Source of the DNA: Amoebidium appalachense
Lineage: Eukaryota; Protista; Ichthyosporea
Assembly (NCBI GenBank): GCA_963693365.1
Contig: CAVNZM010000002.1
Span: 10,658,328 to 10,722,327, forward strand
Reading direction: 5' to 3'
DNA length: 64,000 nt
The notes under the pieces are model-generated. The model saw only the letters and a program-made list of their open reading frames with translations. It was not told the DNA's origin and ran no database searches. The translations under genes and the position numbers were made by a program. This document shows positions 1 to 64,000 of this stretch, piece after piece; within the stretch, counting starts at the first letter, position 1, and every line of letters begins with the position of its first letter.

Positions 1-1278
1 ACAGACGGCGCACACCAACTTCCACAGCAGGTGACTCCTTGCGGGCCTTAGGGTCGGCGGCCAGCAGCAGATCCAGCATACGGGCAAGCGTCAGAGCCTC
101 CCGTTTGTTGCGGTAGCTGACCCAATCCGCCGCGTGGACAGCCGCAGTGACCGAGGCCTGGTCAGCCAAGGTTCTCTTGAGGTAGGAAGGGACCAGACGT
201 TCTTTGACGCGCAGGTTGACTTTGTCGCCGCTGGAGAGCAGATAACGGCTGGGGTTGGGTTTGGAACGGCCAGAGGAACGACGGCTGCGAGATGAACGAC
301 CGTAGCCACTGCTGCTGGAAGAAGAATCCTCACTCGACGATGTGGTGTCTTCACTACCCGTGTCGTACGCATAGACAGGCTCCTTGCCCTGTGCCCGCGC
401 AGACAGCGTGCTCAGCAGGCCGCCGGCAGAGGGCTTCTTGGGGCGACCAGACTGGGCAACAGAGAGGGCTTGCACTTGGGCAGAAAGCGCCTGCAGCTGC
501 TCTTGGACGTCTACACCGTCAGGACGCCGTTGGGGAGAGGCGACCCAGGTGGGGGGGAGGCACGGCCGCTGCGAGGAGTGCGACAGAGCAAGTGCAGCTG
601 GTCGGTGACTTTCCAACCGACCATCTCAGGGTCATCAAAAGCCACCGAGCGCGCCTTGAGGGCTGAAACCACACTGTTGACGGTTTCTGCCGGCAGGCTG
701 TTCCAGGGGAGGGCGTTGGACTGCAAAACAGCCAGACTTTTGAGACTTGTGTCGTCCGCATCGGTAGAGATCTCCAAAAGCTTTTCGAGGAGAGCGGCCC
801 CCTTGGCGACCAGAGCAGGAGGAGGGGCCATTGCAATGCTCACAAACCAGACTAGAGCACGAAAACTTGAAAACGAAGCCTGGAAAATGCAAAAAACGCG
901 GGAAAAACGACGCCGCAAAAAACGTCCGAGAACCAGCCTACACGCAATGGCGCGCACGCAAAACTCCTACCAGATGCTGCCGAAGCTAAGCGCGCGCTCC
1001 TGGGCAAAAAACTAGAGAAAAAACGAACAACAGCGCGAAAAACGGGGACTAGAGTTGCAAAAACTTACCTAAAAAAATTGGGCCTAAAGAGACCTAAACG
1101 CGCTCAGTAGCGCCGCAACTGACCTCCCTGGGGCCGCGCAAGCTCATTATTTAGTGCGGCTCACATTTGTGCCTATGGAAATATGAAGAAATGACTTAGA
1201 ACCTATCAAATCCATGAAATCTACCAAAATGGAATTTTTGCTGCACATCAACCAATGAAAACTTTTCACAAGTGGCTA
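1..1278 (-). mobile_element. Family 1 copy, 5' part (partial A, leader, frameshifted ORF1), runs off the window edge
   Basis: Aligns by eye with ~14820-16100; ORF1 is broken into several frames. Confidence 0.88.
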
Positions 1279-3158
1279 TCCGGCCCATCCGGAGCCGGTC
1301 CATCGACCCCTCCGGGGACCGGTGGGCACAGGGCCTAAACGGCCCTTTGGGGGTTCGGCACGCTGTTCTGTATATTATTTTCCTGTTGTTGCCTGCCACG
1401 TGCCCTTGATTAAATATGCCCCCTAATTTTTCTAAGGATTCCACAGCTATGCCACTTCATGTCTTTGCCGCCTCTGATTTGTTTCCTGCTACGGCCATTC
1501 CTGTGCCGGACCATTCTAGGCAAGACCGTCTACGGAGTCAACGCTGTCGGCAACGTCTGTCTCACCGCCTGAAGGGGGCAGCTCGTTGAGGGCACCAAGA
1601 CAACGGTTAGCCAAGGTAACCCCCTTCAGGCGGTGAGACAGACGTTGCCGATAGCGTTGACTCTGTAGACGGCCTTGCCCAGAAAGGTCACAGGAACGTG
1701 GCATAGCTGTGGAATCCTTAGAAAAATTAGGGGGCATATTTAATCAAGGGCAAGTGGCAGGAAACCACAAGAAAATAATATACAGAACCGCGTGCCGAAC
1801 CCCCAAAGGGCCGTTTAGGCCCTGTTGCCACTGGCCCCCGGATGGGTCGATGGACCGGCTCCGGATGGGCCACTGCCGGGACCGCGCCGAGCCCGGGTGA
1901 CTTCGGTGAGAGTCTCGGCTTGACGAACAGCCCGGGTGGCCAAGGCAGGGGGCAGGGGCAGGCTGCGCGCAGGGAGCTCCTCAAACTGCCCTGCAACAGC
2001 CCAGTCCCCGTTGGACTGATCAGCAGTCTGCACAGCCAACAGACGGCGCACACCAACTTCCACCGCAGGTGACTCCTTGCGGGCCTTAGGGTCGGCGGCC
2101 AGCAGCAGATCCAGCATACGGGCAAGCGTCAGAGCCTCCCGTTTGTTGCGGTAGCTGACCCAATCGGCCGCGTGGACAGCCGCAGTGACCGAGGCCTGGT
2201 CAGCCAGGTGCTCTTGAGGTAGGAAGGGGCCAGACGTTCTTTGACGCGCAGGTTGACTTTGTCGCCGCTGGAGAGCAGATAACGGCTGGCGTTGGGTTTG
2301 GAACGGCCAGAGGAACGACGGCTGCGAGAGGAACGACCGTAGCCACTGCTGCTGGAAGAAGATTCCTCACTCGACGATGGGGTGTCTTCACTGCCCGTGT
2401 CGTACGCATAGACAGGCTCCTTGCCCTGTGCCCGCGCAGACAGCGTGCTCAGCAGGCCGCCGGCAGAGGGCTTCTTGGGGCGACCAGACTGGGCAACAGA
2501 GAGGGCTTGCACTTGGGCAGAAAGCGCCTGCAGCTGCTCTTGGACGTCTACACCGTCAGGACGCCGCTGGGGAGAGGGCGACCCAGGTGGGGGGGAGGCA
2601 CGGCCGCTGCGAGGAGTGCGACAGAGCAAGTGCAGCTGGTCGGTGACTTTCCAACCGACCACCTCAGGGTCATCAAAAGCCACCGAGCGCGCCTTGAGGG
2701 CTGGAACAACACTGTTGACGGTTTCAGCCGGCAGGCTGTTCCAGGGGAGGGCGTTGGACTGCAAAACAGCCAGACTTTTGAGACTTGCGTCGTCCGCAAC
2801 GGTAGAGATCTTCAAAAGCTTTTCGAGGAAAGCTGCCCCCTTGGCGACCAGAGCAGGAGGAGGGGCCATTGCAATGCTCACAAACCAGACTAGAGCACAA
2901 ACACTTGAAAACGAAGGCTGGAAAATACAAAAAACGCGGGAAAAACGACGCCGCAAAAAACGTCCGAAAACCAGCTAAAACGCAATGTCGCGCACGCAAA
3001 ACTCTTACCAGATGCTGCCGAAGCTAAGCGCGCGCTCCTGGGCAAAAACAACTAGAGAAAAAACGAACAACAGCGCGAAAAACGGGGACTATAGTTGCAA
3101 AAACTTAACTAAAAAATTGGGCCTAAAGAGACCTAAACGCGCCCAGTAGCGCCGCAAC
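1279..3158. mobile_element. Rearranged family 1 fragments: ORF1/ORF2 junction on + (1281-1580), then a minus-strand ORF1 copy (1581-3158)
   Basis: 1281-1580 matches ~19420-19716; 1581-3158 matches ~14325-15947 with small deletions. Confidence 0.85.
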
Positions 3159-3162
3159 TCTG

Positions 3163-6100
3163 TCTGCCACATGCCCTTGATTAAACATGGCCCCTTATTT
3201 TATAAGGATTCCACAGCTATGCCACGTCATGTCTTTGCCGCCTCTGATTTGTTTCCTGTTACGGCCATTCCTGTGCCGGACCATTCTAGGCAAGACCGTC
3301 TACAGAGTCAACGCTGTCGGCAACGTCTGTCTCACCGCCTGAAGGGGGCTGGCTACCTTGGCTAACCGTTGTCTTGGTACCTTCAACGAGCTGTGGGCAG
3401 GCGGCCCTTGCCCATTCCCGACCCAGTTGGTGAACAGTCACCACCATGCCCTGTGGACCTTTGTCCTTAGGGTCAGTTACGATGCTATACGCGCGGGTGT
3501 CTACGACGATCAGCCTGCGAGTAGTGTCTTGGCTGCGTTCCCCGCGGCTTACCCTGTATTGACAGGATGGCTACCTCTCACGGCGGCAAATGCCGTTTTG
3601 CCACCCCCCTGGGGTTGGAGCCACAGTGGACGTGTTACAGTTTTTGTCTCCTACACTGCAGCCGTTTTTGGCCTACCGCGACGGCGGCCTTCTCAAGCCT
3701 GTTCCGTCGACCCGTGCAGAGCTGCGCCGCATCCGACCGGCGCATCACCTTCACAGTCGGGAATACGGTCCCCTGCTTCTTCGGCTTCAAGACGGCCGGA
3801 TGGTGCACTATTTCGAGGCGGAGGAAAAACCAATGGCCATCAATGGGCTGTTTGGGGTCCCCAAAGACACCAGAGCCCGCGTAATTTTTGACGGCCGCCG
3901 TGGCAACCTGTTATTTGCCCGTGATCATCCTGCCCTCAAAGCACCTGCCCAACCATGCCGATTTTGCCGATCTGTTGCTGGGACCTGAGGATTGCCTCTA
4001 TTTTGGCAAGTCGGACATGGACAACCAGTTCCATCGTCTTCTTGCCCCCGAGTGGCTGTGGCGGTACTTCGGATTGCCGCCTGTGTCTTCGAAGGCTGTT
4101 GGCCTTTCTGGACCCGACCGGCTTGTGTACCCGGCCCTCAAGACCGTGCCCATGGGCTGGGTGCATTCTGTGCTTGTGGCTCAAGACGTCCATGGGCAGT
4201 TAGTTGGCTGACCGAGCTGGCATGCCCCGCATTGAGCGCCCCTGTGTGATAGTGCCACGGCCTGTGGAGGCCAAGCAGCATGCCCTGTATGTGGACGACT
4301 GTGGCTGGGTCGGCACAGATGCCATCGCCATCAATCGTCAGAGTGAATCTTATCATGGCGTCACCGGCCCGGCTGGTCTTCCCTCCAACTCAAGAAGGAT
4401 GTGGCTGCTGGTTCGTCGTCCTCTATGGTGCTGCTAGGCCTTGAAATGCATTGCTCTGGGATTTTGCGCCCGTCTAATGCTTCATTGTGCCGTCTGGTGG
4501 CGGAAACCCAGGCCGTGTTGCGTCGTGGTGTCGTCACGCAGCTCCGTTTGCAGCAGTTGCTTGGTGGTTGGGTGTGGACGGCACTGCTGCAGCGGCCACT
4601 TTTGTCGGTTCTAAGCGCCGGCTAAAGTTTTGTGGAGCAGCTGGGGGGTCGGGAACAGCCCCTTCCACCGCCCGTGGTGTGGGAGCTTCAGGCGTTGTGT
4701 GCTTTGGCCCCGTTGATGCGTTGTGATTTGCGTTCTGGGTTTGCTAGCACCATGTTCTGCACTGATGCTTCCTTGTTGGGTGGTGCAGTGGTGTCCCGGG
4801 TGCTTCCAGCAGCGCTTCTCCGCCAAGTGCTGCCTCACTGCAACCGGCGTGGCCACTACAGCCAGCTGTCTGGTCCCGTGCACGAGCCAAGCCCGTCCAC
4901 CCCCCCGGCACCTATCTGGGCAGTTGTTGGTGGCCGGTGGACCACCAACATCAGTCATCGTTGGCGCCACTGCCACCACATCAACATTCTGGAGGGAGAA
5001 GCCTTGCTCCTGGGGCTTCGTCGATTAGGTCGGTCTACGGCTGCCCAGGGCTCCCACTACCTTTGGGGCCTTGATTCGACCGCGCTGCTTGGGGCTGTTG
5101 CTAGGGGTTGGGTCGTTCAGCATCCCGACGCCTTAATCGTGAATGCCGCCAGGTTGCTGCCTACACGCTTGCCCTCGACATTTGTTTGTATTGTGTGTGG
5201 CTGCTCCAGCCCACAATCCTGCAGATGGCCCCTCGCGGTTTTCTTTTCCTTTCTCGTATGATGTTCTTCGTGCCAAGTTCCAAGCGGCATGTGACTCCCT
5301 CGGCCTCAACGAGTATGGGTTCCATCTTCACAGTCTTGGCCATGGTGGTGCCTCGAGAGACTACGTCAGGGGTGTTTCGGTAGAGACAATTGCTCTGCGT
5401 GGTCGGTGGATAACGCATGCCTCCCTCCGCCGGTATGTGCAGGCCGGCCAGTCTCTTGTTCTTTCTATTTGGGTGCCTGCGTCACTCCTTGCACGGGCTG
5501 CAGCGCTGGGTCAGTCACCCACGGCATGGTTCGTTCCTTCCCGTGCCAGATAGGGAGTGGTGGAGCACACCTGTGCTTGCTTGTGAGATTGATCCACAGG
5601 CACCGGCTCATGTATCCCCTTGCTGGGGCTGGTAAAGACGACGTTGGCATAAGAATATTTAGTTTGTAAACGTGTTTTCTTTGCAGGAGAATAAGATAGC
5701 CCTGTTGGAGTGAAATTGTGTGTTGCGAGTGTGCTGTAGAATTCGTAGTAGTGGCATGTTGTTGGCCTTGGTGTTTTTGAGGTGTGTGCAAAGTTTCCGG
5801 CTGCTAGCATTTTTATTTAGGGAGCTGAAGCTGTTTTTATGTTCTGTGGGATATGCCATACGGATATATTGATGAGTGTGAGTTATATCTAGTCCGAAAT
5901 GGGCGGCAATTGATTTGGTCTTTGTGATCTAGGGGTTTTAGCCACTTGTGAAAATTTTTCTTTGGTTGATGTGCAGCAAAAATTCCATTTTGGTAGATTT
6001 CATGGATTTGATAGGTTCTAAGTCATTTCTTCATATTTCCATAGGCAAAAATGTGGGCCGCGCTATATAATGAGCTTGCGCAGCCCCAGGGAGGTCAGTT

Positions 6101-6230
6101 GCGCCGCCACTGAGCGCGTTTAGGTCTCTTTAGGCCCAATTTTTAAGCTAAGTTTTTTGCCCACCCACCACACCCTTGCCTATTTAGGCACTAGGCTACG
6201 TTTTTTGAGCATGTTTCTGTATGACATTTG
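3163..6230 (+). pseudogene. Decayed family 1 copy: frameshifted RT/RNase H, YR core deleted, followed by B1, A and spacer
   Basis: RT motifs are spread over several frames; at ~5243 the RNase H end is joined directly to FPFSYDVLRAKF of the YR C-terminus. Confidence 0.88.
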
Positions 6231-7026
6231 TAATTCTTTTTTCATTCTTTGGCCCACTGTTGTGCCTAACCATTTCTTGTTTTTCAAGTTTTGGATCTTG
6301 CGCCAGCCCTACCTCCGTCGTAGCCTGGCTCGCCACTATGACGTTCCTTTTCTTTCGGCGGTACCTTGGTTTGATCGCGCTGGTTCGTCCTCCTACCACG
6401 GGTCCCTCGGTAGTAGGCCGCGCTATAAAATGAGCTTGCGCGGCCCCAGGGAGGTCAGTTGCGGCGCTACTGAGCGCGTTTGGGTCTCTTTAGACCCAAT
6501 TTTTTAGCTAAGTTTTTGCAACTCTAGTCCCCGTTTTTCGCGCTGTTGTTCGTTGTTTCTCTAGTTTTGTTTGCCCAGGAGCGCGCGCTTAGCTTCGGCA
6601 GCATCTGGTAAGAGTTTTGCGTGCGCGCCATTACGTTTTAGCTGGTTTTCGGACGTTTTTTGCGGCGTCGTTTCTCACGCGTTTTTGCATTTTCCAGGCT
6701 TCGTTTTCAAGTTTTCGTGCTCTAGTCTGGTTTGTAGCATTGCAATGGCCCCTCCTCCTGCTCTGGTGGCCAAGGGGGCCGCTCTCCTCGAAAAGCTTTT
6801 GGAGATCTCTACCGATGCGGACGACGCAAGTCTCAAAAATCTGGCCGTTTTGCAGTCCAACGCCCTCCCCTGGAACAGCCTGCCGGCAGAAACCGTCAAC
6901 AGTGTGGTTTCAGGCTCGGTGGCTTTTGATGACCCTGAGATGGTCGGTTGGCAAGTCACCGACCAGCTGCACTTGCTCTGTCGCACTCCTCGCAGCGGCC
7001 GTGACTCCACCCCACCTGGGTCGCCC

Positions 7027-7626
7027 TGTCATGTGCTGAGCTGATTCGTATTAGTTTGCTTCTATATTTTGTGTTTTGGTGAGTTAATTTCGGGGGTTTT
7101 CTTGCATAGTGATGCCGGGGTCTAAATGGGGTATGAGGAGATTAATCAGTTGTATGGGGAGAATCTGATGCAGCGGCGGCTGATTGTTTGGTGCGCGCGT
7201 GCATGCCCCATGCCTCTGCGTACTCTCCATGTTAAATGTTGTATTGCTTCTTGCTGTGTGCGTGGCGAGACCCATGTTGCCTGCTGGCGTGTGTGTATGC
7301 TTGTATGTGAGTAAACGTGTGTACGTGTTGTAGTGCTGTAGGGGTGTCTGAGGTCGCGGTAGCCAATGGTGTGGAGTGCGTGTAGTCTGTGGGGGAGGGA
7401 GTGTTGTGATTGGCTGAATGTCACTGTGGTATTTGTCTGGCCAGTGGGCCGCGTGTCTGTGAAGTGTCTCGCGGGGTCGCGGGCTTTTCGAAGTTCTTCG
7501 AAGAACACAAAAAACTCGCTTCCCACCCAACTCAAAGAAAAGTTTATACGTATATACAGTTTCAAGCCCCTTTAAGCGTGCAGTTAGTTAGAGTAGTTCG
7601 TATACACTCTGTTTGTAGCCACGACA
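7027..7626. mobile_element. Solo LTR (600 bp) of an LTR retrotransposon
   Basis: Begins TGTCATG and ends CACGACA (TG...CA, imperfect inverted termini). Flanked by a 5-bp duplication CGCCC (7022-7026, 7627-7631); removing it restores the ORF1 sequence. Confidence 0.85.
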
Positions 7627-9933
7627 CGCCCTCTCCTCAGCGGCGTTCTGACGGTGTAGACGTCCAAGAGCAGCTGCAGGCGCTTTCTGCCCAAGTGCAA
7701 GCCCTCTCTGTTGCCCAGTCTGGTCGCCCCAAGAAGCCCTCTGCCGGCGGCCTGCTGAGCACGCTGTCTGCGCGGGCAAAGGGGAGCCTGTCTATGCGTA
7801 CGACACTGGTAGTGAAGACACCCCATTGTCGAGCGAGGATTCTTCTTCCAGCAGCAGTGGCTACGGTCGTTCATCTCGCAGCCGTCGTTCCTCTGGCCGT
7901 TCCAAACCCAACCCCAGCCGTTATCTGCTCTCCAGCGGCGACAAAGTCAACCTGCGCGTCAAAGAACGTCTGGTCCCTTCCTACCTCAAGAGCACCTTGG
8001 CTGACCAGGCCTCGGTCACTGCGGCTGTCCACGCGGCGGATTGGGTCAGCTACCGCAACAAACGGGAGGCTCTGACGCTTGCCCGTATGCTGGATCTGCT
8101 GCTGGCCGCCGACCCTAAGGCCCGCAAGGAGTCAGCTGCTGTGGAAGTTGGTGTGCGCCGTCTGCTGGCTGTGCAGACTGCTGATCAGTCCAACGGGGAC
8201 TGGGCTGTTGCAAAGCAGTTTGAGGAGCTCCCTCTGTGCAGCCTGCCCCTGCCCCCTGCCTTGGCCACCCGGGCTGTTCGTCAAGCCAAGACCCTCGCCG
8301 AAGTCACCCGGGCTCGGCGCGGTCCCGGCAGCGGCCCATCCGGCGCCGGTCCATCGACCCATCCGGGGGCCGGTGGCCACAGGGCCTAAACGGCCCTTTG
8401 GGGGTTCGGCACGCGGTTCTGTATATTATTTTCTTGTGGTTTCCTGCCACGTGCCCTTGATTAAACATGTCCCCTAATTTTTCTAAGGATTCCACAGCTA
8501 TGCCACGTCATGTCTTTGCCGCCTCTGAATTGTTTCCTGTTCCGGCCATTCCTGTGCCGGACCGTTCTGGGCAAGGCCGTCTACGGAGTCAACGCTGTCG
8601 ACAACGTCTGTCTCACCGCCTGAAGGGGGTTACCTTGGCTAACCGTTGTCTTGGTGCCCTCAACGAGCTGTGGGCAGGCGGCCCTTGCCCATTCCCGACC
8701 CGGTTGGTGAACAGTCACCACCATGCCCTGTGGACCTTTGTCCTTAGGGCCAGCTACGATGCTATACGCGCGGATGTCTACGACGCTCAGCCTGCAAGTA
8801 GTGTTTTGGCTGCGTTCCCCGCGGCCTACCCTGTATTGACAAGATGGCTACCTCTCACGGCGGCAAATGCCGCTTTCCCACCCCCTGGGGTTGGAGCCAC
8901 AGTGGACGTGTTGCAGTTTTTGTCTCCTACACTGCAGCCGTTTTTGGCCCACTGCGACGGCGGCCTTCTCAAGCCTATTCCACCGACGCCTGCGGAGCTG
9001 CGCCGCATCCGATCGGCGCATCACGTTCCCAGTGGGGAATACGGTCCCCTGCTTCTTCGGCTTCAAGACTGCGTCATGGTGCACTATTTCGAGGCGAAGG
9101 AAAAACCACTGGCCATCAATGGGCTGTTTGGGGTCCCCAAAGACACCAGAGCCCGCGTCATTTTTGACGGCCGCCGTGACAACCTGTTTTTTGCCCGTGA
9201 TCATCCTGCCCTCAAGGTGCACCTGCCCAACCCTGCCGATTTTGCCGATCTGTTGCTGGGACCTGAGGATTGCCTCTATTTTGGCAAGTCGGACATGGAC
9301 AACCAGTTCCATCGTCTTCTTGCCCCCGAGTGGCTGTGGCGGCACTTCGGATTGCCGCCTGTGTTTTCGAAGGCTGTTGGCCTTTCTGGGCCTGACCGGC
9401 TTGTGTACCCGGCCCTCAAGACCGTGCCCATGGGCTGGGCATTCTGTGCTTGTGGCTCAAGACGTCCACGGGCAGTTGGCTGACCGAGCCGGCATGCCCC
9501 GCATTGAGCGCCTCTGTGCGATAGTGCCGCGGCCTGTGGAGGCCACGCAGCATGCCCTGTATGTGGACGACTGTGGCTGGGTCGGCACAGATGCCACCGC
9601 CATCAATCGTCAGCGTGACTCGTATCATGGCGTCACCGGCCCCGCTGGTCTTCTCCAACGTCAAGAAGGATGTGGCTGCTGGTTCATCGTCCTCTATGGT
9701 GCTGCTAGGCCTTGAAATGCATCGCTCTGGGGTATTGCGCCCGTCTGGTGCTTCCTTGTGTCGTCTGGTGGCGGAAACCCAGGCCGTGTTGCGTCGTGGT
9801 GTCGTCACACAGCTCCGTTTGCAGCAGTTGCTTGGTGGTCGGGTGTGGGCGGCACTGCTGCAGCGGCCGCTTTTGTCGGTTCTGAGTGCCGTCTACAGTT
9901 TTGTGGAGCAGCTGGGGGGTCGGGAACAGCCCC

Positions 9934-10479
9934 TTCTTGTGCCGTCACTCTTTACTCGCCCCAGCAAGGGGATAGATTACTTGCTGTGTCGTGTGTAGAT
10001 GCCTAGGCTGCACACACAAACACATGTGCTCTCCAAGGAGACACATTTTAGATGGCAGGCCATCACCACAGTCACTCAAGGGAGGGTGGGCGGGAAAAAC
10101 AAAATACTTAACTAGAGAAAACAACCGTTTACGGGCCTCAGGAGGCCCTGCCAACTTGCTAGACTAAGGACACATTCTGCTCAGGAGCAGTGCCAGCGAC
10201 TGAGAGGCCTACGAATCTGCGGGCTAGCGGTTTATATACACGCAGGATATGGCTCACAACATCCGATTGGCTACAGGGGAATGTAAAGACCAAATATGGC
10301 TAAACTTAAACAGGACCAATCATTGCACTTACATTTACGTACAGAGAAGTGATTGGCTAAGCCATACCTAGAGACTAACCAATCGGAATGCAAAGTAGCT
10401 GGCAGTTCGAATTCCACATGTCACTTCGTCGTCGTGGCTGCGGCCGTTCCTCAAAGAAAACCCGTTTAAAAACGAACCA
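9934..10479 (-). mobile_element. Non-coding mini YR element (~545 bp)
   Basis: Clean insertion in RNase H-proximal sequence at a TTC/GAA overlap. Starts with an A-like motif (AAACGGGTTTTCTTTGAGGA) and ends with a B-like motif (TATCCCCTTGCTGGGG...GGCACAAGAA). Confidence 0.82.
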
Positions 10480-10770
10480 TTCCACCGCCCGTGGTGTGGG
10501 AGCTTCAGGCGATGTGTGCTTTGGCCCCGTTGATGCGTTGTGATTTGCGTTCTGGGTTTGCTAGCACCATGTTCTGCACTGATGCTTCCTTGTTGGGTGG
10601 TGCAGTGGTGTCCCGGGTGCTTCCAGCAGCGCTTCTCCTCTAAGTGCTGCCTCACTGCAACAGGTGTGGCCACTACAGCCAGCTGTCTGGTCCTGTGCAC
10701 GAGCCAAGCCCGTCCGCCCCCCGGCACCTATCCTGGCAGCTGTTGGTGGCCGGTGGACCACCAACATCAG

Positions 10771-10866
10771 TTCTTATGCCAACGTCGTCTTTACCAGCCC
10801 CAGCAAGGGGATACATGAGCCGGTGCCTGTGGATCAATCTCACAAGCAGGCACAGGTGTGCTCCAC
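10771..10866 (-). repeat. B repeat (~95 bp) of family 1 (B2, element 3' end)
   Basis: GTGGAGCACACC...GGCATAAGAA recurs at 5560-5655, 11462-11556, 16389-16483, 20929-21025, 21149-21245 and in the +6080 duplicate. Confidence 0.93.
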
Positions 10867-10957
10867 AGGAGCAATGAAAAGAATGACAAATGTCATACAG
10901 AAACATGCTCAAAAAACGTAGCCTAGTGCCTAAATAGGCAAAGGGTGTGGTGGGTGG

Positions 10958-11461
10958 GCAAAAACTTAGCTAAAAAATTGGGCCTAAAGAGACCTAAACG
11001 CGCTCAGTAGCGCCGCAACTGACCTCCCTGGGGCCGCGCAAGCTCATTATAGAGCGCAGCCCACATTTTTGCCTATGGAAATATGAAGAAATGACTTAGA
11101 ACCTATCAAATCCATGAAATCTACCAAAATGGAATTTTTGCTGCACATCAACCAATGAAAAATTTTCACAAGTGGCTAAAACCCCTAGATCACAAAGACC
11201 AAATCGATTGCCGCCCATTTCGGACTAGATATAACTCAAACTCATCAATATATCCATATGGCATATCCCACAGAACATAAAAACAGCTACAGCTCCCTAA
11301 ATAAAAATGCTAGCAGCCTGAAACTTTGCAAACACATCAAACACACCATGGCCTACAACATTATACTACCACGAAGTTTACAGCACACTCGCAACACACA
11401 ATTTCACTCCAACGGGGCTATCTAATTCTCCTGCAAAGAAAACACGTTTACAAACTTAATA
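10958..11461 (-). repeat. A repeat (~500 bp) of family 1
   Basis: The same AT-rich block recurs at 5657-6160, 15884-16388, 17693-18197, 23773-24277 and 30398-30906, with partial copies at ~1040-1278, ~3100-3158, ~6415-6518, 20715-20837 and 26795-26917. Confidence 0.93.
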
Positions 11462-11563
11462 TTCTTATGCCAACGTCGTCTTTACCAGCCCCAGCAAGGG
11501 GATACATGAGCCGGTGCCTGTGGATCAATCTCACAAGCAGGCACAGGTGTGCTCCACCACTCC

Positions 11564-12493
11564 CTACCTGGCACGGGAAGGAACGAACCATGCCGTGGGT
11601 GACTGACGCAGCGCTGCAGCCCGGGCAAGGAGCGACGCAGGCACGCGAATAGAAAGAACAAGAGACTGGCCGGCCTGCACATACCGGCGGAGGGAGGCAT
11701 GCGATCTCCATCTACCACGCAGAGCAATCGTCTCTACTGAAACACCCCTGACATAGTCTCTCGAGGCACCACCATGGCGAAGACTGTGAAGATGGAATCC
11801 ATACTCGTTGAGGCCGAGGGAGTCACATGCCGCTTGGAACTTGGCACGCAGAACATCATACGAGAAAGGAAACAGCCGCGCAGAAGGGGGGGCGCCACGG
11901 AACCAGAAAGACAGGATGGCCAACAGGGACGGATCGGTGATGGGGACAAACTGATTTGGACCGGTCTTGGTGTCGGCCAGGCGGATGCCGCCTGTACCGG
12001 GTGGCATGTCGTGGGGAACGGGGTCGTCGGGCAAAATAAGATCCGCACGGGTGAGCATAAGCAGCTCACTGACACGAAAATAACACTCAAATCCAAGCGA
12101 AACAGCAATACCAAATAAGGGGCCAATTTTGGAATACAAATGATGGCCAATGACGAGGACCAATGAAAACGGAAGCGGGGGCGTGGTCTTTGCTGGAACA
12201 AGCCGGTTCCAACCCTGCAGGCTCCGTTGGGCGGCCTGCAGGTGTGGACCCAGGCGTGGCATGAAATGCTTGATGCCGGCAGCTGTGTTGACACAGCGCT
12301 GACGCTGGCCACGCGATGGATCAATGGCATAACATTCCTCAAAATATTCCACCAAGAGGTCGTCCAGTGCGGCGGGGGACTTGGTGTCGGTACCAGGGGG
12401 CAACCAATCCAGGAACTCAACAACAGCATCCCGGTAGGCCTTGAGGGTTGGGGGCTTTATGGCCTGGTCAGCCAGAAAACCGCGAGGGACCAT
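11564..12493 (-). CDS. ORF3, tyrosine recombinase
   Basis: Catalytic pattern FRVSE, KTG, HSLRHGG, RGRW, RRY. Open frame; probable ATG (MVPRGF) overlaps the end of RNase H. Confidence 0.95.
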   Translation of the reverse strand: MVPRGFLADQAIKPPTLKAYRDAVVEFLDWLPPGTDTKSPAALDDLLVEYFEECYAIDPSRGQRQRCVNTAAGIKHFMPRLGPHLQAAQRSLQGWNRLVPAKTTPPLPFSLVLVIGHHLYSKIGPLFGIAVSLGFECYFRVSELLMLTRADLILPDDPVPHDMPPGTGGIRLADTKTGPNQFVPITDPSLLAILSFWFRGAPPSARLFPFSYDVLRAKFQAACDSLGLNEYGFHLHSLRHGGASRDYVRGVSVETIALRGRWRSHASLRRYVQAGQSLVLSIRVPASLLARAAALRQSPTAWFVPSRAR

Positions 12494-14526
12494 CTGCAGG
12501 ATTGTGGGCTGACGGCAGCCACACACAATACAAACGAATGTCGAGGGCAAGCGTGTAGGCAGCCACCTGGCGGCATGCACGGTTCAGGCGTCGGGATGCT
12601 GAACGACCCTTAGCAACAGCCCCAAGCAGCGCCGTCGAATCAAGGCCCCAATGGTAGCGGGAGCCCCGGGCAGCCGTAGACCGACCTAATCGACGAAGCC
12701 CCAGGAGCAAGGCTTCTCCCTCCAGAATGTTGATGTGGTCGGAGTGGCGCCAACGATGACTGATGTTGGTGGTCCACCGGCCACCAACAGCTGCCAGGAT
12801 AGGTGCCGGGGGGGCGGACGGGCTTGGCTCGTGCACAGGACCGGACAGCTGGCTGTAGTGGCCACGCCGGTTGCAGTGAGGCAGCAAGCACTTCGCGGAG
12901 AAGCGTTGCTGGAAGCACCCGGGACACCACTGCACCACCCAACAAGGAAGCATCAGTGCAGAACATGGTGCTAGCAAACCCAGAACGCAAATCACAACGC
13001 ATCAAAGGGGCCAAAGCACACATCGCCTGAAGCTCCCACACCACGGGCGGGGGAAGGGGCTGTTCCCGACCCCCCAGCTGCTCCACAAAACTGTAGACGG
13101 CACTCAGAACCGACAAAAGCGGCCGCTGCAGCAGTGCCGCCCACACCCAACCACCAAGCAACTGCTGCAAACGGAGCTGCGTGACGACACCACGACGCAA
13201 CACGGCCTGGGTTTCCGCCACCAGACGGCACAAGGAAGCGCCAGACGGGCGCAATATCCCAGAGCTATGCATTTCCAGGCCTAGCAGCACCATAGAGGAC
13301 GACGAGCCAGCAGCCACATCCTTCTTGACATTGGAGGGAAGACCAGCCGGGCCGGTGACGCCATGGTACGATTCACGCTGACGATTGATGGCGGTGGCAT
13401 CTGTGCCGACCCAGCCACAGTCGTCCACATACAGGGCATGCTGCGTGGCCTCCACAGGCCGCGGCACTATCGCACAGAGGCGCTCAATGCGGGGCATTCC
13501 GGCTTGGTCAGCCAACTGCCCATGGACGTCTTGAGCCACAAGCACAGAATGCACCCAGCCCATGGGCACGGTCTTGAGGGCCGGGTACACAAGCCGGTCG
13601 GGCCCAGAAATGCCAACAGCCTCCGAAGACACAGGCGGCAATCCGAAGTACCGCCACAGCCACTCGGGGGCAAGAAGACGATGGAACTGGTTGTCCATGT
13701 CCGACTTGCCAAAATAGAGGCAATCGTCAGGCCCCAGCAACAGATCAGCAAAATCGGCAGGGTTGGGCAGGTGCACCTGGAGGGCAGGATGATCACGGGC
13801 AAAGAACAGGTTGCCACGGCGGCCGTCAAAAATGACGCGGGCTCTGGTGTCTTTGGGGACCCCAAACAGCCCATTGATGGCCAGTGGTTTTTCCTTCCCC
13901 TCAAAATAGTGCACCATGCCGCAGTCTTGAAGCCGAAGAAGCAGGGGACCGTATTCCCCACTGGGAACGTGATGCGCCGGTCGGATGCGGCGCAGCTCTG
14001 CAGGCGTCGGCGGAACAGGCTTGAGAAGGCCGCCGTCGCAGTTGGCCAAAAACGGCTGCAGCGTAGGAGACAAAAACTGCAACACGTCCACTGTGGCTCC
14101 AACCCCAGGGGGTGGCAAAGCGGCATTTGCCGCCGTGAGAGGTAGCCATCCTGTCAATACAGGGTAGGCCGCGGGGAACGCAGCCAAGACACTACTTGCA
14201 GGCTGAGCGTCGTACACACCCGCGCGTATAGCATCGTAGCTGGCCCTGCGGACAAAGGTCCACAGGGCATGGTGGTGACTGTTCACCAACCGGGTCGGGA
14301 ATGGGCAAGGGCCGCCTGCCCAGAGGTCGTTGAGGGCACCAAGACAGCGGTTAGCCAAGGTTACCCCCATCAGGCGGTGAGACAGACGTTGCCGACGGCG
14401 TTGACTCCGTAGACGGGCTTGTCCAGAACGGTCCGGCACAGGAATGGCCGGAACAGGAAACAAATCAGAGGCGGCAAAGACATGACGTGGCATAGCTGTG
14501 GAATCCTTAGAAAAATTAGGGGGCAT
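12468..14526 (-). CDS. ORF2, reverse transcriptase/RNase H with one frameshift near 12885
   Basis: RT motifs RVIFDGR, KSDMDNQFHRL, VPMGW, YVDD, LLGLE; RNase H motifs CTDAS, HINILEGEA, LDS, KGRS, NPADGPSR. The C-terminus continues in the 12468..12995 frame after a 2-nt insertion absent from the copy at ~4825. Confidence 0.93.
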
Positions 14527-14603
14527 ATTTAATCAAGGGCACGTGGCAGGAAGCCACGAGAAAAGAATATACAGAACCGCGTGCCGAACCCCCAAAGGGC
14601 CGT

Positions 14604-15659
14604 TTAGGCCCTGTGCCCACCGGTCCCCGGAGGGGTCGATGGACCGGCTCCGGATGGGCCACTGCCGGGACCGCGCCGAGCCCGGGTGACTTCGGCGAGG
14701 GTCTTGGCTTGACGAACAGCCCGGGTGGCCAAGGCAGGGGGCAGGGGCAGGCTGCGCGCAGGGAGCTCCTCAAACTGCTCTGCAACAGCCCAGTCCCCGT
14801 TGGACTGATCAGCAGTCTGCACAGCCAGCAGACGGCGCACACCAACTTCCACAGCAGGTGACTCCTTGCGGGCCTTAGGGTCGGCGGCCAGCAGCAGATC
14901 CAGCATACGGGCAAGCGTCAGAGCCTCCCGTTTGTTGCGGTAGCTGACCCAATCCGCCGCGTGGACAGCCGCAGTGACCGAGGCCTGGTCAGCCAAGGTG
15001 CTCTTGAGGTAGGAAGGGGCCAGACGTTCTTTGACGCGCAAATTGACTTTGGCGCCGCTGGAGAGCAGATAACGGCTGGGGTTGGATTTGGAACGGCCAG
15101 AGGAACGACGGCTGCGAGAGGAACGACCGTAGCCACTGCTGCTGGAATCAGAATCCTCACTCGACGATGGGGTGTATTCACTGCCGGTGTCGTACGCATA
15201 GACAGGCTCCTTGCCCTTTGCCCGCGCAGACAGGGTGCTCAGCAGGCCGCCGGCAGAGGGCTTCTTGGGGCGACCAGACTGGGCAACAGAGAGTGCTTGC
15301 ACTTGGGCAGAAATCGCCTGCAGCTGCTCTTGGACGTCTACACCGTCAGAACGCCGCTGGGGAGAGGGCGACCCAGGTGGGGGGGAGGCACGGCCGCTGC
15401 GAGGAGTGCGACAGAGCAAGTGCAGCTGGTCGGTGACTTTCCAACCGACCATCTCAGGGTCATCAAAAGCCACCGAGCGCGCCTTGAGGGCTGAAACCAC
15501 ACTGTTGACGGTTTCTGCCGGCAGGCTGTTCCAGGGAAGGGCGTTGGACTGCAAAACGGCCAGACTTTTGAGGCTTGCGTCGTCCGCATCGGTGGAGATC
15601 TCCAAAAGCTTTTCGAGGAGAGCGGCCCCCTTGGCGACCAGAGCAGGAGGAGGGGCCAT
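14604..15659 (-). CDS. ORF1, Gag-like protein of YR retrotransposon family 1
   Basis: Uninterrupted ~351-aa ORF from ATG (MAPPPALV...) in the gag position upstream of RT. Ser-rich linker and helical C-terminus (RNKREALTLARMLDLLL...GDWAVAEQFEE); no zinc knuckle visible. Confidence 0.8.
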   Translation of the reverse strand: MAPPPALVAKGAALLEKLLEISTDADDASLKSLAVLQSNALPWNSLPAETVNSVVSALKARSVAFDDPEMVGWKVTDQLHLLCRTPRSGRASPPPGSPSPQRRSDGVDVQEQLQAISAQVQALSVAQSGRPKKPSAGGLLSTLSARAKGKEPVYAYDTGSEYTPSSSEDSDSSSSGYGRSSRSRRSSGRSKSNPSRYLLSSGAKVNLRVKERLAPSYLKSTLADQASVTAAVHAADWVSYRNKREALTLARMLDLLLAADPKARKESPAVEVGVRRLLAVQTADQSNGDWAVAEQFEELPARSLPLPPALATRAVRQAKTLAEVTRARRGPGSGPSGAGPSTPPGTGGHRA

Positions 15660-16388
15660 TGCAATGCTCACAACAGACTAGAGCACGAAAACTTGAAAAC
15701 GAAGACGGGAAAATGCAAAAACGTGGGAAAACCGACACCGCAAAAAACGTCCGAAAACCAGCTAAAACGCAACGGCGCGCACGTAACACTCTTACCAGAT
15801 GATGTCGAAGCTAAGCGCGAGCTCGTGGGCAAAAAAAACTAGAGAAAAAACGAACAAGAGCGCGAAAAATGTGGACTAGAGTTGCAAAAACTTAGCTAAA
15901 AAATTGGGCCTAAAGAGACCTAAGCCCGCTCAGTAGCGCCGCAACTGACCTCCCTGGGGCCGCGCAAGCTCATTATAGAGCGCAGCCCACATTTTTGCCT
16001 ATGGAAATATGAAGAAATGACTTAGAACCTATCAAATCCATGAAATCTACCAAAATGGAATTTTTGCTGCACATCAACCAATGAAAAATTTTCACAAGTG
16101 GTTAAAACCCCTAGATCACAAAGACCAAATCGATTGCCGCCCATTTCGGACTAGATATAACTCAAACTCATCAAAATATCCATATGGCATATCCCACAGA
16201 ACATAAAAACAGTTACAACTCCCTAAATAAAAATGCTAGCAGCCGGAAACTTTGCACACACCTCAAAAACACCAAGGCCTACAACATGCTACTACTACGA
16301 AGTTTACAGCACACTCGCAACACACAATTTCACCCCAACGGGGCTATCTAATTCTCCTGCAAAGAAAACACGTTTACAAACTAAATAT

Positions 16389-17692
16389 TTTTATGCCAAC
16401 GTCGTCTTTACCAGCCCCAGCAAGGGGATACATGAGCCGGTGCCTGTGGATCAATCTCACAAGCAGGCACAGGTGTGCTCCACCACTCCCTATCTGGCAC
16501 GGGAAGGAACGAGCCATGCCGTGGGTGACTGACGCAGCGCTGCAGCCCGGGCAAGGAGCGACGCAGGCACCCAAATAGAAAGAACAAGAGACTGGCCGGC
16601 CTGCACATACCGGCGGAGGGAGGCATGCGATCTCCACCGACCACGCAGAGCAATCGTCTCTACCGAAACACCCCTGACGTAGTCTCTCGAGGCACCACCA
16701 TGGCGAAGACTGTGAAGATGGGAACCCATATTCGTTGAGGCCGAGGGAGTCACATGCCGCTTGGAACTTGGCACGCAGAACATCATACGAGAAAGGAAAC
16801 AGCCGCGCAGAAGGGGGGGCACCACGGAACCAGAAAGACAGGATGGCCAACAGGGATGGATTGGTGATGGGGACAAACTGATTTGGACCGGTCTTGGTGT
16901 CGGCCAGGCGGAGGCCGCCTGTACCGGGTGGCATGTCGTGGGGAACGGGGTCGTCGGGCAAAATAAGATCCGCACGGGTGAGCATAAGCAGCTCACTGAC
17001 ACGAAAATAACGCTCAAATCCGAGCAAAACAGCAATACCAAACAAGGGGCCAATATTGGAATACAAATGATGGCCAATGACGAGGACCAATGAAAACGGA
17101 AGCGGGGGCGTGGTCTTTGCTGGAACAAGCCGGTTCCAGCCCTGCAGGCTCCGTTGGGCGGCCTGCAGGTGTGGACCCAGGCGTGGCATGAAATGTTTGA
17201 TGCCGGCAGCTGTGTTGACACAGCGCTGACGCTGGCCACGCGATGGATCAATGGCATAACACTCCTCAAAATACTCCACCAGGAGGTCGTCCAGTTCGGC
17301 GGGGGACTTGGTGTCGGTGCCAGGGGGCAACCAATCCAGGAACTCAACAACAGCATCCCGGTAGGCCTTGAGGGTTGGGGGCTTCATGGCCTGGTCAGCC
17401 AGAAAACCGCGAGGGACCATCTGCAGGATTGTGGGCTGACGGCAGCCACACACAATACAAACGAATATCGAGGGCAAGCGTGTAGGCAGCCACCTGGCGG
17501 CATACACAGTTTAAGGCGTCGGGATGCTGAACGACCCTTAGCACAAGCAGTGCCGTCAAATCCAGGCCCCAAAGATAGCGGGAGCTCCGTGCAGCCGTAG
17601 ACGGACCTAATCGACGAAGCCCCAGGAGCAAGGCTTCTCCCTCCAGAATGTTGATGTGGTCGGAGTGGCGCCAACGATGACTGATGACGATG
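16389..17692 (-). pseudogene. 3' part of a family 1 copy (RNase H end, frameshifted YR, B1)
   Basis: YR frame 16374..17507 shifts just before HSLRHGG; RNase H begins abruptly at ISHRWRH next to an A repeat. Confidence 0.88.
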
Positions 17693-18421
17693 ATATTAAG
17701 TTTGTAAACGTGTTTTCTTTGCAGGAGAATTAGATAGCCCTGTTGGAGTGAAATTGTGTGTTGCGAGTGTGCTGTAAACTTCGTGGTAGTATAATGTTGT
17801 AGGCCATGGTGTGTTTGATGTGTTTGCAAAGTTTCAGGCTGCTAGCATTTTTATTTAGGGAGCTGTAGCTGTTTTTATGTTCTGTGGGATATGCCATATG
17901 GATATATTGATGAGTTTGAGTTATATCTAGTCCGAAATGGGCGGCAATCGATTTGGTCTTTGTGATCTAGGGGTTTTAACCACTTGTGAAAATTTTTCAT
18001 TGGTTGATGTGCAGCAAAAATTCCATTTTGGTAGATTTCATGGATTTGATAGGTTCTAAGTCATTTCTTCATATTTCCATAGGCAAAAATGTGGGCTGCG
18101 CTCTATAATGAGCTTGCGCGGCCCCAGGGAGGTCAGTTGCGGCGCTACTGAGCGGGCTTAGGTCTCTTTAGGCCCAATTTTTTAGCTAAGTTTTTGCAAC
18201 TCTAGTCCACATTTTTCGCGCTCTTGTTCGTTTTTTCTCTAGTTTTTTTTGCCCACGAGCTCGCGCTTAGCTTCGACATCATCTGGTAAGAGTGTTACGT
18301 GCGCGCCGTTGCGTTTTAGCTGGTTTTCGGACGTTTTTTGCGGTGTCGGTTTTCCCACGTTTTTGCATTTTCCCGTCTTCGTTTTCAAGTTTTCGTGCTC
18401 TAGTCTGTTGTGAGCATTGCA

Positions 18422-19477
18422 ATGGCCCCTTCTCCTGCTCTGGTCGCCAAGGGGGCCGCTCTCCTCGAAAAGCTTTTGGAGATCTCCACCGATGCGGACG
18501 ACGCAAGCCTCAAAAGTCTGGCCGTTTTGCAGTCCAACGCCCTTCCCTGGAACAGCCTGCCGGCAGAAACCGTCAACAGTGTGGTTTCAGCCCTCAAGGC
18601 GCGCTCGGTGGCTTTTGATGACCCTGAGATGGTCGGTTGGAAAGTCACCGACCAGCTGCACTTGCTCTGTCGCACTCCTCGCAGCGGCCGTGCCTCCCCC
18701 CCACCTGGGTCGCCCTCTCCCCAGCGGCGTTCTGACGGTGTAGACGTCCAAGAGCAGCTGCAGGCGATTTCTGCCCAAGTGCAAGCACTCTCTGTTGCCC
18801 AGTCTGGTCGCCCCAAGAAGCCCTCTGCCGGCGGCCTGCTGAGCACCCTGTCTGCGCGGGCAAAGGGCAAGGAGCCTGTCTATGCGTACGACACCGGCAG
18901 TGAATACACCCCATCGTCGAGTGAGGATTCTGATTCCAGCAGCAGTGGCTACGGTCGTTCCTCTCGCAGCCGTCGTTCCTCTGGCCGTTCCAAATCCAAC
19001 CCCAGCCGTTATCTGCTCTCCAGCGGCGCCAAAGTCAATTTGCGCGTCAAAGAACGTCTGGCCCCTTCCTACCTCAAGAGCACCTTGGCTGACCAGGCCT
19101 CGGTCACTGCGGCTGTCCACGCGGCGGATTGGGTCAGCTACCGCAACAAACGGGAGGCTCTGACGCTTGCCCGTATGCTGGATCTGCTGCTGGCCGCCGA
19201 CCCTAAGGCCCGCAAGGAGTCACCTGCTGTGGAAGTTGGTGTGCGCCGTCTGCTGGCTGTGCAGACTGCTGATCAGTCCAACGGGGACTGGGCTGTTGCA
19301 GAGCAGTTTGAGGAGCTCCCTGCGCGCAGCCTGCCCCTGCCCCCTGCCTTGGCCACCCGGGCTGTTCGTCAAGCCAAGACCCTCGCCGAAGTCACCCGGG
19401 CTCGGCGCGGTCCCGGCAGTGGCCCATCCGGAGCCGGTCCATCGACCCCTCCGGGGACCGGTGGGCACAGGGCCTAA
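18422..19477 (+). CDS. ORF1 Gag-like protein, intact copy
   Basis: Translation equals 14604-15659 except one residue (P to S). Confidence 0.8.
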   Translation: MAPSPALVAKGAALLEKLLEISTDADDASLKSLAVLQSNALPWNSLPAETVNSVVSALKARSVAFDDPEMVGWKVTDQLHLLCRTPRSGRASPPPGSPSPQRRSDGVDVQEQLQAISAQVQALSVAQSGRPKKPSAGGLLSTLSARAKGKEPVYAYDTGSEYTPSSSEDSDSSSSGYGRSSRSRRSSGRSKSNPSRYLLSSGAKVNLRVKERLAPSYLKSTLADQASVTAAVHAADWVSYRNKREALTLARMLDLLLAADPKARKESPAVEVGVRRLLAVQTADQSNGDWAVAEQFEELPARSLPLPPALATRAVRQAKTLAEVTRARRGPGSGPSGAGPSTPPGTGGHRA

Positions 19478-19554
19478 ACGGCCCTTTGGGGGTTCGGCAC
19501 GCGGTTCTGTATATTCTTTTCTCGTGGCTTCCTGCCACGTGCCCTTGATTAAAT

Positions 19555-20751
19555 ATGCCCCCTAATTTTTCTAAGGATTCCACAGCTATGCCACGTCATG
19601 TCTTTGCCGCCTCTGATTTGTTTCCTGTTCCGGCCATTCCTGTGCCGGACCGTTCTGGACAAGCCCGTCTACGGAGTCAACGCCGTCGGCAACGTCTGTC
19701 TCACCGCCTGATGGGGGTAACCTTGGCTAACCGCTGTCTTGGTGCCCTCAACGACCTCTGGGCAGGCGGCCCTTGCCCATTCCCGACCCGGTTGGTGAAC
19801 AGTCACCACCATGCCCTGTGGACCTTTGTCCGCAGGGCCAGCTACGATGCTATACGCGCGGGTGTGTACGACGCTCAGCCTGCAAGTAGTGTCTTGGCTG
19901 CGTTCCCCGCGGCCTACCCTGTATTGACAGGATGGCTACCTCTCACGGCGGCAAATGCCGCTTTGCCACCCCCTGGGGTTGGAGCCACAGTGGACGTGTT
20001 GCAGTTTTTGTCTCCTACGCTGCAGCCGTTTTTGGCCAACTGCGACGGCGGCCTTCTCAAGCCTGTTCCGCCGACGCCTGCAGAGCTGCGCCGCATCCGA
20101 CCGGCGCATCACGTTCCCAGTGGGGAATACGGTCCCCTGCTTCTTCGGCTTCAAGACTGCGGCATGGTGCACTATTTTGAGGGGAAGGAAAAACCACTGG
20201 CCATCAATGGGCTGTTTGGGGTCCCCAAAGACACCAGAGCCCGCGTCATTTTTGACGGCCGCCGTGGCAACCTGTTCTTTGCCCGTGATCATCCTGCCCT
20301 CCAGGTGCACCTGCCCAACCCTGCCGATTTTGCTGATCTGTTGCTGGGGCCTGACGATTGCCTCTATTTTGGCAAGTCGGACATGGACAACCAGTTCCAT
20401 CGTCTTCTTGCCCCCGAGTGGCTGTGGCGGTACTTCGGATTGCCGCCTGTGTCTTCGGAGGCTGTTGGCATTTCTGGGCCCGACCGGCTTGTGTACCCGG
20501 CCCTCAAGACCGTGCCCATGGGCTGGGTGCATTCTGTGCTTGTGGCTCAAGACGTCCATGGGCAGTTGGCTGACCAAGCCGGAATGCCCCGCATTGAGCG
20601 CCTCTGTGCGATAGTGCCGCGGCCTGTGGAGGCCACGCAGCATGCCCTGTATGTGGACGACTGTGGCTGGGTCGGCACAGATGCCACCGCCATCAATCGT
20701 CAGCGTGAATCGTATTTCAATAGGCAAAAATGTGGGCCGCGTATAAAATGA
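19555..20751 (+). pseudogene. Truncated RT (ends just after YVDD)
   Basis: Same translation as the ORF2 N-terminal part up to 20714, then fused to the 3' end of an A repeat. Confidence 0.88.
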
Positions 20752-21297
20752 GCTTGCGCGGCCCCAGGGAGGTCAGTTGCGGCGCTACTGAGCGCGCTTA
20801 GGTCCCTTTAGACCCAATTTTTTAGCTAAGTTTTTGCCCACCCACCACACCCTTTGCCTATTTAGGCACTAGGCTACGTTTTTTGAGCATGTTTCTGTAT
20901 GACCTTTGTCATTCTTTTCATTGCTCCTGTGGAGCACACCTGTGCCTGCTTGTGAGATTGATCCACAGGCACCGGCTCATGTATCCCCTTGCTGGGGCTG
21001 GTAAAGACGAGGTTGGCATAAGAATATCGCGTTCATCTTGTCTAAGCCCTGGTCCCCAGCTGTCACCCTCTCTCCAGCGTTGTTCTGACGGTGTAGACGT
21101 CCAAGAGCAGCTTTCTTTCTGACATTTGTCATTCTTTTCATTGCTCCTGTGGAGCACACCTATGCCTGCTTGTAAGGATGATCCACAGGCACCGGCTCAT
21201 GTATCCCCTTGCTGGGGCTGGTAAAGACGACGTTGGCATAAGAATGGCCGTGTTCCCATTTGTGCCTTTTCGGCCTACAGTGGTGCCTTCCCACCCA

Positions 21298-21828
21298 TGG
21301 TTCGTTTTTAAACGGGTTTTCTTTGAGAAACGGCCGCAGCCACGACGATTAATTGACATGTGGAAATTCGAACTGCCAGCTACTTGATTGGTTAGTCTCT
21401 TGGTATGGCTTAGCCAATCAGTTCTCTGTACGTAAATGTAAGTGCAATGATTGGTCCTGTTTAAGTGTAGCCATATTTGGTCTTTACATTCCCCTGTAGC
21501 CAATCAGATGTTGTGAGCCATATCCTGCGTGTATATAAACCGCTAGCCCGAAGATTCGTAGGCCTCTCAGTCGCTGGCACTGCTCCTGAGCAGAATGTGT
21601 CCTTAGTCTAGCAAGTTGGCAGGGCCTCCTAAAGCCCGTAAACGGTTGTTTTCTCCAGTCAAGCATTTTGTTTTTCCCGCCCACCCTCCCTTGAGTGGCT
21701 GTGGTGATGGCCTGCCATCTAAAGTGTGTGTCCTTGGAGAGCACACGTGTTTGTGTGTGGCAGCTACACACGACACTGCAAGTAATCTATCCCCTTGCTA
21801 GGGCGAGTAAAGAGTGACGGCACAAGAA
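21298..21828 (+). mobile_element. Non-coding mini YR element, independent insertion
   Basis: Diverged homolog of 9934-10479 with the same endpoints and different flanks. Confidence 0.82.
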
Positions 21829-22570
21829 CTAGTTTTCCCAGTCTTTGGTGCCCTTTTTGTGTCGCGCCAGCCCCGCCTCAGGCATAGCCCTGCTGCCACC
21901 ATGTTGTTCCTTCTCTGGCCGCGATGCCTTGGTTTGGTGGCGCTGTTTCGTCCTCCTACCGCGGGTCGCTCCCCTCCCCACTCATCCTCGCGCTCATCTT
22001 GTTTTGGCCCTGGCCCCCCACAGGCCATGGGCCTTCCAGCTTAAGTAGCCTGGTTCGGGCCTACGCACAGGTTTTTCTTTCTGTTTGCGGTGCTTCCGCC
22101 CGTGCCTTTCGTTGTCGTTAATAATGGCCCCGGTAATTTCAATGGAAGCTCATTCTATGCCAGTCAGCCCTTTGCCGCCTCTGATCTTTTCCCCATCCCA
22201 ACCATTCCTGTCCCTACTCGTCGTGACCCTGCAGCCGGTCCCCTTCGCAGCCAGCGCCGCCGGCAGCGTTTGTCTCGCCATGTGTCTGCTGTCGCGCTGG
22301 CTAACCGCTGTATTTGCTCCCTCAACGAGTTGTGGGCAGGTGGCCCTTTCCATTTTCCGTCTCGGTCGGTGAACAGTAACCACCAAGCCTTCTGGACCTT
22401 TGTCCTGAGGGCACCCCAACGGGGCTATCTAATTCTCCTGCAAAGAAAACACGTTTACAAACTAAATATTCTTATGCCAACGTCGTCTTTACCAGCCCCA
22501 GCAAGGGGATACATGAGCCGGTGCCTGTGGATCAATCTCACAAGCAGGCACAGGTGTGCTCCACCACTCC

Positions 22571-23500
22571 CTATCTGGCACGGGAAGGAACGAGCCATGC
22601 CGTGGGTGACTGACGCAGCGCTGCAGCCCGGGCAAGGAGCGACGCAGGCACCCAAATAGAAAGAACAAGAGACTGGCCGGCCTGCACATACCGGCGGAGG
22701 GAGGCATGCGATCTCCACCGACCACGCAGAGCAATCGTCTCTACCGAAACACCCCTGACGTAGTCTCTCGAGGCACCACCATGGCGAAGACTGTGAAGAT
22801 GGGAACCCATATTCGTTGAGGCCGAGGGAGTCACATGCCGCTTGGAACTTGGCACGCAGAACATCATACGAGAAAGGAAACAGCCGCGCAGAAGGGGGGC
22901 ACCACGGAACCAGAAAGACAGGATGGCCAACAGGGATGGATTGGTGATGGGGACAAACTGATTTGGACCGGTCTTGGTGTCGGCCAGGCGGAGGCCGCCT
23001 GTACCGGGTGGCATGTCGTGGGGAACGGGGTCGTCGGGCAAAATAAGATCCGCACGGGTGAGCATAAGCAGCTCACTGACACGAAAATAACGCTCAAATC
23101 CGAGCAAAACAGCAATACCAAACAAGGGGCCAATATTGGAATACAAATGATGGCCAATGACGAGGACCAATGAAAACGGAAGCGGGGGCGTGGTCTTTGC
23201 TGGAACAAGCCGGTTCCAGCCCTGCAGGCTCCGTTGGGCGGCCTGCAGGTGTGGACCCAGGCGTGGCATGAAATGTTTGATGCCGGCAGCTGTGTTGACA
23301 CAGCGCTGACGCTGGCCACGCGATGGATCAATGGCATAACACTCCTCAAAATACTCCACCAGGAGGTCGTCCAGTTCGGCGGGGGACTTGGTGTCGGTGC
23401 CAGGGGGCAACCAATCCAGGAACTCAACAACAGCATCCCGGTAGGCCTTGAGGGTTGGGGGCTTCATGGCCTGGTCAGCCAGAAAACCGCGAGGGACCAT
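22571..23500 (-). pseudogene. YR copy in the second duplication unit (open only through two compensating indels)
   Basis: 338-aa frame with catalytic motifs but an out-of-frame stretch (LLRGCFLSRMMF...) between the indels. Confidence 0.75.
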
Positions 23501-24501
23501 CTGCAGGATTGTGGGCTGACGGCAGCCACACACAATACAAACGAATATCGAGGGCAAGCGTGTAGGCAGCCACCTGGCGGCATACACAGTTTAAGGCGTC
23601 GGGATGCTGAACGACCCTTAGCACAAGCAGTGCCGTCAAATCCAGGCCCCAAAGATAGCGGGAGCTCCGTGCAGCCGTAGACGGACCTAATCGACGAAGC
23701 CCCAGGAGCAAGGCTTCTCCCTCCAGAATGTTGATGTGGTCGGAGTGGCGCCAACGATGACTGATGACGATGATATTAAGTTTGTAAACGTGTTTTCTTT
23801 GCAGGAGAATTAGATAGCCCTGTTGGAGTGAAATTGTGTGTTGCGAGTGTGCTGTAAACTTCGTGGTAGTATAATGTTGTAGGCCATGGTGTGTTTGATG
23901 TGTTTGCAAAGTTTCAGGCTGCTAGCATTTTTATTTAGGGAGCTGTAGCTGTTTTTATGTTCTGTGGGATATGCCATATGGATATATTGATGAGTTTGAG
24001 TTATATCTAGTCCGAAATGGGCGGCAATCGATTTGGTCTTTGTGATCTAGGGGTTTTAACCACTTGTGAAAATTTTTCATTGGTTGATGTGCAGCAAAAA
24101 TTCCATTTTGGTAGATTTCATGGATTTGATAGGTTCTAAGTCATTTCTTCATATTTCCATAGGCAAAAATGTGGGCTGCGCTCTATAATGAGCTTGCGCG
24201 GCCCCAGGGAGGTCAGTTGCGGCGCTACTGAGCGGGCTTAGGTCTCTTTAGGCCCAATTTTTTAGCTAAGTTTTTGCAACTCTAGTCCACATTTTTCGCG
24301 CTCTTGTTCGTTTTTTCTCTAGTTTTTTTTGCCCACGAGCTCGCGCTTAGCTTCGACATCATCTGGTAAGAGTGTTACGTGCGCGCCGTTGCGTTTTAGC
24401 TGGTTTTCGGACGTTTTTTGCGGTGTCGGTTTTCCCACGTTTTTGCATTTTCCCGTCTTCGTTTTCAAGTTTTCGTGCTCTAGTCTGTTGTGAGCATTGC
24501 A

Positions 24502-25557
24502 ATGGCCCCTCCTCCTGCTCTGGTCGCCAAGGGGGCCGCTCTCCTCGAAAAGCTTTTGGAGATCTCCACCGATGCGGACGACGCAAGCCTCAAAAGTCTG
24601 GCCGTTTTGCAGTCCAACGCCCTTCCCTGGAACAGCCTGCCGGCAGAAACCGTCAACAGTGTGGTTTCAGCCCTCAAGGCGCGCTCGGTGGCTTTTGATG
24701 ACCCTGAGATGGTCGGTTGGAAAGTCACCGACCAGCTGCACTTGCTCTGTCGCACTCCTCGCAGCGGCCGTGCCTCCCCCCCACCTGGGTCGCCCTCTCC
24801 CCAGCGGCGTTCTGACGGTGTAGACGTCCAAGAGCAGCTGCAGGCGATTTCTGCCCAAGTGCAAGCACTCTCTGTTGCCCAGTCTGGTCGCCCCAAGAAG
24901 CCCTCTGCCGGCGGCCTGCTGAGCACCCTGTCTGCGCGGGCAAAGGGCAAGGAGCCTGTCTATGCGTACGACACCGGCAGTGAATACACCCCATCGTCGA
25001 GTGAGGATTCTGATTCCAGCAGCAGTGGCTACGGTCGTTCCTCTCGCAGCCGTCGTTCCTCTGGCCGTTCCAAATCCAACCCCAGCCGTTATCTGCTCTC
25101 CAGCGGCGCCAAAGTCAATTTGCGCGTCAAAGAACGTCTGGCCCCTTCCTACCTCAAGAGCACCTTGGCTGACCAGGCCTCGGTCACTGCGGCTGTCCAC
25201 GCGGCGGATTGGGTCAGCTACCGCAACAAACGGGAGGCTCTGACGCTTGCCCGTATGCTGGATCTGCTGCTGGCCGCCGACCCTAAGGCCCGCAAGGAGT
25301 CACCTGCTGTGGAAGTTGGTGTGCGCCGTCTGCTGGCTGTGCAGACTGCTGATCAGTCCAACGGGGACTGGGCTGTTGCAGAGCAGTTTGAGGAGCTCCC
25401 TGCGCGCAGCCTGCCCCTGCCCCCTGCCTTGGCCACCCGGGCTGTTCGTCAAGCCAAGACCCTCGCCGAAGTCACCCGGGCTCGGCGCGGTCCCGGCAGT
25501 GGCCCATCCGGAGCCGGTCCATCGACCCCTCCGGGGACCGGTGGGCACAGGGCCTAA
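24502..25557 (+). CDS. ORF1 Gag-like protein, intact copy
   Basis: Translation identical to 14604-15659. Confidence 0.8.
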   Translation: MAPPPALVAKGAALLEKLLEISTDADDASLKSLAVLQSNALPWNSLPAETVNSVVSALKARSVAFDDPEMVGWKVTDQLHLLCRTPRSGRASPPPGSPSPQRRSDGVDVQEQLQAISAQVQALSVAQSGRPKKPSAGGLLSTLSARAKGKEPVYAYDTGSEYTPSSSEDSDSSSSGYGRSSRSRRSSGRSKSNPSRYLLSSGAKVNLRVKERLAPSYLKSTLADQASVTAAVHAADWVSYRNKREALTLARMLDLLLAADPKARKESPAVEVGVRRLLAVQTADQSNGDWAVAEQFEELPARSLPLPPALATRAVRQAKTLAEVTRARRGPGSGPSGAGPSTPPGTGGHRA

Positions 25558-25634
25558 ACGGCCCTTTGGGGGTTCGGCACGCGGTTCTGTATATTCTTTT
25601 CTCGTGGCTTCCTGCCACGTGCCCTTGATTAAAT

Positions 25635-26831
25635 ATGCCCCCTAATTTTTCTAAGGATTCCACAGCTATGCCACGTCATGTCTTTGCCGCCTCTGATTTG
25701 TTTCCTGTTCCGGCCATTCCTGTGCCGGACCGTTCTGGACAAGCCCGTCTACGGAGTCAACGCCGTCGGCAACGTCTGTCTCACCGCCTGATGGGGGTAA
25801 CCTTGGCTAACCGCTGTCTTGGTGCCCTCAACGACCTCTGGGCAGGCGGCCCTTGCCCATTCCCGACCCGGTTGGTGAACAGTCACCACCATGCCCTGTG
25901 GACCTTTGTCCGCAGGGCCAGCTACGATGCTATACGCGCGGGTGTGTACGACGCTCAGCCTGCAAGTAGTGTCTTGGCTGCGTTCCCCGCGGCCTACCCT
26001 GTATTGACAGGATGGCTACCTCTCACGGCGGCAAATGCCGCTTTGCCACCCCCTGGGGTTGGAGCCACAGTGGACGTGTTGCAGTTTTTGTCTCCTACGC
26101 TGCAGCCGTTTTTGGCCAACTGCGACGGCGGCCTTCTCAAGCCTGTTCCGCCGACGCCTGCAGAGCTGCGCCGCATCCGACCGGCGCATCACGTTCCCAG
26201 TGGGGAATACGGTCCCCTGCTTCTTCGGCTTCAAGACTGCGGCATGGTGCACTATTTTGAGGGGAAGGAAAAACCACTGGCCATCAATGGGCTGTTTGGG
26301 GTCCCCAAAGACACCAGAGCCCGCGTCATTTTTGACGGCCGCCGTGGCAACCTGTTCTTTGCCCGTGATCATCCTGCCCTCCAGGTGCACCTGCCCAACC
26401 CTGCCGATTTTGCTGATCTGTTGCTGGGGCCTGACGATTGCCTCTATTTTGGCAAGTCGGACATGGACAACCAGTTCCATCGTCTTCTTGCCCCCGAGTG
26501 GCTGTGGCGGTACTTCGGATTGCCGCCTGTGTCTTCGGAGGCTGTTGGCATTTCTGGGCCCGACCGGCTTGTGTACCCGGCCCTCAAGACCGTGCCCATG
26601 GGCTGGGTGCATTCTGTGCTTGTGGCTCAAGACGTCCATGGGCAGTTGGCTGACCAAGCCGGAATGCCCCGCATTGAGCGCCTCTGTGCGATAGTGCCGC
26701 GGCCTGTGGAGGCCACGCAGCATGCCCTGTATGTGGACGACTGTGGCTGGGTCGGCACAGATGCCACCGCCATCAATCGTCAGCGTGAATCGTATTTCAA
26801 TAGGCAAAAATGTGGGCCGCGTATAAAATGA
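25635..26831 (+). pseudogene. Truncated RT (duplicate of 19555-20751)
   Basis: Identical translation at +6080. Confidence 0.88.
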
Positions 26832-27377
26832 GCTTGCGCGGCCCCAGGGAGGTCAGTTGCGGCGCTACTGAGCGCGCTTAGGTCCCTTTAGACCCAATTT
26901 TTTAGCTAAGTTTTTGCCCACCCACCACACCCTTTGCCTATTTAGGCACTAGGCTACGTTTTTTGAGCATGTTTCTGTATGACCTTTGTCATTCTTTTCA
27001 TTGCTCCTGTGGAGCACACCTGTGCCTGCTTGTGAGATTGATCCACAGGCACCGGCTCATGTATCCCCTTGCTGGGGCTGGTAAAGACGAGGTTGGCATA
27101 AGAATATCGCGTTCATCTTGTCTAAGCCCTGGTCCCCAGCTGTCACCCTCTCTCCAGCGTTGTTCTGACGGTGTAGACGTCCAAGAGCAGCTTTCTTTCT
27201 GACATTTGTCATTCTTTTCATTGCTCCTGTGGAGCACACCTATGCCTGCTTGTAAGGATGATCCACAGGCACCGGCTCATGTATCCCCTTGCTGGGGCTG
27301 GTAAAGACGACGTTGGCATAAGAATGGCCGTGTTCCCATTTGTGCCTTTTCGGCCTACAGTGGTGCCTTCCCACCCA

Positions 27378-27908
27378 TGGTTCGTTTTTAAACGGGTTTT
27401 CTTTGAGAAACGGCCGCAGCCACGACGATTAATTGACATGTGGAAATTCGAACTGCCAGCTACTTGATTGGTTAGTCTCTTGGTATGGCTTAGCCAATCA
27501 GTTCTCTGTACGTAAATGTAAGTGCAATGATTGGTCCTGTTTAAGTGTAGCCATATTTGGTCTTTACATTCCCCTGTAGCCAATCAGATGTTGTGAGCCA
27601 TATCCTGCGTGTATATAAACCGCTAGCCCGAAGATTCGTAGGCCTCTCAGTCGCTGGCACTGCTCCTGAGCAGAATGTGTCCTTAGTCTAGCAAGTTGGC
27701 AGGGCCTCCTAAAGCCCGTAAACGGTTGTTTTCTCCAGTCAAGCATTTTGTTTTTCCCGCCCACCCTCCCTTGAGTGGCTGTGGTGATGGCCTGCCATCT
27801 AAAGTGTGTGTCCTTGGAGAGCACACGTGTTTGTGTGTGGCAGCTACACACGACACTGCAAGTAATCTATCCCCTTGCTAGGGCGAGTAAAGAGTGACGG
27901 CACAAGAA
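27378..27908 (+). mobile_element. Non-coding mini YR element (copy inside the tandem duplication)
   Basis: Matches 21298-21828 at +6080. Confidence 0.82.
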
Positions 27909-29822
27909 CTAGTTTTCCCAGTCTTTGGTGCCCTTTTTGTGTCGCGCCAGCCCCGCCTCAGGCATAGCCCTGCTGCCACCATGTTGTTCCTTCTCTGGCC
28001 GCGATGCCTTGGTTTGGTGGCGCTGTTTCGTCCTCCTACCGCGGGTCGCTCCCCTCCCCACTCATCCTCGCGCTCATCTTGTTTTGGCCCTGGCCCCCCA
28101 CAGGCCATGGGCCTTCCAGCTTAAGTAGCCTGGTTCGGGCCTACGCACAGGTTTTTCTTTCTGTTTGCGGTGCTTCCGCCCGTGCCTTTCGTTGTCGTTA
28201 ATAATGGCCCCGGTAATTTCAATGGAAGCTCATTCTATGCCAGTCAGCCCTTTGCCGCCTCTGATCTTTTCCCCATCCCAACCATTCCTGTCCCTACTCG
28301 TCGTGACCCTGCAGCCGGTCCCCTTCGCAGCCAGCGCCGCCGGCAGCGTTTGTCTCGCCATGTGTCTGCTGTCGCGCTGGCTAACCGCTGTATTTGCTCC
28401 CTCAACGAGTTGTGGGCAGGTGGCCCTTTCCATTTTCCGTCTCGGTCGGTGAACAGTAACCACCAAGCCTTCTGGACCTTTGTCCTGAGGGCAAGCCACG
28501 ACGCTATACGCGCGCGCGCGCGGGTGTCTTTGATGCTCAGCCAGCGAGTAGCCTCTTGGCCGCGCTCCCCTCGCCGTACCCTGTCCTTATAGGTTGTTTG
28601 CCCCTTACAGCTGCCAATGCCGCTCTTCCACCCCCTGGGGTAGGGGGCACGGTCGACGTGAAGCAGTACGTGTCTCCTGTGCTGCATCCGTTTTTGTTTT
28701 GTACAGTCAGCTAGCAGACACCGCTGGCATGTGTTTGAGCGCCTTTGCGCTATTGTTCCCCAAGAAATTGGTTCCTCTCTGCATGTGTTGTGTTGTATGT
28801 GGATGATCATGCCGGTGGCTTGGCACTAACCCCCGTGCCCTCCGGGAGCAGCAGCGTGATTATCATCGCGTCACCGGTCCGACGGGTTTGCCTGCCAACC
28901 CCACCAAAGATGTTGTTGCCGGTTCCTCCAAGGCCTTGGACCTGTTAGGTTGGAGATGCTCCACTCTGGGTTGGTGCGCCCGGCCCCGGCTTCTCTAGCC
29001 CACCTTCTGGTGGAGACTCGTGCTGTGCTCCGTCGTGGCACCGTCAGCAAGCTTCAACTGCAGCAGCTACGTGGCGGGTCGGTGTGGGTTTTGTTGTTGC
29101 AGCGGTCAGCCCTCTCCGTTCTTGATGCCGCCTACCAGCTGAGTGCCCGTCTTGGTCCCAGGGCGCTCCCCCTTCCGCCTGCGGTCGCTTAAGAGTTCAA
29201 CACTCTATGTGCCCTCGTCCCTCTCCTGCGCTGCGACCTGCACTCAGCCTTTGCACCCACCATGTTCTGCTCGGACACCTCCAAGGTAGGTGGTGCCGTG
29301 CTTTCCCGTGTGTTGCCGTCTGGTCTTCTCCAGGATGTCCTGCCCTTCTGCAACCGTTGTGGCCACCACACCACCCTGGCTTCCACACCAAACACCCAGC
29401 CCTGTGTCCCTGCCCCCCCCCCCCGCTTCTGTTTTGGCTGGCCTTAATGCGGGCCGGGCCGTTGGAGCACCACCATCAGCCACCGTTGGCTCTACGACGA
29501 CCACATCAACATTCTGGAAGGAGAGAGTCTGCTGCTTGGCTTGCGCCGCTTGGGTCGTTCCTGCTTAGCCCGCAGCCGCCGCTACATGTGGGGTCTGGAC
29601 TCTACTGCATCCTGGGGCTGTAGCCAAGGGCCACTCGGCCTCCCACCGCCTGAATCGTGTCTGCCGCCAAGTGGCTGCTTATTCGCTGGCCCTTGATATC
29701 CGTCTCTATTGGCTCTGGCTTCCTTCGGCCTGCTATCAACCCTGCCGATGGTCCGTCCCGCATATTTTGAGTTGTATTTTTTATTGTGTTTTTGTTAGAA
29801 TTTTAATTTTGCACCTGTTAAT

Positions 29823-29890
<68 letters not shown>

Positions 29891-29942
29891 CCACACACAC
29901 ACACACACACACACACCTACACCTACACCTACACCTCCACAC

Positions 29943-29979
<37 letters not shown>

Positions 29980-30072
29980 CACCTACACCTACACCTCCAC
30001 ACACACGCACACACACACACACACACACACAGACACACACCTAAACCACCCACACATCATACACAAACACAC

Positions 30073-30117
<45 letters not shown>

Positions 30118-31507
30118 CATACACACAGACATATGTGTGCGCGTCTATAGCTTCGAAATGTGTGCGCGTCTATAGCTTTGAATTTTGGATATGTTTAATT
30201 TCTTTTTGTTTTCCAATGGTCTTGCTCCCTGCACCCATGTGCTATGTTGCGTCGCCCGTTTTCCCCTGCATGGTCTCTTCCCGCCCATGCCAGCAAGGCA
30301 AGAGTGGAGCACACATGTGCCTGCTGAGATCATAGGGTCAGCAGGCACCACCTCAAGTATCCCCGTGCTGGGGCTGGTAAAGGCGACATTGGCACAATAC
30401 TTAGTTTGTAAACGTGTTTTCTTTGCAGGAGAATTAGATAGCCCCGTTGGAGTGAAATTGTGTATTGCGAGTGTGCTGTAAACTTCGTAGTAGTAATATG
30501 TTGTAGGCCTTGGTGTGTTTGATGTGTGTGCAAAGTTTCAGGCTGCTAGCGTTTTTATTTAGGGAGCTGTAGCTGTTTTTTTTGTTGTGTGGGATATGCC
30601 ATATGGATATATTGATGAGTGTGAGTTATATCTAGTCCGAAATGGGCGGCAATTGATTTGGTCTTTGTGATCTAGGGGTTTTAGCCACTTGTGAAAATTT
30701 TTCATTGGTTGATGTGCAGCAAAAATTCCATTTTGGTAGATTTCATGGATTTGATAGGTTCTAAGTCATTTCTTCATATTTCCATAGGCAAAAATGTGGG
30801 CCGCGCTATATATGAGCTTGCGCGGCCCCAGGGAGGTCAGTTGCGGCGCTACTGAGCGCGTTTAGGTCTCTTTAGGCCCAATTGTTTAGCTAAGTTTTTT
30901 TTTGCCGAATGATTAGTTTGTAAGCGTTTTTACTTTGCAGGAGCATTGGACAGCACCAAAGACAGAGTAACAGGACTCCGTGTGCGAGATATGCAGGTGA
31001 TAGTGGTAGCAAAAATTCGGTGATGTACGTATGCTGGTATACGATTTGCAGTTTAGGTTTTTATTGGAGTAAGTATGTAGAGGAATGTGTTCCTGCATGT
31101 GTAGACGTTTTGATTGGATTATAGTCATGAGGCGATCCCGCCCGCAATAGTTTTTGCATGTCGATGCTTTGGTTTAGAGCCTTTTGGCTGCTGTGTGCGT
31201 CTCAGTCGCTGTGCTCATTAGCATAATGTAGGTAGGCCTCCTTAGGCTGCCTGTTTCGGTGTAAGTAGGTAGGCCTTTTTAGGTTACTGCCTGTCTGTAG
31301 TCAAGTTTTTGCCCACCCACCCACCCTTGCCTCATTAGGCTTTGAACTCTTGCCTCATTAGAATTGAACCCTTGCCTCATTAGGCTTGCCTCATAAGGCT
31401 TTGAATTGCTCCTGTGGAGCACACACGTGCCTGAGATCATAGGGTCAGCAGGCACCATCTCAAGTATCCCCGTGCTGGGGCTGGTAAAGGCGACGATGGC
31501 ACAAGAA
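27909..31507 (+). mobile_element. Decayed sister subfamily 2 YR retrotransposon with B'-A-A''-spacer-B' end
   Basis: Diverged RT/RNase H remnants (FAASDLFP, LYVDD, FCSDTS, HINILEGE, AAYSLALDIRLYWLWLPS). B' copies at 30304-30397 and 31414-31507. The first ~580 bp are duplicated at 21829-22411. Confidence 0.8.
29825..30130. repeat. (CA)n-rich microsatellite block
   Basis: Direct reading; sits where most of the subfamily 2 YR would be. Confidence 0.9.
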
Positions 31508-31712
31508 CGTTGGGTTACAGCTGTTAGGACAACCAGATTCAAGTTTGAATGTGAAACAACAGGCCGGCTATGCAACAGCAAAACAAAAGCCTAGAATAAA
31601 GGCCAACAAGAAAAACAATGTCCTATCTACCCCAGTGTACTCTATGATGTGTGTGTGTGTGCATGTGTGCCGGTGTGTTTGTGTGTGTGTGTGTGTGTGA
31701 AATGCAGAACCC

Positions 31713-32783
31713 TCAAAGTTTCTCTACGACTTTGCGCAACAAATCAGTTGTTGCACGCCTCTGAGCCCGGGCATCTTCATTATCCTCTGCACTTGGGCCT
31801 GCGTTTTCAAGCCTCCCTGCCAAATCCTTTACAGCCTGCACCAAAACACCACCCTGTGTGACCATCTTGCCTACCCCCTCACGCATAAACTGAGACTCTT
31901 CTTTATAATGCCCCATGAACTCCTTCAAAGAGTTGCTAACAGTCTTGAGCACAGCCACCTGCTCGTTCTGTTTCTCCGTACCTGCCTTGTTTCTCTTGGC
32001 CCCGTGGTTGGCATGCATATCCCGCCTCCGTTTGTTTGCACCATCCATCGCGAAAAGCGCAGCCTGGGCGGCGGCAGGGTCAACCTGAGTGGGGTTAACA
32101 CGCCTGGGTTGCTGTGCAGCCGGCTGGCCTGCGCCCACACCATCATCCCCCCCCGCACCCGCAGCCGCTGCTGCGCCAGCAGCGTTCCCTCCATTCACGG
32201 CAGTGTCCCCCTGATCTCCCTCGCCTGCCTCTCTGTCATCGTGCTCCTCCCTCCGGAACAAAACGTTGGCACCGTTCAAAACAACTTGCGGGTTCACGCT
32301 ATCCGAGTCGACCATTAACTCCAGCAGCGCGTTGTACTGCTCTTGGGTGAGAGACACCTTAATCTTCTGGTCCTTCTTAACCACCTCGTACTCTCTCTTG
32401 TCAGCTCAAAAAAAGGTGGACGTCCAGAAGAACCTCGGGCTACGCCACGATTGAAGTCGTATATTTTGGTAAAAGAATTCTTTACGTTCCTCCACTTGTC
32501 GGACACTTGCTCAAGTCTCCATTCCAGAGGCGAGTCGACTCCGTCCTCCTGGGCTAGCCGACGGAAGATGTCAAACCGCCGACGTTCGTCGTTTTCGACC
32601 TCGCCGTTAAGTGGTCCCTCCCGCCTAAACACTCGTTCTGCTCTGATGAGCAGCAAAGTCTCCTGGGGGTACCAGTTTCGTTTCTTTCCCCCATCCGAAC
32701 CGTCTTGGTTTTGTGCCGCCTGTTGTTTTTTGTTTTTGTTTTGGGCAGGAGTCTGAGGGGGCACCTGGCTAGTTGTCTGCCAT
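31713..32783 (-). pseudogene. Myb/SANT-like (trihelix) DNA-binding protein, probably the Harbinger/PIF accessory ORF, frameshifted
   Basis: RNWYPQETLLLIRAE...EQVSDKWRNVKNSFTKIYDF...FFELTRE fits the trihelix pattern. It continues after a frameshift (~32390) into the 223-aa ORF with a coiled-coil-like tail. Confidence 0.7.
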
Positions 32784-33014
32784 GATGGTTGCAAATAAGA
32801 AAAGAGGGAAGAAGAAGAAGCGAAGAAAGTAGGCAAGCGTGACCTCAAGTTTCCTGCAGCGAAAGTGTGGCGGAAAAAAAAAAACAGGCTCCACGTGTAC
32901 TGCGAACCTTCACGGTTGCCTGCTCGGTTTTATTCCCTCGGTGGGTAGATTTCTGCTGGGCATCATCTGAATCATTATCTGAAAAAGGAAATTTTAATTA
33001 AAATCTAATGAATT

Positions 33015-33120
33015 ACCGCGCAATGGGAACAGCCATCTGGGCAGAATTTATCCCATGTCGCGGGAATCTGATTCCATAAATGGTATCGGATTCCCATTCC
33101 CACGCAGTGGGAACGCAGCC
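33015..33120 (-). mobile_element. Candidate PIF/Harbinger terminus
   Basis: Minus strand begins GGCTGCGTTCCCACTGCG with several subterminal GGGAA/TTCCC motifs, upstream of the Myb-like ORF. The partner TIR was not found. Confidence 0.45.
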
Positions 33121-34806
33121 AATGTACGCTGTTTGCTTGGTAGCTCCCGGTACACCTGATAATGCGGTGTCCCAACCTTACCCTTTTCCCGGCTGCTAGT
33201 ACACATCATGGTAGTACTACGTGTTCTCTGGCCAGTTGTGTGGGCTTTCAGCGTCGGTGGGGTTATTTATGTTGCCCAACAAGTACCTGGCTGGGTTACT
33301 ATGGATGGACGTTGTCTTAGGCGGCTTTGGGAATTCTTGTTCCTAAGGTCGCCCCAAAATGGGATGGCAGTACTGCCCTATCTTTAAGAACAGGAGCAGA
33401 TTTTATATCTTTGACCCCTATCCTATACCTCCCTAGGCTAGAGGTTGCCACACTATGTAAACACTATACCGTGCAACCCTGACCCCTGTGGGCGTAATCG
33501 GTGCCACAACCTGCACGCCACGTCCTCAAACGTCATCGCTACAGTGAATTCGCCCATCAGAATTAGCGGCATGACGAACCATAAAAGACTACCAATTGGG
33601 TGTGTATTTAGCCAATGATAATTATCTAAATGGCAAACCATAAAAGGCTACTCAGACGGACCAAGAGGGCACCGCTTTGGAATTTAACCTCAGGGCAACA
33701 TTGCACACCTGTGCCTGTTCGCGGAAGTCCATGTGATGCAAACAGTGATTCAAAGGTATCGAATCATGTACGCTGGTGCTCTGCCACGTACGACTGTGGC
33801 TTCAGCCGCCGTATTACCAAGTATGCTCTATTTTTGAGTTGGCACGTGAGCAGTCACTTCGAAAGAAAAGTTTTGTCGGCCTTGAAAAATAAGAGCTACC
33901 TCCAAAGGTAGCAGAAAAGGTGGTGCTTGTTAACTTGAAGTTGACGTCACCATAAGAAGGGAAAAAGCTGGGCCAATTGATGTCAATAAAATTTTAAAGC
34001 GTTTGTATGCTCTGAGCATACATGCTCCATTCCTTTTCATTAGACAATGCTTGTCTTTTCGCAGGACTCCCTAACTGGTTATTAGAGCCCAATCGCCATC
34101 CATCTAGTACAGTAACTCCTTGTTAAACTTGTCCCAAAGTCCAAAACCAAACAGATTGCCGCAGTGGCCCGGACAACAAGGCTCTTTTTAAAAAGCTGTT
34201 ACTGTGCATGTATGTATGTTCTTATGATCAGGGTGCTGTTACAATAAAAATGAAAAAGGTGCGTTTAATTACGCATCCAATCGTGCCATGGTTGGACACA
34301 ATTTCTTCTGATTAGCCAGGCAACTGCGGATGCAGGGACCCTTGAAGTTCTAAATCATAAAAGTTTAACTAATACGAATCCCTAAGTTATGACTCATTGA
34401 AAAGCAAACTGAGTTGATTAGCCGCTATCTGCAGCAATCAGCTGAGCCTGCCAGAGTTTGGAGTGGTTCGCTAAAATATTCGCCATAAGCTCCTCAGGAC
34501 TCTGAGACATCTGTTGAAACAGAAAAACTTTCATGAACACCCGTTTTTTATTTAACGTCGTTTGAAAGAAAAGTTTATAAATCAGGGGGTTTTAAAACCC
34601 TGAGATTGTCACCGTCTCCTACTTACTCAGCAAGCATATTTTTATTTTTAAGTGGCGCTGAAAGGCCATTTGTTTTGATTCCGCGAAATGAGATTGTTTA
34701 TTGAGGTACTCTTACGGTGATCATGCGTCTAATTTGCACTGACTCCTTTTTGTAAGCCAGCCAGGATGAAACTTAATGTGGTAAGGTTTTATTTGTGGAA
34801 TTTATT

Positions 34807-35007
34807 CCGGCGGCCCATACCACCACGGACCCTCCAGCTACTCTCCCCTCTACTCCTGAAGTCCCTCCTCAGGCCCCGCCGTCCCCGCCGATGACTTCTC
34901 AAGACGCCGTCCTTGCCGCCCTCACCGCCATCAGCACCCAGATGGCTGGCGTCCTGGCCGCTCTCACCAACCGCGACCCTCATCAGCAAACATCTCCCGG
35001 CATCTTT
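34807..35007 (+). pseudogene. N-terminal fragment of family 3 gag
   Basis: GC-rich frame (MTSQDAVLAALTAISTQM...PGIF) that joins in frame to IFADAPVP at 44788 across an ATCTTT duplication. Confidence 0.7.
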
Positions 35008-35896
35008 TTCCCGTCTCAAACCACTCTGGGACATCCTAAACCCGTAACCCATCCTGAACCATACCCTTTGTAACCGTTATTAGTTAGAGATGACTCCAAG
35101 CTATCCCTAACCCGTCCGGCTTTAGCAGGCGATATTAAAGACATCTCTGTAAGTACGTCCTTAGCATATCTGTAACCCGGCGAAACCCTATCCCGTGTTC
35201 CATCTGTTTCCTCCCCAAAGCATATCTTAGAGCCGTCTTTGTTATGTCTTAAACGAATCTATAAAAAGACAATATTTATGAACTTTTACTAAAAAGATAT
35301 CTCCAGCATATCTGTAAGCTATCGGTCAGCCGTCTACAAGAGCGCTTTGCGATCACCAATATCCATCTTTAATACTACTTTTTGTAATTCAGACGAATAT
35401 AGATGGCATACTTAACACCTCTTGAAGAATTTGCAGAGATATATTACAGATATGTTGTGGTTAAACTAAATGTATCCTTACAATGTAGTTATGTAATATG
35501 TTATTTCAGTCTAACACGAGTTGTCAACTTTAGGACGTACATAATGACACGAACAAGATATGCGTGAGACGTATTTACGTTATAATATAGATTCATCATC
35601 AATTGAGGAAAAGACACAATTAATATACACTTTAGACGGCTTTAGGACGGCCTAACGTTATATATGGTCGCTCCCATAGATAGAATAATTATATATTCAT
35701 AGTTCTGGTAAGAGCACCGGAAGATTTCTTGATGCAATTTTAAAGCCATCTTTCAGGATGTTCTGAAAGTCACACTAAAAAGACCGTCGTCATCCTTAAA
35801 GTCATCTGTTGGATGGCTGGAGGTTGTCGTGATGATATCTTAAACCCCCACCTCCCTCCTCCTCCTCCTCCCCCCCCCCCCCCCCCCCCCCCCCCC

Positions 35897-36128
35897 GGGG
35901 ACCACCACCCACCCCACATGAACCTTTGACGATTGATGACGACGATGAGGTGCCAGACCCACAGGGTCTTTTCCTGGGGACCACCACCCACCCCACATGA
36001 ACCTTTGACGATCGATGACGACGATGAGGTGCCAGACCCACAGGGTCTTTTCCTGGGGACCACCACCCACCCCACATGAACCTTTGACGATCGATGACGA
36101 CGACGAGGTGCCAGACCCACAGGGTCTT
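35897..36128. repeat. 79-bp tandem repeat x3
   Basis: GGGGACCACCACCC starts at 35897, 35976 and 36055. Confidence 0.9.
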
Positions 36129-36730
36129 GCCTCCATACTTTATTTACCTTAACAGGACAAAGAGCCGGTACCCACCTATGGGTGCTAAACATGCACATGA
36201 TCATTCATGTGCTATAAGAGCAACACAGAAACGAAACACGGAAACAACAGCAGCCATAGGACAAAGAGCCCCAGACCCACAGGGTCTTGCCTCCATACTT
36301 TATTTACCTTAACAGGACAAAGAGCCGGTACCCACCTATGGGTGCTAAACATGCACATGATCATTCATGTGCTATAGGAGCAACACAGAAACGAAACACG
36401 GAAACAACAGCAGCCATAGGACAAAGAGCCCCATGTACACCCCAGACCCACAGGGTCTTGCCTCCATACTTTATTTACCTTAACAGGACAAAGAGCCGGT
36501 ACCCACCTATGGGTGCTAAACATGCACATGATCATTCATGTGCTATAAGAGCAACACAGAAACGAAACATGGAAACAACAGCAGCCATAGGACAAAGAGC
36601 CCCAGACCCACAGGGTCTTGCCTCGGAGTCCATACTTTATTTACCTTAACAGGACAAAGAGCCGGTACCCACCTATGAAACGAAAAACGGAAACAACAGC
36701 AGCCATAGGACAAAGAGCCGGTACCCACCT
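36111..36730. repeat. ~160-bp tandem repeat x~3.7
   Basis: CCAGACCCACAGGGTCTTGCCTC units start near 36111, 36271, 36442 and 36602. Confidence 0.9.
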
Positions 36731-37301
36731 CTAGATGATAACGTAGCCTTATAGCTGCTGATGACTTCATCATCATGGGCCAACCTTGGCAAAACCTGTA
36801 AAGGAACTCGAGCTAAGAATTAGCTCATCCTACTTGCGAGAAGTGGGGGGAGGGGGGGGGGGGGGGACTGAGGGGGCTGACTGAGAGTGGCAAAAAAAGA
36901 GTCGACAGAACCAACCTCAAACATAGTAAGGACGGAAACCCGGACCAGAACTTATGAAGTCTAGAGAAGCAGAAAATAGCTTGAACGATCGGTGGAGGGG
37001 ATGATAGCTATAGTGCTAACAGCAAAAGTAGTGCCCACAGTCGCTGGTTCATGAACGTGAAAGGCAACGTGCATCTGCAGCCAGCAGACACACGCACACG
37101 CACGCACACACACACTACACACACACACACACAGACACAGACACAGACATAATCACAGGACGGACACAGACCAGACAGACAAACGCCATATGCACAAAAG
37201 CAGGCAACACAAAACTAACCTTCAAAGGGCCTTTCAGCCGTTAGGCGAAGAAGCTGCAGCATGCAGCATGGTCGAAACCATTCAGCACGGTGGCTGCGCG
37301 A

Positions 37302-37424
37302 TCTGCGGAGGGGATCTGTGACCAGGCGACCTGCGGGAAGGGAACTGCGACCAGGCGACCTGCGGGAAGGGACCTGCGACCAGGCGACCTGCCGGAAAGG
37401 ACCTGCGGACCTGCGGGAAGGGGG
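37302..37424. repeat. 29-bp minisatellite x~4
   Basis: GACCAGGCGACCTGCGGGAAGGGA(A/C)CTGC units. Confidence 0.85.
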
Positions 37425-37765
37425 AAGAGAAATGGAGCAAACAACGTGCGTACAGGCTTAAATGGACAAAAAATTGCAAACCGGATTGGGATTTAGCCAA
37501 TCACTATTCGCCGCGCCTGATTAGGGAAAAGATAAAAATAGATTTCGGCTCGCGCGCGCGCGTGCATCAGCTTGGTGCCCTTAGCGCTACCCTTAGTGCC
37601 CTTAGTCACAATTATCAGACTATAGTTACGTGTCCTCCACTTCTTTGTTCTTGACCATTTTTTCGGCATGAAAGGGTTTCTGTTACTTCTTGCTGTCCTT
37701 CTTAGCGTGCTTGCTTGTCTTTTTTTCAACATGGGTGTCACTGGCGCTTTCGACTTCTTTGAAAT

Positions 37766-37796
<31 letters not shown>

Positions 37797-37838
37797 GCGC
37801 GCGCACGCGCGCGCACGCACACACACTCACACATGCAC

Positions 37839-37870
<32 letters not shown>

Positions 37871-38338
37871 GGCGCGCACACACAGGCACGCACACACACA
37901 CAGGCGCACACCTACACAACACACACAGCACATGCACACACAAGCGCACACACGCACACACCCTGTTATCCCTGATCATGATGCCCCCTCCCCCCCTCCC
38001 TCTTCCCCCCCGCGCACCCCCCCCCCCCCCCCCCACCCCACCCACCCACCTACAAAGACGAAAACATTGTACATGTATTGCATACACAAATATACTCGCA
38101 CATACACATACACACATTCACTTTAATCTTTCAGGCTACATGTGCAATATACATTAATTATGCACAGTCGATAGAATTCGTTGTGAAACCCACCCGCCCC
38201 CCCCCCCCCCCCCCCCCCCCTCCTCGTTCCCCCCATATGCAATGGGGATAATATTGTTTCCCGCTATTAATTAAAAAATCACCGTTCTAACTTCCTAAGA
38301 CCGAACCACTTGTAACACCGACAGTTTCGGTTGTGTGG

Positions 38339-38372
<34 letters not shown>

Positions 38373-38487
38373 CCCACCCACCACCACCTTACCAATATTG
38401 TAGGTGTACACTGCCCCCACATCCCCAATTGTGTGCTGAATATCTCGTGCTAGGAAACCAATAACGTGAAAGTAACACATGCCGCAT

Positions 38488-41400
38488 GTGGGTAGTTATT
38501 GAAACAACCATTAATGTCTAGGTAACATACTATGTACATATACTATGCTACAAGGGGGGTTCTATACGAGCTACAACGTTGTGTTTTTTTCGTGTGACCC
38601 TCGTACTCCAGGGGCACATTCACCATCCCCCCCATAAACTTTGTGGTAAAGGTCTCGTGCTAGAAGCTGTTCTGTGGGTAGTTATTGAAAAAACGAATAA
38701 TGTCTAGGTAACACATGTACATATACTATGCTACAAGGGGGGTTCTATTCGAGCTACAATGTTGTGTTTTTTTTCATGTGACCCTCGTACTCCAGAGGCA
38801 CATTTACCATCCCCCCCATAAAGTGTGTGGTAAATCTCTCGTGCTAGAGGCTGTTCTGTGGGTAGTTATTGAAAAAACCAATAATGTCTAGGTAACACAT
38901 GTACATACACTATGCTACAAGGGGGGTTCTATACGAGCTACAACGTTGTGTTTTTTTCGTGTGACCCTTGTACTCCAGGGGCACATTCACCATCCCCCCC
39001 ATAAACTTTGTGGTAAAGGTCTCGTGCTAGAAGCTGTTCTGTGGGTAGTTATTGAAAAAACCAATAATGTCTCGGTAACACATGTACATATACTATGCTA
39101 CAAGGGGGGTTCTATTCGAGCTACAATGTTGTGCTTTTTTCGTGTGACCCTCGTACTCCAGAGGCACATTCCCCATCCCCCCCATAAACTTTGTGGTAAA
39201 TGTCTCGTGCTAGAAGCTGTTCTGTGGGTAGTTATTGAAAAAACCAATAATGTCTAGGTAACACATGGACATATACTATGCTACAAGGGGGGTCTATTCG
39301 AGCTACAACATTGTGTTTTTTTCGTGTGACCCTCGTACTCCAGGGGCACATTCACCATCCCCCCCATAAACGTTTTGGTAAATTTCTCGTGCTAGAGGCT
39401 GTTCTGTGCGTAGTTATTGAAAAAACCAATTATTAAATGTCTAGGTAACACATGGACATATATTATGCTACAAGGGAGGTTCTATACGAGCTACAACGTT
39501 GTGTTTTTTTCGTGTGACCCTCGTACTCCAGGGGCACATTCTCCATCCCCCCCATAAACTTTGTGGTAAAGTTCTCGTGCTAGAAGCTGTTCTGTGGGTA
39601 GTTATTGAAAAATCCAATAATGTCTGGGTAACACATGTACATATAGTACTATGCTAAAAGGGGGGTTCTATATGAGCTACAACGTTGTGTTTTTTTCGTG
39701 TGCCCCTCGTGCTCCAGGGACACATTCACCATCCCCCCCATAAACTTTGTGGTAAATTTCTCGTGCTAGAAGCTGTTCTGTGGGTAGTTATTGAAAAAAC
39801 CAATAATGTCTAGGTAACATACTATGTACATATACTATGCTAAAAGGGGGGTTCTATATGAGCTACAACGTTGTGTTTTTTTCGTGTGACCCTCGTGCTC
39901 CAGGGGCACATTCTTCATCCCCCCCATAAACTTTGTGGTAAATTTCTCGTGCTAGAAGCTGTTCTGTGGGTAGTTATTGAAAAAACCAATAATGTCTAGG
40001 TAACATTGCTACAAGGGGGGTTCTATACGAGCTACAACGTTGTGTTTTTTTCGTGTGACCCTCGTACTCCAGGGGCACATTCTCCATCCCCCCCATAAAC
40101 TTTGTGGTAAAGTTCTCGTGCTAGAAGCTGTTCTGTGGGTAGTTATTGAAAAAACGAATAATGTCTAGGTAACACATGTACATATACTATGCTACAAGGG
40201 GGGTTCTATTCGAGCTACAATGTTGTGTTTTATTCGTGTGACCCTCGTACTTCAGGGGCACATTCACCATCCCCCCTATAAACTTTGTGGTAAATCTCTC
40301 GTGCTAGAGGCTGTTCTGTGGGTAGTTATTGAAAAACCAATAATGTCTACGTAACATATGTACATATAATATGCTACAAGGGGGGTTCTATACGAGCTAC
40401 AACGTTGTGTTTTTTTCGTGTGACCCTTGTACTCCAAGGGCACATTCACCATCCCCCCCATAAACGTTGTGGTAAAGGGCTCGTGCTAGAAGCTGTTCTG
40501 TGGGTAGTTATTGAAAAAACCAATAATGTCTAGGTAACACATGTACATACACTATGCTACAAGGGGGGTTCTATTCGAGCTACAATGTTGTGTTTTTTTC
40601 GTGTGACCCTCGTACTCCAGAGGCACATTCACCATCCCCCCATAAACTCTGTGGTAAATCTCTCGTGCTAGAGGCTGTTCTGTGGGTAGTTATTGAAAGA
40701 CCAATAATGTCTAGGTAACATATGTACATATACTATGCTACAAGGGGGGTTCTATACGAGCTACAACGTTGTGTTTTTTTCGTGTGACCCTCGTACTCCA
40801 GGGGCACATTCACCATCCCCCCCATAAACGTTGTGGTAAAGGTCTCGTGCTAGAAGCTGTTCTGTGGGTAGTTATTGAAAAAACCAATAATGTCTAGGTA
40901 ACACGTGTACATATACTATGCTACAAGGGGGGTTCTATTCGAGCTACAATGTTGTGTTTTTTTTCGTGTGACCCTCGTGCTCCAGGGGCACATTCTCCAT
41001 CCCCCCCATAAACTTTGTGGTAAATTTCTCGTGCTAGAAGCTGTTCTGTGGGTAGTTATTGAAAGACCAATAATGTGTAGGTAACATATGTACATATACT
41101 ATGCTACAAGGGGGGTTCTATACGAGCTACAACGTTGTGTTTTTTTCGTGTGACCCTCGTACTCCAGGGGCACATTCACCATCCCCCCATAAACTTTGTG
41201 GTAAAGGTCTCGTGCTAGAAGCTGTTCTGTGGGTAGTTATTGAAAAAACCAATAATGTCTAGGTAACACATGTACATATACTAGGCTACAAGGGGGGTTC
41301 TATTCGAGCTACAATGTTGTGTTTTTTTCGTGTGACCCTCGTACTCCAGGGGCACATTTACCATCCCCCCCATAAAGTGTGTGGTAAATCTCTCGTGCTA

Positions 41401-41596
41401 GAGGCTGTTCTGTGGGTAGTTATTGAAAAACCAATAATGTCTAGGTAACATATGTACAAATACTATGCTACAAGGGGGGTTCTATACGAGCTACAACGTT
41501 GTGTTTTTTTCGTGTGACCCTCGTACTCCAGGGGCATATTCACCATCCCCGCCATAAACTTTGTGGTAAATGTCTCGTGCTAGAAGCTGTTCTGTG
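38488..41596. repeat. ~183-bp satellite x17
   Basis: Seventeen copies of GTGGGTAGTTATTGAAAAAACC...GCTGTTCT counted by eye. Confidence 0.95.
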
Positions 41597-41781
41597 TCTG
41601 ATGTGTGGATGTCTGTGTATGTTGTGTGTGTGTGCATGTCTGTGCCAGTGTGTGTGTATGTGCTCAGTTGAAAGGGAAGGGGGGGAGAGGGGGGATGCAC
41701 CGTGTGTGTGCATGTGTGCACGTGTGTGTGTGTGTGCTCTGTGGAGAGGGAAGGGGAGGGGGGAAATGCACCGTGTGTGTG

Positions 41782-41822
<41 letters not shown>

Positions 41823-41903
41823 ATGTCTGTGCATGTGTGCATGTGCTCGGTGGAGAGGGAAGGAGAAGGGGGGGATTCGTGTCCGTGCATGTGTGCATGT
41901 GTG

Positions 41904-41956
<53 letters not shown>

Positions 41957-44787
41957 ATGTATGTGTGTGTGTATGTGCTCAGTTGAGAGGGAAGGGGAGG
42001 GGGGGGGGGTTGCACCGTGTGTGTGCATGTGTGCATGTTAATGCAAAGTACACACGGGGGAGTCCGTAGAATGTTTTTCCCGACGGAGGGGGGGGGACGT
42101 GATCGGGGAATTTCAGTGTTTTCTCCAGTCCCGCATGCAACATATAAGCCTTCGTATTCAAAAAACCCAAACACCCTTTCCCTTAGCAAGTAGCTGACTT
42201 TCTCACCACCAAACGTAGATGGGGGTGGGGGGGAGTGCCCACGTTCACCCACACATCCCCACGGGCATTTGCCGGCCCATCAGGGGGGGTCCAAGAGGGG
42301 GGGGGGGGGGGTCATTCTATAGTGTGCATGTGTTGTGGAGGGAAAAAACGTGCAAAAACCCTCAGAATGGACGGATTTCGATGCAGTTTTTTTTTGTTTT
42401 CCCAATGGGAAGGTATGTTAATGCAAAGTACACACGGGGGAGTCCGTAGGATTTTTTCCCGACGGAGGGGGGAACGTGATCGGGGAATTTCAAGACGAAA
42501 AATCTAAAATCTCAATATCTGCCAAAACCCTCCGAATGGACGGGGGGAGGGGGGGGGGGGAGGGGGGAGGGGGGGGGGGGGGGGGAGAGGCATCAAACGT
42601 GATGGCTCACACACCCCTACTGAAATTTGCTGGCCCCATAGGTGGGGTCCATGGGGGGGGGGGTCATTGTATAGTGTGCTTTTTTTGTGGGGGGGGGGGG
42701 GTTTACACATTGGGTGGTTATTTCCAAGGCAATGGCAACGTCCCCCCCCCCCCCCCCCCTCTCCCCGGCGGGCCCGCCGCTGCGCTGCGGAAGATTACTC
42801 TGATCCACTCGAATCCTTTTGTCCCAAACACAGGCTTGCAGGATAAGAAAGGCCTGCACCTTGCAAAGCTGGATGCCTATTTTGCATCAGAAGGGAACTT
42901 CGACCCCAGCCCCAGGCTTGAAGGACGTGGCAATTGCCTAAAGTTCCTGCCGCTACAGCTGCAGTTGTTCCTAGCGGGCTTAACGCCTGCTGAAGCACGG
43001 GGGACTCCACGGGGGGATCTGCCTCTTCCAGTGAAAAGAAAAATATTCCCATACAACAGCTGCTATATTTGACTGCAAGAAGGTGAGGAGGGAGTGTATC
43101 TTAGGGTGGTGGGGTGTAAGGAATTTTATGGTCGGCGATCCGCACTGCAGTTTCAGGTATGGTTGACGTATTTATTCAGGACGTACTGACAGAATAGTAA
43201 GTATAGCTCTAGTATAGCGTGATGATATTCTTAGGAGCTTCCTAAGGTATGCGATATATATCTTTGCGTTTTTTTTGCGTTTTTTGTGCATTTTTTTATT
43301 TTTTTATTTTTTAATGTGTTTATTTAGGGTAAATTCCACGCACCGGCCACTTGCTCCGCGCAGGCATTGCACCGTTTGCCAAGGTATCTCGCCTAATTTA
43401 TAGGTACCTTAAATATTATTATAACTAAAACTTCTGTATTTGGCAGTTGAATGCCCCAGTTTTACTTACATAGACGGATCATGATTGTAATGATAACAGT
43501 GCTTCGGATTCTGTTTTGCACCCCTCCAGTAAATCTTTGTTTCCATTAACTATCAACGCCTCGCACGCACCTGCGCGACGCCTTCATGTTTCATGTTTCA
43601 ATAAAAGCGTACCTTGTGACGCCTTCATTGTGAATGAAGTGTGAAATTCGATCCTAAAAAACAACCAATCAAAAACGTTGGAGTGATCTATCCCACAATC
43701 AAATGCGCAATCCCTTTTCCGGCCGTATATATTGAGCTAACTCGCTCATCATGGATCGTGGTCCTGGGTAATCGGCATTGACCGGGTGGTGAAGACGCCG
43801 TGGCTGAGGATAGCGATACGTGCTTTGCTTTTCTATCCCAGGGAACACTTAAAGATCATCTAAATCGATCCCATTAAACCCTTAAAGAGGTCCTAAAGTA
43901 ATCCTAACACAATACCTAATTGCAACTCTGAACATCTTTAAGCTACTCCAAATAGGGCGTGAAGATCGCAGAAAGGTATCACCAATACTTGCCTAAGATT
44001 GCGTTAGCATATCACATGCACAGACATGGCCTGTCTTGAAGATATAATTTGGATGGCCAATAGCGCTACAAAAGAACTCTCCAAAGATCTCCTTAGATGA
44101 TCCACTGCCTAGCTGTGATATATCCTGACGACATCCTAACGCAATCAGTTCGTTTCGCAAATGTTGCATGGCCATACGGGATTAAGAGAGGATAAAGATT
44201 GTACTAAGATCTCCGCAGTACATCTTTAACATATCTCTACGCCCATCCCACGAGCGCCTTCAGTTGTGTCAACTTACTTGCGTGTATAATGCATCTTACA
44301 CCCATCTATATAATATGTATCGGTATCTCTCATAGACATCCTGTAGAATGAGTGCAGACGTCTTTAGGACATCTGTTAACTACCCCATGTTCCGGGATGA
44401 TAAAAATATGTCCTCAATCCGTCCAAGATATCTTTAAGACGTAAACGACATGAAAACCCGAAAGACGTCTTTCATATATCCCGTATGCATCCGCAACCCA
44501 TCAGACAATTTAATGGGGGGTTAAGGACATCCGGACTTGTGCTGATGGGTATAAGTGCACTTCCAGGTGTCTGTATGACATCTTGTCAGACGACTTTACT
44601 ACTTCTTGCAGATGTCCACTGTCTTGAATCCGTGCCAGACGTATTTAATATATATGGGATGTGTTTCAGACGCCTTGCCATCCTGAAATTCCGGGTTATC
44701 CTAAACCCGTCCTAAGCTATCTTTTAGATATATTAACGACGATAGGACGTCCTAAAGTCGTACAAGACAGGTTTCGGATGGGGGGTG

Positions 44788-45643
44788 ATCTTTGCTGATG
44801 CTCCCGTGCCCCCCGCCGCGCCATCCGCACCCGGGGAGGTTTCCCCGGGGCTGCATATCGGCCCTGACCTGGACCTACCTGCCCTGCCCGCGCCCCCCAT
44901 TACAGGTGAGAACACTGGCGACATTCAGCCGGGCACACTGCCGCTTCCCCCGCGGATGTGCTGGCAGATTTGCGCCAATCGTTTCGTCGACCTGTATAAG
45001 TTCACCCCCGCAGCCCTCCCGCGCATGGCCGACGACGGCAGCATCGAGACTTTTTGCCATGACAAACCCATTCCCCTGCGTTCACTCGTCATTTGGATCC
45101 AAGCTTTGTCCCATTACATGGCCGCCAAGCACCACCTCGACCTTCCCACGGACAAGGACACACTTTGGACTCAGCACATCACTCGCCTCAGCACCCGATA
45201 CCCGTGGGCCCAGCTCCACAACTATGACGTGTACGCCCGTACCGTTGCCCACCAGCAGGGTCGGGCTCCGATCGAGTGTCCCAACCTGCTCGCCCAACTC
45301 CACCAGGATCTCCTCCTGCCACCCACCTCTGCTCATCCCGGACGCATGTCAGCGCTGTGGCTTCCCCGACCACCCCAGCGCGGCCTGCCCCATGTACCCC
45401 AAGCCCGGCTGTGGTCTTGACGGCTTCAAGCCGCCCCACAAGCCCGGCGAGGGAACCCCCAACCGCCCTGGCCCGCAAACCGGCCCGGCAAAACCGGCCC
45501 GACCCGTGGATCTACCCGCGACGCACTGCAGGAATTTCCACATTAACGGTCGGTCCTGCGCTAAGCAGCCCTGCCCCTTCTCCCACGTGTGCCCGCTCTG
45601 CTCTGGCACACACCCCCGCAAAGACTGCAAGCACAATGCCTAG
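44788..45643 (+). pseudogene. Family 3 gag, C-terminal part, with zinc fingers (one frameshift near 45330)
   Basis: FVDLYKF, WIQALSHYM, YPWAQLHNYD; CQRCGFPDHPSAAC knuckle; CRNFH..C..C..HVCPLCSGTHPRKDC end typical of DIRS/Ngaro gag. Confidence 0.82.
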
Positions 45644-45933
45644 TCTACGCGCACACCCACACACACAGCTAGAACATAGGGGCTAGGAGCTAGGACACAC
45701 GGGTACAAGGAAACGGAGCTCGGGAGAACGGGCCAATAGGGCTGAGTACAAAATTTCGCAGGCCAACTACGGCGCCCGCGCGCGCCAAGAATAAATGTCC
45801 CTACACAAAGACGTTATTCTGGCCACTGCACAAAATTTTACTCCCCCCCATCCCACGAGCCTCCCCCCCCCTTACACTCACCTAGCACTCCCTCCCCCCC
45901 TTCTTCTACCTCTGTGTCCGCCCACACCCCCGC

Positions 45934-47690
45934 GTGCTCGGGCATCCCCTGCACAGGGCCCCGCTGCCCTCCCTGCAAACCCTCCCTCGGGCCCAGCTGC
46001 CCTACTCTAACCCCCCCGGGGCCCTGCTGCCCCCCCCCCCCCCCCCCTCCCCTCCCCCCCCCCTCCCCCCCCCTCCCCCCCCCCCCCCCCCCCCCCCGCT
46101 GCCGGGATCTCCCCGAGGGTGCCCCACCCTTGCTAACCACACCTTCCCCCGAGGCTCAGACCCGGAGGCTCGCCCGCTGCCCCAGCACCACATTGACACC
46201 TCCCGCCTCCGGGAGCTGCTGGCCTCCTACCCAGACCAATCATTCGCCGCGCAGCTCCTCCACGATGTCGAGTTCGGTGTCGACATCGGCTATCGCGGCC
46301 CTTCCACCTCTCGGGTGGGCCCCAACCTACCCACCACCCCGGAGGCAGCTGCCGCTATCACGGCGGATATTGCCAAAGAAGTCGCCCTCGGCCACCTGCG
46401 CGGCCCCCTCTCCCTGGCCCAATTCTTTGCCGAATTTCCGGTCCACCGTTCCTCCCCCATCGGCGCCGTTACTAAAAAAGGGAACCCCCCCAAGTACCGT
46501 CACATCCACCACCTCTCCTGGCCCCGGGGCAGCAGTGTCAATGACAGCATCACCTACCCCGACGAACTTCAGTACATTCAAGCCCGGGACGTCACCCAGC
46601 TCATTCTCGACGCAGGCCCCGGTTGCTACATGGCCGTGGCAGACGTGCAAGCTGCCTTCCGGCACATGCCCATCCGACCAGAAGACCACCACTTAATGGC
46701 ATTCAAATGGCAGGGGCATTTTTACGTTGACACCAGACTGCCCGTCGGCCTAAAATCTAGCCCAGCCACCTGGGAACGGATCGCGGCCACCCTCCAGTGG
46801 CTGGCACACCAGCACGGTGTTACCCTCGTCCGCCACTACGTAGACGACTGGATTATAGTCGCCCCCACCCAAGAGTAGTGCCAACGTCACCTATCCACCT
46901 TCCTGCAACTCTGCCGAGAGCTGCACATTGCCATCTCCGAAGACAAGATGCAGGGCCCGGCTACCCGTATCGTCTTCATCGGTATCGAATTCGACTCCAT
47001 CGCCATGGAGGCACGGATCCCTGCTTCCAAACTCTCGGACCTACTCGACCTCACTTCCCACCCAAAACCCACCATCACCATTCGGGACCTGCAATCCCTC
47101 CTCAGCAAACTCACCTGGTGTGCCCAGCTGGTTCCCCCCGGGAGGGCCTTCTCCCAGCGCCTATGGGCCCTTCTCCGGACCCACCCACACCTTGCCGGCC
47201 ACCACCACATACGGCTGACTGCTGCCGCCCAGGCCGACATAGCCTAATGGCACCAGTTCCTCACATCATGGAATGGGGTGCACCTCATCACACCCCCCAC
47301 ATACACCACCCTGGCCACCGATGCTGCCGGATCAGTGGGTCTAGGGGGCCACTGGCTCGACCAATGGTTTTTCATGCCCTGGTCCCCCTCCACCCAAGCC
47401 CTCTATGCTCATGAGGGTAAACTCGGTTCTTCCGTCATCGAACTCCTGGCCATCGCAGCCGCCGTGGCCCTCTGGGCCCCCTCCTGGTCCACCCACCATG
47501 TCCGTATTTTATGCGACAACACGGGTGCTGTGTCTGACCTGCACTCCCGGTCTTCCCCCCACCCCGTGATGGCCAAACCTATTCGGTTCATCACCCGCAT
47601 GGAAATGCAATACCAATTTACGTTATAGGCATCCTACCTACCGGGACCCCTCAACCATCTAGCCGATTGCCATTTCTCGTAACCAACTTC
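45934..47690 (+). pseudogene. Family 3 RT/RNase H with three in-frame stops
   Basis: SPIGAVTKK, KYRHIHHLSWP, SVND, ADVQAAFRHMPI, LPVGLKSSP, YVDD, FIGIEFD, TDAAG, ELLAI, CDN, LPGPLNHLAD. Stops at 46876, 47245 and 47626. Confidence 0.92.
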
Positions 47691-48868
47691 CCCGGGCCCG
47701 ACGACTCCGACCTTCCCTGCAACCGGAGCCCTGCCCCTTCCCCTCCTGGGTCCACGAGTTCCTATCCCTTCCCCTGGGCTAACCCCCCCCCCCCCCCCCC
47801 CCCAGATCTCCCCTTCCGGAGCAACGCTGGCAGATTGGCCCCCCACTTTGCTCCGGCCGAGCTGCTTCGAGCCACCACTACCCTGCAGGAATGCCAGGCC
47901 CTGAGTCTCAACCTCGACTCTCGGGCCTTTTACTCCCGGGTGCAAAAAGTGTTCATCGATTTTTGTGTGGCATCTCGGCTGCAATCCTCCTCCGGGTCCT
48001 CCCTCCCGGCCTCCCCACACACCGTGCAGCTTTTTCTCGCCTGGTATGCCCAACGAGGGGTACAGGCCTCTTCCTTGGCCGGCTACAATTCGGCCATCAC
48101 CAGACTCCACCTCGACATGGGCCTCCCTGCTCCCTTCCCCCACGACAAGTCTTTGGCCTGGTTCCTCCGAGGTGTGGGCAGATGGCAGCTTTCTCACAAC
48201 ATCCGACCCCGATCATCCACCACGGAGCCCCTCCTGCCCTCCCACCTCAGCCAACTCCATGGCCAGTGCCCCACCAAGGCCTCCTCGGCCAATCTCCGGC
48301 TATGGACGGCCCTCATCGTCGGTTTCTGTGGTCTCCTCCGTTCGGGGGAATTTACCTCCAAGACCCTGACTTCCTTCGACCCGTCCCGTCACGTTAAACG
48401 GAAGGACGTGACCTTCAGCCACACCCCCACCGGTACTTTGTCCCATGCCACCCATTTGCCAACCTCCAAGACGGATGTACAGGCCCGAGGTGTCAACGTC
48501 ACTCTAGCTGCCCTGCCCCTCACCCACTTCTCCCCAGCCCATCTCCTCAGGCAGTTCCTGGATACAACGCCCGGTCAACCCGACGACCCCCTGTTCAGTC
48601 TCGGTGGCATTCCCTACACCAAGGGTGCTTTCTCTGCCGACTTCCGTGCCCTCCTCAGCTCCCGGGCAGGCCTCTCACCCGCTCCCGGTTTGCCGGCCAC
48701 AGCCTCCGAATAGGGGGGGCCACAGCCCTGGCTGAGGCCGGAGTCGACGACTCCCGGATCAAACAACTCGGCAGATGGTCCTCCGACTGTTTCCTGATCT
48801 ATACTCGACTTCGCCCGGCCTCCATTGCTGCCACTACCACACGTGTATTCGCCTCTATTCCTAAGTGA
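47667..48868 (+). pseudogene. Family 3 tyrosine recombinase (frameshift near 48690)
   Basis: GLLRSGEF and SKTD in the 348-aa frame; GHSLRIGGAT...LGRWSSDCFLIYTR in the next frame; TGA at 48866-48868. Confidence 0.92.
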
Positions 48869-49361
48869 AACCTTTGGAGCAAGCATACTGCTCTCGTGCC
48901 GTGGTTTACAACCATTGCAGGTTCACTTTCGTCCAAGGGGATGTCCCCCTAGAGGCAACACACGTCCCGGAGTAGTTTTTCATAGAGGTTTTATTTGTGG
49001 AATTTATTGACATAAATATTTTTCTGGGTAAACACGTAGGATGGGTGTCCGATACTCAACATAACCATGTAGGCTTCGTTTCGTGTTTTAGCAGTTCGCG
49101 TTCGGCTGCCCGCATACGGGCACCTATTAGCCGATCAAAAACGTCAGATTCCACAGATCACGAGACCGAGTTTGATTGGCTCAGGATCAGATTTCACATA
49201 ACACTAGATCGATTTTGATTGCCTCAGATCGGTAGCCTTAGGTATATAAGCACGACAGTTTTTTAGCAGATCAGCAAGCAACAGACACATCTTCTGTGTT
49301 TAGCACCTACAGCTTTACAGCTATATGTTCTTTTCACCCACCCACCTACACCCAACACTTG

Positions 49362-49633
<272 letters not shown>

Positions 49634-49919
49634 TAATTTACACTGGGGCGCCGGCAGGACAAAAGCACCATTCCAAGTAAAACTAACTACAGGTCAGACA
49701 AGAATATATTTTGGCAGTAATAAACTAGATATCCTATTATTCTTACTATATAGTATAGCACTGGGATTCTAGTGATACGTCTTATACTCTTTGTCCACAT
49801 TTGCAGGAGTTATAAATGCGCAAATCTCACTCTCCTGCAGGTTGTATTCATTTGCATTTGCGCAGTAACTCAGACAGGCGGAGGTATCCACACCACACTC
49901 TGCCGCGTTGATATCAGAC

Positions 49920-49950
<31 letters not shown>

Positions 49951-50333
49951 AAAAAGAAAAAGAAAGGAAGGAAGGAAGGAAGGAAGGAAGAAGAAAGCGG
50001 TGATGTAATACCCCTGATCAATGACACGTCTTTTATACACATGTATATGTACATCTGACAATCACCGCTCGAAACGATACAGTATGCACAACCTTGAATA
50101 CATGTATCTGACGTTTCCTTCAACCTCCGTACCTGACCGCCTACCACACTCAAACTGTTATTTTTCTGCCCCAACCCTCCCTAAAGCTAACCTTTTCACC
50201 TACGCCTGAGCTGTGCCCCGCCACCCCGTCATTATTCCGGCCAGTGACGTCACCAACAGCCAATGGGGTGTCCTTGTTGTTGCTCTGTGGAGGCGGCTCG
50301 ACCTGCCTGTTGCTTTGAGGTGAACTGTTGGCA

Positions 50334-51300
50334 TCACTGCCAATTTTTTGGGTCGCATAGGGGATGATGTGGTTGGGAATGTTCGTTGGCAGCGGTATGC
50401 GCAACACCATCGGGGCCTTCGTTTTTGGTTGCTATCTTGTGGTTGAGGATGGTTGGCGGCAGAGGGAGTTCGTATCCGTAATCGGTCGGGCAGAAGTTTG
50501 TTGGGGGCAGAGGGCCGCGTGGTTCGTTTTGCTGCGCCCATACAGCCAATACTTCTCGATCGTATGCCCGGCCTCCCTCGGTGATTGATGCAAAATAACC
50601 TATATAATTCTGCTGCGACTTGCCTAAAACAGTTTTATCCAATCGGCGCGCTTGGTAGGGTTTGGATAAATGGTGTCCGCATGTAATGAAGGCGACACCT
50701 ATGCAACCCTCCTGCTCTGCTTCTTACTCTACTCATGTAATCACTACGAAGAAAAAAGTTTAGGCGCACCAGTTTCTCTCGTTTTCTAATGTCCAGAGCA
50801 CGTATCACATCGTCCCTTGCAAGTGCCGCTTCCACTTCTGTCGCGTAGCTCCCGCCGTAATGAAAAACACCATCCTTCGAATGCGACACTTGCCAAGGCT
50901 TTTGGATGTAATCAATATTGTAGGTTACGCCCTTGTACACTGACGATTTCGTCTTTGTTGCTTTCTTTGCCCACCACTCTTCTGCCCAATCCAAATCATC
51001 GGCTGTCGGTTTGAATTTACGCAAATTCCCGAGGTTAACATTTTTAGAATCCAGGTATTGGTGAGCCAACACCCCCTTCTGCACCAACAAATCAATGGCC
51101 AAATCCCGCAGCCGTGCAGCCGTGCGACTGTTTTCGTAGAAACCGACATACATGCTGCCTCCTATCTTTGTACACCACTTGCCCGCTTTACCATTCCAAT
51201 ATACTCCCCGGTAGTGTTGGACTGTGTCTTTCACATTTCGGGTAGCAAATGAGCGAACGGGCCCAAAGAGTGTCTGCCAGCCGCACGACCTTCCCTGCAT
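50334..51300 (-). CDS. Protein with three AP2-like DNA-binding domains (frame change near 50730)
   Basis: YRGVYWNGKAGKW...YVGFY..AARLRD; SSVYKGV...PW...GSYATEVEAALARD...LNF; and in the next frame IGV...PYQAR...YIGYFAS..GGRAYDR...TNF. Confidence 0.8.
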
Positions 51301-51911
51301 AGAGTTTTACATCAGAGATGAGAAAATGTACAGATGTTTATTCTCTTTATTTTAGACTTTAAAAAGGCATCGTAAGTGCACTTGCGGCAGCTGAGCTTTG
51401 CGATGATCATTGCCTACCCCCCCCCCCCCCCCCCCTCCCCGCCCTTCCCCTGGCCCCCTCTCTCCTTGTAAGCCCTCCCACAAACTTCACATTCGCACAA
51501 ACGGCACACCTTAGGCTGTATACCAACCCCGACACATTTAACTATAAAAATCCCCAATTAACAAACATCCACCGTTGGGTGATTGACAATGTGTTGGTGT
51601 GGCGTGTCAATATTCAGTCTGTGTTATGTGGTTGCTGGGGTTTGAATGCTATTGGCGTCACCTTTCATTCATTCATTCTTTCTTCTTTGGTTTTGGGTTT
51701 GGATGGTGGCACGCATACCTTTCTCTTTTTCCCTTTCTTTCCCCCGCCTTTTATATTTATTGATTTTCTTGCGAGTTTGTGTGCTTATGCATTTGCACAC
51801 TGGCTCTAGTGTATGTGTGTGTTTCAAAATGTGTGATTTTGTCTGTGCGTGTGTGTGCGCCTCTCTCTCTCTCTCTCTCAAATCTCTCTCTCTCTCTCTC
51901 TATCCCTCTCC

Positions 51912-52007
<96 letters not shown>

Positions 52008-52174
52008 GGGGGAGGAGGCGGAGGGGGGGGAAGCGGAAGAAGGGAGGTAAAGCACCAACTACACATACCGTTGCCACCATTCCAAAGGGAGACAACCGGC
52101 CAGGAGCAGTCTGACCGTTCTGAATGCCGAACACAGCATGTTGAGGCCCTGTGCCGACCAGGAGTGAGGCTGTA

Positions 52175-52205
<31 letters not shown>

Positions 52206-52440
52206 CACCCCAATAACCACCGCACGTACGTGGAACAACAATGTGCGAGCCGTTTGTCAACCTTGTCTGAAACCTAAAATACCCTCTTGTGTTATGTGTC
52301 TGCTCTTCTGCTTGGTGTGAATTCAGACATGCCCGTGTTTGTGTACACACAGGCACGGAACATACCAATTTAGCCCCATTGTTCACTGTGCATACATAAT
52401 GTACCCTCAATCGAGCTGATCAGAAGGGAAAACAAATGTG

Positions 52441-52482
<42 letters not shown>

Positions 52483-52835
52483 TGACTGTGTGTGTGCGCG
52501 CGTGCATGTGTGTGCGTGCGTGTGTGCACGCGCGTGTGTGTCTGTGTATGTGTGGGTGTGTGTGTGTAGGCAGGAGAGGAGGGGCAGGGAGAGAAAGCAA
52601 GCCCTAACGCGTGTGCACTGGCGACCATGTATGTATTCGTGTAGTACACATACATATATTCCCTTTGCCCCACGAACTCCTTGAATCTTTTATAACTTTC
52701 GTCCAGCCCTCCCCCCCCTCCCCTCCCACACACACACCAAAAAAAAAAAAAAAAAAAAAAAAAAATAACCCCTGGGGCCCTGCCCCATCCTGTTCCCCAT
52801 TAACACTTTAAACAGGGCCGTCACAGAGGTGGACA

Positions 52836-52868
<33 letters not shown>

Positions 52869-53888
52869 AGGGGGGGGGAGGGGGGAGCAGCAGGTAAACG
52901 GGCTTCCGAAGAGAGACGGGGCAGACAAAGAACGGTACATCTTCGACACCTTTTCTCGATACAGCGGAGCCCCGAGATGTATACTCGAGCCTTCGGAAAC
53001 AAAATGGGCCCAAAGGTTGAAGTTGAAGCTGCCATGCCAAACAGAGACACATCTATCACACCACAACCACATACCTCTCCCTTGGGCCAGGGCATGTAGT
53101 GACCGTGTGCCCACCGACAGGACGGGGTTGAAAGTGACGTAGCCCATGCAAGTGGATTGGTTGCTGGTGACTGCAGCAAACCGTACAGGCTGTAGGTGTA
53201 CAAGTGAGCAAAGTAAGTAAAGTAAGTCAAGTAAGTCAAGTAAGTAAAGTAAGTTGAGTAAACCAACTAGGAACCACAGAGTGTGAGTGCATGGATGAGG
53301 GTGGTGCCTTCTGCACAGGCACACACGAATGTCCTGTCAGAGATGTGCGAGCATAGACCAGCATGAGAGCAACTGCAATTTTGTTCACGTTGCCTTTTCC
53401 ATGAGGATGGAGCCATGCAGCCATTCTCTCCAAACAAGTTTCTGCCCAGGAGGGAGGCTGGATATGAGTAATGAAGTGGGAGAAGCGGGGTGCGGGCGGA
53501 AACGTAAGGTGTGTGTGTGTCTGGGTCTCTCTCTCTCTCTCTCCCTCCCTCCCCCCTCTCCCTCTCTCTTTCACCCTCTCTCTCTCTCTCTCTCTCTCAC
53601 TCTCTCTCTCCCTCCCTCCCTCCCTCTCTCTCTCTCCCTCCCCTCTCCCTCTCTTTCGCCCCCTCCCTCTCTCTCACACACACACACACTCCCCCCCCCC
53701 CCCCCCTCTTTCTCTCTCTCTCTTCCCCTCACTCCCATTTCTTTTTTTAGGGGCGTGGGGTGTGGGGGGAGGCGGAAAAGGGGGAGGGAGGCAGGCTCTA
53801 CCTAACTCTCTCTCTCTCTGTCCCCCCCCCCCCCCCCTCCCTTTCTTTTTTTAGGGGGTGTGCGGTGGGGGGGGGGGAGGGGGGAAGG

Positions 53889-53941
<53 letters not shown>

Positions 53942-53993
53942 GCTCTTTCTCTCTATCTTCTTCTTATTCTTCTTCTTCTTCTCCTTTTTTTCT

Positions 53994-54035
<42 letters not shown>

Positions 54036-54038
54036 GGT

Positions 54039-54081
<43 letters not shown>

Positions 54082-54967
54082 GGGGGGGGGGGGGGGGATG
54101 GATACCTCTCCCACCGAGGTTGCTGGTTTAGTTCCCGAGACAGCCACTCGAACCAACCTCCTGGTCCACATCCTCCCAGACGACAGACAAACAAGCAAAC
54201 AAAGAGTATCTGCAAAAAAGAACAACATATTAGTCACAGACCAAAAGCCTGCCAAAAGTTGCCTTTTATGTCTGAAAGCAAGTGAGACACCAAGCCATAT
54301 GTGCTGCACGTTGAAATAATTTCCACGGTGTTGCATTATTCCTCGTAACCTTCTCCTCAGGGTGATACTTATTTCGTCTGGGACCCCCCTTCCCCCCTCC
54401 CCTCCCCTCCCCCCCCTCCTCCCCCCCTCCCCACCCCTCCCTTCCCTCTCGATCCCGACTCTTTCCCTACCGGCACAACACTAGGTACCTACAAGGCTCT
54501 TCAACATCATGCACCCCCCCCCCCCCCCCCCCCACCCACCCACCCACCCACCCACGCCCTCCTCCTCCCCTCCCCCCTCCCCCAGTCCCTGCCTACCAAA
54601 TCTACCCGCGCCTGCCATCAACGGGCTTGGTTCTGCCTCCACCAGCAAAAAGCAAAATAGCGTGTTCGGACAAGAGATAACACACGAACAACAAGTTCCC
54701 AGGGTTAACTAAAATAGGGCTGAAAGATTCTAGCTTTTTTGTGAGAATGGAAATGGAACAAAGAGTTGTGCGGGCAACATGATGGCAGAGGCAAAGAAAT
54801 CATGCATGCATTGTGTTTGTGGGTGGAAGGAGCGGAAAAAAGCGGGAGTTGGAGAAAGGAGCGGAGGGGTAGGGGAGAGAGAGGACGGAGGGTGTGCAAG
54901 GGGGGGGGGGAGGGGGAGGAGGAGGGGGGGGGGGGGGGGGAGGGGGGGAGGGAGGGGGGGGGGGGAG

Positions 54968-55007
<40 letters not shown>

Positions 55008-55284
55008 CAGGCTCTTACGGTTCAGTATGTCGAAGCTCACACATGTGGTCACTTGTACAGTACTCTGCTAGCTCAACACAAATAATGCGCTGGTTTTCCG
55101 GGCGGCCTTGGCCATGTTTGGGGTTCGGTGGTGATGGCTTATCTAGCGTCATTCCTATTGGTAGAAGAAAAATGGCGGGAAAATGTGACTCGTGAGCCCT
55201 CCTCACGTCTGCACGGCGGCGAACTTCGAAAGGGCTGGTTCGATCGACTGCAGACAGACCCGTTTGCTTTGCGCCGCCCGGGTA

Positions 55285-59081
<3,797 letters not shown>

Positions 59082-59283
59082 TACAGTACAGAACGGAAAC
59101 ATGCATATTCCAAACGCGTGATCGGTTTGTTTGGCTTGCATATGATAGTTTCAGTTTGAAGGCCAGCTGTAGAAAAACACGGGTTTCAGCAAGCAGGCAA
59201 CGAGAATGATGCATACACAAATACTATGTGACACACAGAATCCGAAGAGAAAGAAAGGTAGAGGCAGGCAGAGGTGTGTGTGT

Positions 59284-59335
<52 letters not shown>

Positions 59336-59411
59336 GTGAGAGAGAGAAATCCTCGGGAGGGGGGAGGGGGAGAGAGAGAGAGAGAGAGAGAGGGAGAAAG
59401 GGGAAGAGAGA

Positions 59412-59452
<41 letters not shown>

Positions 59453-59654
59453 GGGAGAGAGAGAGGGCATGCCTAGTACTCGAGGGTTACCATATCTGTC
59501 GGCGTGTACACACACATGCACATACACACAAACACTCGAATGCACACACACGCTTGTACTGTACACATACATAATAACTTTGAAAGATTTCAAAAACTAT
59601 ATAGGTGGTCCGGTTCCCTGGGAATGAGGAGGAGGAGGAGGATCCGGAAGAAAA

Positions 59655-59704
<50 letters not shown>

Positions 59705-60519
59705 GAGGCAGCGAAATCGATTATCGATCACTATCGATACTAGCTGCATAAGCGGGGCCAATGTTTTCGTCGGGACACCAACAAAAGGCTGCAGCAGATT
59801 TAATAATGATAATGTTATTATTAATTGGTAGGTGCCGCGAACGTGCCGCGAACGGCTTAACCCACATTGATCCACACATACGTGCTGTTTTTCACGGGGC
59901 GAAGACTTCCCCCGTTTTTTGGGCACAAGGACCTCACGGATCAATAATTGATGACTGGGCGCTTGCCGTGGTTTACAACCATTGCAGGTTCACTTTCGTC
60001 CAAGGGGATGTTCCCCTAGAGGCAACACACGTCCCGGAGTAGTTTTTCATAGAAATACACAAGGAGAAAAAAAGCACCTTTAAAACGCAAACTCAAAAAC
60101 CAACTTTTGACAGACATTAAATATATGTTTGTTTTGTTGTTTCTTCTTTTGCTACCGTGTGACAGCCACAAAGGAAATGTGAAGGTCACCTGATGTGGCG
60201 TACACTCGCATGAGCGCGGTAAAACATTTCCAGCTTGGCTCGAAACCAGGGTTGACCAGTTCACCAGTTGCGGGTCGTCCGAAGCCTATGTGTGGGCGGC
60301 TTAGCCTGGAATCTGGAATCGCTCCGGCAGCGCCAAAGAGATGAGTGTAGCACTGCGACTTGCCACGGCCGTCAGACTCTTCCTTAACATTTTGTTGTAG
60401 GTGCCTAATTTGATGTAGAACCTGGACCCTGCACATGTTGTGGTGACGGTGGTTGCAGTAACACTGCAACGCACAAACCAGCCAGTGGCAGCCACTCACA
60501 ACAAAAAGTCAAAAGCAGC

Positions 60520-60700
60520 TGCAGGTTTTTTGTGCCAGTAGCCGGCAAACCAAATACTCGGTGCAGGTTTTACATGCCAGTAGCCGGTAAACCAAGTACT
60601 CGGTGCAGGTTTTACATGCCAGTAGCCGGTAAACCAAATACTCGGTGCAGGTTTTACATGCCAGTAGCCGGTAAACCAAATACTCGATACAGGTTTTTGT
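60520..60700. repeat. 42-bp tandem repeat x4
   Basis: TGCAGGTTTTACATGCCAGTAGCCGGTAAACCAAATACTCGG units. Confidence 0.9.
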
Positions 60701-61382
60701 TGACTAGAGGTTAGATCTTTATATGGTGAGGTTTCCTGAATCAGCCAATAAAAAACCTGCAGCATTTGACGACTAGAATTCTTGGGAGGCCGCTTCACCG
60801 AATGTTGCCAGAGTCAAGCTGTTATTTTTCTTGTTTCACCATCATCATCAACGGGGTTTAAGTTGCTGGCTGTGGGGCTAGGTTCTCCTCGCATAAAAAG
60901 CTAAAGAATCAAGCGGGGCGAAAAGAAAAGGCAGTATGACCATTTACTTTATATGGTGGCCATGCTGTATTAATAATTTATTTGGCTGATTAGACAAGCC
61001 TGCTGCTGCCTGAACAACTAACTACAGGGCCGAGGCAATCAGTGCCTTGATGTGGGCCAACACGCAATGGCCCTGGCCTACCCATTGTCATGTTGTGTGC
61101 CTTGACACAACATGATGGCGGGTGGCCAATCGACCAACCCCAACACAAGAAAACCCATGAATAGCACACATTGGCTGTAGTATGGTGTGCCCAGTGTATT
61201 CATGTTTTTTGTGAACATACGTGTGCCCCCAGGGGCGTATGTAATGGCAGTTTCAGTGGATAGGCCATACACTCCAGTAAGGCGATGCTTTGCCTGTGGC
61301 ACCTTGTCTTATTGTATAACATACGAGCAAAAACCAATGGCATATCTTGAGTGCCAGGCCCAAGTACAGGCCCACAGCATGC

Positions 61383-61660
61383 CTAGCGCCTGTACTGGGC
61401 CTTTCTGATGCCCGTCAGCTTGCCCCGCTCTCTGTCCAATTCGGCCTCCAGCTGCAGGATGCGCACCTGCACCCTCACTCGTCAGAAGCCAACTCCCCCA
61501 CCTCCCAAACACACATGGATCCCCCCTCCCCCCACACACACCACCCCCACCACCACACACACACTGACAACACACGTGGATTTCCATTTTTCTTTCTCCC
61601 CCCTTCCCCCCCCCCCCCCCCCCTCTTCCCCACACCCTCGAACACAAACATCAATCTCCA

Positions 61661-61691
<31 letters not shown>

Positions 61692-62991
61692 ACACACACA
61701 CCACTCTATCCACCAATCCCTCCCAAAGTTTACCCTCCCCCCTCTCCCCCCCTCCCACACACACATCCCACAGGCACACACATCGATCTCTCCCTCACCC
61801 CCCCCCCCACCCACCCACCAACACACATCCCTCCCCATCGCCCAAAACACATTAATTTCCATCTCTCCCTCTCCTCCCCCTACCACACACACACACACCT
61901 GGGCCTACATCCCCCCCCTCCCCCCCCCCCCAACCAACCAACCAAACCACAAACACACACACCTGGACCTACATCTCCCCCCCGCCCCCCCCTTCCCCCC
62001 CACCCTCCACACCCACACACCTGGATCTCCATCTCCAGGCGCTTGCTCTGCAGTGCACTCATGTTGAATGATGCTGCTCCAGATCCCCGCCGTCCAGCCC
62101 CAGCCCCCTCCTCCTTCTGCTGCCATTCTGCCCTCCCACCCTCAGCCCCTGCCTGCCCCCCCCCCCCCCCCCCCCCCCCCCCTGCCGGTGTGCGCCTACC
62201 CGCACAGGCCAGCTGGTGGGCGTCCTGGGCCACCTTGACCAGGGCCCGTGCGCCCTCGCTCACTTCCTTGCTGGCGCGCTCCAGTGCCTGCTGCTCAGCA
62301 CTGGCCTCCCCAGGCGCCCCCTTGACCCGTGACGCTGCCACCCGCCCATTCAGCCAAACCCTCCCACCCATCTGCCCCCCACATACCTCGTGCAGCCCCC
62401 ACCCACATGCACAAGACGCCATGCTTCAAATGCCAACGCTAAGGTCGATAACAGTTGAGAGTAATGAGCATGCCTTGGTGGTGTGGTGTGGACCCCACTC
62501 TCCATGGCACACTAGTGAAATTGTGTATTAGTTACATTTTCTTCCACGTGTAGGTACGTCACCCGTACCCGCTGCGTAGGAACACATAAATCCAAAACAC
62601 GTCATGAAGCAATCTGAACTCAAACAGCAACCGACAGCACAGCCCAAGCATGCTAGCCCCACACCTCAGACCATTGTTGCGCACCTGTGACCAGCTGGGC
62701 CACACTGGCTGCCACCTCCCTCGAGGCCACGACCAGCTGCTCGACCCTGCCCTCGGGCACAGGCCCAGCAGCATGCAGCGCCCTCAGGGCCTCCTCGGTG
62801 CTGTCGACCAGCACCGTGGCCCCCCAGCCCACGGCCTTGGCCGCACTGACCAGGCCCTCCCCCCACCGGTGGTCCTTCTTGTAGAATGACCGCTCGGTCC
62901 CCTTCTCCTCCCCGCCTCCCGTCTGCTCCCTAGTCAGCCCCCTTTCCTCCCTCCCTCCCCCCTCTCCCCCCCCCTCCCCTCCCCCCCCCCC

Positions 62992-63025
<34 letters not shown>

Positions 63026-63179
63026 CCCCACCTGCATCTGCACGGCAGCGGCCGCAGTTACGAGGGCATGGATGTGGTCCATCAGCCGCCCACAGCCCTC
63101 CAGCAGGCCCTCGTCCATGTCCCAGCCCACCCCTGCAGCCCCCAACACTCACTGCCCACCCCGGCAGCCACTAACACTC

Positions 63180-63215
<36 letters not shown>

Positions 63216-64000
63216 AACACACACACACACACACACACCACCACCGCATATCCCCCCCCCCCCCCCCCCCCCCAACACTCACACCACCGCCGCATATCCC
63301 CCCCAACCCACCGGTCTGGGCCTGCTTTGCCGTCTCCAGCATGGCCTCGATCCTGCGGGCGGCCTGGCTGACTGCCGTGGCCGTGCTGTCCATCTCACGC
63401 ACCACCGTGCGCACCTGGCACCAGAGTCAACCCCACATGCTACTACTGTACACCCACCACCACCACGCATGCACGCACACGCACGCACACACGCACACGC
63501 ACACACGCACGCACGCACGCACGCACGCACACACGCACGCACGCACGCACACACACACACACACACACCTGCTGCTGCTGCCTCTGCTGGGCGCCCAGGT
63601 GTTCGGTCGTGCTGGCCTGCAGCTCCTGTGGCCCCCAGTCAGCAGCCAGCCCTGGGCCCGACACCACCAGGCTGGACTTCGGCCCCCAGCCTAGGCACAG
63701 CACACACACACACGTCATGTCTGCACGTGCATAGACTTGGAAATGCAATGATGCAATGTCTGGTGCACACAACGCTTGCAATGCATCGACGCTTCACCTG
63801 TGCCTGTGTGCATGCACACACAAGTGCCGGTGAACACAAGCACGTGCCTGCAGGATTGCCGTCACGGCCTCTGCCTGGTCCTTGAGCCGCTGCCTGATGT
63901 CTGCCCCCCATGTTAGCCCACACGTGCATCCGCCCATGTTAGCCCACACGTATGGTGCGTGTCACGATCCCACTAACACAAATGCCCGCGCAACCAAAAA
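61383..64000 (-). CDS. 3' exons of a HIP1/HIP1R/Sla2-type endocytic adaptor (I/LWEQ actin-binding domain); 5' part outside the window
   Basis: GT-AG exons at about 63570-63690, 63312-63414, 63032-63132, 62685-62922, 62200-62334, 62021-62150 and 61383-61466. They translate to EMDSTATAVSQAARRIEAML, FYKKDHRWGEGLVSAAKAVGWGATVLV, QLVVASREVAASVAQLVTASRVK and KRLEMEIQVRILQLEAELDRERGKLTGIRKAQY. Confidence 0.88.

Follow-up and report, generated by a model that had tools for sequence, protein, structure and literature searches.

AP2 domains read nucleic acid through their three-stranded sheet. In plants, the tandem-AP2 factors carry one or two repeats, are nuclear and bind DNA. The same AP2 fold is found in HNH-AP2 endonucleases and in the multi-AP2 proteins of phages and giant viruses, and it resembles the arm-binding domains of integrases. 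In organelles, the PPR, OPR and HPR proteins form expanded families that bind RNA.

In Toxoplasma, four AP2 proteins with long targeting signals, mtAP2-1 to -4, are described as binding rRNA in the mitoribosome (PMC11652630). They are encoded by four conserved genes, the AP2 domain can be swapped between species, and the lineage has a fragmented mitochondrial genome, as in Amoebidium. According to PMC7027106, the mitochondrial genome of Amoebidium measures over 200 kb, is divided into several hundred linear chromosomes and has no fewer than 21 introns of group I and 2 of group II; a second paper (PMC2518934) describes terminal and oriented repeats on each chromosome and proposes that they control transcription.

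The window (the whole stretch of 64,000 nucleotides analysed here) contains a gene with three AP2 repeats. Its family is like the Toxoplasma proteins in having AP2 repeats behind a long N-terminal targeting signal, here predicted, and differs in being an expanded family with rapidly varying sheets. The plant factors WRINKLED1 (7WQ5), AtERF1 (1GCC) and TEM1 have the same fold and are the best structural and profile matches, but the Amoebidium proteins differ from them in the number of repeats (three), in their linkers and in a presequence-like N-terminus. In contrast with the viral multi-AP2 and HNH-AP2 proteins, the Amoebidium gene has introns, lacks an HNH domain and has no relative in the viral contigs searched. 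The best explanation, which we regard as fairly probable, is that the window holds a frameshifted copy of a spliced, multi-copy Amoebidium gene encoding a mitochondrially imported triple-AP2 reader of nucleic acid, likely RNA.

Exon structure, AP2 repeats and host of the gene

The initial annotation had described an open reading frame with three AP2-like repeats, the third reached only after a frame change. This reading frame is exon 4 of a four-exon gene on the minus strand (54171-50334). Exons 1-3 were located by mapping the N-terminus of an Amoebidium parasiticum transcript protein, P0002, upstream of the reading frame with tblastn. The introns are 916, 926 and 774 nt long with GT-AG borders, and the frame is open up to the break in exon 4, whose stop codon is TGA at 50336-50334. 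The features of the gene are as follows; the borders of the repeats are approximate.

54106-54171, minus strand: coding exon 1, with the ATG at 54171 and the start of the predicted presequence (tblastn of P0002, 19/22 identical; GT donor at 54105)
53075-53189, minus strand: coding exon 2, predicted presequence with an R-S-L-H cleavage-like motif (38/40 identical to P0002; AG/GT borders)
52069-52148, minus strand: coding exon 3, predicted presequence (P0002 mapping; run X11 has a contig whose loose end at 51295 is made up of its letters)
50334-51294, minus strand: coding exon 4, which encodes the three AP2 repeats with their linkers and a Pro-rich tail and is interrupted by an extra base (P0002 mapping)
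51085-51219, minus strand: AP2 repeat 1 (Pfam AP2 E 0.009; non-Amoebidium repeat HMM domain E 8e-12; model)
50794-50943, minus strand: AP2 repeat 2, followed by the family linker of the L-x-x-L-N-F-x4-D-Y type (alignment; linker HMM; repeat HMM domain E 3e-6)
50544-50708, minus strand: AP2 repeat 3, in a second frame (model; repeat HMM domain E 0.0025)
50724: one extra base, place approximate (absent in contigs of all four runs; alignment with the intact P0002 and P0003)

Several lines of evidence identify the repeats as AP2. An HMM built from 33 non-Amoebidium repeats only was scanned against 1329 six-frame segments of the window; it recovered all three repeats and had no other match at E < 0.7 among these segments. 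The alignment contains the motif series Y-x-G-V, W-x-A, G-x-Y/F and E-A-A-x-x-Y/R-D. In an AlphaFold2 model of P0002 (82% identical to the window copy), computed from an AP2-rich alignment of 55 sequences, the three units each consist of a three-stranded sheet packed on one helix; the pLDDT of the block is mostly 80-98, with a pTM of 0.61. A Foldseek search of the PDB with this model gave only 2 matches at E <= 0.001, both of them WRINKLED1 chains (WRI1 E 8e-5), with TEM1 and AtERF1 next at weaker E-values (AtERF1 probability 0.98), and all 5 matches of a profile search against the PDB at E <= 10 are plant proteins. Against the BFVD, Foldseek returned 16 matches at E <= 0.001, the best from Klosneuvirus, and AP2 look-alikes were seen in the Atlas. 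No HNH domain was matched in P0001-P0004, and the P0002 model is filled by the three AP2 units and their linkers.

The Pfam AP2 model (PF00847) matches the window copy only weakly and only in repeat 1 (E 0.009, 15.7-16.7 bits), below the gathering cut-off of 33.3 bits and with repeats 2 and 3 unmatched. Among the paralogs, P0004 reaches 38.6 bits, above the cut-off, P0003 19.4 bits, and P0002 has no match at E 0.01. The AP2 identity of the exon-4 repeats stands on the agreement between the repeat HMM, the P0004 score and the AlphaFold2 and Foldseek results; the earlier reading of three such repeats was thus correct.

The frame change is a one-base insertion in the window copy, either real or an assembly error. 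Repeats 1 and 2 lie in the frame 50635-51306 and repeat 3 in the overlapping frame 50334-50723, while P0002 and P0003 are colinear across the break. The base at 50724 is left out at a depth of 32.4 of 32.4 in run X11, 98.3 of 98.3 in X5, 18.3 of 24.4 in X2 and 867 of 1320 in X1; the uncounted depth in X1 and X2 leaves room for both origins. An intron or a programmed shift was rejected, as the transcript proteins are colinear and the contigs lack one base. The initial annotation had proposed reading RNA across 50730, and X11, which is RNA by guess only, lacks the extra base there. The first frame ends at a stop at 50637-50635 and would give a two-repeat protein; the window copy would therefore make at most this truncated product.

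The best homologs place the gene in its host. In a first search, 2127 candidates were compared with the read-through protein; 2 proved homologous, both belonging to the EukProt set of A. parasiticum. That set also supplied the third full-length paralog (P0004) and a partial one (P0014), which came to light when 1.84 billion representatives were searched with HMMER. The three full-length transcript proteins P0002, P0003 and P0004 are 82%, 61% and about 30% identical to the window copy, respectively. Contigs of two organisms reach up to 100% identity with the AP2 stretch. On the strength of the full-length A. parasiticum relatives and the contig matches, the gene is most likely a host gene of Amoebidium, which belongs to the ichthyosporean opisthokonts. 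The suspicion that the host was not a plant was accordingly well founded; a plant or algal host, to which the Myb/SANT gene at 31.7-32.9 kb had at first pointed, was rejected.

The gene is multi-copy: 42-107 contigs per run match it, with identities from under 90% to 100%, and in the DNA runs X1 and X5 these contigs include intron 3. The copies diverge abruptly near 50217-50245. DNA cover is absent at 50040-50177 in X1, X2 and X5; as records can be filtered out, this gap was not used. A processed retrocopy was considered and rejected, since introns are present.

One X11 contig leaves exon 4 at 51295 and continues with the letters of exon 3, as expected of an exon 3-exon 4 splice. X11 has no cover in 20 bins over the tyrosine recombinase (YR) gene of the surrounding retroelement, although the DNA runs reach great depth there; the AP2 contigs of X11 are therefore most plausibly transcripts, and the AP2 family is taken to be transcribed and spliced.

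Relatives of the family and variation in the sheets

Relatives outside Amoebidium were sought in proteins and contigs. The HMMER search found 438 representatives, 150 of them among the matches listed, and most are generic multi-AP2 proteins. About a dozen among the matches listed have the three-repeat layout together with the linker after repeat 2; they include Symbiodinium natans CAE7233264 and Polarella glacialis CAE8738725 and CAE8594119. These dinoflagellate proteins and the metagenomic P0057 and P0041 resemble the Amoebidium proteins in their three repeats with similar spacing and in a helix-plus-LNF-x4-DY/F linker after repeat 2, and often have a presequence-like N-terminus. These relatives are only 23-33% identical to P0002 and, unlike the Amoebidium paralogs, show no strong excess of change in the sheets.

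A linker-only HMM built from 10 dinoflagellate-type sequences was used to rank 166 proteins: after three close kin came P0057, P0041 and all four Amoebidium-type proteins (8.6-26.4 bits), and every other protein of the 166 scored at most 5.1 bits. In the reverse search, with an Amoebidium-type linker HMM, P0057, P0041 and seven dinoflagellate-type proteins came next; scores were low in both directions. An HMM of the whole dinoflagellate core placed P0002 no higher than 8th, in the midst of generic multi-AP2 proteins. In a tree built from 185 individual repeats, with one repeat per non-family protein and leaving out the duplicates of two clusters and three near-identical relatives, Amoebidium repeats 1 and 3 group by position, with repeat 3 next to P0041 (0.915), and repeat 2 of P0004 is split from the others.

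Taken at the level of sequence, the Amoebidium and dinoflagellate-type triple-AP2 proteins likely share ancestry. The earlier suggestion of horizontal acquisition is plausible in that the linker is common to the dinoflagellate proteins, but the repeat tree names no donor. Amoebidium is also reported to have YR genes whose only matches are in dinoflagellates or red algae (PMC11244446).

Further searches added no members. None of 211 pattern matches in metagenome contigs, nor of 3 in viral contigs, was confirmed as a relative of the AP2 protein; a search for shorter proteins found 0 related among 395 candidates; a word-based search with an alignment of 15 sequences gave 5 matches without a new family member; and a search of the Atlas returned only generic AP2 clusters.

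On the dinoflagellate side, P0009/P0163, P0053, P0087, P0098, P0108, P0129 and P0131 form an apparently undescribed triple-AP2 group with presequence-like N-termini. P0163 carries two triple-AP2 units one after the other, and the N-terminus of P0098 is more hydrophobic and could serve for plastid targeting. Literature on AP2 proteins and mitochondrial targeting in dinoflagellates, outside subscription papers, yielded no description of the Amoebidium family.

Within Amoebidium, the differences between copies are concentrated in the sheets. Comparison of the window copy with P0002 shows 63 of 96 sheet positions identical (66%), as against 141 of 151 elsewhere (93%; Fisher p 3e-8). The same trend is seen between P0002 and P0003 (43/98 in the sheets, 128/158 elsewhere) and between the window copy and P0003 (41/97 and 119/151); in the comparisons with the window copy, seven positions around the break were left out. 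As a control, the 28 pairs among 8 dinoflagellate-type relatives, most of them more distant than the Amoebidium pairs, have a median sheet gap of 0.03 and a maximum of 0.13.

At the level of bases, the 40 best-supported of 190 differences were considered. Four of them were set aside (two at the break, one in an intron and one in the 3' flank); of the 36 coding differences that remain, which are unpolarised, 31 change an amino acid (p 0.08 against 0.75); in the two sheets represented among these best 40 of 190, 21 of 22 do so (p 0.015). The excess of amino-acid-changing differences is suggestive, and the decay of pseudogene copies could add to it. The pattern of variable sheets on a conserved frame suggests a modular recognition scaffold.

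The N-terminal extension and a possible mitochondrial role

A net-positive, disordered N-terminus that is nearly free of acidic residues and carries cleavage motifs is of the mitochondrial presequence type. All three complete Amoebidium paralogs have a single acidic residue in their first 100, whereas the median of the 148 other hits is 11, a background made up of other AP2 proteins rather than of the Amoebidium proteome. Only 2 of these 148 have two or fewer, and both belong to the related triple-AP2 group. The second acidic residue occurs at 110, 114 and 142 in the complete paralogs, and at 95 or later in none of 150 others. The paralog N-termini are net positive, contain R-x-(L/F)-(S/A/H) motifs and have no hydrophobic stretch resembling a signal peptide; residues 1-110 of P0002 are unstructured in the model (pLDDT under 50). 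The hydrophobic moment is high in two paralogs (0.71 and 0.68), but that of P0004 (0.55) is near the background median of 0.49. To our knowledge, Amoebidium has no plastid. From these features we infer that the first ~110 residues of the triple-AP2 proteins are probably a cleaved mitochondrial presequence.

It is also conceivable that the proteins form a family of nuclear transcription factors similar to plant AP2/ERF or ApiAP2 proteins, with an N-terminal extension that is merely disordered. The closest solved structures are DNA-bound plant WRI1, TEM1 and AtERF1, most AP2 proteins are nuclear, and a short lysine-rich stretch precedes repeat 2. We nevertheless consider this unlikely, as each of the three complete paralogs, even the one with only about 30% identity, has the nearly acid-free extension with its cleavage-like motifs, and presequence-like N-termini also occur in several dinoflagellate-type relatives.

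In the mitochondrial reading, the protein would be imported and its presequence of ~110 residues removed. Each repeat would contact nucleic acid through its three-stranded sheet, with the helices and linkers acting as a fixed scaffold, and duplication followed by sheet change may have produced paralogs with different targets, by analogy with the PPR, OPR and HPR families. The ligand is somewhat more probably mitochondrial RNA, in which case a role in processing, intron splicing or mitoribosome assembly may be envisaged; the alternative, which we rate not far behind, is that the proteins bind the terminal repeats of the linear mitochondrial chromosomes. The preference for RNA rests on the precedent of the Toxoplasma mtAP2 proteins and of the PPR, OPR and HPR families. 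The terminal and oriented repeats are the obvious DNA target, as a candidate only.

The Amoebidium triple-AP2 proteins are not detectable orthologs of the Toxoplasma proteins. A profile search matched no mitoribosome chain at E <= 10, and in Foldseek the Toxoplasma mitoribosome chains appear only at E 0.2-0.6, none of them identified as mtAP2. A more far-reaching scenario, which we put forward tentatively and regard as rather less probable than the mitochondrial reading itself, is that Amoebidium took the triple-AP2 scaffold from a dinoflagellate-related source and turned it into a set of PPR-like mitochondrial readers with diversifying sheets, convergent with the myzozoan mtAP2 proteins, which would manage its fragmented genome or the RNAs of that genome.

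In the available parts of PMC7027106 and PMC2518934, no protein is named for maintaining or expressing the several hundred mitochondrial chromosomes, and the family is a concrete candidate. If confirmed, it would provide a second case, after Myzozoa, of mitochondrial AP2 proteins together with a fragmented genome. It would also place AP2 proteins in an opisthokont; no earlier report of such proteins in Amoebidium, ichthyosporeans or opisthokonts was found in the literature outside subscription papers such as transcription-factor surveys.

The surrounding retroelement and the rest of the window

Elements of the Ngaro form have the order A1-ORFs-B1-A2-B2 (PMC8547959, PMC9210276). The element around the AP2 gene is of this type and comprises the following parts.

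44790-45643, plus strand: remnant of a Ngaro-type gag that has lost its 5' part and is frameshifted, with a CCCH-like finger (zf-CCCH_12 E 0.038)
45886-47628, plus strand: RT and RNase H region with stops at 46876 and 47245 (RVT_1 E 8.6e-10; the RNase H part was read by eye from motifs and has no Pfam match)
47538-48868, plus strand: tyrosine recombinase ORF with an approximate start and a frameshift near 48.7 kb (Pfam matches to Phage_int_SAM_1, E 0.037, and to Phage_integrase, E 0.002)
48897-48986, plus strand: split direct repeat B1, following the YR stop (direct-repeat match, contig depth)
48987-49362, plus strand: left part of A2, its right border inferred from the start of an AG tract (depth at least that of the YR over 48987-49345)
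49363-59859, no strand assigned: ~10.5-kb microsatellite-rich host-type block with the AP2 gene and with inferred borders (the copy that has the 122-letter joint lacks it)
59860-59963, plus strand: right part of A2, its last 30 bases matched and its left border inferred (an X5 loose end before 48897 matches 59934-59963)
59964-60053, plus strand: split direct repeat B2 (89/90 identical to B1)

Like Ngaro, the element has gag, RT/RH and YR in this order on the plus strand at 44.8-48.9 kb, and B1-A2-B2 at its 3' end; it differs in that A1 is lacking, all ORFs are broken and A2 is split by host-type DNA. The name 'Ngaro-type' is assigned by architecture, and PAT elements also have split repeats. 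No match to A2 was found upstream of gag within the window, the copy being 5'-truncated, and no methyltransferase domain was matched by Pfam in the ORFs scanned. Other copies of the YR have a 2-letter gap at 48680. The segment 48987-49345 is as deep as the YR, which identifies it as A2. A 24-base stretch of repeat B had no exact match in the metagenome contigs.

The AP2 gene lies on the minus strand, antisense to the element, between the 90-bp direct repeats B1 and B2, so that its position inside a retroelement was described correctly from the start. The claim that it is borne by the element holds for this position, but not in the sense of regular cargo. The median summed depth of the YR exceeds that of the AP2 gene 205-fold in X1 and 214-fold in X5 (20 bins over the YR and 25 over the AP2 gene), and 4800 contigs match the YR region as against 94 for the AP2 gene in X1 (1520 and 107 in X5); summed contig depth does not equal copy number, and the identity cut-offs were 80 for the YR and 85 for the AP2 gene. 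One X11 contig runs from 49345 via 122 letters back into B, without the AP2 gene, a joint supported by this contig and one loose end in X5. The depth gap of ~200-fold and the A2-B joint make it likely that the AP2 gene is not regular cargo of the element family. The extra ORF of amphibian Ngaro elements (SGNH hydrolase) is a regular, sense-strand part, unlike the AP2 gene.

The initial annotation had gone further and proposed that the AP2 protein belongs to the element and serves as a DNA-binding partner of its YR. The gene does lie on the opposite strand between B1 and B2, where introns would survive retrotransposition, and AP2 resembles integrase arm-binding domains. This proposal is very improbable, however: besides the lower depth and the copy in which A2 runs straight into B, the element is defined by the identity of A1 and A2, and it is A2 that the block splits; no arm-binding domain of a tyrosine integrase is among the best 50 Foldseek matches. 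The gene has three introns and is spliced in the run where the YR has no cover, and its predicted mitochondrial-type presequence counts against a partnership, as a partner of the YR would be nuclear.

The ends of the 10.5-kb block show no terminal inverted repeat, no clear target duplication and no transposase. This also bears on the idea that the gene is cargo of some other mobile element, or part of a selfish amplification such as the Plavaka-flanked giant repeats or viral insertions, without a host function. Such a history would be in keeping with the many near-identical intron-bearing copies, their abrupt divergence near 50217-50245 and the place of the block inside a transposable element; multi-AP2 proteins occur in giant viruses, and Amoebidium is described in PMC11244446 as carrying giant repeats as well as viral insertions, of which some contain dinoflagellate-like genes. 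We think it improbable, slightly more so than a nuclear factor, since in addition to the plain block ends the gene has three introns where viral and giant-repeat genes are described there as intron-poor, the family is transcribed and spliced, and the old paralog P0004 keeps the same design.

The simplest history is that the block was duplicated at the DNA level into the A2 of an already decayed Ngaro copy. The intact joint measures 122 letters, and the two A2 pieces of the window account for 17+104 = 121 letters of it, with borders that are inferred. It is less likely, though it deserves some weight, that the AP2 locus is resident and lies between remnants of two separate Ngaro copies, one of them truncated and the other a solo A-B repeat: the Ngaro family is very abundant, the window contains scattered short pieces that resemble B of the other YR family, and solo AB repeats are described for Ngaro (PMC8547959). 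Against this reading, both pieces break within the same A2 stretch of at most 122 letters, without overlap and with lengths summing to 121 against 122. The function proposed for the protein is unaffected by the choice between insertion and two remnants, and the link of the AP2 gene to the retroelement is incidental.

Some further features of this region were observed. X11 covers the A2-B region (48897-49345) and not the YR, which suggests solo A-B repeats or element ends in host transcripts. Upstream, an AT-richer segment at 43100-44780 (GC 0.42) replaces the 5' end of the element, including the gag start and A1. Within the block, imperfect inverted repeats at 55282-55328 and 59042-59084 (83%), with a GC-rich palindrome, enclose 3.8 kb of microsatellite-rich DNA; the unit 55282-59084 is perhaps a non-autonomous DNA transposon nested in the block.

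Elsewhere in the window, positions 1-31500 hold a second YR retroelement family, unrelated to the first, whose copies form a scrambled cluster in both orientations and at 92-99% identity. This family has gag, RT and YR in the arrangement A1-ORFs-B1-A2-B2, with A of about 500 bp and an RT without a Pfam match, and the cluster includes a 6.08-kb tandem duplication at 99.9% (16331-22428 and 22412-28507). It resembles the intron-poor, YR-rich 'giant repeats' of Amoebidium described in PMC11244446. A Myb/SANT-like trihelix-type gene in two frames lies at 31716-32929 on the minus strand (Pfam Myb_DNA-bind_4 E 0.0095) and is possibly Harbinger-related. Tandem repeats are found at 38487-41596 (a 183-bp unit in about 17 copies, 91-96% identical), and local tandem duplications at 35894-36741 and 57472-57667 (79-bp and about 165-bp units; an exact 98-bp pair). 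At 60500-64000, on the minus strand, exon-like GC-rich pieces between poly-C and CA tracts appear to belong to a spliced host gene whose product would be Ala-rich and helical, with an 84-bp tandem repeat at 60520-60697.
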